Shown here: positions 1-64,000 of the stretch, piece after piece | How positions within the stretch are numbered: position 1 is the first letter of the stretch | Layout: every line of letters starts with the position of its first letter | From: Mobula hypostoma | Lineage: Eukaryota | Length of the DNA stretch: 64,000 nucleotides | Assembly: GCF_963921235.1 (NCBI RefSeq) | Contig: NC_086110.1 | Span: 13,082,001 to 13,146,000 of the forward strand | Direction: 5' to 3' | Translations under genes and position numbers: made by a program | Notes under the pieces: generated by a model | Database searches by the model: none | Told to the model about the DNA's origin: nothing | What the model saw: the letters and a program-made list of their open reading frames with translations, nothing else

Positions 1-640
1 TTACCACAGGCTGGAGTGCTTTGCTGTCCGATACGGGGCAATTGCCATACCACACTGAGATGCAGTTGGTGAGTATGCTCTCAATGGTACAGCGGTAAAA
101 GTCAGTCAGTATCCTGGGATAGATTTAAGCTTTCTTGATGCTCTGCAGGAAATAAAGGGGTTGTTGTGCCTTTTTGATCAGGATGGAGGTGTTCAGGGAG
201 TAGGTGAGATCCTCGGAAATGTGGACACCAAGGAATTTGAAGCTTCATACACGCTCCACTGCAGCTCCGTTGATGTAGATGGGGACGGGAGTGTGTCTCC
301 TAACATTTCTGAAATCCACAATGATCTTCTTGGTCTTCTGGGCGTTAAGGACCTGGTTGTTGTCGGCACACCACGCGGCCAGGTACTGGACCTCGTCCCT
401 GTAGGCCGAATCTTCATCCCCTCTGATCAGGCCAACTACCGCTGTGTCGTCTGCGAACTTTATTATGGAGTTAGAACCATGTACAGGAACGCAGTCATAG
501 GTGAAAATGGAGTACAGAAAAGGGCTCAGCAGACAGCCGTGAGGCACGCTGGTGTTCAGGGTGAGAGGTGTAACTTAACTGATTGGGGTCTGTTAGTCAG
601 AAAGCTGCGGTACCATTTCTCGTATGGTAGCAGCTGGAAG
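1..640 (-). mobile_element. Rex1/Babar-type LINE, RT C-terminal relic
   Basis: ORF 245-547: GCLLSPFLYSIFTYDC, IIKFADDTAVVGLI, LNAQKTKKIIVDFR. Truncated by the window edge. Confidence 0.75.
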
Positions 641-1372
641 AGAATTTGCCAAAGCTCTGTACGACCCTATCTACCCGTGACGCCACTTTCAACAAATTAT
701 GCAGCTTTATTCCCAGATCCTTTTGTCCTATCACACTCCTCAGTGCCCTGCCATTCACCGTGTAAGATCTACCCTGGCTGGCTGCACCGAAATGCAAAAT
801 CTCGTACTTGCCAAATGTAAGTTACAACAGCCACTTTTAGCCTTTTTTTCCCTGCTGATCCAGATGCCTCTGCAGCCAGGAGAGCTTCCCTTGCTGTCCA
901 CTGCACCCACAATCCTGTTGTAAACCGCAAATTTGCTGATCTGGTCATCGACATCATCATCCAGATCGGTAATGTAGAAGACAGGCAGCGACGGACCCTG
1001 CGCAGACCCCTGCGGAATGCCCGATCAGAGAGGCAACCATACAAAGCTATTTCTTGGCTTCTCCCACAAAGTCTGTGTCGAACCCAATTGACTACTTCAT
1101 CTTGAATGCCAAGTGACTGAACCTTCTTGACCAACTTTCCATGTTCGCCTTGTCAAATGCCTTACTAAAGTCGATGTTGGCAACATGCGCTGATTTGTCT
1201 TCATCCACTTCCCTGGTAAGCTCCTCGGAAAACTCTATCAGATTGGTTAGATATGACGTACAATGCGAGAAGCCATGCTGACTCTCCTTAATCAGTTTAT
1301 GTCTATCCAAATACTTCTATATCAGGTCCCTTAGAACATTGTCCAACAACTTTCACCCTACCGCTGTCAAGC
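640..1372 (-). mobile_element. CR1-type LINE RT fragment (degenerate)
   Basis: SQHGF...LTNLIEF, DFSKAFDK, IQDEVVNWVRH and DLGIKLHNLLKVASRVDRVV across frameshifted ORFs. Confidence 0.75.
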
Positions 1373-1375
1373 TCA

Positions 1376-2290
1376 TTGTTGTTGTTCAGTCGTTAAGTCG
1401 AGACCGAATCTTCATGACCTCATGGACTTCTGTACACCAAGCCTTCTTGTTGGAAACAGCCTCTCTAAGATCCCCCAAGGTTATACGCATTGTCTGAGTA
1501 ATATTATCCTCTGTCATTGTAGTCTCAGTCGCCCTCTACTTCTTTTACCTTCTGTTTTACCGAACATGGCAGTCTTCTCCAAGGAGTCCTGTCTACTCAT
1601 GATTGGTCAAAACATTTGAACTTCTGTCTCATAATCAAGCCTCCTAATGAGCAGTCTGGCGGTATTTGTTCAATTATTGTCTTGCTGGATCTTCTTGCTC
1701 TCTAACGAACTCTTAACACTTTTCTCCAGCATCCAAGTTCAAAGGTGTTGATCCTTTTGTATTCAGTCCAGCTCTCACAGCCATATGTTGCAACTGGAAA
1801 TACTATAGACTTGACTATACGGAATTTCGTAGACTATGTTATATCTCTACTCTTTAGTATTTTATCTAAATTTGCCATTGCCGCCCTCCCCAGAAGTAAG
1901 CGGCGTTTAATTTTGTGGCTGCAGTTAGCATTTATGGAAATCTTTGAACGAAGGAAGACAGAATCCGTCATTGTTTCCACTTCCTTTCCATTTATTACCA
2001 TGGAGTTGATAGGAATGGACGACATAATCTTTGTTTTCTTCACATTGAGCACAAGCCAGCTTTTGCACTTTCTTACTTCACTTTGAGGAGAAATTTCCTC
2101 AGATCCTCCTTACTTTCAGCCATTGGAGGACTATCATCTGCACATCTGAGTTTCGTCCGGCAACTTTGAATCCAACATTTGAATCGCCTAGACCAGCATT
2201 CCTCATAATGTGTTCAGCGTATAGATTAAATAAATAAGGAGTGTCACATCCTGCAGCCTTATTATTGTCAATGCGTTTTTTTTGATCACC
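1376..2290 (-). mobile_element. RTE/BovB-like LINE 3' fragment with (CAA)n tail
   Basis: PYLFNLYAEHIMRNAGL, LNVKKTKIM, CSHKIKRRLLLGRAAMANLDKILKSRDIT; 3' end ...cgactgaacaacaaca on the minus strand. Confidence 0.8.
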
Positions 2291-2399
2291 CATTCGAGTT
2301 CAGTTTCCAGAATATCTGGCTCTAGATCGATGAGGGAGTCATTGCAGTTGTCTTCACCGTTGGGATCGTCCCTGTACAATTTTTGTATGTATTCCTGTC

Positions 2400-2750
2400 A
2401 TTTCTTTCTGATTGAATAGCGGAGCAGACCTGGACCTGAACCTGGACCCTAGCACCTGGGAGGCAACATAATCGGAAAATGTCGTTCTCGTTCATAGAAC
2501 CTCCTTTCTGTTCTGCTAAAGAATCTCCTATATCCACAGCTCGCCTCTTCTCTCCTCACCCCCGCAAACTTCGTTTTCTAGTCGCAGAGTGAGGCTTAGT
2601 GCCAAAGACATGACCGCCGTGACTCTTTCCTGATAGCTCATTGTCTCGAACAGTATCCAAAGTGGTATACCTGCTGTTGAGGGGGATGGCCACAGGGTAC
2701 TCTGCGCTGGCTGCTTAGATACTTCCTTTTCCTGACTGTCACCCACATAT
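2400..2750 (-). mobile_element. CR1 ORF1 (esterase) fragment
   Basis: CCLPGARV motif in ORF 2322-2537, homologous to SGARVRDISDRV at about 38800. Confidence 0.5.
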
Positions 2751-3429
2751 AAACTGCAAATACGCATTCTGCCGGAACAAAAATATTACTTTATTCGTGC
2801 TTTCAATGGGAACAACGCAATGAAGGACAGACCTTCAGCACTACACAAACATACATGATATGCAGAGCCTCAAGGCTGTGCTAGTGGGAAAAGACATGAA
2901 TGGCCAGTCCATAACTCATGTGAAATAAAGCCTGAAATAAACACTCGATGGATATCCTGGTTAGAATGCACAACTGAAAAAATGGAAGGAAACAAGAGAC
3001 ATAGCATAACAATCAAAGCGCAAGTAACGTAGATTAATAAGCAGTCTGGGTATTTAACTGAAATTCTCGTTTTTATGCAATAATATGTCATGGTCCGGTC
3101 CGTGACGTCCGCATTAAAGTTCATGGTCAAGTCCATCGATCCCTTATTCCAGTTTTTCCGGTTTTCCCTTGTCCAGCGTGTGCCTTAATTGAGGCACATG
3201 ATTCTCATCTTGGGCTGGCTACATAAACAACTCCTGGGTTCAGCTTCAGTTGCTGGTCTGTTCCCTTCCTTTCCGTTCACCTTCTGCCTGAAGCCTTGCC
3301 TGCAACCTCTGCCTGAAGCCTTGACCTGAAGACTTGCCTGCAACCTTGCCTGTATCGCTGTCAGGTTCTACCGCCGGAGCAAGACTGGAGCCTTGCTATG
3401 TCTAGATAAGAAACTGTCTATCGTTGTTT

Positions 3430-3770
3430 GGAACTGTCTCTGTGTCCACGACTTCGCTCGGTAGGTCCGGCCGTTTGCCGCTACCTTGAGTTGGGAATCG
3501 TATCTGTGTCCATGCCTTCGTTAGGTAGGTCCGGCCGTTTGCCACTACTTTGTGTTCCGTACCGTCTCTGTGTCCTCGCCTTCGCTAGGTAGGTGCGGCC
3601 TTTTGCCACTACCTTGTGCTAGGTTCCGTCTCTGCCTCCACGCCTTCGCCAGGTAGGTCCTACCATTTGCTACTACTTTGTGTTCGGTACCGTCTCTGTG
3701 TCCACGAGTTTGCTAGGCAGGTTCGGCCGTTTGCTGCTATCTTGTTTTGGGAGCTGTCTCACTGTGTTCC
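3430..3770 (+). repeat. About 5 x 64-bp tandem repeat inside the LTR
   Basis: Core gtaggtccggcc (with variants) recurs at 3461, 3525, 3589, 3653 and 3717. Confidence 0.85.
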
Positions 3771-3788
3771 GTGTACGAGTCCAGGCTA

Positions 3789-3960
3789 TACGTCCAAGCA
3801 CCTTGTCTAGTCCAATCCACGTCCGAGCACCTTGACTAGTCCAAGCAATGTCCAAGTACCTCGTCTAGTCCAGTTCACGACCAAACACATCGTCTAGTCC
3901 AAGCCACGTCCAAGCACCTTGTCTAGTCCAATCCACTTCCAAGCACCTTGTCTAGTCCAA
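3789..3960 (+). repeat. About 6 x 29-bp tandem repeat inside the LTR
   Basis: Unit cacgtccaagcaccttgtctagtccaatc repeated with substitutions. Confidence 0.85.
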
Positions 3961-6680
3961 CGACCTCGTCTATTCCAAGCCACGGCTTTGTGTTCTCGTC
4001 CTGTGCAGGTGTAGCCACACCACGTCCTGTAGCCACGTCTTGTCCTCGCCTAGATCCAGTGTCCGAGCCCGAGTCAAGACACATGTTCCGGGCTCATGTC
4101 CAGTCACTGGCTCGGAGTCTAAGTCCAGGCTCCTAGTTCCTAGTTCCATGTTCTGCTTTCCCTTTCCTAGCCAAAGTCCCAACCCAAGACTGTGTACATG
4201 TCCCAGCTCCTAGTCTAAATCCTGTCACGTCTCTAACTCTAGTTCTAGTCCTGTTTCTAGTACTTCATTGTCTGTGCCTTGCATTTGGGTCCGGGACCAG
4301 CGCCCTCCTTATGACAGAATGAGCACTATTATTTTAAAATAACACGATCTTAGCATGTTATTTAAATGTATGCACGTAAAGCTTTAGAGTAAAAGATCCT
4401 GTGTTTGCATCGAATTACTAAACAATTCCGTTGTTCCTCGGAATATTTACAAGAATCCTTGAACATGTGAAATAATAATTGAAATAAAAGGAAACTACTC
4501 GGCTAATTCGGTGGGCTAGGCAGTGCGGGTGAAGGCATGCGGGTGTTTAATGTTTTGAGCTGGAGACTCGGGATTGAGAGTGTAGAGGGAAGATGTGCAA
4601 TATATAACTTTGAAAAGGAGGTGTACGACCGGTGATAGATGGAACCAATCTCTTTGGATGGAGTGGTGGAGTGTTTGCAAGTCGAGCGAGAAAAGTTTGA
4701 TCCAATTTGCTCATTGCGGAATCCTGTAAAAACATATAATAACGGGTCGAGTCAAACATGTTTTATGAAGCTTGATTAAAGGATATATATTGGACAGTTA
4801 CTGGGAGATATCACTATCATCCAAGAAAACGATACCATGCGAGTAATGCTGCTCAGTCGGCAGTGCCAAGCGACCTTTATTTAAGATGTTTAGTGAAACG
4901 CATTTTGAGTGTAATTCATCCTCAGTGATTTGCCGAAGCATTTCTAACCGAGATTTCGTCCTCTAATCCAGAAATAAACCGAAGTGAGAAGCTAAGGTTC
5001 AAACTTACGTCTGGTATTCAGAGAATGAGATATTGTTTATCGACTAACGAATAGCATATCATTTATTGGATTGTTTGTTAGTGGAGGAGTGTTTCTAAAT
5101 AGATTATAACAACTCAAAGCGATAGAACTGGAGGGTGGGTGGCGGTGTGGCGGTGTCGTCGTAACATCGTAGCAATTAGAGATGGCGCCCTCTCCGGGCC
5201 GTGACAGAACGCACTTGATTGGGATGATTCAGAGGAATTTACAAATTTACAGATATTTAAAATCCCTGAAACCATTATCATTTATATTATTATTGTATTC
5301 ATTTTCTATCTTCATTCGATTGTACTGAAATATTTTTCTGATAAATATAGTACACAGTATTAGAGGGGGCTTTTTTTGCGCAGGGCATTCTCCAGTGCGA
5401 GCAATAAAATGATATATTTGAAACGACATTGATCTGAGCTGAAACTGGATACGTCCTGAAAAGCACTTTGGAAAACATTACCAGCGCCTCGAACTTGCTT
5501 GAGGAATTAGTCGACTCTTGTGACTGCCCTTCAGAGAAATAACAGACGGCTATTTATGTTTTTTTATGAGTAGATGAAGAAATGAATAAGAAAGATAAGA
5601 GTACAAAGATCCTGTCAACTACGAACAAGATATAACTGTGCATTTTTAATTGAAAGTAAATATCAGAGCAATATTAAAAAGTGGAGAAATCGACGAGATT
5701 GAGATGTGAAGGAAAATCTGTCCCAGCCAGCATATCCAGCAGAACAGGTCTGAGCAGCCCACTCAGTCTCCAGGCGTGTACGTTTTTATTATTTTTGCCA
5801 ATTTCTCTGCATTACCGAAACTCTTTCAGAAATTAGGCTGTTGTTTGCATTATCAGACAGAGGATTTATTTATCTGCCGTGTTCCGTGTACCTACTCCCC
5901 ACCTTCCTTAGTCCCGCACCTTATCCACCAAACACGCTGACCTGATGAGCAACAATAATATATTACTATAATAGGATGCTCACCCTGTTGTCACATGTAC
6001 ATCTACCTGAACCGGAATTAATGCGTCAATTTACTCACTATTGCCCAAATAAATGCTGGGCCTATCGCAGACTTATTTTGCTCCATCGGGCAATTGGAAA
6101 GTTATTAACCGCTGAGGGGCTCTGTCCAAAGCACCATATTCTTCGAGAGTACACATCGAAACACGTGATTCCTATAAATCTACTTTCCAACGTCTACAAT
6201 TTTCAGTCAGATGTTACGATTAGGCTAAACCTGATTTCCTTTAATGTGACCAGGTGCATATCTGCTTGTTTCAATGCGGGCTGGGACAGGTACACAGGTG
6301 GCGATGCATTTCTCTCGCCTTTTGGATGCCCTGGGATTTCTGTTACGACCATGTGGTAGTTGAGTTGCATTTTACAGTTAATGTTGAGCAACAATCCGTG
6401 AATGTATACGAAACAGAAGAATACTGATTTTTTTTTATCATTCGACATTTACTGATCAATATTCAAACACAGAGGTGTTATCGTGAGAAAATGTTGCGAT
6501 TTTTTCACATCTTCTAATCTATGTTCCCTCGGTTGAACTTTGACATAAGTGAGCAAGAATAACTGTTCAGTTGGCGGTTTTTACCCTGAAAACAAAGTTC
6601 TCTGCCTGATGGTGACAAACCTCTTTTTTTTCATCGTCTGAGGACTGTAGAGGGTGGGGCGGTACTTTGGGCAAAGTAGT

Positions 6681-6788
6681 TTTATTTCCTGGAATGATCG
6701 GGGAATGTTCAATGGAGATAATGACTGGGCAGGAGAGACAGGTGGAACTGCTTATTCCTAATCTTATTCTTAAATTTCTTACTTTTAT
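6681..6788 (-). promoter_or_regulatory. Candidate polyadenylation signals for the receptor gene
   Basis: Minus-strand AATAAA (plus-strand tttatt) at 6783-6788 and 6681-6686, about 180 and 280 nt past the stop codon. Confidence 0.4.
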
Positions 6789-6967
6789 TCTTACCAGTCA
6801 TAATCGCTTCCAACAAATCGAAGATGAAATTGATCCCTTATCTTCCTAATTTATACATGTGATAGATTAACAATCTTTGTCTGGAGGCAAGAAATGCAAC
6901 GAATAAATGCCTCGGGTCTCCACTCATTGATAGTCTATAGCTCTAAACTGCAGTTGGATTCTCAGCT

Positions 6968-7099
6968 TCACAGTTTCTTTGATGTATTTACGTCTGCGTA
7001 CAATGCATGTTTGTTTTGATGTTTGGGTGCTGGCGTGTTCTTGGAATCGGGAAGCTGCAGAGCAGCGTAAGTCAGTTTGTCAGCTCCATTTCCTGCAGT
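6968..7099 (-). CDS. Exon 7, terminal exon with ITIM LTYAAL and distal ALYADV tyrosine motif
   Basis: Acceptor tattttcgcag|ACT, phase 0; TAGNGADKLTYAALQLPDSKNTPAPKHQNKHALYADVNTSKKL*. LTYAAL fits the ITIM consensus (I/V/L/S)xYxx(L/V). Confidence 0.88.
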   Translation of the reverse strand, partial: TAGNGADKLTYAALQLPDSKNTPAPKHQNKHALYADVNTSKKL

Positions 7100-10000
7100 C
7101 TGCGAAAATATTTGAAGATCAGGGGTTAATTGAGAATCCATTGAGTTGAACAAATTTAATCAAGAATTGTAATATAAATTAGTGATGCACACATAAGTTA
7201 TCAATTTTAGATTTCTGCCGTTTTACACAAAGTTTATGTCAACATTGTTTCAAAATTTCCCTTTTTGATTTATTTGGTATTTCAACTCCAAGAGCCTGTG
7301 CTGTCGCACTGAACAATGAGCGTTTCTTTCCTTACTGAAAATGAACTTCAACAACATCGAGATCGGAGAGCAGATAACTCCTTGAAGAGCAGGTATAGTA
7401 CAAAATATTTCGCTAACTCAATATACAACAGCATTGTTGTGTTATGTTTGTCTGATTGCCGCAAACTGTTTAGTCCACAGATCGTACGGTGTTTCCTCAG
7501 TCACACCTGCCAACAGAACTCCAAATATACACAGACACTGTCATCAGTGGATACCGCACAACTGATAGATTGAACGCTGGCACTTTGTTCATTCATGCCA
7601 CATAGTTACTGTTTTGTCACAGTTCGGCATTTCCATGAATAATAACAATGTTCGGTTGGTTCAGTGTTTCTCGGTTATTATCAGATATTCGAGTTCATTG
7701 TGGAGCTGATAATGAGCATTGGAAAGTATGGCTATTCCTAGCTTCATGCTTTTTAGTGTTTCCACATTACATATGAAATTAAATTCATAAAAGCGAGGGT
7801 AAAAAAGATAATCTCAATGGATTCTGCAGATGCTGGAAATCTTGAGGAATGCAAAAGAAATGCTGATGTAATTCATTCGGTAAGGCAACATGTATGAAGG
7901 TAAATAAACTGCTGACGTTTCTGTCCGAAACGCTTTAGCAGGACACCAAAAGAAGGGGGTCGGAAGCTAGAAAAGGAAGGTGGGGAATGAATACAAGATG
8001 ACAGGTGATATGAGAAACCAGGTGGGAAAGAACTTGTGTTGATGATGGGGATGGAATGACTTAGAAGCTGGGAGGTGATGAGTGGAAAAGGAAAACGGTG
8101 CAAGAAGGAATCTGATAGAAGGAGACAGTGGACCCCGGAGGAAATGGAAGAAGGAAGGGTACCAGTGGAGGTGAAGGGCAGATGAGGAGAAGAGAAGAGG
8201 TGAAAGGGAGCCATAGTTGGGAATGGAGAAAAAAATAGAAAGGGAATGATGAAATAAGCATTAAAAATTAGAGAGATCAATGTTCATGCTTTCAGGTTGG
8301 AGTCCACCCAGATGGAAGAAAAATGTGATGATATTTCGAGTGTGTTTAGTCGTAAATGGTACAGTGACAAAGGTCAGATCAGGTCCGTAAAATTTATCTC
8401 CTTTGGAATATCGTTTATATATATGTTGGAATCGATTGTTAGGAATGAGATTACGGAGTACCTGGAGGTACATGACAAGTTAGGCCAAAGGCTGCATGGT
8501 TTTCTGAAAGGAAAATCCTGCCTGTGTAACCTACCGCATTTTTTTGAGGAAATTGCAAGCAGGGTAGACAAAGGAGATTGAGTAGATGTGGTGCACTTGG
8601 ATTTTCAGAAGGCCTTTGTCAAGGTGCTGCACATGAAGCTGCTTAGCAAGATAAGAGCCTATGGAATTACAGAGGCGTTACTAACATGAGTGAACATTGC
8701 TGATTGGAAGAAAACAGAGAGTGGAATAAAGGGATCCTATTTTGGCTGACTACCGGTTACCAGCGGAGTTGCACAGGGGTTGGTGTTGCGACCGCTCCTT
8801 TTTATGATGTATATCAATGATTTTGACTATGGGATTAATGGATTTTGGCTAAATTTGCCGATGAAACAAAGATAGGTGGAGGGGTGGATAGTGCTGAGGA
8901 AACAGAGCTGCAGAGAGACTGAGATAGTTTAGGGGAAAGGGCAAAGAAGTGGCAAATAAAATACAATGTTGGAAAGTGTATGGTCATGCACATCGGTGGA
9001 AGAAATAAACGTGCAGACGATTATTTAGATGGGAAAATAATTCAAAATGCCGAGGTGCAAAGGGAATTGCGAGTCCTTATGCAGGATATCTGAAAGGTTA
9101 ACCTCCATGTTAAGTCGGTTGTGAAGAAGGCGAATGTAATGTTGGAATTCATTTCTCGAGGTATAGAATATAAGAACAGGGTGTGATGTTGAGGCTCTAT
9201 AAGGTACTCGTGAGACCACACTTGGAGTATTGTTTGCAGTTTTGGGCTCCTTATTTTGGAAGGGATATGCTGACATCGGAGAGGGTTTAGAGAAGATTCA
9301 TGAGAATGATTCAAGGAACGAAAGGGTTACCGTATGAGGAACACCTGGCAGCTCTTGGGATGTATTCCTTGGAGTTCAGGAGAATTGGGGGCGGGGGTGG
9401 GGATCACATAGAAACATTCCGAATATTAAAAGGCTTGAACAGATTAGATGTGGAAAATTTATTTCCATGCTAGGGGAGTCTAGGACAAGAGGGCACGACT
9501 TCAGGATTGAAGGACGTCCATTTGGAAAGAGATGCGGAGAAATTACTTTACTCAGAGGGTAGTAAATATGTGGAATTTGTTGCAATGGGCGACTGTGGAG
9601 GCCAAGTCATTAGGTGCATTTAAGGCAGGGATAGAGGGATAGATACATTTTTGATTAGTCAGGGCATCAAAGGGTATGGGGAGAAGGCAGCGGAGTGGGG
9701 ATGACTGGAAGAATTGGATCAGCCCATGATTGAATGACGGAGCAGACACGATGTGCCGAATGGCCTACTTCTGCTCCTATATTTTATGGTATTGTATATC
9801 TGTTGTGCGTGGTTCGGTAGAGTAGCGGCTAGGTTAACACTATTACAGCAGCGGTGATCCAGGTTTAATTCCCGTAACCGACGAAATGGTGTGTTTATAT
9901 GTTTTCCCATGACCGTATGACTTTTTCTGGGCGCTCAGGTTACCTCCCACGTTCCAAAAACGTACTGGTGAGTCGGCTAATTAGTCACATGGCTGTAATT

Positions 10001-13000
10001 GGGTTGCACGAACTAGTTGGGTCGTATGGCTCTGTTACAGTGGCGTGCAAATTTTGGGCACCCCGGTCAAATTTTCTGTTACTGTGAATAGTTAAGTGAG
10101 TAGAAGTGGAACTGATTTCCAAAAGTCATAAAGTTAAAGATGAAACATTCTTTTCAACATTTTAAGCAAAATTAGTGCATTTTTGGTCCAATTTTAGAGT
10201 GAAAGAAATGGAAAGGTGCACCATGCAAATGTTTACGGACCCCAAGAGATTTGAGCTCTCAGGTAACTTTTACCAAGGTCTCAGACCTGAATTAGCATGT
10301 TAGGGCTATGGCTTCTTCACAGTTATCGTTAGGAAAGACCAGGTGATGCAAATTTTAAAGCTTTATTAATATCCTGATTGCTGAAACCTTGTCCCAACAA
10401 TCAGAAGACATGAGCTCCTCTAAGCGGCTGCCTAGCACTCTGAAAATTAAAATAAATGATGCGCACAAAGCAGGAGAAAGCCAGCAAAGCGTTTTCCGGT
10501 AGCCGTTTCCTCAGTTCGTAATGTAATTAAGAAATGGCAGTTAACAGGAACGGTGGAGGTCAAGTTGAGGTCTGGAAGACCAAGAAAACTTTCCTAGAGA
10601 ACTGCTCGTCGGATTGCAAGAAAGGCAAATCAAAACCCCCGTTTGACTGTAAAAGACCTTCAGGAAGAATTAGCAGACTCTGGAGTGGTGGTGCACTGTT
10701 CTACCGTGCAGCGACACCTGCACAAATATGACCTTCATGGAAGAGTCATCGGAAGAAAACCTTTCCTGCATCCTCATCACAAAATTCAGCGTCAGAAGTT
10801 TGCAGAGGAACATCTAAACAAGCCTGATGCATTTTGCAAACAGGTCCTGTGGACTAATGAAGTTAAAATAGAACTTTTTGGCCGCAATGAACAAAAGTAT
10901 GTTTGGAGAAGAAAGTGTGCAGAATTTCATGAAATAAAAACACCTCTCCAACTGTTAAGCACGGGGGTGGATCGATCATTATGCTTTGGGCTTGTGTTGC
11001 AGCCAGTGGCACGAGGAGCAGTTCACTGTTAGAGGGAAGAATGAATTCAATTAAATACCAGCAAATTCTGGAAGCAAACATCACACCGTCTGTAAAAAAA
11101 CTGAAGGTGAAAAGAGGATGGATAATGATCCTAAACACACCTCAAAATCCACAATGGACTACCTTAAGAGGCGCAAGCTGAAGGTTTTGCCATGGCCCAC
11201 ACAGTCCCCCGACCTGAATATCATCGAAAATATGTGGATAGACCGGAAAAGAGCAATGCATGCAAGACGGCCCAGAAATCTCACAGAACTAGAAGCCTTT
11301 TGCAAGGAAGAATGGGCGAAAATTCCTCAAACAAGAATTGAAAGGCTCTTAGCTGGCTACAGAAAGCATTTACTAGCTGTGATACTTGCCAAAGGGGGTG
11401 TTACTATGTACTGACCATGCAGGATGCCCAAAATTTTGCTTCAGGCCCTGTTCCTTTTTTTGTTAATTTGAAATTGTAAAAGAAGGAAATAAAAAAAGTA
11501 ATCCTGCTTAAAATATTAAAGAAATGTGTGGACCTTTAACTTTATGCCTTTTGGAAATCAGGTCATCATTTACTCGATCACAGTAACAGACATTTTGTAC
11601 AGTAGTGCCCAAACACGTGCATGCCACTGTATATCTTCAAAGCAAATTCATATATTATTCATGGCAATCTCTCTGCTTTACCTGAGAATAGATAATGCAT
11701 TCTTCTTGTTGTCGATCTTTGCGAAATCCTTTATTCTCCCTTATATTTAGTGAAACATGGGGAGTGGTGTGATCAACCGCAGCTTGGTCAGCCTGTTGGA
11801 AAAACACACTTAATACTGATAACTGGTACAAGGTCAGTGATCATGAACTATTTGGTTTGGAATATCTAATAATAGAAAAGGATTTTATAAATGTTTGGAA
11901 TAATATTTTGTCCGCGTATTATGATATTGTCCGTATATCATACCGGAGGTGGGATGCCAAACCCATTTCAGGCTGGAAGTCACTAGGTTTACTTTAGATT
12001 TCCAAACAGCCACTTAAAACCATCCTTTCAATCGGATCGGTTTCTCAGGTCTGGCCATCATTTTTGTTTTCATCTCTTCTGTCATATCCCTTACGCGCTT
12101 CTAAGTTTTGTGGACGGGCTTTATCCGATGCGTTTCTCTTAGCACCCATTCAAATTACTATAATTATTGGCATGACGCGATTTCGTCCCCACGGTGCATT
12201 TAGAGGCTGTGACTCTTGAAACTCGCATTATCTAGGTTAAGGATATTGGAACAAGTGACAAGACCTGTTGTACGGTTCCAGCCTGGCTTAACTGAGGTAG
12301 CGAATACGGGAGGGGCATCTTGCCAGCTGTTGAGCTGATTGTTGTTGCTGGTGTATCAATTAAATTTCAATCGAAATAAGTAGAGCTGTTGGACATGCCC
12401 GTTACAGTAAATGGTTAAAATAGCATTCGTTCTGGCTGAAATAATGGCAGAGCATTCCAGAGCAATAAAGCGACGGTAAAAAAAATCTTAAACGTTATAG
12501 CTTCAGCTTATATATTACTCCCAGAAGCGGTTCTACATTTCGGGAAGTGCTACAAATGCTGATAGAAGTTTCAACGGAGTTCTACTATAATGAAGCCAGT
12601 GGGATATGACAACCTTGCTTTGGTGATGCGAAAAGTTGTTGCAGCAAATATCGTTAGGTAAAAGTAAATATATGCGCTACAATTGGGAAGGTAATTAATG
12701 AACACAAAAAAGTTGTTTCCCGTGTAGACAGATGGGTATATAACCGATAAAGGTTTAATATATGCTATCAGGAGGATCCAGGTGGGACACATTTATTAAC
12801 ATTGAACTGCTGGAACTTTGAAGTGAAACAGACAAATAAGACACACAGTAGATCAGGAAACACGAGAGGAAAGAGAAATAATCAACGGTTACGTTGCTTT
12901 CCGGGGAGAGGTGTTCAATCTGAAACGACAACATTTTCTCTTTCCCAAAATGTCGTTGGAGATTTTTAATTTCTGGATTAAATCCAAAATGGGAGATGAC

Positions 13001-16000
13001 AATACATTTAAATGTAGCAGGCATTTCTTTCAAAATTGAGGATGATAATCCTTCAGCGTAGCCTCGTGGAGTAGAAGGCGCCTGGTGGAATTTCCTTAAC
13101 ATGTGGGTATCATTGTGCACCAGATACTACACGTTTTATTGGAAGCATATTCGATTCCATTGCAGGTCATGCACTGTTCTGTGGATCTTTGTTGGGAATC
13201 GGTGTTAAAAACTCCATATGACTTTCCAAAGCAAGATTTCGTTGCATTTTCAATTTTGCTTGCTGTGCGTTCAGATCAGATGTAACATATATTGCGAAAT
13301 GCGTGTACTGTATTTTTCCATTGTGCACGACACAGCGATTCTCGTAAGCCGACATTTGACATCTAAAACATCTCAGTCTTAAACTTGTATTTAATTATTC
13401 GTCAAACGAAGCGTGATTAACAGCATAACTTCCATTAGTATACACTACCGTTCATCTTAATGCAACCGGTTATGAACTGATGTAGAATCCTGAAAGACGA
13501 TAGATTCAGATTCAATAGGAATATTCAAATCTATCTTGGATAAAACTGCAAAATAAAGAGTTGTCAGGTAGTTTTATTGTTCTCTACTGCGTTTCAAATG
13601 TTAGAACCAAGTAAATCTTCGGCGGGAGGACAAGATGGCGGCATGCAGTGCGTGCGCAGCTCTCTGGTGAAAAATGATATCGTATCTGTCAAATAGGGGC
13701 CATGGACAATTCTGATTTGATGGAGAATGGACGTGAAAGCACAGAGGAACATTCGCTGCTGTCGTTACTGTGTGGTCGTGAATCTTTCGGAGGGTAGGCC
13801 TCAAAATCCCCGACCTTGCCTGCTTTTGGCGACCGAGAAGGTGGTCGAAACGTTCGGGCAGATGTGGCGCTCAGTACTTGGTATCGTAGAGCTGATCAGA
13901 GCTCGAAGGTTTCGGATGACTCAGAGTCGGATTGTGGTCGGCATGGCAGGGAGAGTTTTTCTTCGTTCTCCCGTCTACGTGACATGTGGGACATTTGAGA
14001 AACCTTGAACTTTACTGTGCTCACGGACTTCATCAAGTTATGGTATTGTTGCACTGTTTGTAACTATATGCTATAATTATGTGGTTTTCTCAGTTTTTTC
14101 AGTCTTGGTTTGTCCTGTGTTTTGTAATATCACACCGGAGGAAATAATGTATCATTTCTTAATGCATGCATTACTAAATGACAATAAAAGAGGACTACTT
14201 GTCTTCATAATCATAAATTTGTCATATTTAAGGTACGTTTGATGTTAGGCCGGTAATTTTGACATCGGGAGTGGGTAAGTTATTAGAGGGAGTACTAAGA
14301 GACAGAATCTACAAGCATTTGGATAGACGGGGGCATATTTGGGAGAGTCAACATGGCTTTGTGCGTGGTAGGTCATGTTTGACCAATCTATTGGAGTTTT
14401 TCGAGGAGTTTACCAGGAAAGTGGATGAAGCGAAGGCAGTGGATGTTGTCTAAAGCCTCTGACAGGGTCCCGCATGGGAGGTTAGTTCGGAAAATTCAGT
14501 CGCTAAGTATACATGGAGAGGTGGTAAATTGGATTAGATATTGGCTCAATGGCAGAAGCCAAAGAGCAGTAGTAGAAAATTGCTTCTCAGAGTGGAGACC
14601 TGTGACTCGTGGTGCGCCACAGGGATCAGTGCTGGGTCCATTGTTATTTGTCATCTGTATCAATTATCTGGATGATAATGTGGTAAATTGGATTAGCAAA
14701 TTTACTGATTATACAAAGATTTGAGATGTACTAGACAGTGAGGAAGGTTTTCGGAGCCTGCAGAGGGACTTGGACCAGCCGGAAAAATGGGCTGAAAAAT
14801 GGCAGATAGAGTTTAATACAGACAAGTGTGAGGTATTGCACTTTGGAAGGACAAACCAAGGTAGAACATACAGGGTTAATGGTAAGGCACTGAGGCGTGC
14901 AGTAGAACAGAGGGATCTTGGAATACAGATACAAAATTCCCTAAAAGTGGCGTCACAGGTAGATAGGGTCGTAAAGAGAGCTTTTGGTACATTGGCCTTT
15001 ATTAATCAAAGTATTGAGTATAAGAGCTGGAATGCTATGATGAGGTTGTATAAGGCACTGGTAAGGCTGAATTTGGAGTATTGTGTTCAGTTTTGGTTAC
15101 CAAATTACAGGAAGGATATTAATAAGGTTGAAAGAGTGCAGAAAAGGTTTACAAGGATGTTGCCGGGACTTGAGAAACTGAGTTACAGACAAAGGTTGAA
15201 TAGATTAGGACTTTATTACCGAGAGCGTAGAAGAATGAGGGGAGATTTGATAGAGGTATATAAAATTATGATGGGTATAGATAGAGTGAATGCAAGCAGG
15301 CTTTTCCCACTGAGGCTAGGGGAGAAAAAAAAAACAGAGGACATGTGTCAAGGTTGAAGGGGGAAAAGTTTAAAGGGGGGCTTCTTCACACAGAGAGTGG
15401 TGGGAGTGTGGAATGAGCTGCCAGACGAGGTAGTAAATGCGGGTTATTTTTGAACATTTAAGAATAAATTGGACAGATACATGGGTGGGAGGTGTATGGA
15501 GGGATGTTGTCCGTGCGCAGGTCAGTGGGACTAGGCAGAAAATAATTCGGCAGAGCCAAGAAGGGCCAAAGGCCTGTTTCTGTGCTGTAGTTTTTCTATG
15601 GTTTCTGAGGTTTTCTATATCTCTGCTATACCTATATGCCGATCTCAAAGAAGTCAAGCCACTTCACTTACCAGCTCTTCACTCTGACATCTGTCCAAAG
15701 AACTTGTGTTAATCCCTTAAGAAAAATAAAAGAAATTATTTACATTGTAAAAGTTGGACATTATTCGTTTGATACAAATAGAATTCATCGCGTAAGAGGA
15801 ACTGCTGAAGGTATGGATCTTTCAGAAAACGTTTTGTGGTATTAGTTGTCTTAATACAGTGCATCAACATCATGGCACTATGCTCAAGAGTCTACGACAT
15901 TTAAAGAAGTCGTAAAGTGATAATAGTATATGAGTGGCTGTACTACATCTAAATACTGTCGTTAAAATGAAAATTAAAATCAATGAGACATGCATGAGCT

Positions 16001-19000
16001 CGTCAATGTTCTTTAAACAGTGACAGTAAACATAGACCTACGCCAAACTTCTTACGCTTCAAAGTATAGACCTGCCATTGTACCCAAAACGACATTTGAA
16101 GTACTTCAAAGGATATAACGGCATTTATGAACAAGATACAGCATATATATACAGCGAGTGGATTGGTGGAATTATTGTATATTAAGATCCAGCTTGTGTT
16201 GTGCCTGATGATTCTCAATGTAATCAGGTTCGACCATGTCAATCCCTGTCTAATCATGCTGTAATGACATTTATTCTTTTTGACGTGAAGTATCTTTCAC
16301 ACATCTATTTTGCACGAATAGAGGTGATATTTCTCAGCGATCAGGTTTCTTACCGTGCAATCTCTTTAACTTGACATTCACCAAAACAATTATTAGAGCT
16401 AAAATTGCCGATCCGCCCAGTGCACATGCCAGAATGAATTTAGTATCAGCGCCTTGTGGATCAACAGGGGGAAAACAAGAAACTGTGAAGCACTTATACA
16501 TCTAAAAAAATGCACTCATGAGAATCAATAATGCAAAATATCTCATGGGCTCCTTTCAAATCTCACTGCACAATATCGGAAAATATGTCATAAGACAGGA
16601 AATGCAAATGCCCACCTTTGTTATATTTCGATGAGATATAGAGTTTACGTTTTGCTTTCCACAATTTTGGCAAATGTTCAGATACTTACAAATACTGCAC
16701 AAATTGAATTTCTTAATTCGTCCTACACGATTTAAACTAACGGAATAACACAAGTTTTTGAACACCTTTCACGTTCAATACTCACTATCAATTACTAAGC
16801 TTTAAAGTTAGTCAGTCTTCCGTGTTTGGGTAGCTGTTCAGTTACTGTTCTTAACAAGGTCACATTGACCCCACCACAATGACTTGTAAGCGCTTTCATC
16901 TTACATTGAGCACAAAAGATTCTGAACATGCTGAAATTCAGAATAACACATAAAATCCTGGAAGAACTCAGCCGATCAGGCAGATCTAATATGTCGACGT
17001 TTACCGCCGAGATCCAACATCATGACTTCATCAAAACACCATCTTACCTTGGATGTAGCTGAAACTGGCAGACAACGTGAGGGAGCCATGCGACACCAGG
17101 CAGGTGTAAATATCTTTTCCCCAAGTAGACTGCGTAATTTCCAATAAACTAAGTACCTCATACAAGCCGTCCACGTTCCGGTTTGTCACATTTTCTATTC
17201 CAGTGTGAATTTGCTTGTTATTTCTTTGCCAAATGATTTCTAATTTCTCCGGGTAGAAGGCAGCCGTTTTACAAAGGAGCTTTCGAGGAGACGAAAACCC
17301 TCCAACAGGAACAATTTCCACTGGAGTTGGAGGAGCTTGAATCAAAAGATAGTTATATTGAGTATTTTCGATCCATTTCAGTACAGATAATTTCACTTAT
17401 CTCCCCTCCAACTAGCATGACGCTCAACTATCAAATCAGTTACCCGCCAGTATTAACCAGTATTTAATAAATTCTTCCAATTTCACGTTCTGCTTATTGT
17501 TGCTCAACCATACACACACACACTCCGATGCAAAATACGCCATGACGCCTCACCATTGCTTTATAAAGTCTGAATATTACATCCTTACTTTTATATTCTG
17601 GTCCTCTTGAAATGAATGCGATCATCGGATTTGCCTTCCTGGCCACAGACCCAACCTGCAAATTAACCTGTATGGAATACTGCACACGGACTCCCAAGTC
17701 CCTTTGCACCTGAATGTTATTTTTTTTGTGTTTTCTCTCCAGTTGGAAAATATTCAAAACTTTCACACCCTCCACCAAACTGCATGCCCGCACACCTCTC
17801 GATACTGTATTCCATCTGCCATTTCTTTGCCTGTCCTCCTAATCTGTCTCAGTCTTTCTGTAGTCTCTCTATTTCCTAAAACTACCTGCCCGTCCACCTC
17901 TCTTCAAATCGTCTGCAAGCTTTGCAACAAAGCCATCAATTCCACCATCCATATCATTGACTAATCACATTAAACGAATCAGTCACTGCACAGACCCCTG
18001 TGGAACACAGTTCGCACGGGAAGCCAACCAGAAAATGCTCCCTTTATTTCCATTCTTTGTCACTTACCAACCAGCCACTGCTTTATCCACCCTAGTATCT
18101 TTCTTGTTATACTTTGGGCTCGTAGCTTGTTTAACAGCCTTGTGTGTGGTACCTTGTCAAAGGCTTTCTGTAAATCCAAGTACACAGCAATCGATTCTGC
18201 TTATCTTTATCTATCCTGCTTTTTATTCCTTCAAATAATTCAATCAGATTTGTCTGGCGAGAGTTTCCTTTGAGGATATCATGCTGACAATGGCGTGTTT
18301 TGTTATGTGTCTCCAAGTAATCTAATACCTGATCCTTAATGATGGATTCCAACATCTTGACAACCAGTGAGGTCAGACTGACTGGTCTATAGTTTCCCTT
18401 TTCTGCCTCTCTGCTTTCTTGAAGAGTGGAGTGACATTTGTAATTTTCCAGTCTTCCAGAACCATTCCAGAATCGTAATTCTTGAAAGACCTTTACTAAT
18501 GCCTCCACAATCTATCAGCAACTTTTATCAGAATCATGGTATGTACATCATCTGGTCTAGGTGAATTACCTACTTTCAGAACTTTCAGTTTCCCAAGAAC
18601 TTGCACTCCAATTATGTCTCTAGTTTTGCTGTTGTTCAAGATAGACTCTCGGAATAAACCGGAATAATATAGACTAGTTGGTATTACAGTGAAGTGGGTA
18701 ATTTATTGGAAGATATTCGAAAGAATAGGATAGATAAATATTGAGATAGACTGGGCTTGTTTGGGAATAAGCAACATTATTTTGTGCAATGTAGGCTCTG
18801 TCTAACCAATCTTAATGAACTTTTCGAGCGGGTTACCATGGACCTTGATGAAGGATAACAGTGTATATGGTCAATATGGATTTTAGCAAGAGCTTTGGAA
18901 AAGTTCTGCATGGGGGTGGTGGGCTGATCAAGTACGTTCGCTTGGAATTCAGGATGAAGGAGTAAGTTGTGTCTAACTTTGGCTTCGCGGGAGAAGCCAG

Positions 19001-21085
19001 TGTATGGTAGTAGATGTTTGTTCTTTGAACGAAGGCCTTTTACTGGTGGTGTGCCGCATGGCGATCAAAGCTTGCAGCGGGTTATGGACCAGGTCTAAAA
19101 ATGCGTTGAAAATGGCAGATAGGATTTAATGAAGGTAATTGTAAGCTGTTGTACTTTGAGAAGACAAACCATTCTCCGATACACATCGTCAACGAGACTG
19201 GGATTGACGAATGCGGTAAAAAATGATCTTGGAATACAGATAGATAATTCATTGGAAATGGAGAAAAAGGCAGTGCTTTCGTAAAGATAACCTTTGTCAT
19301 ATTGGACTTCACATATCAGAGTATTGAGTGTAAAAGTTGGAATGTTATGCTGAAGTTGCATTAGACGGCAGTGAGAACAAATCTGGTGTATTGTTCACAG
19401 TTCTGGTTAATTATCTGCTGGAAAGTTATAAATATGATTGAATGAGTACAAAACAACTTACAAGATGTGGCATGAATTTGAGGACATGGATTATGAGGAA
19501 AGGTTTAACAGGTAAGGATTTTTTGAATGATTCGTAAGAGAAATAGCGAACATTTGATCGAAGTATACAAAATTATGAGGGTGTATACAAGCCTGCATCA
19601 TCCACTGAGGTTGGGTGAGAATGTAATTGGAATTCATAGGTTCAGAGTGAAATGAAAAGTATTAAAGGCGAACCTGGTGGGAAACGTCTTTACTCGGCCG
19701 GTGATGCTATTGTGGAGTGAGCTGCCAGAGGAGGTGTTTGCGATCGACTCTCTACCCGTTACAGTACTATCCAATCCTATCAAAATTCGCCTTAACCCTG
19801 AGAGGTCTATATTTCTCACAATTTATATGGTGAAAGAAGTATAGATTTTGCTAACCCTGCATAACAAAAGTTGGAATGACATTTTGCAGTGCATGTGATA
19901 GATGTTGGAATTAACTCATTTGGTGCTGGGTATTATTCCTGTCTACTTGTTGATGGGGAAATGGAGCATTGTGCTGCTGCATACAGACCCTTTGATCGAG
20001 ATTACTCTATTTAAGTATTAATATTCTGCGTCCTCTGTGCTGAGCAATCGAGTTATCCAACTCCAGCCATTCACATTAATATTAATATTATTTCAGCCTC
20101 TTGCTTGCAACACAATCCTAACCTTGCTGGAAAAGTAAAGTAATTCGTTGTATTCAAAGTACCTTCGTGATAATGAGGGTGAAGTCCTAAGGTATCACTA
20201 ACCTTGGAAATTCGGTTTATTTGGGAGATAGCTGATGAGCAGCGCTCGACGAACAGCGGTGGGAAAGAGCCGAGGAAGTACGATATGATAAACAGAATCA
20301 ACTCCGTTATCCGCCTAATAGTTGCTACATGAAATGTGATTAAGTCTTCAGTTCTTTATAATTCTGAATTGACAATCCCTGGACTGGGGTATATTTTAAC
20401 GCGGGGAACAAATGTATTCTCGCCGCTTGTTTAGTCAAGTAGAAACATTTATTTTCATCCTCATCACTAAGTTTGATGTAAAATGCACAGAGCCGAAAAT
20501 CTCCAAACAACCACACTTACCGAACACAGTGAGGCTGGTGCCACAGCTACTCACGAAAAATTGCTCCTGAAACTTTACTTCACAGTAATATAGTCCAGAG
20601 TCGCTGAATTTGACATTTCGGAGTACAAGCGTTCCTCTTCCCCTTTCTACTGTAAATTGTCTTCTGCTGTCCCCTTCTAAAAATGCCTTCTCGCCTTGCC
20701 TCCGCCAACGAATGTCAACAGTATCTTGTGATAGTGGAAATTTGCAGAACATCGTGACATTCGCACCACCCGGGACGTTCAGGTCCCGAGGGAATTGAGA
20801 TACTTCGTTCGCCGTTACTTTGACGACTGCCGGAAAAGTAAGCAAGTGTATTAATAACAGTTAAACACAGTGAATTAATAAAAAACGGATGACGTAAGTC
20901 ACTGGATATCTAAGAGCGAAAGACGGCCGAATAGATGAAAAAATATAACCGAGTATGCTGCAGGCACCCAGAGTTAAATATTATTAAATAGAATATTCAA
21001 TTCGGAAACGGCGTTTATAAATCAGCATACTTAGCCAAGTAATAGCCAGAAGTGTCATGTACGAAACCGTAAACTTCTCCGCCAT
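6968..21085 (-). CDS. Spliced gene for a non-rearranging V(J)-C1-TM-ITIM Ig-superfamily inhibitory receptor (SIRP-like tail, CD79a-like V); 7 coding exons, 344 aa
   Basis: Exons 21031-21085, 20521-20826, 17048-17335, 16354-16452, 15672-15715, 11682-11792 and 6968-7099, all with GT-AG boundaries. Intron phases 1,1,1,1,0,0 chain into one open frame: MAEKFTVSYMTLLAITWLIVKVTA-NEVSQ...YYC...SCGTSLTVF-APPTP...FYP...YTCLVSH...-TM-...LTYAAL...LYADVNTSKKL*. Confidence 0.88.
7817..8340 (-). mobile_element. Penelope-like element 3' tail / pseudo-LTR fragment
   Basis: HLGGLQPESMNIDLSNF (end of the GIY-YIG region) and terminal sequence shared with 34748-35290 and 44052-44230. Confidence 0.6.
8410..9780 (+). 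mobile_element. CR1 LINE, RT 3' half plus tail (degenerate)
   Basis: HGFLKGKSCLCNL, DFQKAF, KFADETKIGG and RPHLEYCLQFW-like motifs; tail ggcctacttctgctcctat. Confidence 0.85.
9805..10035 (+). mobile_element. tRNA-derived V-SINE-like element
   Basis: A/B-box-like head followed by V-domain-like core ttcccatgaccg...ttttctgggcgctcaggttacctcccacgttccaaaaacgtac. Confidence 0.55.
10038..11629 (+). mobile_element. Tc1-family DNA transposon with IR/DR termini, inactive
   Basis: TA TSD at 10036-37 and 11630-31. About 210-bp imperfect TIRs starting CAGTGGC, with an inner repeated gcaaaa.ttttgggca motif. Frameshifted transposase: GRPRK-like HTH region, VLWTNEVK (first catalytic D is N), DNDPKH, SPDLNIIE. 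Confidence 0.93.
11682..11792 (-). CDS. Exon 6, cytoplasmic exon (ADQAAVDHTTPHVSLNIRENKGFRKDRQQEECIIYSQ)
   Basis: Acceptor tgtgtttttccaacag|, donor CAG|gtaaag, 111 nt, phase 0-0, open frame with a Tyr motif at its 3' end. Confidence 0.75.
13621..14200 (+). repeat. Unclassified ~600-bp dispersed repeat, copy 1
   Basis: Starts caagatggcggc and ends ...taaatgacaataaaagag; clearly homologous to 49257-49910. Confidence 0.7.
14255..15605 (+). mobile_element. CR1 LINE 3' part (RT plus tail), intronic and antisense to the receptor gene
   Basis: SQHGFVRGRSCLTNLLEFFEE, PQGSVLGPLLF, KFTDYTKI, RLNLEYCVQFW; tail ctgtgctgtagtttttctatgg. Confidence 0.9.
15672..15715 (-). CDS. Exon 5, juxtamembrane cytoplasmic exon (GINTSSLDRCQSEEL)
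   Basis: Acceptor tttcttttatttttcttaag|, donor CTG|gtaagt, 44 nt, phase 1 to 0, which matches both flanking exons. Confidence 0.82.
16354..16452 (-). CDS. Exon 4, transmembrane exon (GADTKFILACALGGSAILALIIVLVNVKLKRLH)
   Basis: Polypyrimidine acceptor ttcttgttttccccctgttgatccacaag|, donor CACG|gtaaga, 99 nt, phase 1-1. About 22 uncharged hydrophobic residues followed by basic KLKR. Not in the ORF track; found by reading the minus strand. Confidence 0.9.
17048..17335 (-). CDS. Exon 3, C1-set Ig constant domain
   Basis: Acceptor ttttgattcaag|, donor CAAG|gtaaga, 288 nt, phase 1-1. C1 hallmarks LLCKTAAFYP, IIW, NVDGLYEVLSLL, W..DIYTCLVSHGSL. Confidence 0.95.
17570..18540 (-). mobile_element. 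CR1 LINE RT fragments in the V-C1 intron
   Basis: GNYRPVSLTSLVVKMLESIIKD, QRDLGVRVQYSIQVNLQV. Confidence 0.8.
18690..19760 (+). mobile_element. Highly degenerate CR1 RT fragment
   Basis: Remnant motifs ctaaccaatcttaatgaacttttcgag, atggattttagcaagagctttg and ctgtggagtgagctgccagaggagg. Confidence 0.6.
20521..20826 (-). CDS. Exon 2, short V-type Ig domain with J-like G strand
   Basis: Acceptor ttttccggcag|, donor G|gtaagt, 306 nt, phase 1-1. B-strand Cys (TMFC), C-strand Trp (IRWRR), DSGLYYC motif, C-terminal SCGTSLTV, N-glycan sequon NVT. Confidence 0.95.
21031..21085 (-). CDS. Exon 1, leader peptide MAEKFTVSYMTLLAITWL
   Basis: ATG at 21085 in aagATGG context; 55 nt ending phase 1 at A|gtatgc. 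Joined to the V exon it gives hydrophobic TLLAITWLIVKVTA with a plausible cleavage site after VTA. Confidence 0.8.
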
Positions 21086-21145
21086 CTTACAGAAACCAAA
21101 TCGACCAAATCTTGCAATGCAAGTGGTATTTTAAAGAGTTTGCCG

Positions 21146-21260
21146 GAGGAAAAGGACTTCGTGAGGAAATGTATTAATCATGTAAACATGACGCAGGATG
21201 ACACCACCGCCAGGGAGAAAAATGTGGTTCAGATTTAAACCCTGTCTCGGCTGGGAGGAA
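21146..21260 (-). promoter_or_regulatory. Possible proximal promoter with ETS/PU.1-like GAGGAA cores
   Basis: GAGGAA at about 21146, 21163-21168 and about 21255, within 200 nt upstream of the leader ATG. These short motifs could occur by chance. Confidence 0.25.
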
Positions 21261-24200
21261 AATAAGAACTCTTACAATTCTAATTTTTACATGGCCTACC
21301 TAGTGCTTTCGTGATTATGTTGGAAATCTTGCCTTCTTGCTGAATACAGGAATTATTTAAATCTTTATTGAGATATAAATTCAAATCTGTACTCTGCGCA
21401 TTTTGATGGTAAAGATGGAAATCCGCTTCGGAGTTGAAAAATGTCTAATAAGTTAGGCGGACAAAAGCAATAACAGTATTTCTTCATTCCAATTTACCTT
21501 TGCAGCTTTGCTCCATTTCAATCATATACCTTCGTTCAAATGTCACCCTGCTGCTTTCTCTAGTAAAACATTTGCGTTCGTGCGGCCAAAAGACTTTAAG
21601 CTCCGACGGGTGCGGACGGTGTTATATAAATGAAAAATTTGCTTCTCTTGATAAACTTCTTTACGGTTTGGTTATAACAGTTCGACTAATGAACTACTGC
21701 TTAATGTCTGGATTGCAAAACAACTTGAAATGCTGAACGAGCCTGGTTTGAACAGCAAATACATTGCCCCAGACGTCGAAATGCACATATCTCCTGCGCA
21801 ATGTATGATTTTGGGTTCTGAGCATTGATGACAAAAAGAAACAACATATCATATGGTCGCGTATTCAAAAACGAATTAATAATGAAATACTTATGCTGTT
21901 TGACAAGATTAAAGAAATTGTCAAGAAATATTCTATTGCTCCCAGTGAGGAGCTTTATAAAGGGAGAGTCGAACTTCAAGCAATTTTCATGAAACAAAAG
22001 CATATAATATGAAACCTTCATAAATTAATTCCAGTAACAGATTGCAATCTGTTTTATCAAAGTAGGCCGCATAGTACTCAGGTTTCTTACTCGCTGCTGT
22101 GACCAGTTCACAAGTAGAACTCACTGAGAAGCAGCTGCAAATACTGTCTGTGATAGAAATAGATTTTGGGTATAGGTTGTTGATCACATAAGGAGTGAGC
22201 ATAGATTTCAAACAGCAAGTTACTCAGTTTAATGATAACAGAGATTCAAAAGGTACTGCGATAAAATCTATAAAGGGCGCATCGAGGAATCCTCAGATGA
22301 TTGATTGCAGTTCCGAGGCTCTATTTTAAATCCAATAAACACGAGCAGTTCCATTGGGGGAAATACTGTTCTTTCAAATATCTCCTACAGTTCCACAAAG
22401 TAAATGAGAGACAACAGGATAGTCAATCGAGCAAAAAATTTAACCCGATACAGAAAAAAAGGGTTAGCACGCACCCTTGTGTCTAAGCTAGCAGGGCATA
22501 AATTGTTATCCATTTATAAAATAACAACACGGAATATTCAAAAGCATCTTGGTTGGCAATGAAACAATACTGAGCTTCCACGTGCTTCCTACGAAAGGAG
22601 TTAAGATTCTGATTACCATGTCAGACACCTCGCCATTTTGAGCAGTTATGTTTCCGATTTTCCACGAAGCGGTGGGAATGTTATGCCTTTTTCATAGAAG
22701 CTTTGTCACCATTATTAAATTGTATCTCCTGTCTTCTTAGATCTGAAATTATGTAGCTGCTTGGGGCTTAAAGTTGTTCACAGGTAACACAAATTTTGTC
22801 AATTGGATCCCACGGGATGTGATTGAGGTCAGTTTGTAGAGGAGTTTAGCTGGGAGAGGATATGGACGTTGTGAACCTTATCCTGCTGTAGATCTGATGA
22901 ACCGTAAGAGACAGTTCTAATGAGGGTCAGCTTAGTTTTACGTTACAGGTAACTTGTGATGCCGAATACTTAAATGTGTCTGCGGCAGAAACTACTATTT
23001 CCAGAATGTAAGTTTTCTGTCGAGATTTCTGCCTTGATCTTCAGATGTTCCTTTTTCTCGACAGATAAATACCAAAGATGAGAGTACTCTGATTAGTTCC
23101 CCATGAACCACTCTCTGTTCTCCATTAGTCCATTCTTCATTTGGCGTAAGAATAGAGCAGTAACTTGGACCAATTACTAAGCACTTCAAAACAAGCTTGC
23201 TAATAAAAATTGGCCTCGGTTGAGCACGGTTGGGATTATCATGGTAGCTCTTTGGTGCCAAACTGAATAACGCTGCCCATCATTTTCAGTTTTAAATGCT
23301 TTAGAGATAAACTTTACATCTCTATGTTTTTACCAGCATAAATTTGTTCAGCGTTAACTGGGGCGGATGGCAAGGGTAAGTAGAAGGCATTTTGTTCTTT
23401 TCAATTTATTGGTTTTTTGATTTCAAATGCTTGAATACATGACAATCTCAGAAAAATCGAGATCGTTTTAAATGTTAAGCACAGCTCTGGTTAGGCCAAA
23501 GGATTGAGTGTAAATCTAGATTTCTAATTTGTGAGACAATTTTGTACACCGGACGAGATAATCCTTTATATTATTGCGACTTTAAATGTCTCTGCCTTCA
23601 TTACAAACATATTCCGAATTGTTTTCAGCAAGGTTCTTCTAGGATAAGTGTTTCAACTGAATTTGATTATAGTTTAATAGATAATAGAGAGCTTAATTGA
23701 ATTTAGTTGACTGCAAAATTAAAGCTACTGTTTGATACTACTTTGTAGAAGTCACAGGAAACAATCAGCAAGCCAGGCAGCGTCTGCTGAGAGAAATAAT
23801 GTGAACACTTCAAGTTGATAATTTTTCACTAGGTCATGAAGAGGAATGATTTGTATTTTCCACTTTTTATAGTAGGTTCCCAATGTTTTCTGCATAATTT
23901 CGGATTGCAAACACCTGCAATCCTTTTTTCCATTAATTTCCCAGCTTTCCAATAAATGATCAAACTTGATATAAGCTGAACACAAAACAACCTGACCTTA
24001 CTTCCCCTTTCATTCAAAAGTATAGTGGAAAACTTTAGATCAAGAAGCACCTTTCGACATTGCCACTTCATGTAATGTTGTCTACCTGTTCCTTGTTCCC
24101 TTAACACTGCTTTTAACATAACAACGGACCAGTACAGCGCAGGATTCGGACATTCGGCTAAGCTGTCTGTCGCGAACATGATGCCAAATTAAACTAAATA

Positions 24201-25632
24201 TCTACTGCTTGCAGTCCCTCATTTAATTAATCAGAAAGGAGAATGTTTTCTCCATGAAATCGGCTTATAATGTCTTTTAATCTTCAAAGTAATTGGTTCT
24301 CCATTCAATGCTCTCAGAGAATGACTCACACATAAATATCATGTATTTAGCTAATTTAAGAATTCTTTCGTATACTTATTTCCAGAATGAACATAGCACA
24401 GAAACAGAAAATATAGACGTTGCAGCACAATTTGAGAAACATTTAGCTGACAGGAGCATAATATCAAATGTTGCTTAAATTAAACTTATTGACCTACTTT
24501 TAAACGTCAAGTGTGATAACACGAGCTGTCTGCTACATAGAGGTTTCAGAGAGGAGCAATCTTTGACCACAAATTTTCCATGATGTTACCAGCAGGCTCA
24601 CGAGTGCAATTCTATTCTCAGGTAGCGTATTAGGTCCCATTAACACAAGATACAAATGCAATCTTAGTAAACTGACAGATGAATTGAAGTTCTATTCCGG
24701 ACATCTTTTTTACAGAAAACACGCAGAAGGTCGCATGCAAATATTCGCATTTGTGAATAATAAACAGGATGTGAAAATATATCTATTTTAATAGGATGCA
24801 AAACTTCATCGGAATTGAACAAAAGCAGCTGGCCTTTCAAATGGCAGAAAAAATAGGAAAGGGAAAAAAAGAATGTACTCACTTCTTTCGAAGTTAATTG
24901 AAATACTTGGATTCATAATTCACGAACGTAGAGTTAGCAGTCCAGAAACACAATTCTGTGAAAAGAAGGTAAATGGAAGTTTTAATTCTGTTGATCTCCC
25001 TGCACATTCTAACCTGATCTGTTGAATATTCCGTGCATTCCACATTCAAGAGCCCAGCAAGTTGGACCAATCGTCTTTTTTGTTATCTATTCTATTAGGA
25101 CACTTTATATGCCTTGAATATGGAAGTTTATTCAGTTTCTTATGCTAACATAATCTGTAAAATTCGAGATTCCCACAGGTGTAAATGATCCGCGAGATGA
25201 GTATGCCATTTGGAACAATTTTCAACTGCTGAGGCAGCTGGCATGAAAGGAGGGTTAGGGAGGTATAGATTCTGGATGTTGTTAAGCAGATGGCAAAAGC
25301 TACCAGTTCTGTAATCTATCAAATAAAGGCGAGAAATAATGGGGACTATTACAGGAGAGGTGAAGGGCAGATGGAGCCAGGGCAAGATGGGGGAAGGGGA
25401 AGGCTTTGTTTGAATTGTGTGTGTTGTGGATGGATGCAACCACTGGGTAGCAACGTTTTTTTGGAAAATGGTGCTCCGTCAGATGTGGATGAGATATTCT
25501 GCCTGAAGCTGAATGGAATGGTAATTTCACATTACTTGTATCAGGAAGAAAATTGGAGAAACAAGGCATAAACTTTTATTGATTATAAAGCGTTTATATT
25601 TATAACAGTAATGTCGCCTGGCAATAATTCAA

Positions 25633-26749
25633 CTAAGCTAAAATATTTTGTGAAGATTTCCGTTTGTATTCAATGCCGAAGGCTTCCTCAATAAATGTCC
25701 AACAACAATCCGCCAGCATTAATGGATTCCAGCTGCCTTGATTCAATTTTTTCATGACCTCAATCTTCTTCTGAATCCTTTCGCCATGCTCGTTACGAAC
25801 AGCACCAAGATTTGCATGGAAGAAGTCTAAATGGGAATGCAGAAAATGATTTTTTTCTGACATGCTGCACTTCATGGTTTTGTGTGCTTGAAGTATGTTG
25901 TCAAGCAGCTGCATGTAGTTTGATGCTCTGTGGTTGCCAATAATTTTTTTTTCAACGACATCCTTGAATGCCTTCCACGGGATTTTCTCTGGTCCCTCTA
26001 GACATTCTTCGAATGGCCTGCCATTTATGACCTGTTTGATATGCGGACCAATAGAAAAAAACCTTCCTTAATTTTGGCATCAGTTATTCCGGGAAACTTC
26101 TCTCTCAAATATCGAAATCATCCACAGAAATTCTTGTACCCGGAGATAGCAGATTTCATCCTTGTAGTTTTGAATCCAGTAATTCTGCTTTTGCCTTTGA
26201 CAAACCCAAGTTGCTGACAAAGTCATTTAACTCAGACTGAGTATCACAAGAGGCTCACTCGACATAAAGAATCCAAAATCTGTATCGGTATCAGTGTCGG
26301 TTTTCTATTCCTGCCACTCACCCATTGTCATCTTCCTCTTCCTCCTCTAGACTCTATGTCCCTGGTGTCTTCAGTACTGCAAGACTATCATCATGCAGCT
26401 GAAGTCTCGATGCTGAAAGGAGATTGCAGTGTTCAATCCATTTCTTGTTTATAACAGAGAAACCAGACACGCTGGTCAGATAGAACTAGCTCTCGCCATA
26501 TCATCGGTACCACGAATGCTGTTGTCTTCCGAACATCTCTGAGGCAAAGTCTCAGATCAATAACGCCTGTTGAGCAACAAATGTGAAGGACCCAGGCATT
26601 GAGTTGGTCGCCAATCTTACACTCAAAGTAGAACTCTTAGGCTTTCTTAAAAAGAAGAGTTATGCTTCGTGGTTGAGATTAAAGCTTATACTCTCCACAC
26701 AGAAAATATAACAGAAAATATCGCGCTTGATACAACATTGGCGAGACAT
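25633..26749 (-). pseudogene. Internally deleted DDE transposase fossil, probably Chapaev3-like (CMC group)
   Basis: MSRQCCIKRDIFCYIFC, FECKIGDQ...HICCST, VVPMIWRE, QSELNDFVSNLGLSKAKAELL, FPGITDAKIKEG, HFLHSHLDFFHANLGAVRNEHGERI, MLADCCW. The central catalytic segment is missing and there are many stops. Family name is from memory. Confidence 0.7.
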
Positions 26750-28119
26750 CTTGCTTTCACAAATACTACTGAAAATAAAATAACTTGACTATAATGAATA
26801 CACACAATATGCTATGCCCGCCGAGCATGCGCATGAACATGACCAATGTACACTTAAACGCAACGCAAAGAACAGAGTGTGCATGATGCTTTTATAATCT
26901 TTCTAAAACCTGTCCTGCCATGCAGTATCCGCCCTGCCTAATACCCGAACAAGGTGGAAACCTTTCAGCTTACATCGTGGGCAACCATTTAATTGACTTG
27001 AAGTATGAATTGAAATAACAAATATAGGCGATTTAAAAATGGTATGTGATAGGGAAACTTCATGTTGACTTTCATGATCAGCAGCACAAAATCCCTGAGA
27101 CAAACCGAAAGGTATCAAAGATGTAAATTCTTTGCTGTCCGGTGAACTCGAAGGGGTGGTGGCGAACACATGTGCCTTGGAGCTGAGCGGTGGAAGAAGA
27201 TGGGGCGGGGCGAGACACAGTATACTAGGGTTTATCTACAGCTGCCGAACGTAGCATCCAAGCTCTTGGGTTAATGAATATGAAAGCAGAATACCCAGAG
27301 ACAGGCCACAGAATGTTAACCTTTGATGCAAAGGACCTGGTAAGGGACAAGAAAGCCGTGCTGCAGCAAGGGAAAATGACTCGGTTCAGCCACAATTGAG
27401 AACCATTCTGATCTTTTTAAATGGTATGTTTTTCTTAGAGGAAGTACAGTGAAGTTTCTCTAAATTGGATCAAACAACATCGATGGAGAGAAGTGAGCAG
27501 TCAAAGTTTCGTATTCAGACTCTTCATCAGGACTGGAAGAACGGAAAGGAGCAGGACAGGTAGCCAGCATTAAAGGTCAGGGAAAGGTTGGAGCAACAGA
27601 TGGAGAGTAATAACTGGGTCCAGGTGAGGAAGTGATTAGCATCACTCTCCGAAGTCACTTGATCCTCCCTTGCATTCCTCACAAACTACCCCGATGTTTA
27701 ATCAGACTAAATTCCTCGCTCACGATCATGGCTGATCCAATCAGAAACTCTGATTCTGGTTTTCTTTTCGTCTGCAACTCACATCGGTATCAGTCAGCAG
27801 TACTTTGTAGCTACTCGGTTGCTTTCTAAAATTCTCTAGAAAACTAATGATATGATTTACGCCATGTAATCTAAATGTCTGGAACAATGAAGAAAATCAT
27901 TTTTCAAATCTCGTTCTGCCAGAGAGCGCGTTTGTGTTCAGCTGATGAACTGACGAATCGCATGAATAATGGTGCCCACGACTGAGGTACAACACTGTCC
28001 TCTCTAATATTCCCTCTAAATTTCGTTTAGCATAACCGAGAAGTTCATCTGCTTGAGTTATAACAGTTTTCTATTATTGGCCTAGCACGTCGGCCAGTGT
28101 TTAAACAGGACTCCGGCGA

Positions 28120-28990
28120 AATATTATAAGAATCGAACAGACCGATAACTCGCCGATACACGGGATGGACCGAAGTAGTGATTCGGAAAAGGTCAAAGGT
28201 GGAGGTATCTGTTTCAGGATAAACTGTACTTCTCCGATGTGGCAGTTTTCTCGTGATCTTGTTCGTCCGATCTTGAACATCTGGGGATCAAACGCCGGCC
28301 GTTCTATTTACCAAGAGAGTTCTCTTTCATGATCCTGACCGCAGTTTACATACCACCATCGTCCGACTGAGACACTACATGATGCCATCGCCAAGGAGGT
28401 AACAGTCCATCTCGATGCATTTCAGATCATAGTCGGGGAATTCAATGAGGCTTGTTTGAAGAAATCCCTGCCCAATGACCCTCAGAACATAACGTGCTGC
28501 ACCAGAACACCGAGCACACTAGACCTCTGCTACTGTACAAAATATAAGAAATGTCGACACGTCCATGCTCAAAGGGCACATCTGATCGCTTGACTGTCCT
28601 TCTTGTACCTGCATAGAGATAAAAGGAAACGAGCAAGAGTCCGCAGATTAGGACAACAAAAGGGTGGTCGCGGGAGGCAGAGGAGCGGCTACGGGATTGC
28701 TTCAAGTTGGTGGACTGGGCTGTGTTCAAGGTCTCGTCTGTGAATGAACACACTACGGTTATCACGGACGTGAGAAAAAAAAACAGTTGTAGATAAGTGA
28801 GTCTAAGATTCCTGGGTGAACCATTGCATCTGAAGTCTGCTGAGGTCAGATCTCAGGCAATCAAGATTGGCGACCAATAAAGTCATAAAAGGTTCAAAAA
28901 GGCATATCACGAGCGAATTGGCAATTCCAGATTAAACTTGAATGAATGAATGATGCCCAGCAGTTGCGACAGGGCGTGAATGCTATGAAA
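28120..28990 (+). mobile_element. Rex1/Babar LINE endonuclease region relic
   Basis: Translates to DLEHLGIKRRPFYLPREFSFMILTAVYIPP, FQIIVGEFNEA, DAQQLRQGVNA. Confidence 0.7.
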
Positions 28991-28994
28991 GTGC

Positions 28995-30460
28995 AACAAA
29001 CCAGAAAGTCAGCAGATAGATCCCGGAAATCCGAAGCCACACACAGTATGTGCTGGGGGAACTCAGCAGGCCAAGCAGAATTTATGGAACAGAATAAGCA
29101 GTCAACGTCTCGGGCCGAGATCCTACATCAGAACTGGAAAGGAAGGGGAAGAAGTCAGAATAAGAGGGAGAGGAGGAATCCTGGTTCAGACCCATCCATG
29201 ACGCTTCACATGCCCTCGATCTCGTCTATGAATTTCGGTTCCCTGGCCCAGATTGTTTTTTTCACTATGAATGTCCAGTCTCTGTACACTTCTAGTCACC
29301 ATCAGGATGGTCTTAACGCTCTCCACTTATTTCTGGACAACAGACTCAACCAGTTGGCACTGTCCTCTGTCTGGCAGATCTGGAACCCATCTCCAACAAT
29401 TTCTCGTTGGGATCCTTTGACTTTCTTCAAACCCAAGGTGCAGCTATGGGCAATCGCATGAGTCCTAGCTATGCTTGATCTTTCGTTGGCCATGTGGAAC
29501 AGACAATGTCCCAATATTACACCAGCATCGCCCCCCAACCCTTCCAACATTACATTGACGACTGTGTTGGTGCTGCTTCCTGCACTCATACAAGGCTCGT
29601 CAATTTCAGCAAAGTTGTTTCCAACGTCCACCCTCGTCACAATTTTTTTATTCAATTTCTGAAATATGTCTCCCCTTTCTCGATATCTGTCTCAATTGCA
29701 GAAGACAGTCTAACTACAGATATATTTTATGAACCCATTGACTCTCAGAGCTATCTGGACTATACTTCTATCCACACTGTCACTTGTAAAAATGCCATTC
29801 CAATCCAGAGGAGTTTCTCAATCTCCACCGCTTCTGCTCTTATGATGAGGCTTGCATTCCAGAACTATTGAGATGTTCACCTTCTTCAGGGAAAGAAGCT
29901 TTCTTCCCTTCACCATCTACACTGCGCTCACCCTCATCTCTTCCATTTCGTGCCATCCTCCCACTGCCATACAGCAATAGGATTCCTCTTGCCCTCAGGT
30001 ACCACTCCAATGCCTCCGCATCCAGCATATCATTCTATGTAACTACCACCATTTCCTACAGGAATCCACCACCATGCATATCTTTTCCTATCCGCCCCCC
30101 CCCACCCTTCCCACACCTTCTGCTCTCCATAGGTCATCGCTATGCAACCTCTTAGTCCACTCGTCGCACCCAGTTGATCACACTCCCGGCACTTAGTCTT
30201 CCAAGCAGAACAAGTGCCGCAGTTGCCCATACAACCTCCTCGTTTACCACCATTCAGAGCCCGAAATAGTGAGGCGACACTTCATCTGCGATTCTACTGC
30301 GATTACCTAATGTATCCGGTGCTCCGGGCGTGGCATCCTGGTTTTTCGTGAGACCTGATGTAGATTGGGAGAGCCCTTCATCGAGCAACTTCTCTCCGTC
30401 TGCAACAAAAAGTGAGATTTCCCGGTGGCTACTCATTTCGATTCCACTTCCCATTCCAAT
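28995..30460 (+). mobile_element. Penelope-like element relic with 5' inverted terminal segment
   Basis: Inverted tail 28995-29170, then NVQSLYTS..HQDGLNALHLFLD, HYIDDCVG, YLDYTSIH and GIY-YIG remnants. Confidence 0.75.
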
Positions 30461-31520
30461 TTGAACATGTTACCCTGGAATATCTGGATACATCAGGATG
30501 CTATTTATCGACTCATCTTTGAATACGATACTATCAGTTCCTCAAAACTAATCAATGAGCTTGACGATTTTAGCTTCAATACCGGTTTGAGCAATTTATT
30601 CTGCGATTTCCTCACTTGTAGACCCCAGTGCTAACAGACTGGCAACAGCATCTCCTCCACAAGCTGCATCTGCATAGGTGCCCCACAACGCTGTGTGATC
30701 ACCATCCTGCTCTGATCGAGTTACACCTATAACCGTGTGGCTAAGCACAGCTCCAAGTTTTCTGAGGACACCACTGTCGTAGACGGAATCAAAGGTGAAA
30801 ACCAATTAGTATATAGGAGGTAGATTAAAAATCTCTCTGCGTGGTGCCACAGCAAAAAAAAGAACAAAAACAAACAAACAAACAAACAAAAACTCTAATT
30901 CAATGTCAGCAAGAGCAACGAGCTGATTATTCACTTCAGGAAGAAGAAACCGGAGGTCTATGAGCCAGTCCTCATCGGGGGATCAGAGTTAGAGAGGGTT
31001 ACCCATTTTTAATTACTCAATGTTCACATTTCAGAGGACCTTTCCTGGTTATGGTGATAGCATGGCTGCGCATCTACTTCCATAGCAGTTGTGAAGAGAT
31101 ATCTTTGACAAACTGCTGGAGAGGTGCAGTGGATATTAGATTGAAACACCTAAGCCCCAGAACGAAGATATCTTAAAAATGTAGTGGATACGGCCCAGCC
31201 CAACACAGATAACGCCCTACTCACCATTGAGCACATCTACATGCAGAGATATCACAAGCAGCAGCATCCGTCATCACAGACCCCCACCAGCAAGGTCATG
31301 TTTTTTTTCTCGATACTGCCCTCAGAAAAAGATACATGAGACTCTGAACTTATACCACCAAGTTCAGGAAAAGTTATCACCCCTCAACAATCAGGCTCCT
31401 GAACTAGAGGGATTAACTGTGCCGATTTTCACATGATCTATCACTAAACTGTTCCCACAACCTATGTCCTCACTTTCAAGGACTTTTCCTTTCATGTCCT
31501 CGATTGTTACTGCTTATATA
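30460..31520 (+). mobile_element. Rex1/Babar LINE RT 3' relic (possibly a continuation of 28120-28990)
   Basis: YIRMLFIDSS, DFLTCRPQ, GAPQRCV and KFSEDTTVVDGI-like motifs. Confidence 0.65.
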
Positions 31521-31529
31521 TTATTATCA

Positions 31530-32440
31530 TTATTATTGATATTATTACATTTTATTATATTTTTTGTCAGCTCAAGCTTCTGAAACCTGAAGTATGGCCG
31601 TAGCCAAACACACTCAGTTCTCAATTTGTGGGAATATTCAGACTATTCCAGTGAATTTTAGTATTGTGGTTTCTGAAGATCTACATCAATTTTACTTTAT
31701 ACATCGAATTGTTTGATGATACTGTGTAATGACTTTGGGATGATACCAGTTGTAGATATTACTATTTGGACAGTACATCTATTTCATGTTCCATAGTCGT
31801 TTAATTTTCTTTTTTCATCTAGCATATTTTCGGTGTTTTTCATTTATTGGTTTCTATATGTTTTGTGCGCTTGGAATGGTTATGCCTATTAAGGACGTTG
31901 TCCTTGCTTATTCATTCTGCAATCTATCCACACAGTTATTATGGATTGCCCTGTCTCTTATACATTTGCCTCTGCCACTTTATGCAATGTTCTATGCTGT
32001 TAGACAGTGTGAAGGTCTACTTAACACAGCCTCTGTTTATACTGAAGCCTCCTTGCTCTTTCTTGAAGCACACATCTCCAACACCTGAATCCGTTGGATA
32101 ACGACTAAAATTTACACAACGGTCAGACAAAGCTTCGAAGGATATACGTTCTGTAATGATAGATCAGTAGTAACATTATTTGCGTGACTCTGACTCGGAA
32201 ACTGGACCAGTCTTGTATTTATATCAATGTATGATTTCTTTTATCATTTTAAAGCAAGGTTTTGGTGAATAGTGTTTGCTATGTCATTGTGCCGGTGCAA
32301 GTAATCAGATTGAGTTAAACTGCTGCAGGATCCTGTAATGTGTTCGATCGTTTCTTTTCTTTTCTCTTGAAATGTTCTACAATTATCATCTTGTATGTGT
32401 TAGTTTTTAATATATTTTTGCTAATTACTGCTGTGTGAAC
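31530..32440 (-). mobile_element. R4/Dong-like RLE retrotransposon 3' relic, copy 1
   Basis: Minus strand gives DYLHRHNDIANTIHQNLALK after a HITGSC zinc-knuckle remnant; ends in an (ATT)n-rich tract; homologous to 57440-58260. Confidence 0.72.
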
Positions 32441-32554
32441 CACCAGGTCCTGCATGTTATATGAATATGAATGGTAAAGATTGCGGGACTATGACACGTG
32501 TATATCCGGATGCCTGATTCGCAGGAGGCTACTATGAACGCGCGTCAATAAGGT

Positions 32555-33600
32555 TACAAAAAGTCCAGATGCGATCCACGGAAAGCTGACTTCAAACAAA
32601 CTATGCAAATATAGATGTAAATAAATAGCAAAATATAACAAGTGTGAAATAACAATGTAGCAGAGACCTTAAATGAGTGTAGCACTCTCCTTTGTTGAAG
32701 AGCCTGATGTTTGAGAGGTAGGAACTGTCCCTGAACCCGGTGGTATGAGTCCTGAGGCATCTGTACCTTCACCGTGATGGCAGGAGCGAGAAAGGAGTAT
32801 GGCATAAGTGGTGAGGATCTTTGATGATGGATGCTGCTTTTCTATGGCAGCGTTTCATGTCGATGTGCTCAATGGTCAGGAGGGTTTTACCTTGCTGTAC
32901 TGGACCGAATCCACTACTTCTGTAGGATTTTCCCCTCAAAGGCATTTGTTTTCCCTTACCAGGCTGCACTACAGCCAGTCAGCACACTTTCTACCACGCA
33001 TCATTAGAGGTTTGCCAAAGTTTTCGATGACATGCCGAACCTCCTTAGGAAGTAGAGGCGCTGTCGTGCTTTCTTCGCTATAATATTTATGTAATGAGTC
33101 CAGGGCAGGTCCTCTGAGATAGTGACACCTAGGACGTTAACGTAACTGACCCTATCCAGCTCGGATCCTCCGATAATTTCTGGCTCTGGACCTCCAGTTT
33201 CCCTTTCCTGAAGTTTAAAATCAATTTCTTGGTCTTAATGACATTGAGTGAGAGGCTGTTGTTATTACATTACTCAGCCAAGTTTCCAATATCACTCCTT
33301 GATTCATCATCCCTTTTGATACAGCCGACAATCGTGGTGGCGTCAGCAAATTTGTATATGGTGTTGGAGTGTACATAGCTACACAGATATAGGTGTAAAG
33401 CGAGTGGAGCAGTGAGCTAAGTACGCATCTCTGCGGTGCTCCTGTGCTGATGGAGATTGTGGAGGAGATTTTTTTACAATCCGAACTAACCCTAATGCTC
33501 GCATCCACAAGTGAGTCAATCCAGGATCCAATTGCACACGGGCGTATTGAGGGCCAGTTTTTAGAGTTTACTGTTTGGTTTTGCCCAGGTGATGGTGTTA
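32555..33600 (-). mobile_element. Rex1/Babar LINE RT 3' relic
   Basis: ISTGAPQRCVLSSLLHSLYTYICVA, RCHRKAASIIKDPHH, YRVQGQFLP. Confidence 0.75.
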
Positions 33601-33699
33601 AATGCCGAGCTGTAATATAAATCTCCAGAAAATAAATTTAAAGGAGGCAGGTAAGACTGCAGATGAGTAGACCCGAGGCATCACATCTGGTGGACTGAG

Positions 33700-34130
33700 C
33701 GCAGTATTAGTGAGCTAATTCACAGTATTGTTCTCTAATCAGGAAGGAAATACACCAGCCTTAGGGCCCAGACCACCAGTTTAGGAACAGTGATTACCTT
33801 CAAACATCAGGCTTCGGAAACAACGTGGATAATTTCACTCTTCCCAGTACTGAACTGATTCAACAAACGATGGATTGATTTTGAATTACCATTGTCTCAG
33901 GATATTTTCTGACCTAATTATTTATGATTATTACAATATTTTGTATTTGCACAGTTTGTCTTCTTTTGCACATTGGTTGTTCGTCAGTCTTTGTATGTAA
34001 TTTTTCATTGATTTGATTGCATTTCTTTGTTGCGCTGCGAATGCCCGCGAGAAAATGAGTTTCTGGGTAATAAATGGTGATATATACCTACGTTGATATT
34101 ATGTTTACTTTGAAGGCTGAACTTTAAGGA
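33700..34130 (+). mobile_element. LINE 3' tail (Rex-associated) relic
   Basis: accaccagtttaggaacagtgattacc followed by tail gtttgtcttcttttgcacattggttg...tgtttactttgaa. Confidence 0.45.
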
Positions 34131-35290
34131 ATTGTGCAAATACATTGGAAACAGTTCTGCGTGATGGTATATAAGAATGATCCGTAGATTGGCGAGTAAT
34201 CAGATAAAGCATATTGGCCCGGCTGTATTTGCATCCGCTGAAGTTTAGAAAGGTAAAAGTGGTATCGATTGATATGTATTTGATCTTGAGGGCTCTAAAA
34301 GGGGTAGCTGTGAAAGGCATATATGTCCAAGTGAGGAAAAATAAATTATTCTCAGTGTTTCGAGTCTTTGGATCTCCCTTCCTGAAACAAAATATTGAAA
34401 GCCATATTTTTGTGTCATTTTAAGGCAGACGATAAAATTTGCTCAAGAAACAAGAAGTCGAAATTTTCTGTGAGTGGGCGGGGTAGAATTTGGATGTTAC
34501 CGTCAGATCAGTCGCAATTTTATTGAATGGTGAAGCATGTCGAGTTGCCAAATGCCCTACTTCTGCCAAGTTGTTTTCCCAGTAATCAGCAGACTATTAA
34601 AATTCCAGATATATCTTTGAAATCGCCGTATTGTTAGAAGGTAAACTGCCTTCTCTTTCGAATCACCGCCAACATTTCACTGCAGAGAGGTACATTAAAC
34701 AGCCCCGAATTTGCCTCAATGCCAAAACTGCATGGTATTCTATAATCACACATAAAAACTGCTGGTGAACGCAACAGGCCAGGCAGCATCTATGAAGAGG
34801 TACAGTCGACGTTCGGGCCAAGACCCATTCGACAAGACTAACTGAAAGAAGAGATAGTAAGACATTTGAAAGTGAGAGGGGGGCGGGGATATCCGAAATG
34901 ATAGGAGAAGACACGAGGGGGAAAGATGGAGCTAAGATCTGGAAAGTTAATTGGCAAAAGGGATATGAATGATCATGGGACAGGAGGCCTAGGGAGAAAG
35001 AAATGGGGAGGGGGGAAGCCCAGAGGATAGGCAAGGAGTATAGTAAGAGAGACAGAGGGAGTAAAAGGAGAGAGAGAGAAAAAAAAAATAATAATAAATA
35101 AATAAATAAATAAATAATTTTTTTGAAAAAAATGATGGGGTACGAAGGGGAGGAGGGGCATTTACGGCGGTTAGAAAAGTCAATGTTCATGCCATCAGGC
35201 TGGAGGCTACCCACACTGAATATAAAGTGGTGTTCTTTCAACCTGAGTGCGGCTTTATCTCGACAGTGGAGGAGGCCGTGGATAGACATA

Positions 35291-38200
35291 GAAAATAGGT
35301 GCAGGAGTAGGCCATTTGGCCCTTCGAGCCTGCACCGCCATTTATTAAGACCATGGCTGATCATCCAACTCAGAACCCTGCACCAGCCTTCGCTCCATAC
35401 CCCCTGATCCTCGTAGCCACAAGGGCCATATCTAACTCCCTCTTAAATATAGCCAATGAACTGGCCTAAACTGTTTCCTGTGGCAGAGAATTCCACAGAT
35501 TCACCACTCTCTATGTGAAGAAGTTTTTCCTAATCTCGGTCCTAAAAGGCTTCCCCTTTATCCTCAAACTGTGAACCCTCGTTCTGGACTTTCCCAACAT
35601 CGGTAACAATCTTCCTGCATCTAGCCTGTCCAATCCCTTTAGGATTTTATACGTTTCAATCAGATCTCCCCTCAGTCTTCTAAATTCCAACAAGTACAAG
35701 CCCAGTTCATCCAGTGTTTCTTCATATGAAAGTCCTGCCATCCCAGGAATCAATCTGGTGAACCTTCTTTGTACTCCCTCTATGGCAAGGATGTCGTTCG
35801 TCAGACTAGGGGACCAAAACTGCACACAATACTCCAGGTGTGGTCTCACCAAGGCCTTGTTCAACTGCAGTAGCACCTCCCTACTCCTCTACTCGAATCC
35901 TCTCGCTATAAATGCCAGCATACCATTCGCCCCTTTCACCGCCTGCTCTACCTGCATGCCCACTTTCAATGACTGGTGTATAATGACACCCAGGTCTCGT
36001 TGCACCTCCCCTTTTCCTAATCAGCCACCATTCAGATAATAATCTGTTTTCCTATTTTTGACACCAACGTGGATAACTTCATATTTATCCACATTAAATT
36101 CCATCTGCCATGAATTTGCCCACTCACCCAACCTATCCAAAGTCACCCTGCATCCTCTTAGCATCCCCCTCACAGCTAACACTGCCACCCAGCTTCGTGT
36201 CATCCGCAAACTTGGAGATGCTGCATTTAATTCCCTCATCCAAGTCATTAATATATATTGTAAACAACTGGAGTCCCAGAACTGAGCCTTGTGGTACCCC
36301 ACTAGTCACTGCCTGCCATTCTGAAAAGGTCCCGTTTATTCCCACTCTTTGCTTCCTGTCTGCTAACCAATTCTCTATCTACATCAATACCTTACCCCCA
36401 ATACCGTGTGCTTTAAGTTTGCACACTAATCTCCTGTGTGGGACCTTGTCGAAAGCCTTTTGAAAATCCAAATATACCACATCCACTGGTTCTCCCCTAT
36501 CCACTCTACTAGTTACAGCCTCAAAAAATTCTATGAGATTCGTCAGACATGATTTTCCTTTCACAAATCCATGCTGACTTTGTCCGATGATTTCACTGCT
36601 TTCCAAATGTGCTGTTATCACATCTTTGATAACTGACTCCAGCAGTTTCCCCACCACCGACGTTGGGCTAACCGGTCTATAATTCCCCGGTTTCTCTCTC
36701 CCTCATTTTTAAAAAAGTGGGGTTACATTAGCCACCCTCCAATCCTCAGGAACTAGTCCAGAATCTAACGAGTTTTGAAAAATTATCACTAATGCATCCA
36801 CTATTTCTCGGGGCTACTTCCTTAAGAACTCTGGGATGCAGACCATCTGGCCCTGGGGATTTATCTGCCTTTAATCCCTTCAATTTACCCAGCACCACTT
36901 CCAAATTAACATGTATTTCGCTCAGTTCCTCCATCTCACTGGACCCTCTGTCCCCTACTATTTCTGGAAGATTATTTATGTCCTCCTTAGTGAAGACAGA
37001 ACCAAAGTAATTATTCAATTGTTCTGCCATGTCCTTGCTCTCCATAATCAATTCACCTGTTTCTGTCAGTAGGGGAACTATATTTGCCTTTACCAGTCTT
37101 TACCTTTTTACATATCTATAAAAGCTTTTACAGTCAGTTTTTATGTTCCCTGCCAGTTTTCTCTCTTAATCTTTTTTCCCCTTCCTAATTAAGCCCTTTG
37201 CCCTCCTCTGCTGAACTCTGAATTTCTCACAGTCCTCAGTTGAGCCACTTTCTCTGGCTAATTTGTATGCTTCTTCTTTGGAATTGATACTATCCCTAAT
37301 TTCTCTTGTCAGCCACGGGTGCACTACCTTCCTTGATTTATTCTTTTGCCAAACTGGGATGAACAATTGTTGTAGTTCATCCATGCAATCCTTAAAAGCT
37401 TGCCATTGCATATCCACCGTCAAGCCTTTAAGTGTCATTTGCCAACCTATCTTAGCTAATTCACGTCTCATATCTTCAAAGTTACCGCTCTTTAAGTTCA
37501 GAACCTTTGTTTCTGAATTAACTATGTCACTCTCCATATTAATGAAGAATTCCACCATATTATGGTCACTCTTACCCAAGGGGCGTCTCACGACAAGATT
37601 GCTAATTAACCCTTCCTCATTGCTCAATACCCAGTCTAGAATAGCCTGCTCTCTCGTTGGTTCCTCGACATGTTGGTTCAAAAAACCATCCCGCATACAT
37701 TCCAAGAAACCCTCTTCCTCAGCACCTTTACCAATTTGGTTCACCCAATCTACATGTAGATTGAAGTCACCCATTATAACTGCTGTTCCTTTATTGCACA
37801 CATTTCTAATTTCCTGTTTAATACCATCTCCGACCTCACTACTACTGTTAGGTGGCCTGTACACAACTCCCACCAGCGTTTTCTGCCCATTAGTGTTACG
37901 CAGCTCTACCCATATCGATTCCACATCTTCCCGGCTTATGTCCTTCCTTTCTATTGCGTTAATCTCATCTTTAACCAGCAACGCCACCCCACCTCCCTTT
38001 CTTTCATGTCTATCCCTCCTGAATATTGAATATCCCTGAACGTTGAGCTCCCATCCTTGGTCACCCTGGAACCATGTCTCTGTGATCCCAACTATATCAT
38101 AATCATTAATAACAATCTGCAATTACAATTCATCCACCTTGTTACAAATGCTCCTTGCATTGACACACAAAGCCTTCAGGCGCTCTTTTACAACTCTCTT

Positions 38201-38826
38201 AGCCCTTATACAATTATGTTGAAAAGTGGCCCTTTTTGATGCTTGCCCTGGATTTGTCGGCCTGCAACTTTTACTTTTCTCCTTACTGCTTTTTGCTTCT
38301 ACCCTCACTTTACACCCCTCTGTCTCTCTGCACTGGTTCCCATCCCCCTGTTGTGAACTAACCTCCTCTCGCCTAGCCTCTTTAATTTGATTCCCACCCC
38401 CCAACCATTCTAGTTTAAAGTCACCTCAGTAGCCCTCGCTAATCTCCCTGCCAGGATATTGGTCCCCCTAGGATTCAAGTGTAACCTGTCCTTTTTGTAC
38501 AGGTCACGCCTGCGCCAAAAGTGGTCCCAATGATCCAAAAACTTAAATCCCTGCCTCTTGCTCCAATCCCTCAGCCACGAATTTATCCTCCACCTCATCG
38601 CATTCCTATTCTCACTGTCGCGTGGCACAGGCAGTAATCCCGAGATTACTACCTTTGCGGTCCTTTTTTCTCAACTCCCTTCTTAGCTCCCTATATTCTC
38701 CTTTCAGGACCTCTTCCCTTTTCCCTTCTTACCTATATGTACCACGACCTCTGGCTCCTCACCCTTCGACTTCAGGATATCTTGAACACGATCAGAAATA
38801 TCCCGGACCCTGGCACCAGAATGGCG
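35291..38826 (-). mobile_element. Near-full-length CR1 LINE (ORF1 esterase 3' part, ORF2 EN plus RT, tail)
   Basis: ORF1 SGARVRDISDRVQ...LHLNPRGT; EN 37166-38122 (DIVGITETW, GVVYRPP, GDFN, SDHN-like); RT QHGF, PQGSVLG, FADDTK; CATA direct repeat at 35287-90 and 38827-30; frameshifted. Confidence 0.93.
37166..38122 (-). pseudogene. APE-like endonuclease portion of CR1 ORF2 (318-aa open stretch)
   Basis: VGITETW, RRDR, VVYRPP, IMGDFNLH, LDWVL, LGKSDHN motifs. Confidence 0.9.
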
Positions 38827-40995
38827 CATAACAGAATGGAAATGGGACGGGACATCAACCATCTCGATTTCACTGCACTTTGTTCCCAATCCTACCTCAC
38901 TCCTTCCGAACGCTCTGCCTTCCACTTCCTCCGCACTTATCCTAACTTTACGATAAAACCCGCCGATAAGCGGGGTGCTGTTGTAGTCTGACGTACTGAC
39001 CTCTACCTTGCCAAGGCACAGCGACAACTCGCGGATACGTCCTCTTACTTACCCCTCGATCATGACCCCACTAAGGAGCACCAGGGCATTGGCTCCCACA
39101 CCATCCCCAACTTTATCCGCTCAGGGGATCTTCCATCCACTGCTTACCGACCTTATAGTTCCCACATCCTGCACTTCCTGTTTCTACCTCCTACCCAAGA
39201 ACCACAAACCTGCCTGACCAGGTAGACCCATTGTCTCAGCTTGCTCCTGCCCCACCGAACTCATTTCTGCATACCTCGACCCTTGCTCAATTCCTTCCTA
39301 CCTATGATCGTGACACTTTTCACGCTCTAAATTTTTTCGATAATTTTAAGTTCCCGGCCCCCACCGCTTTATTTTCACCATGGATGTCCAGTCCCTATAT
39401 ACTTCCATACCCCACCAGCAAGGTCTCAAAGCTCTCCGCTTCTTTTTGGATTCCAGACCTAACCAGTTCCCCTCTACCACCACTCTGCTCCGTCTAGAGG
39501 AATTGGTCCTTACTCTTAATAATTTCGCCTTTAGCTCCTCCCACTTCCCCCAAACTAAAGGTGTAGCCATGGGCACCGGTATGGCTCCTAGCTATGCCTG
39601 CCTTTTTGTTGGTTTTGTGGAACAATCCATGTGTCAAACCTATACTGGTATCTGTCCCCCAATTTTCCTTCGCTACATCTACGGTTGCATTGGTGCTGCT
39701 TCCTGCATGCATGCTGAGATCGTTGGCTTCATTAACCTTCCCTCCAACTTTCACCCTGCCCTCAAGTTTCCTTAGTCCATTTCCTATATCTCCCGCCCCT
39801 TCCTTGATCTTTCTGTCTCTATCTCTGGAAACAGCTTCTCTGCTGATGTCTACTACAAGCCTACGGACTCTCACAGATACCTGGACTATTCCCCTTCTCA
39901 CCCTGTCTCTTACAAAAATGACATCCCCTTCTCGGAATTCCTCCGTCTCCGCCGCATCTGCTCTGAGGATGTGGCTATTCATTCCAGGACGAAGGAGATG
40001 TCCTCCTTTTTTAAGGAAAGGGGCTTCCCTTCCTCCACCATCAACTTTGTTCACAAACGTATCTCTCCTATTTCACGCACATCTGGTCTCACCCCATCCG
40101 CCCGCCACTCCACTAGGAACAGGGTTCCCCTTTTCCTCACCTAACACCCCACCTGCCTCCTGTCCAACATATAATTCTCCGAGGCTTCCGCCACCTCCAA
40201 CAGGATCCCACCACTAAGCACATCTTTCCCTTCCCCCCTCTCTCTGCATTCCGCAGGGATCGCTCCCTACGCGACTCCCTTGTCCATTCGTCCCCCCTGT
40301 CCATTCCCACCGATCTCCCTCCTGGCACTTATCCTTGTAAGCGGCACAAGTGCTACACATGCCCTTAAACTTCCTCCCTCACCACCATTCAGGGCCCCAG
40401 ACAACCTTCCAGGTGAGGCGACACTTCACCTGGGAGTCGGCTGGTGTGATATACTGCGCCCGGTGCTCCCAATGCGGCCTTCTATGTATTGGCGAGACCC
40501 GACGCAGACTGGGAGACTGTTTTGCTGCACACCTACGCTCTGTCCGCCAGAAAAAAATAGGATCTCCGAGTGGCCACACATTTTAATTCCACGTCCCATT
40601 CCGATTCTGATATGTCTATCCACGGCCTCCTCTACTGTAAAGATGAAGCCACACTCAGGTTGGAGGAACAGCGCCTTATATTCCTTTTGGGTAACCTCCA
40701 ACCTAATGGCATGGACATTGACTTCTCCAACTGCCGTTAATGCCCCACCTACCTTTCGTACCCCATCCGTTATTTATTTATGAAATATTATTATTGATCT
40801 TTTTCTCTCTGTCCTCCCCCCCCCCCCCCCCGTCCCTCTCACTATACTCCTTGCCCATGCTCTGGGCTTCCCCCCTCCCCTTTTCTTTCTCCTTAGGCCT
40901 CCTGTCCCATGATCCTCTCATATCCATTTTGCCAATCACCTGTCCAGCTCTTTGCTTCACCCCTCCACCTCCTGTTTTCTCCTGTCATTTCGGAT

Positions 40996-43900
40996 AGTTT
41001 AATAGAGCTGTTAGGGAGGGTTTAAACTAATTTGGCAGGGGGATGGGAACCGGAATGACAGAGCGGAGGAAAGGGAAAACAGAAATAAATTTAAGATAGT
41101 GAGCAGTAAAGATGTCAGGAAAGACAGGCAGGTGATGGGGCAAATATGTAGCCATTGGGATGAGTTGCAGGGTAATAAAGTTGCAGTAAAATCAAAGCGA
41201 AAAGTATCAAATACTGGTGTTAAGGTGTTGTACTTAAAGGCACGCAGCATAAGGAATAAGGTGGATGATTCTGTCGTACAGCTACAGATTGGCAAGTATG
41301 ATATTGTGGCCATCACTGAGACCTGGCTGTCGGAAGGATAGGAAGGTAGGCAGAGTGGAGACGTGGCTTTATTGGTAGGAAATGATATTAAATCATTAGA
41401 AAGAGGTGATATAGGATCGGAAGGTGCAGAATCTTTATGGGTTGAACTAAGAAATAGCAAGGGTGAACGGACCCTGATGGCAGTTATTTATAGGCCCCCA
41501 AACAGCTGCAGGGATATGGACTACAAATTACAACAGGAAATAGAAAAGGCTTGTCAGAAGGGCAGTGTTATGATAATTGTGGGGGATTTTAACATGCGAG
41601 TGGACTGGGAAAATTTGGTCGGCACTGGATCTCAAGAGAGAGAGAATTTGTAGAATGTCTGCGAGATAGCTTTTTAGAACAGCTTGTTGTTGAGCCTACT
41701 AGGGGATCGGCTGTACTGGATTGGGTATTGTGTAATGAACGGGAGGTGATTAGAGAGATTCAGGTGAAGGAATCCTCAGGAGGCAGTAATCATAACATGA
41801 TTGAGTTCACTGTGAAATTTGAAAAAGAGAAGCCGAAATCGGATGTGTCGGTATTTCAGTGGAATAAAGGAAATTACAGTGGCGTGTGAGAGGAGCTGGC
41901 CAAAGTTGAGTGTAAACGGATACTGGCGGGAAAGACAGCAGAGCAGCAGTGGCTGGAGTTTATGCGAGAAATGAGGAAGGTGCAAGACAGGTATTTTCCA
42001 AAAAAGACGAAACTTTCGAGTGGAAAAAGGATGCAACCGTGGTTGACAAGAGAAATCAAAGCCAAAGTTAAAGCAAAGGAGACGGCATGCAAGGAAGCAA
42101 AAATTAGTGGGAAGACAGAGGATTGGGAAGTTTTTAAAACCTTACAAAAGGAAAACAAGAAGGTGATTAAAAGGGAAAAGATTAACTATGAAAGGAAGCT
42201 AGCAAAATAATATCAAAGAGGATACTAAAAGCTTTTTCGAGTATATAAAAAGTAAAAGACAGGTGAGAGTAGATATAGGACCGATAGAAAATGATGCTGG
42301 AGAAATTGTAATGGGATAAGGAGATGGCAGAGGAACTGAACGAGTATTTTGCATCAGTCTTCACTGAGGAAGACATCAGCAGTATACCCGACACTCAAGG
42401 GTGGCAGGGAAGAAAAGTGTGCGCAGTCACAATTACGACAGAGAAAGTACTCAGGAAGCTGAATAGTCTAAAGGTAGACAAATCTACTGGACCAGGTGGA
42501 ATGCACCCGCGTGTTCTGTAGGAAGTAGCTGTGGAGATTGTGGAGGCATTAGCGATGATCTTTCAAAAGTCAATAGATTCTGGCATGATTCCGGAGGACT
42601 GTAAGATTGCAAACGTCACTCTGCTATTTAAGAAGGGGGCAAGGCAGCAAAAATGAAATGATAGACCTGTTAGCTTGACATCGGTGGTTGGGAAGTTGTT
42701 GGAGTCAATTGTCAAGGATGAGGTTACAGAGTAGCTGGAGGCATATGACAAGATAGGCAGAACTCAGCATGGATTCCTTAAAGGAAAATCCTGCCTCACA
42801 AACCTATTACCATTGTTTGAGGAAATTACCAGTAGGCTCGACAAGGGCGATGTAGTGAATGTTGTATATTTGGATTTTCAGAAGGCCTTTGACAAGGTGC
42901 TACACATGAGGCTACTTAACAAGATAAGAGCCCATGGAATTACGGGAAAGTTACATACGTGGATAGAGCTTTGGCTGATTGGCAGGAAACAGAGAGTGGG
43001 AATAAAGGGATCCTATTTTGGTTGGCTGCCGGTTACAAGTGGTGTTCCACAGGGGTCCATGTTGGGGCCGCTTTTTTTTACATTGTATATCAACGATTTG
43101 GATAATGGAATAGATGGATTTGTGGCTAAGTTTGCTGACGATACGAAGATAGGTGGAGGGGCCGGTAGTGCTGAGGAAACGGAGAGTCTGCAGAGAGACT
43201 TGGATAGATTGGAAGAACAGGCAGAGAAGTGGCAAATGAAGTGTAATGTTGGGAAGTGTATGGTTGTGCACATTGGCAGAAAATATAAACGGGCAGACTA
43301 TTATTTAAATGGGGAAAGAACTCAGTGTTCTGAGATGCAACGGGACTTGGAAGTCCTCGTACAGGATACCATTAAAGTTAACCTCCAGTTCGAGCCAGTA
43401 GTGAAGAAGGCGATTGCAATATTGGCATTCATTTCTTGAGGAATAGAGGATAGGGGCAGGGATGTGATGCTGCGGCTCTATAAGACGCTGGTGAGACCTC
43501 ACTTGGAGTACTGTGGGCAGTTTTGGGTTCCTTATTTAAGAAAGGATGTGCTGACGTTGGAGAGGGTACAGAGAAGATTCACTGGAATGATTCCGGAAAT
43601 GAGAGGATTAACATATGAGGAACGTTTGTCCGCTTTTGGACTGTATTCCTTGGAGTTTAGAAGAATGAGGGGAGACCTCATAGAAGCATTTCGAATGTTG
43701 GAAGGAATGGACAGAGTGGAAGTGGCAAAGTTCTTTCCCATGATGGGGTATTCTAGTACGAAAGGGCATGACTTAAGGATTGAAGGGCGCCCATTCAGAA
43801 CAGAAATGTGAAGAAATTTTTTTAGTCAGAGGGTGGTGAATCTATGGAATTTGTTGCCACGGGCAGCGGTGGAGGCCAAGTCATTGGGTGTATTTAAGGC

Positions 43901-44051
43901 AGAGATTGATAGGTATCTGAGTAGCCAGGGCATCAAAGGTTATGGTGAGAAGGCGGGGGAGTAAGACTAAAGGGGAGAAATGATCAGCTCATGATAAAAT
44001 GGCGGAGCAGACTCGATGGGCCGAATGGCAGTCTTCTGTCCTTTGTCTTAT
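40996..44051 (+). mobile_element. CR1 LINE (end of ORF1 plus ORF2), different subfamily, inserted in the Penelope tail
   Basis: YDIVAITETW, IYRPPNS, GDFN, QHGF, DFQKAFDKV, PQGSMLGP, FADDTK, RPHLEYCGQFW; multiple stops. Confidence 0.92.
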
Positions 44052-44427
44052 AGATCTCCCCGTCCCCTCCCACTTCCAAATCTCTGACTACCTCTTCTTT
44101 CAGTTAGTCTTGACGAAGGGTCTGGGCCCGAAACCTCGACTGTACTTCTTCCGATAGATGCTGCCAGGCCTGCTGCGTTCATCAGCAATTTTTATCTGTG
44201 TTGCTTGAAATTCCAGCATATGCACGTTTCCTCGTGTTTTGGTATTCTATTTCCGCCATCGTTCGAATACTTAGATATATACTCATTGGCTATTTTATAA
44301 GGTGCACCTACATACCTGCTCGTCAATGCAATTATCTTGTCAGACATATACAGTATGTGGCAGCAAAGCAATGCATGATAGCATATAGTCATGGCTAAAA
44401 AGTACAGTTGTTGTTCGGACCAAACAT

Positions 44428-47400
44428 CATAGAAACATAGAAACATAGAAAATATGTGCAGGAGTAGACCATTCGGCCCCTCGAGCCTGCACCGCTATTC
44501 ATACGATCATGGCTGATCATCCAACTCAGAACCCTGTGCCAGCCTTCCCCCCATTGCCCCTGATCCCTTTAGCCACAAGGGCCATATCGAACTCCCTCTT
44601 AAATATAGCCAATGAACTAGCCTGAACTGTTTCCTGTGGCAAAGAATTCCACAGATTCACCACTCTCTGTGTGAAGAAGTGTTTCCTAATCTCGGTCCTA
44701 AAAGGCTTCCCCTTTATCCTCAAACTGTGACCCCTCGTTCTGGACCTCCCCAACATCGGGAACAATCTTCCTGCATCTAGACTATCCAATCCCTTTAGGA
44801 TTTTATATGTTTCAATAAGATCCCCCCTCAATCTTCTAAATCCCAACAAGTATAAGCCTAGTCGATCCAGTCTTTCCAGGTAAGTCATTAATATATATTG
44901 TAAACAACTGGGGTCCCAGCACTGAGCCTTGCGGTACCCCACTAGTGACTGCCTGCCATTCTGAAAAGGTCCTGTTTATTCCCACACTTTGCTTCCTCTC
45001 TGCCAACCAATTCTCTATCCACATCAATACCATACCCCCAAAACCCTGTGCTTTAAGTTTGCACACTAATCTCCTGTATGGGACCTTGTCAAAAGCCATT
45101 GGAAAATCCAAATATACCACATCCACTGGTTCTCCCCTATCCACTCTACTAGTTATATCCTCAAAATATTCTATGAGATTCGACAGACATGATTTTCCTT
45201 TCACAAATCCATGCTGACTTTGTCCGATGATTTCACCGCTTTCCAAATTTGCTGTTATCACATCTTTGATAACTGACTCTAGCATTTTCCCCACCACCGA
45301 CGTTAGGCTAACCGGCCTATAATTGCCTGGTTTATCTCTCCCTCCTTTTTTAAAAAGCGGAGTTACATTAGCCACCCTCCAATCCTCAGAAACTAATCCA
45401 GAATCTAAAGAGTTTTGAAAAATCATAACTAATGCATCCACTATTTCTTGGGCTACTTCCTTGGGCCACTCTGGGATGCAGACCATCTGGCCCTAGAGAT
45501 TTATCTGCCTTTAATCCCTTCAATTTACCAAACACCACTTCGCTACTAACATGTATTTCCCTCAGTTCCTCCATCTCACAAGACCCTCTGTCCCCTACTA
45601 TTTCCGGAAGATTATTTATGTTCTCCTTAGTGAAGACATAACCAAAGCAGTTATTCAATTGGTCTGCCATGTCCCTGCTCCCCATAATCAATTCACCTGT
45701 GTCTGTCTGTAGGGGACCTACATTTGTCTTAACCAATCTTTTTCTTTTCACATATCTATAAAAGCTTTTACAGTCAGTTTTTATGCTCCCTGCCAGTTTT
45801 CTCTCGTAATCTTTTTTTCCCCTTCGTAATTAAGCCCTTTGTCCTCCTCTACTGGACTCTGAATTTCTCCCAGTCCTCAGGTGAGTCACTTTCTCTGGTT
45901 AATTTGTATGCTTCTTCTTTGGAATTGATACTATCCCTAATTTCCCTTGTCAGCCACGGGTGTACTACCTTCCTTGATTTATTCTTTTGCCAAACTGGGA
46001 TGAACAATTGTTGTAGTTCATCCATGCGATCTTTAAATTCTTGCCATTGCAAATCCACCGTCAACGCTTTAAGTGTCATTTGCCAGTCTATCTTAGCTAA
46101 TTCACGTCTCATATCTTCAAATTTACCCTTCTTTAAGTTCAGAACCTTTGTTTCTGAATTAACTATGTCACTCTGCATCTTAATGAATAGTTCCTCCATA
46201 TTATGGTCACTGTTAACCAAGGGGCCTCTCACGACAAGATTGCTAATTAACCCTTCCTCATTGCTCAATACCCAGTCTAGAACAGCCTGCTCTCTAGTTG
46301 GTTCCTCGACATGTTGGTTCAAAAATTGTCCCGCATACATTCCAAGAAATCTTCTTCCTCAGCACCCTTACCAATTTGGTTCACCCAATCTATATGTAGA
46401 TTGAAGTCACCCATTATAACTGCTGTTCCTTTATTGCACACATTTCTAATTTCCTGTTTAATACCATCCCCAACCTCACTACTACTGTTAGGTCGCCTGT
46501 GACCTTAAAGCACACGGTATTGGGGGTAAGGTATTGGTGTGGGTGGAGAATTGGTTAACAGACAGGAAGCAAAGAGTGGGAATAAACGGGACCTTTTCAG
46601 AATGGCAGGCGGTGACTAGTGGGGTACCGCAAGGCTCAGTGCTGGGACCCCAGTTGTTTACAATATATATTAATGACTTGGATGAGGGAATTAAATGCAG
46701 CATCTCCAAGTTTGCGGATGACACGAAGCTGGGTGGCAGTGTTAGCAGTGAGGAGGATGCTAAGAGGGTGCAGAGTGACTTGGATAGGTTGGGTGAGTGG
46801 GCAAATTCATGGCAGATGCAATTTAATGTGGATAAATGTGAAGTTATCCACTTTGGTGGCAAAAATAGGAAAACAGATTATTATCTGAATGGTGGCCGAT
46901 TAGGAAAAGGGGAGGTGCAACGAGACCTGGGTATCATTATACACCAGTCATTGAAAGTGGGCATGCAGGTACAGCAGGTGGTGAAAAAGGCGAATGATAT
47001 GCTGGCATTTATAGCGAGAGGATTCGAGTACAGGAGCAGGGACGTACTACTGCAGTTGTACAAGGCCTTGGTGAGACCACACCTGGAGTATTGTGTGCAT
47101 TTGTGATCCCCTAATCTGAGGAAAGACAACTTTGCCATAGAGGGAGTACAAAGAAGGTTCACCAGATTGATTCCTGGGATGGCGGGACTTTCATATGAAG
47201 AAAGACTGGATGAACTGGGCTTGTACTCGTTGGAATTTAGAAGATTGAGGGGGGATCTGATTGAAACGTATAAGATCCTAAAGGGATTGGACAGGCTAGA
47301 TTCAGGAAGATTGTTCCCGATGTCGGGGAAGTCCAGAACGAGGGGTCACAGTTTCAGGATAGAGGGGAAGCCTTTTAGGACGGAGATTAGGAAAAATTTC

Positions 47401-48260
47401 TTCACACAGAGAGTGGTGAAACTGTGGAATTCTCTGCCACAGGAAAATGTTGAGGCCAGTTCATTGGCTATATTTAAGGGGGAGTTAGATATGGCCCTTG
47501 TGGCTACGGGGATCAGGGGGTATGGAGGAAAGGCTGGGGCGGGGTTCTGAGTTGGATGATCAGCCATGATCATAATAAATGGCGGTGCAGGCTCGAAAGG
47601 CCGAATGGCCTACTCTTGCACCTATTTTCTATGTTTCTATGTTTCTATGTACACAACTCCCACCAGCGTTTTCTGCGCCTTAGTGTTGTGCATATCGATT
47701 CCACATCCTCCTGACTAATGTCCTTCCTTTCTATTGCGTTAATCTCCTCCCTAACCAGCAATGCTACCCCACTTCCTTTTCTTTCATGTCTATCCCTCCT
47801 GAATATTGAATATCCCTGAATGCTGAGCTCCCATCCCTCGTCACCTTGGAGCCATATCTCTGTGATCCCAATTATATCATATTCATTAATGAAACTCTGC
47901 ACTTCTAATTCATCCACCTTGTTACGAATGCTGCATGCATTGACACACAAAGCCTTCAGGCTCGCTTTTACAACACTCTTAGCCCTTTTACAATTATGGT
48001 GGAAAGTGGCCCTTTTTGATATTTGCCCTGGATTTGCCGGCCTGCCACTTTTACATTTCAACTTACTACTTTTTGCTTCTACCCCCATTTTACACTCCTC
48101 TGTCTCTTTGTACTTGTTCCCATCCCACTGTTGTGAACTAACTTCCTCTTTCCTCGTCTCTTTAATTTGATTCCCACCCCCCAACCGTTCTAGTTTAAAG
48201 TCACCTCAGTAGCCCTCGTAAATCTCCCGGCCAGGATATTGGTCCACCTCGGATTCAAGT
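44428..48260 (-). mobile_element. CR1 LINE (same subfamily as 35291-38826) with internal deletions, interrupted at 46500/47651
   Basis: (catagaaa)n tail at 44428. RT and EN match the 35-38 kb copy. Sequence ...ttaggtcgcctgt at 46500 continues as acacaactccc at 47651. Confidence 0.88.
46501..47650 (+). mobile_element. 5'-truncated CR1 copy nested in inverted orientation within a same-family CR1
   Basis: ORF 46534-47106 RT C-terminal half; (tttctatg)n tail ends at 47650. Confidence 0.9.
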
Positions 48261-48261
48261 G

Positions 48262-48650
48262 GGGAAAAATTGCAAGCTAAGAGACTTTGACCGTGGAATG
48301 ATTCTTGGTGCCAGACGGGGTGATTTGGTATCTCAGAAACTGTTGATCGGCTGAGATCTTCATGTACAACAGTCTCTAAAGTTTAAAGAGAATGGTGCGA
48401 AAAAACACGAGGAAACATCAAGTGAGTGACAGTTCTTTCAGCGAAAACTCATTGTTAATGAGAGAGACCAGAGGAGACTGGCTGGTTCACGCTGACAGGA
48501 AGGCGACAGTAAACACCTGTTAAAGCAGTGATGCGCAGACGAGTATCTCTGAAAGCACAAAACATCGAACCTTGAAGTAGGTGGGCTGCAACAGCAAAAG
48601 ATCACGAAAATACAGAAATACACTCGGTGGCCACTTTTTTGGATACGTCA
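48262..48650 (+). mobile_element. Tc1-like non-autonomous relic (HTH region)
   Basis: Translates to GKN..LRDFDRGMILGARRG..ISET-like paired-HTH sequence; ends near cactcggtggccacttt. Confidence 0.55.
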
Positions 48651-49256
48651 TGTAGCTAATAAATTTGTCACTGCGATTATCATGTTTATGGATGCGAGTT
48701 CATTTTCTCTACTGATAGCAGTTCATCTAAATGAACTGTCTGCATCTGTGTCCTGTACTTGGGTTCGTCCGCAGCCACGTTCTTGCAACAAAAAGCTGCC
48801 ACCTCATGCCTGGAAGACTGAAAGGTGGACCATTTTCCCTGTGTCTCAGTGTCTTCCTGCTTTGCAGTAATTTCGGTCATTATTGGAATGACCTGAAGGC
48901 GAGGTACTCTTGCAACTTTCGAAGCATTATCCGGCTGTAACATTTTTTGTGACGCTATTACGGAATTGAGTAGGTTTTCCCGGATTTTCTTCCTTTAAAA
49001 TTTAAAACTTAGTTTCAAAGAAATCGTCTAACACAGACCCCGAACGTGAACCAAAGATATTGTTGGCTGTGCAAAAGGGCACAATGGGTTATCGGGTGAA
49101 ACCTGTTCATATTTCCAGATATGTAGGAAATCTTTATAATGAGTGAAATTTCGTAAAGTATCATTGGATATACATCGTCGTACCAGGTTAAAATGATTGT
49201 TTTCTCAATGTCAAGTATTTTTTTTATATATCTCATATTTCTAACAATATAGGAGT

Positions 49257-49910
49257 AGGAGAAGATGGCGGCGCGACGCAGCGTGCGCGGCCTTTCTGGT
49301 GAATGATATCTGTTATCTGTCAAGTAGGGTACCGTGCACAATTCTGATTTGATGGGGACAGACGTGAGAGTAGAGAGGAACATCTGGAGAAACTTCTGAA
49401 ATGCCCGCTTCTCCGCCGCTGCTGCTGCCTGGTAACCAGAATCTCTGTAACAGAAGGCAACGAATCCTCTGCTTTGCTTGTTTCATCGGCCGGGTCGATG
49501 TTGAAGGCGCTTGGCAGAGAATCGCGCTCGGGAAGCTGTATCGGAGGGGCTGATCGGAGACTAGAAGTTTTCGGATGGACGGGCTCAGTGTGGGCTGCAG
49601 TCGGGTGCTTCCAATGCACCGGCAAGACGTCGGTGCCTGGTGGTTTATGGCAGGGAGTTTCTCCCTTTTGCCGCCTGCTATCGGGGACTCGGAGTCGATT
49701 GGGACTTGAAACTTCTTTTTTCCCGTGCCCATGGTCTGCTCTTTATCAAATTATTGTATTGCTTTGCACTGCTATAACTATATGTTACAATTATGTGGTT
49801 CTCTCAGTGTTAGTCTTTCGTTTGTCCTGTTTTTCTGTGACGTCACTCTGGAGGAATATTGTATCAGTTCTTAATGCATTTCTAAATGTCAATAAAAGAG
49901 CACTGCGAAA
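49257..49910 (+). repeat. Unclassified ~600-bp dispersed repeat, copy 2
   Basis: Starts gaagatggcggcgcg, AATAAA at 49891-96; homologous to 13621-14200. Confidence 0.7.
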
Positions 49911-51250
49911 ATTCCCACATTAAGATCCGTGCTCCACAGTTTTGCACACTCTTCAAGCTGAGGAGTGATTTGTATTCCCGCCAAATATTGAAAGCAGATT
50001 CCGGAGGAAAGCTAAAATGTTCATTCTAAATAATTTGCGAATGAGTATGTAATGCAGTCAGAATGGCTGCTTTCTGTTCAGCAGAGTTCTAAGATTCTAT
50101 AGAATTAACGTTATTTGTTTCGCTTACTGCAGTACGTGCTCTAATTCAACAATTTTAGAAACTAAAGAAAGCGTTTCATCTCACCAAATTGTTTTGATTC
50201 TCACCTCCGATCAAGGAATTATGCTTACACTTAAAGGAAAGGGGGGCATATCCATGAGCCTACCGATGAATATTGTATCAAATGCAAATCGACTTTGTTA
50301 CCCAAAGTAAGATCGCCTGAAGATACTTTCTGAACGTGTGTAGCAGTACCTGTTATTCCAATATTGTGTTTTGTGTACTACATTCACCTTCATCTCTTTT
50401 GAATCTCATCCAAAGTATGCTTTTTTTCCAGTCTAAGTTACATTGTGCTTTCAGCTACCTCAGAGGTACTGGTTACAAAATCTACCTCAAACTATTTACT
50501 TACTTTTCGCTCTGCACTCGATTCGGAAGATAACCATTCGACTCAGTACCATGGTTCGACCTCCAGCATAGTATCAGTGAAGGAATTTCTTCATACCTGA
50601 GTAGGTATCGTGTGTATCGCGATATGCGGTGCCTTGATGACGGTTAGAATCAAATCGGAATTGATTTACTTTGCTTCTGTTCGTCATAATGAAGCAATAA
50701 CACCTACCGAGCATTTAGTCGGAGAAAAGTATTTCCTTCTTATTGATGTGACTCCATAATAGCGATCATTGAATCCGTTCTTTTGTTAATTGCAATTCAG
50801 ATTCGCAATGTTATGAAAACCATGAATTTATTCATACAGTATGTACTCATGATGTCGATCACAACACGTTTCTACGTCTGCTGTCGTAATATTGTGTTAG
50901 TTGCCAGATAATCCGATGAATGGTGAAGTTTTGAAATGGAAATATCGTATCATTTAAATCAAAGTTATTTGGCGATTTATCTTGTAAGATCCAACACAAA
51001 GGTACGTGTGGCTTCGAATCAACAAATGCATTACAAATAGAATCAACTTATACTTGAACGTTTCTGTAGAATTGTATTACTCGGCTTGTATGCTTCACAG
51101 TATTGTTTGAAGTAAAGCCCAATATAATTCAGTTCTACGACTCATTCATATAATTTAATTGTTAAAGGAACATCAGGTTTATAGTTGAAGAGAACCTTAA
51201 CAGTACAAAGTTTTCTTGAAGCTAAATTTTCTCTTTTGCCTCCACCTACA

Positions 51251-51289
51251 GTGTCTGTGTGTCTGTGTGTCTGTGTGTCTGTGTGTCTG
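51251..51289. repeat. (GTGTCTGT)n microsatellite
   Basis: Direct reading, about 5 units. Confidence 0.9.
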
Positions 51290-51959
51290 ATCAGAAAACT
51301 ATCCAGTTATCTCTTTTGATGTTTGCGAAAAGTCAAAGAATTTGGGAATGGTCAAAATTTGAAGGAAGATAGAAAATAAGTAACCAACCTCTTGAGTTTC
51401 TGCATTGGAACAGCGATTGATTTTGTTTGCCAACCAAAGTATTTTGATTATCAACCCTGATTTGAATGCTTGCATACAGGTCGATATGGCAATAAAATAT
51501 GAAGAATTAGCCGACCTTGTGAAATTTTTGTTAAAAATCTGTAGTTGTGAAATAACAAGCACAACATTTAAATTCCCGCGAACATCAAGACAATTTGACA
51601 ACTACAACTAATGGGTGTTGGCTGAACACAAAACATTAAGTCAATGGGAGGACAGTATTTTGCAAGAACAGCTCATTTGGTAATAAAATGGAGACAATAG
51701 ACTTCCGAAGCTGGAACATGGAGCAACACAATAAGTGTTGGCGGAACTCAGCGCGCCAGGCAGAATCATGGGAGGGAAACAGGCAGTCGACGGCTGGGGC
51801 CGAGGCTCTTCATCTGCACTTCATCGTCTAGCCAGGAAATTAGGTAGTGAAGAACATCAAAATTAAACTTCCTAATCTTCATCCCTGGCCTTCTCCTATC
51901 CCTGATATAACTGTGGAAAGTTTGAAATAATTTTTAAAAAGATTTAAATTTTTTTTTAT

Positions 51960-52250
51960 TTGGAGAAAAAAAACGGAAGACATGGGTTAAGGGTGGGGGG
52001 GAAGTTTAAAGGGAACATTAGGGGGGGCTTCTTCACACAGAGAGTGGTGGGAGTATGGAATGAGCTGCCAGACGAGGTGGTAAATGCGTGTTCTTTTTTA
52101 ACATTTAAGAATAAATTGGACAGACACATGGATGGGAGGTGTATGGAGGGATATGGTCCGTGTGCAGGTCACTGGGACTAGGCAGAAAATGGTTCGGCAC
52201 AGCCAAGAAGGGCCGAAAGGCCTGTTTCTGTGCTGTAGTTTCTATGGTTT
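51960..52250 (+). mobile_element. CR1 3' tail fragment
   Basis: GGFFTQRVVGVWNELPDEVVNA; nearly identical to the ends of the 14255-15605 and 56045-57040 copies. Confidence 0.85.
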
Positions 52251-52310
52251 CATTCTTATTTGCACACTTGAAACGTTATAAATGTTTTAGATACTTAAGA
52301 AGAAATGCTT

Positions 52311-53509
52311 TGTCAGTCTGGTTAAGACCAGAAATTGTCTCTGGAAGCGGACTCAAATGCAAGACACAAACACTGCAGTACTAGGAACAGGACTAGGTTT
52401 ATCAAGAAAGCAAGGGAAGAAACAAAGCTGGACATTGACACAGGCCCTGAACGAGACTGGGATTCAGGGCCTGGGCTAGGACTCGAGCAGGGGAACCGGC
52501 CATGGAACTAGGAACAAGGAACCTGGACAGGGACACGGAACCTGGGTCTTGACTCGCTCTCGGACACCCGGACCAAGGCGAGGCCTAGACGTGGCTACAG
52601 GAGTGGACGTGGTAAAACCCTGCACAGGACGAGGCACATGGACAGGACGAGAACACAAAGCCTTGACTTGGACAGGACGAGGTTCTTGGACTAGGCTTGG
52701 ACTAGACGAGAGACTCCTGGACAGGACGTGCGATCTCCAGCACAGGACGTGGGATCTCCAGCACAGGACGAGGGATCTCCAGCACCGTGCTGGGCGAGGT
52801 ACTGGAACTAGATGAAGACACGAACCTCAGATTTGTACAGGGCTGGAACACGGCGCCTGGACTTGGTCTTGAAACACAGGAACACGGAGCCTTAGACGTG
52901 GACTGGACGCTCAGATCCTTGGACGTCGACTGGACGAGGTAGTCCAAGGCAGGACGAGGCTGTTGGACTCGTTTTGGCTCGGGTCTTTGATTCGGCTAGC
53001 TTTGGCTCTTGGGTACGGGGCCGGGACCACTCCTTGGGGACAGGACCTAGGACCGGGGACACTTCTTTGACACGGACACTAAACACAAGGACACAAAGAG
53101 ACAGTTCCAAACTCAACGATAGATAGTTCCTTATGTTGGCGTGGCGAGGCTCAGCTCTCGCTCCGGCGGTTGAACTAGACGGTGATACAGGCGAGGACGC
53201 AGGCGAGGTTGCAGGCAAGGTAGCAGGCGAAGGTAACAGACGAAGGTTACAGGCGAAAGTTAGTGCCGAAGTACCTGTTGAGCTAAACTGCTAAAGTAGC
53301 TGCCAGGGATTCAGATGAGGAAGGGAACGGATCAGTCCAGCAGGGGATCCTTGGTTTGAGAGGTAATTATGTGCCAGCCCACAATGGGAATCAGGTGCCT
53401 GAATTAAGGCACCCAAGAGAGCAAGGGAGAAAAACAGGAAAATCTGGAACAAGGATCGATGGACCGGACCATGAATCAGAATTTTCACTTCACGGACCAG
53501 ACCATGACA
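52311..53509 (-). mobile_element. Solo-LTR-like element related to 3086-4316
   Basis: Minus-strand start TGTCATGGTCTGGTCCGTGA, end ...ACTGACA; internal 3 x 21-bp atctccagcacaggacg.ggg at about 52733-52795. Confidence 0.62.
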
Positions 53510-54739
53510 CTCAAGTTATCTTCACCGTTTTATATGTGTAGGTCATTTATACACCTCAACCCCCTAGGTATCATCCTACAATGGAATGGTAAACTCTTAC
53601 AATGTACATGGCCTTGTCCTGTAGAACTTCCCAAATATTTCCATGATCTCGAATACGGAGAGTTGCTACAGATAATATTGTTCTGATATCTTCCCAAGAT
53701 GTCAATGGGTTCTGCTGGGTTTGACTCAGCACATAATTAACACAAATTGAACAACATGGAAGAAAAGTAAGTGTAGTAGGTTTTGGAAATACCCGATTAG
53801 TTTGGCACCGTCTGTGGAGACAAAAGTACGCCGTGGAACTTTCACCACGTAATAAAATCTGGCATTTTGCACAGTTGCTTCCTGAGTTGGTGTGGACTCT
53901 AAATTTCCAACATCTAAGGCATTTGCTTCCACTCACACTCAGCTCATGCACACCAAATACTACCCAGATTATTTGCTACTTTGTTTATTTGTATTTGTCA
54001 TTTATAAATATCATGAAACTTCGTGATCCTAGAACGTACTCCAAATGGTCGCCAATTAGCCCATTAGTACACTATAAGTATAGTTTTTCGGAATCGCATC
54101 TCTCAAGCCTTCACGCTTGAACCATTTCAACATTCAACTCAAAAATTATCTTCAATTCTCATTTTGTTCATCGACTCTGCTGTGGAACATTTCTGATACA
54201 GTTTGACAATGCAGTATTAAATAAATGCACCATGATAAAATGTCAGTGTCCATAATTTAAATATTGGCTTGTTTTAACTGAGACTAAGAAGATTTTTTCC
54301 GTATTTAAAGTGAAATATTTCAAAACTTTTATCCACGTTTCATATCTTTGTGTATTAGTATACACATGATAACACGGCACAACATACTTCATTCGCCATT
54401 TAGCATTCTGAGAATTTGAAGGACAGAAAATACAAGGCATATTTAAGCAATACTTCTCTAGCATTTTTTAGGATTTGTGCTTACATTCATACAAGGGAAT
54501 TTGTCCTTCTCAATATCTTATCATAACCTCAAATAATATCACCTAAATTCCGAGAGGCAACTGCTTTAGCTGGAAATTACCGACAATTTTTCCAACTGGA
54601 CGTTTTCACAATACATTTGTTTGGCCGATTAAAAGAGAGTTTTTCCCTTGGTATTGACTTTATTTTGTCTATTTCAGTTCGGAAGACGGGTCTCGGTCTG
54701 AAACGTCGCCTGCTTATTCCTTTTTATAGATGCTTCCTA

Positions 54740-54925
54740 AACATAGAAACATAGAAAATAGGTGCAGGAGTAGGCTATTCGGCCCTTCGAGCCTGCACCG
54801 ACATTCAGTATGATCATGACTGATCATCCAACTCAGAACCCTGTACCACCCTTCCCTCCATACCTCCTGATCCCTTTTAAATATAGCCAATGAACTGGCC
54901 TCAACTGTTTCCTGTGCAGAGAATT
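54740..54925 (-). mobile_element. Short CR1 3' fragment
   Basis: catagaaacatagaaaataggtgcaggagtagg tail, as at 35291 and 44428. Confidence 0.8.
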
Positions 54926-55467
54926 TGTAGCTGTAGCTTTGGATTTTTAACATCAGCTGAATATCTTGTATTTATAAAGTTTATGCTGCCTAGGATTACA
55001 AATTGCAATTATTCGATGTTCTTAGAAAAATATTCGAATATTTTAAACAGGTATTTAACTGATATAAAATGGTGGACATACATTTTTTGTTTTTGAATGA
55101 CATATCATGAGTACAGGAACACATACTTTTCAGAAATAGCTTTACAAGTAACTTACTTAAGTTAATTTTCTTACTTTTCACTTAAGCGTTAAACGCGATA
55201 ACGGGGGTATCTACAACTACTCGCTTGAGGCGGTGAAACTTCTGACCGCATAGAGTTTCCATGATGTCACCAGCCAACCGTGAGTGCAGTTACTTTGCTC
55301 TGTGTGTTGTCTCATTTAGCTAATACATCTGTACTTGGTGCATGTTGTCATTGCAAATGCAGGAAACTTCGCACTTGAGAATTTAAAATCGCTTTTCGCA
55401 CGCAGAATATGTGCCTCTTTCGACAAATGATTTATATTGCCATCAAGTCAGAAGAGAGGAAAGCACA

Positions 55468-55492
55468 ACCACACACACACACACACACACAC
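55468..55492. repeat. (CA)n microsatellite
   Basis: Direct reading. Confidence 0.9.
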
Positions 55493-56044
55493 AATATTGC
55501 ACAATAGGTTCTTTACATGTAGCATGAACATTTATTTAGATATAGTTTTAAAATCGTTACCATATCTTGATGGAGCATAGCAAAAAGAATAATTTAAAAC
55601 ACATTCTGATAGGTTACCAAAACGAGTACAAAAGTGAAGAAAAACAATAAATTCCAGAGTTAACGTTTGGCATTTTTCGGCGTGGAAAAGAAACGATTAT
55701 TTGGGGTTGGGGAATGGGGTACACCGCAATTCAGCCGAAGTAAACTTTTAGCTCTGGCCCTTGAAAAGGGGATAGAATCTCGAGGAACAAAATCAAAGAG
55801 GGATTTGAATGGATGGATGACAATTATAAAATCCGTGTTTAACTTCGCTAACTGGCAGAGTGGGTCGGTTTCAGACAAACCGGTCTCATGCGCAAATCAC
55901 GCAATCACGCAGTGATGTAGACCAACTCTTAGAATTAGTCATCCACATTGGCCCGGATATATATAGTCCCACAGTGATGTTCTCTCGCCCAGGAGTGCAC
56001 AAAGAAGCACAAAGTCAGACATTATAAGTCAGATAAGTCAGATC

Positions 56045-57040
56045 AGTACTGGGTCCATTGTTATTTGTCATCTATATCAATGATCTGAATGATAATGTGG
56101 TAAATTGGATCAGCAAGTTTGCTGATGATACAAAAATTGGAGGTGTAGTAGACAGTGAGGAAGGTTTTCAGAGCCTGCAGAGGGACTTGGACCAGCTGGA
56201 AAAATGGGCTGAAAAATGACAGATGGAGTTTAATACTGACAAGTGTGAGGTATTGCACGTTGGAAGGAGAAACCAAGGTAGAACATACAGGGTTAATGGT
56301 AAGGCACTGAGGAGTGCAGTGGAACAGAGGCATCTGGGAATACAGATACAAAATTCTCTAAAAGTGTCGTCACAGGTAGATAGGGTCGTAAAGAGAGCTT
56401 TTGGTACATTGGCCTTTATTAATCGAAGTATTGAGTATAAGAGCTGGAATGTTATGATGAGGTTGTATAAGGCATTGGTGAGGCCGAATCTGGAGTATTG
56501 TGTTCAGTTTTGGTCACCAAATTACAGGAAGGATATAAATAAGGTTGAAAGAGTGCAGAGAAGGTTGACAAGGATGTTGCCGGGACTTGAGAAACTCAGT
56601 TACAGAGAAAGGTTGAATAGGTTAGGACTTTATTCCCTGGAGCGTAGAAGAATGAGGGGAGATTTGATAGAGGTATATAAAATTATGATGGGTACAGATA
56701 GAGTGAATGCAAGCAGGCTTTTTCCACTGAGGCAAGGGGAGAAAAAAAAACAGAGGACATGGGTTAAGGGTGAGGGGGGGGGGAAGTTTCAAGGGAACAT
56801 GGGGGGGGGCTTCTTCACACAGAGAGTGGTGGGAGTATGGAATGTGCTACCAGACGAGGTGGTAAATGCGGGTTCTTTTTTAACATTTAAGAATAAATTG
56901 GACAGATACATGGATGGAAGGTGTATGGAGGGATATGGTCCGTGTGCAGGTCAGTGGGACTAGGCAGAAAATGGTTCGGCACAGCCAAGAAGGGCCAAAG
57001 GGCCTGTTTCTGTGCTGTAGTTTCTATGGTTCTATGGTTC
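56045..57040 (+). mobile_element. CR1 3' part (RT C-terminus plus tail)
   Basis: ORF 56223-56963; close to the 14255-15605 copy. Confidence 0.9.
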
Positions 57041-57439
57041 TATTAGTCTCCATCTACTCGGACGGCAATACTCTGTTTGAAACTGTTCAATACGATTGCT
57101 TTCCCAGCTCCATAGCCAGGAAAGTCGACCAATCATTGCACAGTCTCAGTGACAGTGACCCGAAATATTCTGAATTATAAAGACACTTTAATTGCTAGGA
57201 CACAGCATGTCCGCACATCTAAATTTCTTAACAGTACCATCTTCATACTGATGCACCCGTTGTTCACGATACACTTTTTCACTCATCTTGCATTCACTTA
57301 CGTTCCTCCAAAACTATGTGGTGTCGTACGGGGCATGTTCTAGTGATCTATCGTCCAGGGCTCAGGACCCACCTTTATTCAGGTGCCTCAGTGCTTGAAA
57401 TTTACGATCGCCAAGCTCAGACACAGTATGCTGTTGTTG

Positions 57440-58260
57440 ATGATGATGATTATTATTGTTATTATTGTTATTGTTTCAAGCTAGTAAAGCTTGAAGTACG
57501 AGCATAGGCAAGCAAGCTAATTTCTCAACTGCCAGCAAAGTTCGGACTGGTGTTTAGTATTGTGGCTTTCTGGAGATTGCTATAAATACTGCTGTGTAGA
57601 CCGAGTTGTTATGACTTTGGGATGATATCAGTTATGGATATCACTATTTGGACAAGGTATACCCTGTTCATGTTCCATAGTCTTTTAATTTTCTCTTTTA
57701 ATTTCAGGTGATTTTTACTCATTGATTTCTGTATATTGTTTGTGCTTGGACTAGCTATATCTATTAGGTAAGTTGTTTTTGTTTGTTTATCCTGTAATAT
57801 TTATATTCGGACTGTTATTATAAATGGACCTAACTGTAATAACGGATTAGCTGTAATATAGCTTGTGCGACTCTGACTATAAAATTGAACCAAACTCGTA
57901 TTTATCGTAAGGTATGGTTCCACTTCTGATTTGAAATTTAAAGCAAGATTTTGGTCAAGAACGTTTGTCGCTCGATTGCCCCATGTGAGTAATCGGATTG
58001 ACTTCAACTGCTGCAAGATCCTGCAATGTGTTGGATTGTTTCTGGTTTCTCTTGGCATTTTCTGCATGAATCGTCTTACTTTTGTTGGTTTTCCTATTCT
58101 GTATCTTTGGTATTTTTTTCTGTTAACCAGCTGATTATGTTTTGTCACGAGGAAGTACTTTGTTCTGAGAAGATGTCTCCAACTCTGAGCCAGGCATTCG
58201 ACGCTTCCTTGATGACATCTAATCTGCCCAGATCCCGGGGATGGCTCCAAGGACGGTCAT
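57440..58260 (-). mobile_element. R4/Dong-like RLE retrotransposon 3' relic, copy 2
   Basis: Minus strand gives QHIAGSC, RLWNMNRVYLVQIVISITDIIPKS, QLGLHSSIYSNLQKATILNT; ends in (TAA/CAA/CAT)n. Confidence 0.72.
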
Positions 58261-58446
58261 ATTTTTCCATTAGCTAAGTTTTATATTTCTTCTAGAGTGA
58301 TCATTTTTTCATTTTTCTGGTCTGTGCTTTAATTTCAGTTTAGAATGGGGTTTTTCTTATCAGAATCGTACGTGCTCGCCTGGAATACTGAATCCTGTTT
58401 TCAGTGATGGAAAAACATCCTTAGAAGTTTTATCTGACTACTGTGC

Positions 58447-59502
58447 TGTCAGGTACCCCGTGACGGGGATACAGAACCAGCAGAAATAGAAACCACTTTG
58501 GATTCTCGTATTGTCGTAGACTAATAATATTCATTAGTAACTACACAATACAGGTAATATCAAAGTAAATAAATCACACAGGTTAGCAATGATTATATAT
58601 AAAAGTAAGTGTGAAATATATATGTATGAAAAATAACAAGCTTCCTTAAGTCTAGGGGTAAAAAGATACAGCCTTACGATGTTGATTAAAGTTCAGTTCA
58701 GTTCGTGGTATTTAGNNNNNNNNNNNNNNNNNNNNNNNNNNNNNNNNNNNNNNNNNNNNNNNNNNNNNNNNNNNNNNNNNNNNNNNNNNNNNNNNNNNNN
58801 NNNNNNNNNNNNNNNNNNNNNNNNNNNNNNNNNNNNNNNNNNNNNNNNNNNNNNNNNNNNNNNNNNATGCCGTCGATCTTCTCGTCGTCCTTCGAAATCC
58901 TTTACAAGTCTTCGACTGTGACTTTAACCAGGGGGACCCGTCTTCTGCGGTGGAGCTATCACCCAGGCGAGGGTGGACACATAGACAACTCCCACCTGCC
59001 AACCCCTTCTTCGGCGGTGGAATAGCAATTTGGATCGATCGGCATGATCGATCCTCCAAAACCCCCTTTCTCTGCGGGCACAACAATGCCCATTCAGTGT
59101 CCAGATGATGTTTCTGAGGTCTGTATCATCTGACCTCTCATTTATTTCACCAGGCTGAGCATCACCTGTCATTCAATGAGTCCCTCTTTCCTTTGTCTGT
59201 AAAGGAGTGCACAAGCAGACAACAAGTCCTTGAAGAAATATCAACAATCTGCCTTTCGTCGCCATAGCACCCTTCGAGCTGCTCTGTGTTGTCTCCAACT
59301 CCAAACTCAGTAGAAATCCAAAGTTACTTCCAATGCCTTAAAGTGACAGTCCAACCGTTATTCTTTGTCTCTCTCTCTCTCTTTTTCAAAAGCAACACAT
59401 CGGTAGTAAATAACTCTGTCTCTCCCTCCTTTCGAAACAAACCATCTATAATAAATGTCTCTCTCCAAACAGTTTATAGGGGCTCTCCTGGATCCCCTCA
59501 CA
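58447..59502 (-). mobile_element. 3' LTR of the Gmr1-like element
   Basis: Polypurine tract GAGGAAGGGGAG immediately before TGTGA at 59502; TGACA end at 58447. An N gap lies inside, so continuity is unproven. Confidence 0.7.
58716..58866. other. Assembly gap (151 N)
   Basis: Direct reading. Confidence 0.99.
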
Positions 59503-59729
59503 CTCCCCTTCCTCAGGGAAAAAAAATTGTCGAAGACGATTTTTTTTAAAAGGTCCATCACAGGGTTTTAAACAATACAGGGAAAAACCATCAGATGAAA
59601 GAGCAAAAATGGTTACAGGTTTCAACTTAACATCGGGCTAAGCAATCAGCTATGATGTTATCAGTACCATTTACATGTTTGATTTTTAATTTACCCTCCT
59701 GCAAAATCGGACTCCACTTTAACAATCTT

Positions 59730-60554
59730 AGACCATAATACCATAAGACAAGGAAGCAGAAGTAGGCCATTCGGCCCATCTAGTCTGCTCCGCATTTTAG
59801 CATGAGCTGATCCATTTTCTCCCATTTAGTCCCACTCCCCCGCCTTCTAACCATAACCTTTGATGACCTGGCTACTCAGATACCTATCAATCTCTACCTT
59901 AAATACACCCAATGACTTGGCCTCCACTGCTGCCCGTGGCAAAAAAATTCCATAGATTCACCACCCTCTCACTAAAAATTTTTTTTCACATTTCTGTTCT
60001 GAAAGGGCGCCCTTCAATCCTTAAATCATGCCCTCTCGTACTGGACTCCCCCATCATGGGAAACAACTTTGCCACATCCACTCTGTCCATGCCTTCTAAC
60101 ATTCGAAATGTTTCTATGAGGTCTCCCCTCATTCTTCTAAACCCCAAGGAATACAGTCCAAGAGCGGACAAACGTTCCTCATATGTTAACCCTCTCATTC
60201 CCAGAATCATTCTAGTGAATCTTCTCTGTACGCTCTCCAACGTCAGCACATCCTTTCTTAAATAAGGAGACCAAAACTGCCCACAGTACTCCAAATGCGG
60301 TTTCACAAGCCCCTTATAGAGCCTCAACACCACATCCCTGCTCATAATCCCTATTCCTCTAGAAATGAATGCCAACATTGCATTCGCCTTCTTCACTACT
60401 GACTCAACCTGGAGGTTAACTTTAAGGTTATCCTGTACGAGGACTCCCAAGTCCCGTTGCATCTCAGAACTTTGAATTCTTTCCCCATTTAAATAATAGT
60501 CTGCTCGTTTATTTTTTCTGCCAAAGTGCATAACCATACACTTTCCAACATTGT
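59730..60554 (-). mobile_element. 5'-truncated CR1 inserted into the RNase H of the Gypsy element
   Basis: AATCTT direct repeat at 59724-29 and 60555-60. RNase H reads ...KNRRL on one side and LKWSPILQE on the other. Confidence 0.88.
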
Positions 60555-63500
60555 AATCTTCTATTCTTATCCTTCATCTTAGTTAGAAAAATCAACGGAT
60601 TATAACCCATCTAAACCAGAAGTGGTCGCTGAGCAGCAGAAAGGTTTTGAGGTCGCTGATCATAGGCCTCAAAATATTGTCAAGCCAGAATAAGTGCTAG
60701 TAATTCCTTTTGAATCGTTGAATATTTTTTCTGGTGTACATTAAAGTTCTTTGAGACATAAGCTACTGGGTGTTCAATGTCATTCACTCCCTTCTGTAAC
60801 AGTTCTGCCCCTGCAGCTTCGTCACTAACACCTGTTGTTATAGAAACTGGCTTTGAAAAATCAGGTTCTTTGAACACAGGATGATAACACAGGATGGTGT
60901 CCAGACGTTCAAAATGCTTCCTGGCAAATGTCACTCCATTCAAACCTTTCACTCTTCCCTAGGAGCTTTGTTAAGGGGAGAGCGATGTCAGCAAAGTTCT
61001 TACATATTTTTTTATAATACCCAACCATCCCTAAAAACCTTCTCAAAACTTTCTTGCTCGTTGGAACAGGAACTTCAGGAATTGCTTGAACCTTGGCCTG
61101 CACAGGAGCCAGCTGGCCTTGGCCCACCACATACCCCAGGTATGTGACTGTGGCATGGCCAAATTCACTTTTAACAAGGTTCACCGTAAGAATGGTCTTA
61201 GAAAGTCTGTCAAACAGTTTCTCTGCCGCTGCAATATGTCCATCCCATGTGTTACTCCAGACCACTAGGTCATTAATATAAGCCTCTGTGTTTTCTAACA
61301 CTTTAATCACCGAATTGATCATTCTCTGAAATGTCCCTGGTGCATTTTTCATCCCGAAGGGCAACACATTGTATTCATACAGCCCTGACGGTGTAACAAA
61401 CGCTGAGTTCTCTCTGGCTCTGTCAGTCAATGGAACACACCAGTATCCCTTCAGCAGATCAATCTTCGTGAGGTACTTAGCCTTTCCCACTTTATCAACA
61501 CAGTCATCCACTCTGGGGATAGGATAAGCATCCATCTTGGTTATGGCATTAATTTTCCGGTAGTCAGTACAGATTCTCATGCTACCATCCCGTTTAGACA
61601 CAAGGATGCATGGTGTCGCCCAGTCTGAGGTAGCTGGCCAAAAAATTGCGGTTGCTAGCATGTACCCGATCTCTTTTTCAACTTCTTTATTTTTCTCGAA
61701 GTTCATTCTGTAAGGATGCTGTTTAATGGGTTCAGCTGAATTAAGAATGACATCATGCACTACCCTAGTGCATCGTTTTGGTGTGTCTGGAAATAAATCT
61801 TTGTGCTTCCGAATTAGCTCCTGCAATTGCTCTGTTTGTGCTGGCCCCAAATGACAAACCTTATCAGTAAGGTCCTTTAAGATAAGAGAATTTGTAAGTC
61901 TCGTGGACACAGTACTCAGTTTAGTGAAATATTTTTTTTTCCTCATTATCAAATTCCTCAGCCCCCTTTGTTTTCGTGGTCATACCTACTGGCACCGCCT
62001 CAGAATGATGATACGGGTTCAACATATTAATGTGAACCAGCTGCGTGGCCTTCCTCTTATCAGGAGTTTCAATAACATAATTCAAAGAATCAATTTTCTT
62101 CACTATGTGGTATGGCCCATGGAATTTTGCTTGGAGGAGACTGGTCACAAGAGAGAACAGCACCAGTACTTTGTTTCCAACTTCAAACACTTGGTCCCTC
62201 GCTCCCGTATCAAACCACTGTTTCATTTTAATTTGGGAGTGCTGCAGATTCTACCTGGCAAGGTCGCAGGCCTTGTTAAGCCTTTCTCAGAATTTTAAAA
62301 CACACACATCTGGGTTAGACCATTGCTCCCTAAACAGGGTCAAAGGTCCTTTGGGCCTATGGCCAAAAATGAGTTCGAACGGGCTGAACCCCAGGGACTC
62401 TTGAATGGTGTCGGTCACAGCAAAAAGTAGTAAGTGTATCCCCTCATCCCAATCCTTATCATTCTCATGGCAGTAGGTCTTAATCATAGTTTTTAAAGTG
62501 GAATGAAACCTCTCCAGAGCCCCTTGAGACGCGGGGTGGTAGGCAAATGACACAATCTGTTGAGCACCCAGCTCAGACACTACTTGCTGGAATATTTTTG
62601 AAGTGAAGTTGCTGCCCTGGTCAGATTGAATTTATTTGGGTAACCCTACCAGCGCGAAATAATTGCTGAGTGCTATTACCACAGTCTTGGCCTGGATGCT
62701 TCTGGGAGGCACAGCTTCCGGGAATCTAAAGGCATCACACATTATTGTTAACAAATACTGATGACCAGCTGCAGTCTTTGGCAAAGGGCCTACACAATCC
62801 ACTATGACCCTGGAAAAAGGTTCACCAAAAGCAGGGATTGGGCTAAGTGGTGCTTTTGGAATGGCCTGGTTAGGTTTTCCCACTGCCTTACACATATGAC
62901 ATCCTCTGCAGTAATTGACAATATCTCTCCTCATGTTAGGCCAATAAAACTCCCTCAGGATCCTGTGCACAGTCTTTTTTATTCCAAAATCTCCCCCTAA
63001 AGGCAACTTATGGGCCAGGTTTAAAATTTCAACCCTATAAACCTTTGGAACCACCACCTGGTGCACAATAGCCCAATCCTCACTCGCAGGCACAGTGGCT
63101 GGTCTCCACTTCCTCATTAACATCCCCTCCTTAATTAATACCCCACTGTTTCTTTCTGAATCTCCTCCTCAGGGAGAGCTGTCTCTTTTAAAGCCACAAC
63201 TTCTGGATCTTTATTCTGCTCCTCTATAAGCTCCTTCCTTGACAAGGACAGGTCTTTCCTCTCCTCCTTGCTCTCCTCAGCCTTACTACCCCCTAAATCC
63301 TGTTGATATAAGGACGGTAGGAAAGTCTCAGATAAATCAATATTAGCAGCAGCCTTTCTGGACATTGTTCGTGTCACTGCACATGCGGGATACACATCAG
63401 CATCTTTGGGCGGGTCCTCAGCAGCAGCAGGCTTGCTTGTCAGCTGAATTGCTGGGTAAACTTCCCCACCTGCAAGGTCATTACCGAGTAAGACATCAAC

Positions 63501-64000
63501 ATGGTCTATCGGTATCTCAGATCGGACCCCTATTATGACTGGTTTCGACACCAAGTCACATTTCAAGATTATCTTATGCAAGGGCACGTCCTCTGCTCCA
63601 TTTCCAATGCCATTAATGATGTTTACTTCTCGAGTGTCTGTCTCCGCACCAAATTCCAAAACATTCTTTAATATCAGTGACTGGAAAGCTCCATTATCTC
63701 TCCATATTTTAACTGGGACTGGGTTTGACCCCTCCTTCACAGACTCAAACCCTTCTAAAATAAACCTATCGAGTCCTTCCTGAACTCGATTCGACGCCTT
63801 TTTCCTCAGCGGTATTTTAGCCATCTGAACACAGCCAGTTGGGGTTTTCTCTTTCTCCTTTCCTTTCCCCCTTTTCGTAGCAAAACAATTCGACGCCACA
63901 TGGCCAGGTTTTCCACAAGAATAACACTTAAAACTGGGAAATTTTTCCCCCAACTGTTTCCCTTCCTCCTTACTTTTAACACTAATCCCTGGTTTACTTT

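Follow-up and report, generated by a model that had tools for sequence, protein, structure and literature searches.

The locus described here is probably an intact, transcribed and non-rearranging V(J)-C1 type I receptor gene, and an inhibitory member of an unnamed paired multigene family found only in Chondrichthyes. It was analysed within a 64-kb stretch of Mobula hypostoma DNA (the window), a source that agrees with the cartilaginous-fish origin proposed in an earlier sequence-only reading. The seven exons on the minus strand, extending from 21085 to 6968, all displayed canonical AG acceptors and GT donors in the splice-site check, their phases chain as 1,1,1,1,0,0, and the spliced coding sequence of 1035 nt runs without internal stop to give 344 aa. 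The spliced product is identical to M. hypostoma XP_062923615.1 in RefSeq (P0151), and the gene is annotated there over 14,118 bp, exactly the extent of 21085-6968; the 3′ UTR extends below 6968. The seven GT-AG exons with chained phases and the uninterrupted protein of the earlier reading are confirmed. The gene is not an unpredicted one, RefSeq already containing exactly this 344-aa protein under the automatic name "NCR3 ligand 1-like".

Translation starts in exon 1 (21031..21085) with the ATG at 21085, and this exon, which supplies the greater part of the signal peptide, MAEKFTVSYMTLLAITWL, ends in phase 1 at the donor gtatgc. The leader is completed in exon 2 (20521..20826), so that reading of the sequence gives a leader split between these two exons, and exon 2 then continues through a V-set domain into a J-like G strand, FFVSSCGTSLTVF, in which there is an extra cysteine, Cys113. 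The sole C1-set domain (CKTAAFYPE ... W ... GLYEVLSLL ... YTCLVSH) is encoded by exon 3 (17048..17335), and a short stalk with an uncharged transmembrane (TM) helix, GADTKFILACALGGSAILALIIVLVNVKLKRLH, by exon 4 (16354..16452). The cytoplasmic part is shared by three exons: exon 5 (15672..15715; GINTSSLDRCQSEEL), whose residues recur in P0006, P0025 and P0230, models of orthologues and paralogues; exon 6 (11682..11792; ADQAAVDHTT...ECIIYSQ), which bears Y299; and exon 7 (6968..7099), comprising TAGNGADKLTYAALQLPDSKNTPAPKHQNKHALYADVNTSKKL and the stop codon, with Y312 in an ITIM and Y335 in an ITIM/ITSM-like motif. Exons 5 and 6 were fixed from the orthologue models, and de novo splice-site scoring caught the former and missed the latter. 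A second in-frame acceptor for exon 4 at 16482 would yield 354 aa. This model was set aside and the acceptor at 16452 preferred because of its better pyrimidine tract and its agreement with the RefSeq and M. birostris models.

The domain types are clear. Exon 2 matches the Pfam V-set at 8e-13 and exon 3 the C1-set at 1e-13, the TM segment FILACALGGSAILALIIVLVNV has no charged residue, and the AF2 model displays two Ig domains followed by a TM helix at residues 220-248. No heptamer-nonamer recombination signal (RSS) was found around the V exon; V and J-like strand form a single exon ending in a GT donor, and of the two nearby heptamers, neither of which is accompanied by a nonamer, CACTGTG falls within the LTV codons and the other within intron 1. 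The sequence-only reading had described a leader, a V domain with a germline-fused J-like strand lacking RSS, one C1-set domain and an uncharged TM in a non-rearranging gene, and all of this is borne out. Its further proposal of an ectodomain built like a TCR or light chain agrees with the structural comparison, since the best PDB matches of the ectodomain in Foldseek are Fab light chains. A rearranging IgL or TCR chain is nevertheless ruled out by the presence of V and J-like strand in one exon without a nonamer. A tblastn search of the 64 kb, in which the exons for V and C1 served as queries, revealed no further copy of either.

The cytoplasmic tail of 97 residues contains two motifs, around Y312 and Y335, spaced by 23 residues. 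LTYAAL (Y312) is a canonical ITIM. ALYADV (Y335) is ITIM-like, as the Ala at −2 departs from both the ITIM and the ITSM consensus, and the paralogues read TLYADV; the ITIM tail previously proposed is thus retained for one of the two motifs only. Signalling in the manner of SIRP-alpha had also been suggested, and the two-tyrosine layout is indeed that of SHP-recruiting receptors, while inhibition is something we infer from the motifs. We likewise infer ligand binding, phosphatase recruitment and the cell type. One may envisage that the V domain binds a ligand on a cell surface or a pathogen and that Src-family kinases would then phosphorylate Y312 and Y335. The tandem SH2 domains of SHP-1/SHP-2 should suit the 23-residue spacing, and the recruited phosphatases may dampen activating signals within the same cell.

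Transcription and splicing are demonstrated in close relatives. The junction between exons 6 and 7 (7099 to 11682; CT..AC on the plus strand, equal to GT..AG on the minus) is present in RNA contigs from both runs X1 and X3. The contigs also cover 6700-7099, that is exon 7 and its 3′ flank, and an X1 contig spans 11682-11793 followed by 95 extra letters. Other contigs end at exon borders: one from X1 exactly at 20826 (exon 2 acceptor), one from X3 at 17334 (exon 3 acceptor) with continuation into other sequence, and another from X3 at 16353 (exon 4 donor) with 144 letters beyond. Since the RNA contigs diverge by 1-6% from the window sequence, they stem from relatives or paralogues and not demonstrably from the window copy, and since X1 covers introns too, pre-mRNA or DNA accounts for part of its signal. 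The predicted junctions are accordingly recovered in RNA in part, with exon 6-7 seen directly and three further borders marked by contig ends, but in contigs from relatives. X1 gives scarcely any coverage of the C1 exon, which one RefSeq isoform from the M. birostris orthologue omits; on these grounds the main product of the window gene could be V-only. Such a possible V-only splice form and an unpaired J-strand cysteine like that of CD79 are features of the window copy's own.

Although the gene might have been taken for an isolated oddity, it belongs with many paralogues to a family that extends throughout the Chondrichthyes. Profile searches gathered at least 77 protein clusters at 163-501 bits, all from Chondrichthyes (sharks, rays, skates and chimaera), a distribution based on a word-prefiltered search; the exhaustive V-exon search was dominated by giant multi-Ig proteins, so that single-stretch matches alone are informative there. 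For the window protein the family profiles give 493 and 449 bits. With the wider family profile the weakest member reaches 154 bits and the next non-family match 59 bits. Signatures of the family extend across V, C1 and tail and comprise WW[RK]xGE, GxGTxLxV, VPPTPL, CKTAxFYPE (CKTAAFYPE), GLYEVSS, YTCLVSH and KLTYAxL (KLTYAAL). The idea that the family may be undescribed still stands, no paper on it having been found in the literature searched, which did not extend to the accounts of PRARP (Fu et al. 2019) and of the shark NCR3 family (Kinlein et al. 2021).

On the ectodomain tree, 25 ITIM-bearing long-tail members are intermixed with 11 short-tail members whose TM contains a basic residue. 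The window gene falls within a starred clade of seven rows alongside two Arg-TM genes, P0162 (from the same genome) and P0158, whose V domains are 79-80% and whose C1 domains are 86-88% identical to those of the window protein, and whose TM contains ILIFRSALGG ahead of a short tail of unrelated sequence. Because long-tail ITIM forms and short-tail Arg-TM forms are both present, the family looks like a set of paired inhibitory and activating receptors. Its Arg-TM members, with near-identical ectodomains, would signal oppositely via an acidic-TM adaptor.

The window gene and its M. birostris orthologue agree at 99% in V, whereas the V of P0230, a paralogue in the same genome, is 81% identical while the remainder of that protein is 93-100% identical. 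This difference suggests that individual V domains are conserved while the paralogues have diversified. As a feature of the window V itself, conservation between species thus stands at 99% and divergence from the neighbouring paralogue at 19%.

It is conceivable that a gene with such a close relative is a decaying or non-functional recent duplicate, in which the open frame has survived by chance. The paralogue on the same chromosome is near-identical, and several residues are unusual: the J motif is degenerate, reading S-C-G-T-S-L-T-V against G-x-G-T-x-L-x-V in the family, with Ser where the J bulge should have its first Gly, the family WW motif has become WR through replacement of its second Trp, and the distal tyrosine motif is non-canonical. 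However, the reading frame is open through all seven exons, the splice sites are canonical, the unusual residues are shared by the M. birostris orthologue with its almost unchanged V, and spliced transcripts occur in relatives. Decay is therefore a highly improbable account of the gene.

The RefSeq name points to another reading, in which the protein is a B7-type ligand resembling B7-H6 (NCR3LG1), serving another receptor and not itself a receptor. B7-H6 likewise combines a V-C ectodomain with tyrosine motifs in the tail, and V plus C ectodomain and TM are likenesses to the window protein. Foldseek also places CD276, PD-L1 and NCR3LG1 at about 1e-14 (NCR3LG1 at about 2e-14). The name itself is without weight because NCBI uses about ten contradictory names for the one family, many of them "SIRP-alpha-like" or "SIRP-beta-1-like". 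The membrane-proximal domain discriminates more sharply, being C1-set at 1e-13 but matching the CD80-like C2-set_2 at just 0.0094 and C2-set_3, the BTN3-type C domain, at 0.0033, and identity with B7-H6 was dropped on this ground. The V domains of the family furthermore bear the J motif GxGTxLxV, which is not known as a feature of B7 proteins, and short-tail partners with an Arg in the TM are characteristic of receptors. Taken together, a B7-type ligand appears very unlikely.

A true homologue of SIRP would instead share the ancestor of SIRP-alpha and SIRP-beta, have lost one C1 domain and possibly recognize a CD47-like ligand. In its favour, the three best Swiss-Prot matches in Foldseek are the SIRP-alpha proteins of cow, human and rat (best 4.6e-17), many paralogues carry SIRP names, and the logic of the two systems is common: a type I membrane topology, a C1-set domain after a V domain whose G strand is J-like, an inhibitory form with tyrosine spacing suited to tandem-SH2 phosphatases, and short-tail sister genes with a basic TM. 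However, the identity is just 16-17%, and CD276, PD-L1, TAPBPL, TCR-beta and butyrophilins lie within about 100-fold of the SIRP-alpha E-value. No bony-vertebrate SIRP was present among the scored candidates of the profile search, where the family is followed by the match at 59 bits, and no SIRP chain was among the top 60 PDB sequence matches of either domain profile. By architecture the gene is not a SIRP because there is a single C1 exon and not the V-C1-C1 order of SIRP of mammals and birds. SIRP-alpha also has four tyrosines where two candidate SHP-binding tyrosines (plus Y299) are found here, and the chondrichthyan family is much larger and faster-changing. Common descent with SIRP is considered unlikely.

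The extra cysteine of the J-like strand raises the question of a signalling or dimerising subunit akin to CD79, in which the G-strand cysteine would form a disulfide-linked dimer inside a receptor complex. CD79b is the best single-V-domain PDB match, at 1.9e-5 for the window V and 5e-11 for the family profile, and the F-G region aligns with mouse CD79b, SCGTxLxV included, so that a VJ-type V domain and, in the window copy, this cysteine-bearing G strand are held in common with CD79a/CD79b. Both the paralogue P0230 and the M. birostris orthologues retain Cys113. The remainder of the aligned family, on the other hand, has Ser, Thr or Gly at position 113, and because the cysteine is absent there it is derived in one Mobula subclade. 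The scores are also weak (21-45 bits). In addition, CD79a and CD79b possess one Ig domain and an ITAM (YxxL-x6-8-YxxL), whereas the present protein has an added C1 domain and an ITIM-type tail in which the tyrosines are 23 apart. CD79 homology was rejected as the main reading in view of a cysteine confined to one subclade and a different architecture, and a CD79-like role for the protein is, in our view, scarcely probable.

The interest of an inhibitory VJ-C1 receptor in cartilaginous fish lies in the rarity of its type. Non-rearranging genes with VJ and true C1 are few, and UrIg and UrIg2 have been used to infer the target of the RAG transposon (PMC12227049). PRARP and NKp30 have been given as "VJ genes in the MHC", and UrIg was termed a novel non-rearranging (VJ-C1) gene (PMC10751288). 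It is possible, though distinctly more tentative than the reading of the single gene, that the family constitutes a formally undescribed and ancient germline-joined VJ-C1-TM lineage that predates the split between chimaera and shark-ray, is built like a TCR or light chain, operates as paired innate receptors, and takes a third place beside UrIg and UrIg2. If this is true, the lineage would provide, in its V and C1 domains, informative outgroups for a reconstruction of the pre-RAG antigen receptor, to which a large and old paired V-C1-TM family would add an independent data point. The family would also be a shark and ray candidate for the counterpart of SIRP, KIR and NITR-type innate recognition. 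The single window copy contributes little beyond its family.

Comparison with the known VJ-C1 genes delimits the family further. Among PDB matches of the C1 exon, UrIg2 (9dmx) ranks first or second and Ig heavy-chain constant domains are also best; the similarity to UrIg2, about 25 bits per domain, is not above that to IgM, IgA and IgE domains. Like UrIg and UrIg2 of elasmobranchs, the window gene has a single-exon VJ, a split leader and a true C1-set without RSS, and belongs to a cartilaginous fish (PMC12227049). UrIg is secreted with three C1 domains and UrIg2 is a membrane form of many domains, with nine C domains in the nurse shark, the former being a single MHC-linked gene and the latter a single gene in the antigen-receptor complex (PMC12227049). 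In contrast, the window gene combines a single C1 domain with a TM and a long ITIM tail, which excludes it from a group with three or more C1 domains, and its family has many copies per genome. The Ig light and TCR chains, finally, share with it the V(J)-C1 two-domain ectodomain, the phase-1 Ig exons and the split leader, but differ in that V and J are here fused in the germline without RSS and are carried by a protein with an uncharged TM and a long signalling tail.

The receptor gene lies on the minus strand at 21085-6968 and is divided into seven exons with canonical splice sites throughout (AG acceptors, GT donors): leader (exon 1, 21085-21031), V domain with a J-like strand (exon 2, 20826-20521), C1 domain (exon 3, 17335-17048), stalk and transmembrane segment (exon 4, 16452-16354) and three cytoplasmic exons (exon 5, 15715-15672; exon 6, 11792-11682; exon 7, 7099-6968, including the stop codon). 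The leader is split, its final residues being encoded in the V exon, and the Ig and TM exons are of phase 1, as is usual in IgSF genes. The spliced, stop-free CDS of 1035 nt encodes 344 aa matching the Mobula hypostoma (lesser devil ray) RefSeq product XP_062923615.1 in every letter, and the 14,118-bp span that RefSeq gives the gene coincides exactly with 21085-6968. The reconstruction made by eye in the sequence-only reading is identical to this model, and the gene is real and intact. An alternative in-frame acceptor at 16482, with a poorer pyrimidine tract, would add 10 residues (354 aa).

No further host genes were seen within the 64-kb window. Intron 6 holds a plus-strand Tc1/mariner-type transposase remnant (10643-11414; HTH_Tnp_Tc3_2, 5e-16; DDE_3, 2e-10) split over at least two frames, on which contigs from the RNA runs stack very deep, as expected of a repeat. 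A minus-strand LTR-retrotransposon or retrovirus-like gag-pol stretch (60909-63953) is spread over separate ORFs: a 272-aa gag ORF with a zinc knuckle, an integrase zinc-binding domain, and a reverse transcriptase (RVT_1, 5e-28). LINE fragments with apurinic-type endonuclease and RVT_1 ORFs are numerous on both strands (plus: 42813-43811, 46534-47550, 56223-56963; minus: 37166-38122, 44526-46340, 59986-60537), and a run of 151 N at 58716-58866 is an assembly gap or a masked stretch.

The single V domain and single C1-set domain claimed for the protein are recovered by Pfam (V-set, exon 2, 8e-13; C1-set, exon 3, 1e-13). Exon 3 matches the CD80-like (0.0094) and BTN3-type (0.0033) C domains only weakly, carries the classic C1 signature C..FYP...W...GLYxxxSxL...YTCxVxH, and has as its top PDB sequence matches UrIg2 (9dmx) and the constant domains of IgM, IgA and IgE. 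AlphaFold2, run on a 13-sequence alignment, predicts two Ig domains (pLDDT 75-89) and a TM helix, with the tail disordered. The TM (FILACALGGSAILALIIVLVNV) is without charge, in agreement with the earlier reading. Three tyrosines are found in the tail, Y299 (IIYSQT), Y312 (LTYAAL) and Y335 (ALYADV). The ITIM tail proposed earlier stands for Y312, which is a canonical ITIM, but not fully for Y335, where Ala occupies position -2 and the paralogues have TLYADV, an ITSM-type motif. Y312 and Y335 are 23 residues apart; such spacing occurs in PD-1, PECAM-1 and SIRP-alpha and serves tandem-SH2 phosphatases. Judged by motifs and analogy, ligand binding by the V domain would be followed by SHP recruitment via Y312/Y335.

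The V domain and J-like strand are held in a single exon terminating at a GT donor, and no RSS nonamer was found around it. The only two heptamers nearby, CACTGTG at 20531-20537 (minus strand, exon 2) within the J-like strand's Leu-Thr-Val codons and a second copy in intron 1 at about 20872, are without a nonamer and therefore probably coincidental. The gene does not rearrange, and the claim of an RSS-free V is upheld.

Transcript evidence was taken from Logan contigs. The check on the predicted junctions succeeded in part: the exon 6-7 joint (7099 to 11682) is exact in two runs (CT..AC on the plus strand, that is, GT..AG on the minus strand), but the contigs are 1-6% divergent from the window and therefore derive from close relatives or paralogues. 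In X1, one of the RNA runs, a single 348-nt contig spans exon 7, exon 6 and 95 more letters. Contigs also break at 20826 and 17334 (acceptors of exons 2 and 3) and 16353 (exon 4 donor), continuing into non-adjacent sequence. X1 contigs extend over introns at low depth, so this run is partly pre-mRNA or DNA. The C1 exon (17048-17335) is nearly without coverage in X1, unlike the V and tail exons, and for the M. birostris orthologue (P0006) RefSeq has an isoform X2 that skips C1. Since exon 3 is of phase 1-1, the frame would survive skipping, and the gene may have a V-only splice form; this is no more than a lead, because coverage holes prove nothing.

One sharply bounded family emerges from an exhaustive HMMER search on the V exon and from three word-indexed searches, the reach of the latter being limited by their word prefilter. 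Its 77 clusters score 163-501 bits with the first family profile and all come from Chondrichthyes (genera including Mobula, Hypanus, Hemitrygon, Pristis, Amblyraja, Leucoraja, Heterodontus, Heptranchias, Scyliorhinus, Chiloscyllium, Hemiscyllium, Mustelus, Carcharodon, Cetorhinus, Pristiophorus and Callorhinchus). With a wider second profile the lowest family score is 154 bits, followed at 59 bits by a sturgeon butyrophilin. Within the limits of the word prefilter, no family member from bony fishes or amphibians was recovered. Many members lie together on a single chromosome in each species: at least nine in M. hypostoma, on the chromosome of 80.6 Mb, and at least 12 on one Heterodontus chromosome. 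The consensus J motif is intact (GNGTGSxLTV, i.e. GxGTxLxV), and further consensus motifs are VPPTPL at the V-C1 border, CKTAAFYPE, GLYEVSS, YTCLVSH and, in the tail, KLTYAAL. Four models from Chiloscyllium, Callorhinchus and Amblyraja (P0168, P0173, P0174, P0187) have duplicated C1 or V-C1 units (V-C1-C1, V-C1-V-C1); either domain number varies in the family or the annotation pipeline fused neighbouring genes. NCBI names conflict (SIRP-alpha-like, SIRP-beta-1-like, NCR3LG1-like, TCR-beta-like, Ig-lambda-like, MHC class II-like, PD-L1-like, CD276 homolog, tapasin-related-like) and are uninformative. A full-text literature search found no paper on this large family, which is apparently undescribed, as had been suggested; the window gene itself, however, is not new as a prediction, being in RefSeq already under a misleading name ("NCR3 ligand 1-like").

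Among 68 ectodomains, 25 belong to proteins with long ITIM/ITSM tails and 11 to short-tailed proteins whose outer TM contains an Arg or Lys (e.g. ILIFRSALGG, LIPRFVLGF, VWILRCAMG), the remainder being uncharged short forms or truncated models. The long-tail and Arg/Lys-TM kinds are intermingled in the ectodomain tree. There the window gene pairs first with P0231, its M. birostris orthologue (node value 95); the same-genome paralogue P0230 joins next (98), and all three fall within a seven-row clade (97) containing the Arg-TM genes P0162, of the same genome, and P0158. P0162 and the window protein agree at 79% in V and 88% in C1, falling to only 45% in the TM and 24% in the tail. This mixture is the pattern of paired inhibitory/activating families such as SIRP, KIR and LILR, and the window gene would be one inhibitory member of a cartilaginous-fish VJ-C1 paired-receptor family. 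P0041, a short-tail paralogue on the same chromosome outside the window, has Glu instead of Arg in its predicted TM (ILILECAAGGSAIL), which is not the usual charge in receptors coupled to an adaptor.

The window copy departs from its family in the J strand, SSCGTSLTV, where the first bulge Gly is gone and an unpaired Cys113 is present, and in having WR for the WW motif. Since these residues recur in P0230 and the M. birostris orthologues, they are real and have persisted for several million years; elsewhere in the family they are absent. The F-G region of the V domain aligns best with mouse CD79b, including SCGTxLxV (E 0.001), and CD79b is the best single-V PDB match of the family profile (5e-11). 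We read the cysteine as derived and possibly dimer-forming, and not as a sign of CD79 ancestry. Across species the orthologues are 99% identical in V, 97% in C1 and 93% in the tail, whereas a comparison of the two M. hypostoma paralogues shows the strongest divergence in V (81%, against 93-100% elsewhere). This fits V-domain diversification among paralogues, each one conserved, although protein identities alone cannot prove selection.

The family matters for antigen-receptor history, to which the window copy contributes small particulars only. The comparison took in SIRP, Ig light and TCR chains, UrIg/UrIg2 and B7-H6. PRARP has been classed, with NKp30, among "VJ genes" in contrast to the VJ-C1 UrIg (PMC10751288). 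Identity with B7-H6 is ruled out by the C1-set type of the C domain. In Foldseek against Swiss-Prot, SIRP-alpha of three mammals ranks on top (4.6e-17 to 6e-15, 16-17% identity), closely followed by CD276, PD-L1, NCR3LG1, TAPBPL, TCR-beta and butyrophilins, but the window gene lacks the V-C1-C1 layout that defines SIRP. UrIg/UrIg2 resemble the window gene in their single-exon VJ, split leader and true C1 domains; they differ in carrying three to eleven C domains and in lacking an ITIM tail. Fab light chains top the Foldseek PDB matches, bearing out the proposed V-C1 build; Ig light and TCR chains have this same build, but the RSS is missing in the window gene. By analogy, the window gene would work like SIRP, with the build of a light chain or TCR chain.

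Follow-up and report, generated by a model that had tools for sequence, protein, structure and literature searches.

The window, by which we mean the whole stretch of 64,000 nucleotides analysed here, carries on its minus strand the V exon of an intact type-I membrane receptor gene of Mobula hypostoma. Mapping of the corresponding NCBI model (P0157, 344 aa), which holds the V and C1 translations of the window exactly, yielded seven exons with an intact reading frame and sound splice sites throughout (Table 1). The encoded chain opens with a split leader, followed by a non-rearranging V(J) domain and a single C1-set domain; a transmembrane (TM) segment free of charged residues then leads into a cytoplasmic tail that bears an ITIM and a YADV motif. 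On the minus strand, the V exon is preceded by the acceptor cag before 20826 and followed by the donor gtaagt after 20521, and translation together with these splice sites bears out the V exon with an extra G-strand cysteine that an earlier, sequence-only reading had proposed at 20521-20826. The same reading described this domain as followed by APPTP, which is true only of the spliced product, in which the C1 exon joins at 17335; the two are not contiguous in the genome. The V-C1 splice is supported because P0157 holds both exons exactly and because contigs of paralogue transcripts skip the intron, with breaks at 20826, 17336, and 17048 in runs guessed to be RNA. V-exon contigs in a run from the same species were only about 91% alike and therefore come from paralogues, one run also showed low, even cover of the introns, and clean transcripts of this gene copy were not found in the runs guessed to be RNA.

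Table 1. Exons of the Mobula hypostoma receptor gene and the codon of the extra V-domain cysteine (window coordinates).
Feature	Position	Strand	Basis
Exon 1: start codon, split leader MAEKFTVSYMTLLAITWL, first base of a split codon	21031..21085	-	P0157 peptide mapped onto the window; donor GTATGC
Exon 2: single-exon V(J) domain, 306 nt, phase 1-1	20521..20826	-	Translation; Pfam; exon ends coincide with contig breaks
Cys94 codon TGT: x position of J-motif GxG, G-strand bulge (modelled)	20543..20545	-	Read from the sequence; DSSP
Exon 3: C1-set domain, 288 nt, phase 1-1	17048..17335	-	Pfam C1-set 1e-13; PDB matches
Exon 4: short stalk and TM segment GADTKFILACALGG..., Cys four residues into the TM	16354..16452	-	Acceptor caag/GC as in P0157 and P0006
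Exon 5: small cytoplasmic exon INTSSLDRCQSEEL	15672..15715	-	P0157 exon mapping
Exon 6: cytoplasmic; TPHVSL, ends in IIYSQ	11682..11792	-	Exon mapping; tail comparison
Exon 7: cytoplasmic; canonical ITIM LTYAAL, then ALYADV, then stop TGA	6968..7099	-	Exon mapping; tail comparison

A TM exon with the acceptor cacag, which would have added VSCFPPVDPQ and thereby a membrane-proximal cysteine, was rejected because P0157 and P0006 both use the downstream acceptor, and another candidate acceptor for exon 6 gives way to the small exon 5. An isoform without the C1 domain is predicted for M. birostris only (P0006). Within the window, there is no second Ig exon and hence no partner chain.

Translation of 20824-20522 gives a domain of 101 aa identical to the one quoted in the sequence-only reading, with cysteines at residues 27, 81, and 94 as well as Trp40. 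The distance of 54 between the canonical cysteines and the offset of 13 residues from the F-strand cysteine to the extra one were confirmed by counting on this translation. Cys94 lies in SSCGTSLTV and is the fifth cysteine of the ectodomain, and since this number is odd, it is left unpaired within the chain. The domain matches Pfam V-set at 8e-13, and it combines the canonical Cys-Trp-Cys signature (C27, W40, C81) with a J-like G strand in a single germline exon. In the AF2 model (pLDDT 88.6), DSSP finds no strand at residues 93-95, which lie between the strands E90-92 and E96-100; this places the modelled Cys94 at position x of the GxG in the J motif, within the G-strand bulge. GxG[ST]xLxV is the motif of the family, of which the first Gly is here replaced by Ser and x by Cys; as the xGTxLxV part is a J motif common to the whole family, only the cysteine and the preceding serine are special to this sequence. 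Non-rearranging V domains of the VJ type are also known from CD79, SIRP, NITR, CD8, NKp30, and UrIg (PMC11599192).

The 42-residue human CD79A string given in the sequence-only reading turned out to be 100% identical to PDB 7wso_A 57-98 and 7xq8_A 89-130, in the latter of which the cysteine of SCGT has the number 119. Its offset from the F-strand cysteine is 13 in human CD79a, as stated there, and 12 in mouse CD79a, and both share the SCGTxLxV pattern with the ray domain. An ungapped HMMER match of 39 residues sets V-domain residues 62-100 on 7xq8_A 87-125 and thereby Cys94 on Cys119, while the CD79b alignment, for which end points only are considered, ends at 142 and would set Cys94 on 136 if its last six residues are ungapped. 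Besides, the UrIg2 G strand CSCGTTLKV aligns on SSCGTSLTV, with Cys94 on the second cysteine of CSCGT. By sequence alignment, Cys94 is thus positionally equivalent to CD79a Cys119, to the second G-strand cysteine of UrIg2 and, by the alignment end points, to CD79b Cys136. Cys119 of CD79a and Cys136 of CD79b form the interchain bond of the BCR (PMC10251933), so that the proposed correspondence of the extra cysteine with the interchain cysteine of CD79 holds. In UrIg2, G-strand interchain bonds (A112-B112 and A114-B114) link the V domains of the solved homodimer (PMC12227049). CD79b has been crystallised as a homodimer too, as judged from the titles of PDB 3kg5 and 3kho.

Searches with sequence profiles and with structures returned a tied set of V neighbours, namely TCR V-alpha, shark VNAR, CD79b, CD8-beta, and Ig kappa. 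CD79b is the top single-domain full-length sequence match in the PDB (28 bits) and provides the two top structural matches of Foldseek in Swiss-Prot, yet in the PDB it comes fourth by Foldseek, tied with VNAR, TCR V-alpha, and CD8-beta. TCR V-alpha leads by Z and by identity, with structure-based values of 31-33% versus 23-25% for CD79b. CD79a matches only residues about 60-99 of the V domain (E 2e-4), and it was neither among the best 60 profile matches nor among the structural matches listed. CD79b is among the top neighbours, and some closer kinship with it, the nominal first structural match in Swiss-Prot, may exist. WWR follows the B-C region in the family consensus, as it does in human CD79a. 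When phmmer was run with V on the full library and ranked by summed score, giant multi-Ig proteins prevailed beside a dozen single-stretch relatives; the Protein Atlas gave generic V-set clusters for V, and the last 24 V residues matched only a nanobody at E 0.4 in the PDB.

The V-C1 unit as a whole is built like an antigen-receptor chain, with UrIg2 and Ig heavy, Ig light, and TCR chains as its best matches. In the PDB, its best sequence match is UrIg2 (1e-18), and Ig heavy chains match as well; Foldseek of the two-domain model returned Fab light chains and TCR-beta, and the C1 exon taken alone matched UrIg2 best, followed by constant domains of IgM, IgE, and IgA. SIRP-alpha (2wng, 2e-13) is outranked by UrIg2 and by many Ig chains, its match runs mainly via a C1 domain, and no SIRP V domain was found among the V-domain matches listed.

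The gene is an ordinary member of an uncharacterised paired-receptor family of cartilaginous fishes, and no paper describing this family was found by literature search. All named sequences among its 64 matches come from rays, sharks, and chimaera, so that, among the matches listed, this large VJ-C1 family of antigen-receptor shape is restricted to cartilaginous fishes. Members with ITIM tails (P0025, P0153) occur beside members with short tails and an Arg or Asp in the TM segment (P0159, P0161, P0069, P0202), the classic layout of inhibitory and activating paired receptors. LTYAAL in exon 7 fits the ITIM pattern [ILVS]xYxx[ILV], whereas the ITAM pattern YxxL/I(6-9)YxxL/I is absent from every family tail compared; Pfam, the gene model, and the tail comparison thus agree with the earlier proposal that the V domain is fused to a C1 domain and an ITIM rather than an ITAM. 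Other members have odd cysteines elsewhere, for instance in GSGC or in an LTVC that closes the V exon.

A cysteine at the x position is carried by three of about 63 family sequences (P0157, P0006, and P0158), while the remaining relatives, about 60 from rays, sharks, and chimaera, have a normal GxG; when 27 sequences were aligned, at least 90% showed G93 and G95. In a tree of receptor-family sequences, the three sequences form a weakly supported group (83/34). This group is nested in a clade of Mobula sequences only, which is well supported (100/96) and has GTGGGT in its other branch. The codon of the sister paralogue, read from its transcript, is GGT, one base apart from the TGT found here. 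Cys94 thus arose once and recently, by a single base change within a Mobula-only subclade. Its confinement to this subclade of three sequences marks it as a recent derived change instead of a trait inherited with CD79, and because of this recent single origin the likeness to CD79a is a convergence on top of features common to all VJ-type domains. Together with the tie of CD79b among the neighbours and the weak, partial match of CD79a, this lends no support to the sequence-only reading as far as an ancestry of the V domain shared specifically with CD79a is concerned.

Taking these results together, we consider it likely that the gene encodes an antigen-receptor-like ITIM receptor whose Cys94 is convergent with CD79. 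The V domain would bind a ligand, upon which the receptor would signal inhibition via its ITIM; Cys94, as the only unpaired cysteine of the ectodomain, would form an interchain disulfide between two V domains, so that the chain would be covalently joined either to a second copy of itself or to a paralogue of the cysteine-bearing type. Apart from the disulfide, we hold all parts of this explanation to be highly probable, while to the disulfide step itself we give a chance somewhat below even. A covalent dimer is plausible from the precedents of UrIg2 and CD79, of which UrIg2 is the closer. A homodimer prediction for V-C1 scored 0.08, short of the mark of 0.32, which has no bearing for or against binding.

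It is also conceivable, though on balance rather unlikely, that Cys94 is neutral or mildly harmful in a diverging, perhaps decaying paralogue, where it would be free, capped, or mispaired in a protein that, if functional, is monomeric. The same copy carries W41R and G93S in columns that hardly vary across the family, and W69R at a Trp conserved among close relatives; in its tail, the first ITIM Tyr is changed to His (TPHVSL in exon 6, compared with the ITIM TAYASL or TEYAPL of paralogues) and the ITSM Thr to Ala (ALYADV in exon 7, where paralogues have TLYADV). These losses at family-conserved positions and in tail motifs could mean decay and not new function, the transcript runs gave no clean sign of expression of this copy, and the stray cysteines of other members suggest that such residues are gained sporadically. 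On the other hand, no splice site is disrupted and the reading frame is open throughout, and the M. birostris orthologue keeps the cysteine and differs in one of 101 V residues, compared with seven changes in the tail. The paralogue P0158 has retained the cysteine as well, and its position is exactly that of the interchain bonds of CD79 and UrIg2.

A covalent link might alternatively run through the cysteine at the start of the TM segment (ILACALGG), with Cys94 irrelevant to pairing, as CD3-zeta, FcR-gamma, and DAP12 are covalently linked through a cysteine at this place. A cysteine in the outer TM segment occurs in many ray and shark members and is far better conserved than Cys94; however, it is not universal, with Gly, Tyr, or Arg variants, and such a link would leave unexplained why an extra ectodomain cysteine is kept in two species, so that we regard this arrangement as improbable. 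That the receptor is instead a true relative of CD79, especially CD79a, with the cysteine coming from the common ancestor and the domain fused later to C1 and ITIM, is suggested by the shared SCGTxLxV, the alignment of Cys94 on Cys119, the WWR consensus, and the ranking of CD79b, but is for the most part refuted by how the cysteine is distributed, being absent from all shark, skate, and chimaera sequences of the family, and is made very improbable further by the partial CD79a match, the higher structural identity to TCR V-alpha, and the unlike architecture.

If Cys94 does bridge two chains, the same G-strand position would have been put to independent use for covalent V-V pairing a third time, after CD79 and UrIg2, with the paralogues that have no cysteine as built-in controls. 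We speculate, with considerable reserve, that the x position of the J motif is a recurrent switch for covalent pairing that was reused independently in CD79a/b, in UrIg2, and in the young Mobula subclade. In that case, the Mobula receptor, once a monomer or a dimer without covalent links, would recently have become an antigen-receptor-like dimer joined by a disulfide, and the Cys94 gene and its GxG sister paralogues would represent a before-and-after pair for the evolution of V-V pairing geometry. The finding of Cys94 in Mobula has no bearing on the origin of CD79.

Compared with the V domains of Ig light chains, TCR, and IgNAR, the V(J) described here is encoded in a single germline exon that shows no trace of rearrangement, in a chain with its own ITIM, and nothing suggests that the gene belongs to the rearranging loci. 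CD79a and CD79b share with it a VJ-type Ig domain, a short C'-C'' region, and the cysteine at the x of the G-strand GxG, but each has a single Ig domain, carries an ITAM in its tail, and must pair with membrane Ig, whereas the chain described here has V plus C1 and an ITIM, and its G-strand cysteine is of recent date and limited to one subclade of the receptor family. The non-rearranging elasmobranch UrIg2 and UrIg (PDB 9dmx; PMC12227049) resemble the receptor in a single-exon VJ followed by a C1-set domain, while they have 9-11 (UrIg2) and three (UrIg) C domains compared with one C1 here, no ITIM tail is mentioned in the parts of their reports considered, and neither gene is presented as a large paired family. 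The UrIg2 alignment covers only the end of the V domain and the C1 domain, with 30 bits for that stretch, and UrIg2 has G-strand cysteines that the receptor family described here normally does not possess. SIRP (SIRP-alpha/SHPS-1), the NCBI name of many members, is alike in a VJ-type V domain followed by C1-set, in the ITIM tail (LTYAAL compared with SIRP-type motifs), and in having paired inhibitory and short-tailed, charged-TM forms, but SIRPs are V-C1-C1, whereas the Mobula receptor has only one C1. Database labels of the family members are inconsistent and include SIRP-like, B7-H6-like, PD-L1-like, Ig-lambda-like, and tapasin-like.

Full-library and word-index searches identified a 344-aa NCBI model of Mobula hypostoma (P0157), automatically named 'natural cytotoxicity triggering receptor 3 ligand 1-like', that contains the V and C1 translations exactly and maps back onto seven coding exons (table at the end). 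The 306-nt V exon is in phase 1 at both ends, with a cag acceptor before it and a gtaagt donor after it, and its 101 full codons give the same domain that the sequence-only reading had quoted, with the canonical Ig triad Cys27, Trp40 and Cys81, a Cys-Cys spacing of 54, and an extra cysteine 13 residues past Cys81, at position 94 in SSCGTSLTV. These observations were confirmed as written, except that APPTP adjoins the V domain in the spliced message alone, once the C1 exon 3.2 kb further down has been joined on, and is not contiguous with it in the DNA. The V exon product matches the Pfam V-set (8e-13) and that of the following exon the C1-set (1e-13), and the cytoplasmic tail carries a single canonical ITIM, LTYAAL, followed by ALYADV, in agreement with the V-C1-ITIM architecture put forward earlier. 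Besides these V and C1 exons, no second Ig exon was found in the 64-kb window.

Family members do splice V to C1 at these borders, as shown by contigs from putative RNA runs (the RNA status of which is a guess), which either skip the intron, with position 17336 joined directly to the V exon via 38 bases encoding LGTGGGTKFTVF, a paralogue G strand, or end exactly at 20826 and 17048. In the same-species run, the V-exon contigs reach only about 91% likeness to the gene under study, and so bear on expression of paralogues rather than of that gene itself. An alternative cacag acceptor 28 nt upstream of the annotated TM-exon acceptor, unused by the gene models, would insert VSCFPPVDPQ in frame, including a membrane-proximal cysteine. 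In the predicted isoform X2 of the M. birostris orthologue (P0006), the V exon is spliced straight to the TM exon and C1 is skipped, giving a predicted single-V, transmembrane, Tyr-motif chain with a layout nearer to CD79, CD8 and CD28.

The human CD79A segment behind the original comparison matches PDB chains 7wso_A and 7xq8_A with 100% identity; in mouse CD79a the stretch reads RSCGTYLRV, with an offset of 12. HMMER aligned residues 62-100 without gaps to residues 87-125 of 7xq8_A, placing Cys94 on residue 119, and in the CD79b alignments residue 100 falls at 142, placing Cys94 on 136 provided that the last six residues are ungapped. The ectodomain interchain disulfide of CD79a/b joins CD79a Cys119 to CD79b Cys136 (PMC10251933). 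Since Cys94 falls on this bonded pair, the claim that it is the positional equivalent of the CD79 interchain cysteines is right.

The likeness of the whole V domain is diffuse, and what it has in common with its matches is typical of VJ-type domains in which the C'-C'' region is short; such domains include CD79, NITR, SIRP, CD8, NKp30 and PRARP (PMC11599192). With the single sequence as query, the best single-domain full-length PDB match was CD79b (28 bits), followed by TCR-alpha (26 bits), and CD79a matched at 24.6 bits over residues 60-99 only. A 22-sequence family profile placed TCR V-alpha (42 bits) and CD79b (40 bits) level, with CD79a not among its best 60 matches. Foldseek searches with the AF2 model of V (pLDDT 88.6) returned VNAR, TCR V-alpha and CD79b at most twofold apart in E-value; among Swiss-Prot models, human and mouse CD79B led, narrowly above CD8-beta, Ig kappa, TCR V-alpha and CD7. 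For the V-C1 unit, the top PDB sequence match was UrIg2 (1e-18), a non-rearranging VJ-C1 gene of elasmobranchs, with Ig heavy chains next and SIRP-alpha matched via a C1 domain (2e-13), and the two-domain model (pLDDT 87.8) matched Fab light chains and TCR-beta. Alignment and predicted structure bear out the position of the cysteine, but the nearest neighbours are diffuse and the CD79a match is weak.

A 13-member family profile matched 64 proteins, and all those with a named source come from cartilaginous fishes, namely rays and skates (Mobula, Hypanus, Hemitrygon, Amblyraja, Leucoraja), sharks (Scyliorhinus, Chiloscyllium, Heterodontus, Heptranchias, Carcharodon, Cetorhinus, Mustelus) and the chimaera Callorhinchus; the ray Narcine was among the first matches of the initial search. 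Automatic names are inconsistent across the family (SIRP-alpha-like, B7-H6-like, PD-L1-like, Ig-lambda-like, tapasin-related, MHC class II-like). The tails are either long with ITIMs or short with Arg or Asp in the TM segment, the usual pattern of paired receptors, with inhibitory forms alongside activating ones. The literature searched yielded no account of the family; within this undescribed cartilaginous-fish paired-receptor family, the gene under study is an ordinary member that already carries a machine annotation.

In alignments, the family G strand follows (G)xG[S/G/T/N/A]G[T/S]xLxV; across a class-wide set of 27 sequences, at least 90% keep G93 and G95. A cysteine occupies the x position in only 3 of about 63 surveyed sequences: P0157, P0006 (V 99% identical) and the M. 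birostris paralogue P0158 (87% identical, RSCST). The maximum-likelihood V-C1 tree groups these three with weak support (83/34) inside a well-supported Mobula-only clade (100/96), the other branch of which has GTGGGT, and this clade is nested in a stingray-and-manta clade (100/100) within a ray clade (100/99). The codon at Cys94 is TGT, whereas the sister paralogue transcript has GGT. Distribution, clade and codon together indicate a single, recent origin of Cys94 through one base change, which rules out its inheritance from an ancestor shared with CD79. With the cysteine recent and Mobula-only and the whole-domain matches diffuse, the proposed specific common ancestry of V with CD79a is unsupported; the resemblance is best read as convergence on a generic VJ scaffold. 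Odd cysteines also occur elsewhere in the family, as LTVC at the last V-exon residue, before VPPTPL, in several shark and chimaera genes of bamboo shark and elephant shark (P0172, P0191, P0200, P0214, P0134), and as GNGSGC in a Logan-derived fragment (P0043), so that unpaired cysteines near the V-C1 hinge arose more than once.

Four of the five ectodomain cysteines form the two canonical pairs, which leaves Cys94 with no intrachain partner. The AF2 model places it in a non-strand bulge between the G-strand halves 90-92 and 96-100, the place of the antigen-receptor GxG. Interchain bonding at this position has two solved precedents, CD79a/b and nurse-shark UrIg2, the latter closer in kind. HMMER aligned CSCGTTLKV of UrIg2 on SSCGTSLTV, and in the UrIg2 crystal structure (PMC12227049) two disulfides, A112-B112 and A114-B114, join the G strands of two V domains, besides C1-C1 pairing. 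CD79b alone crystallises as a homodimer too, according to PDB entry titles. Because CD79a/b and UrIg2 bond chains at the same position, we infer that Cys94 may plausibly hold together a covalent dimer, either of two identical chains or of this chain and a P0158-type paralogue, which would be a reasonable mechanism for the disulfide-linked dimer suggested before. It is modestly interesting that the x position of the J motif is repeatedly used for covalent pairing.

Conserved family positions are changed in this copy (W41R, W69R, G93S). The first, membrane-proximal ITIM Tyr is lost (TPHVSL versus TAYASL or TEYAPL in paralogues), as is the ITSM-like Thr (ALYADV versus TLYADV), leaving one canonical ITIM; both tail losses are common to the M. 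birostris orthologue. Such changes count against a new function and fit either remodelling or relaxed constraint. On the other side, every exon and splice site is intact, and the M. birostris orthologue keeps Cys94, with differences at 1 of 101 positions in V versus 7 in the tail; conservation of this kind speaks in favour of function.

The remainder of the window is transposon debris.

Features of the window, with coding exons from the mapping of P0157
Feature	Position	Strand	Remarks
Leader exon	21085-21031	minus
V exon	20826-20521	minus
C1 exon	17335-17048	minus
Stalk and TM exon	16452-16354	minus
Tail exon	15715-15672	minus
Tail exon	11792-11682	minus	TPHVSL
Tail exon with stop	7099-6968	minus	ALYADV
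Alternative cacag acceptor	16452-16480	minus
V-C1 intron repeats	17524-18700, 19489-19619		reads of all runs stacked thousands deep
Tc1/mariner-type transposase remnant	10598-11411	plus	HTH_Tnp_Tc3_2 and DDE_3, broken across frames; in the long intron between receptor cytoplasmic exons 5 and 6
LINE-type reverse-transcriptase fragments	46492-47547 (RVT_1 46492-47103), 14232-15354, 56220-56960	plus	similar copies recur in the window
Probable tandem or low-complexity repeat	52479-53290	both	open in several frames; short peptide-like repeats (RSHVLCW...)
N run	58716-58866		151 bases; assembly gap or mask
LTR-retrotransposon-like ORFs	60683-63998	minus	gag-like with CCHC zinc knuckle, RVT_1, integrase zinc-binding, part of integrase core; split over several frames, extends past the window end
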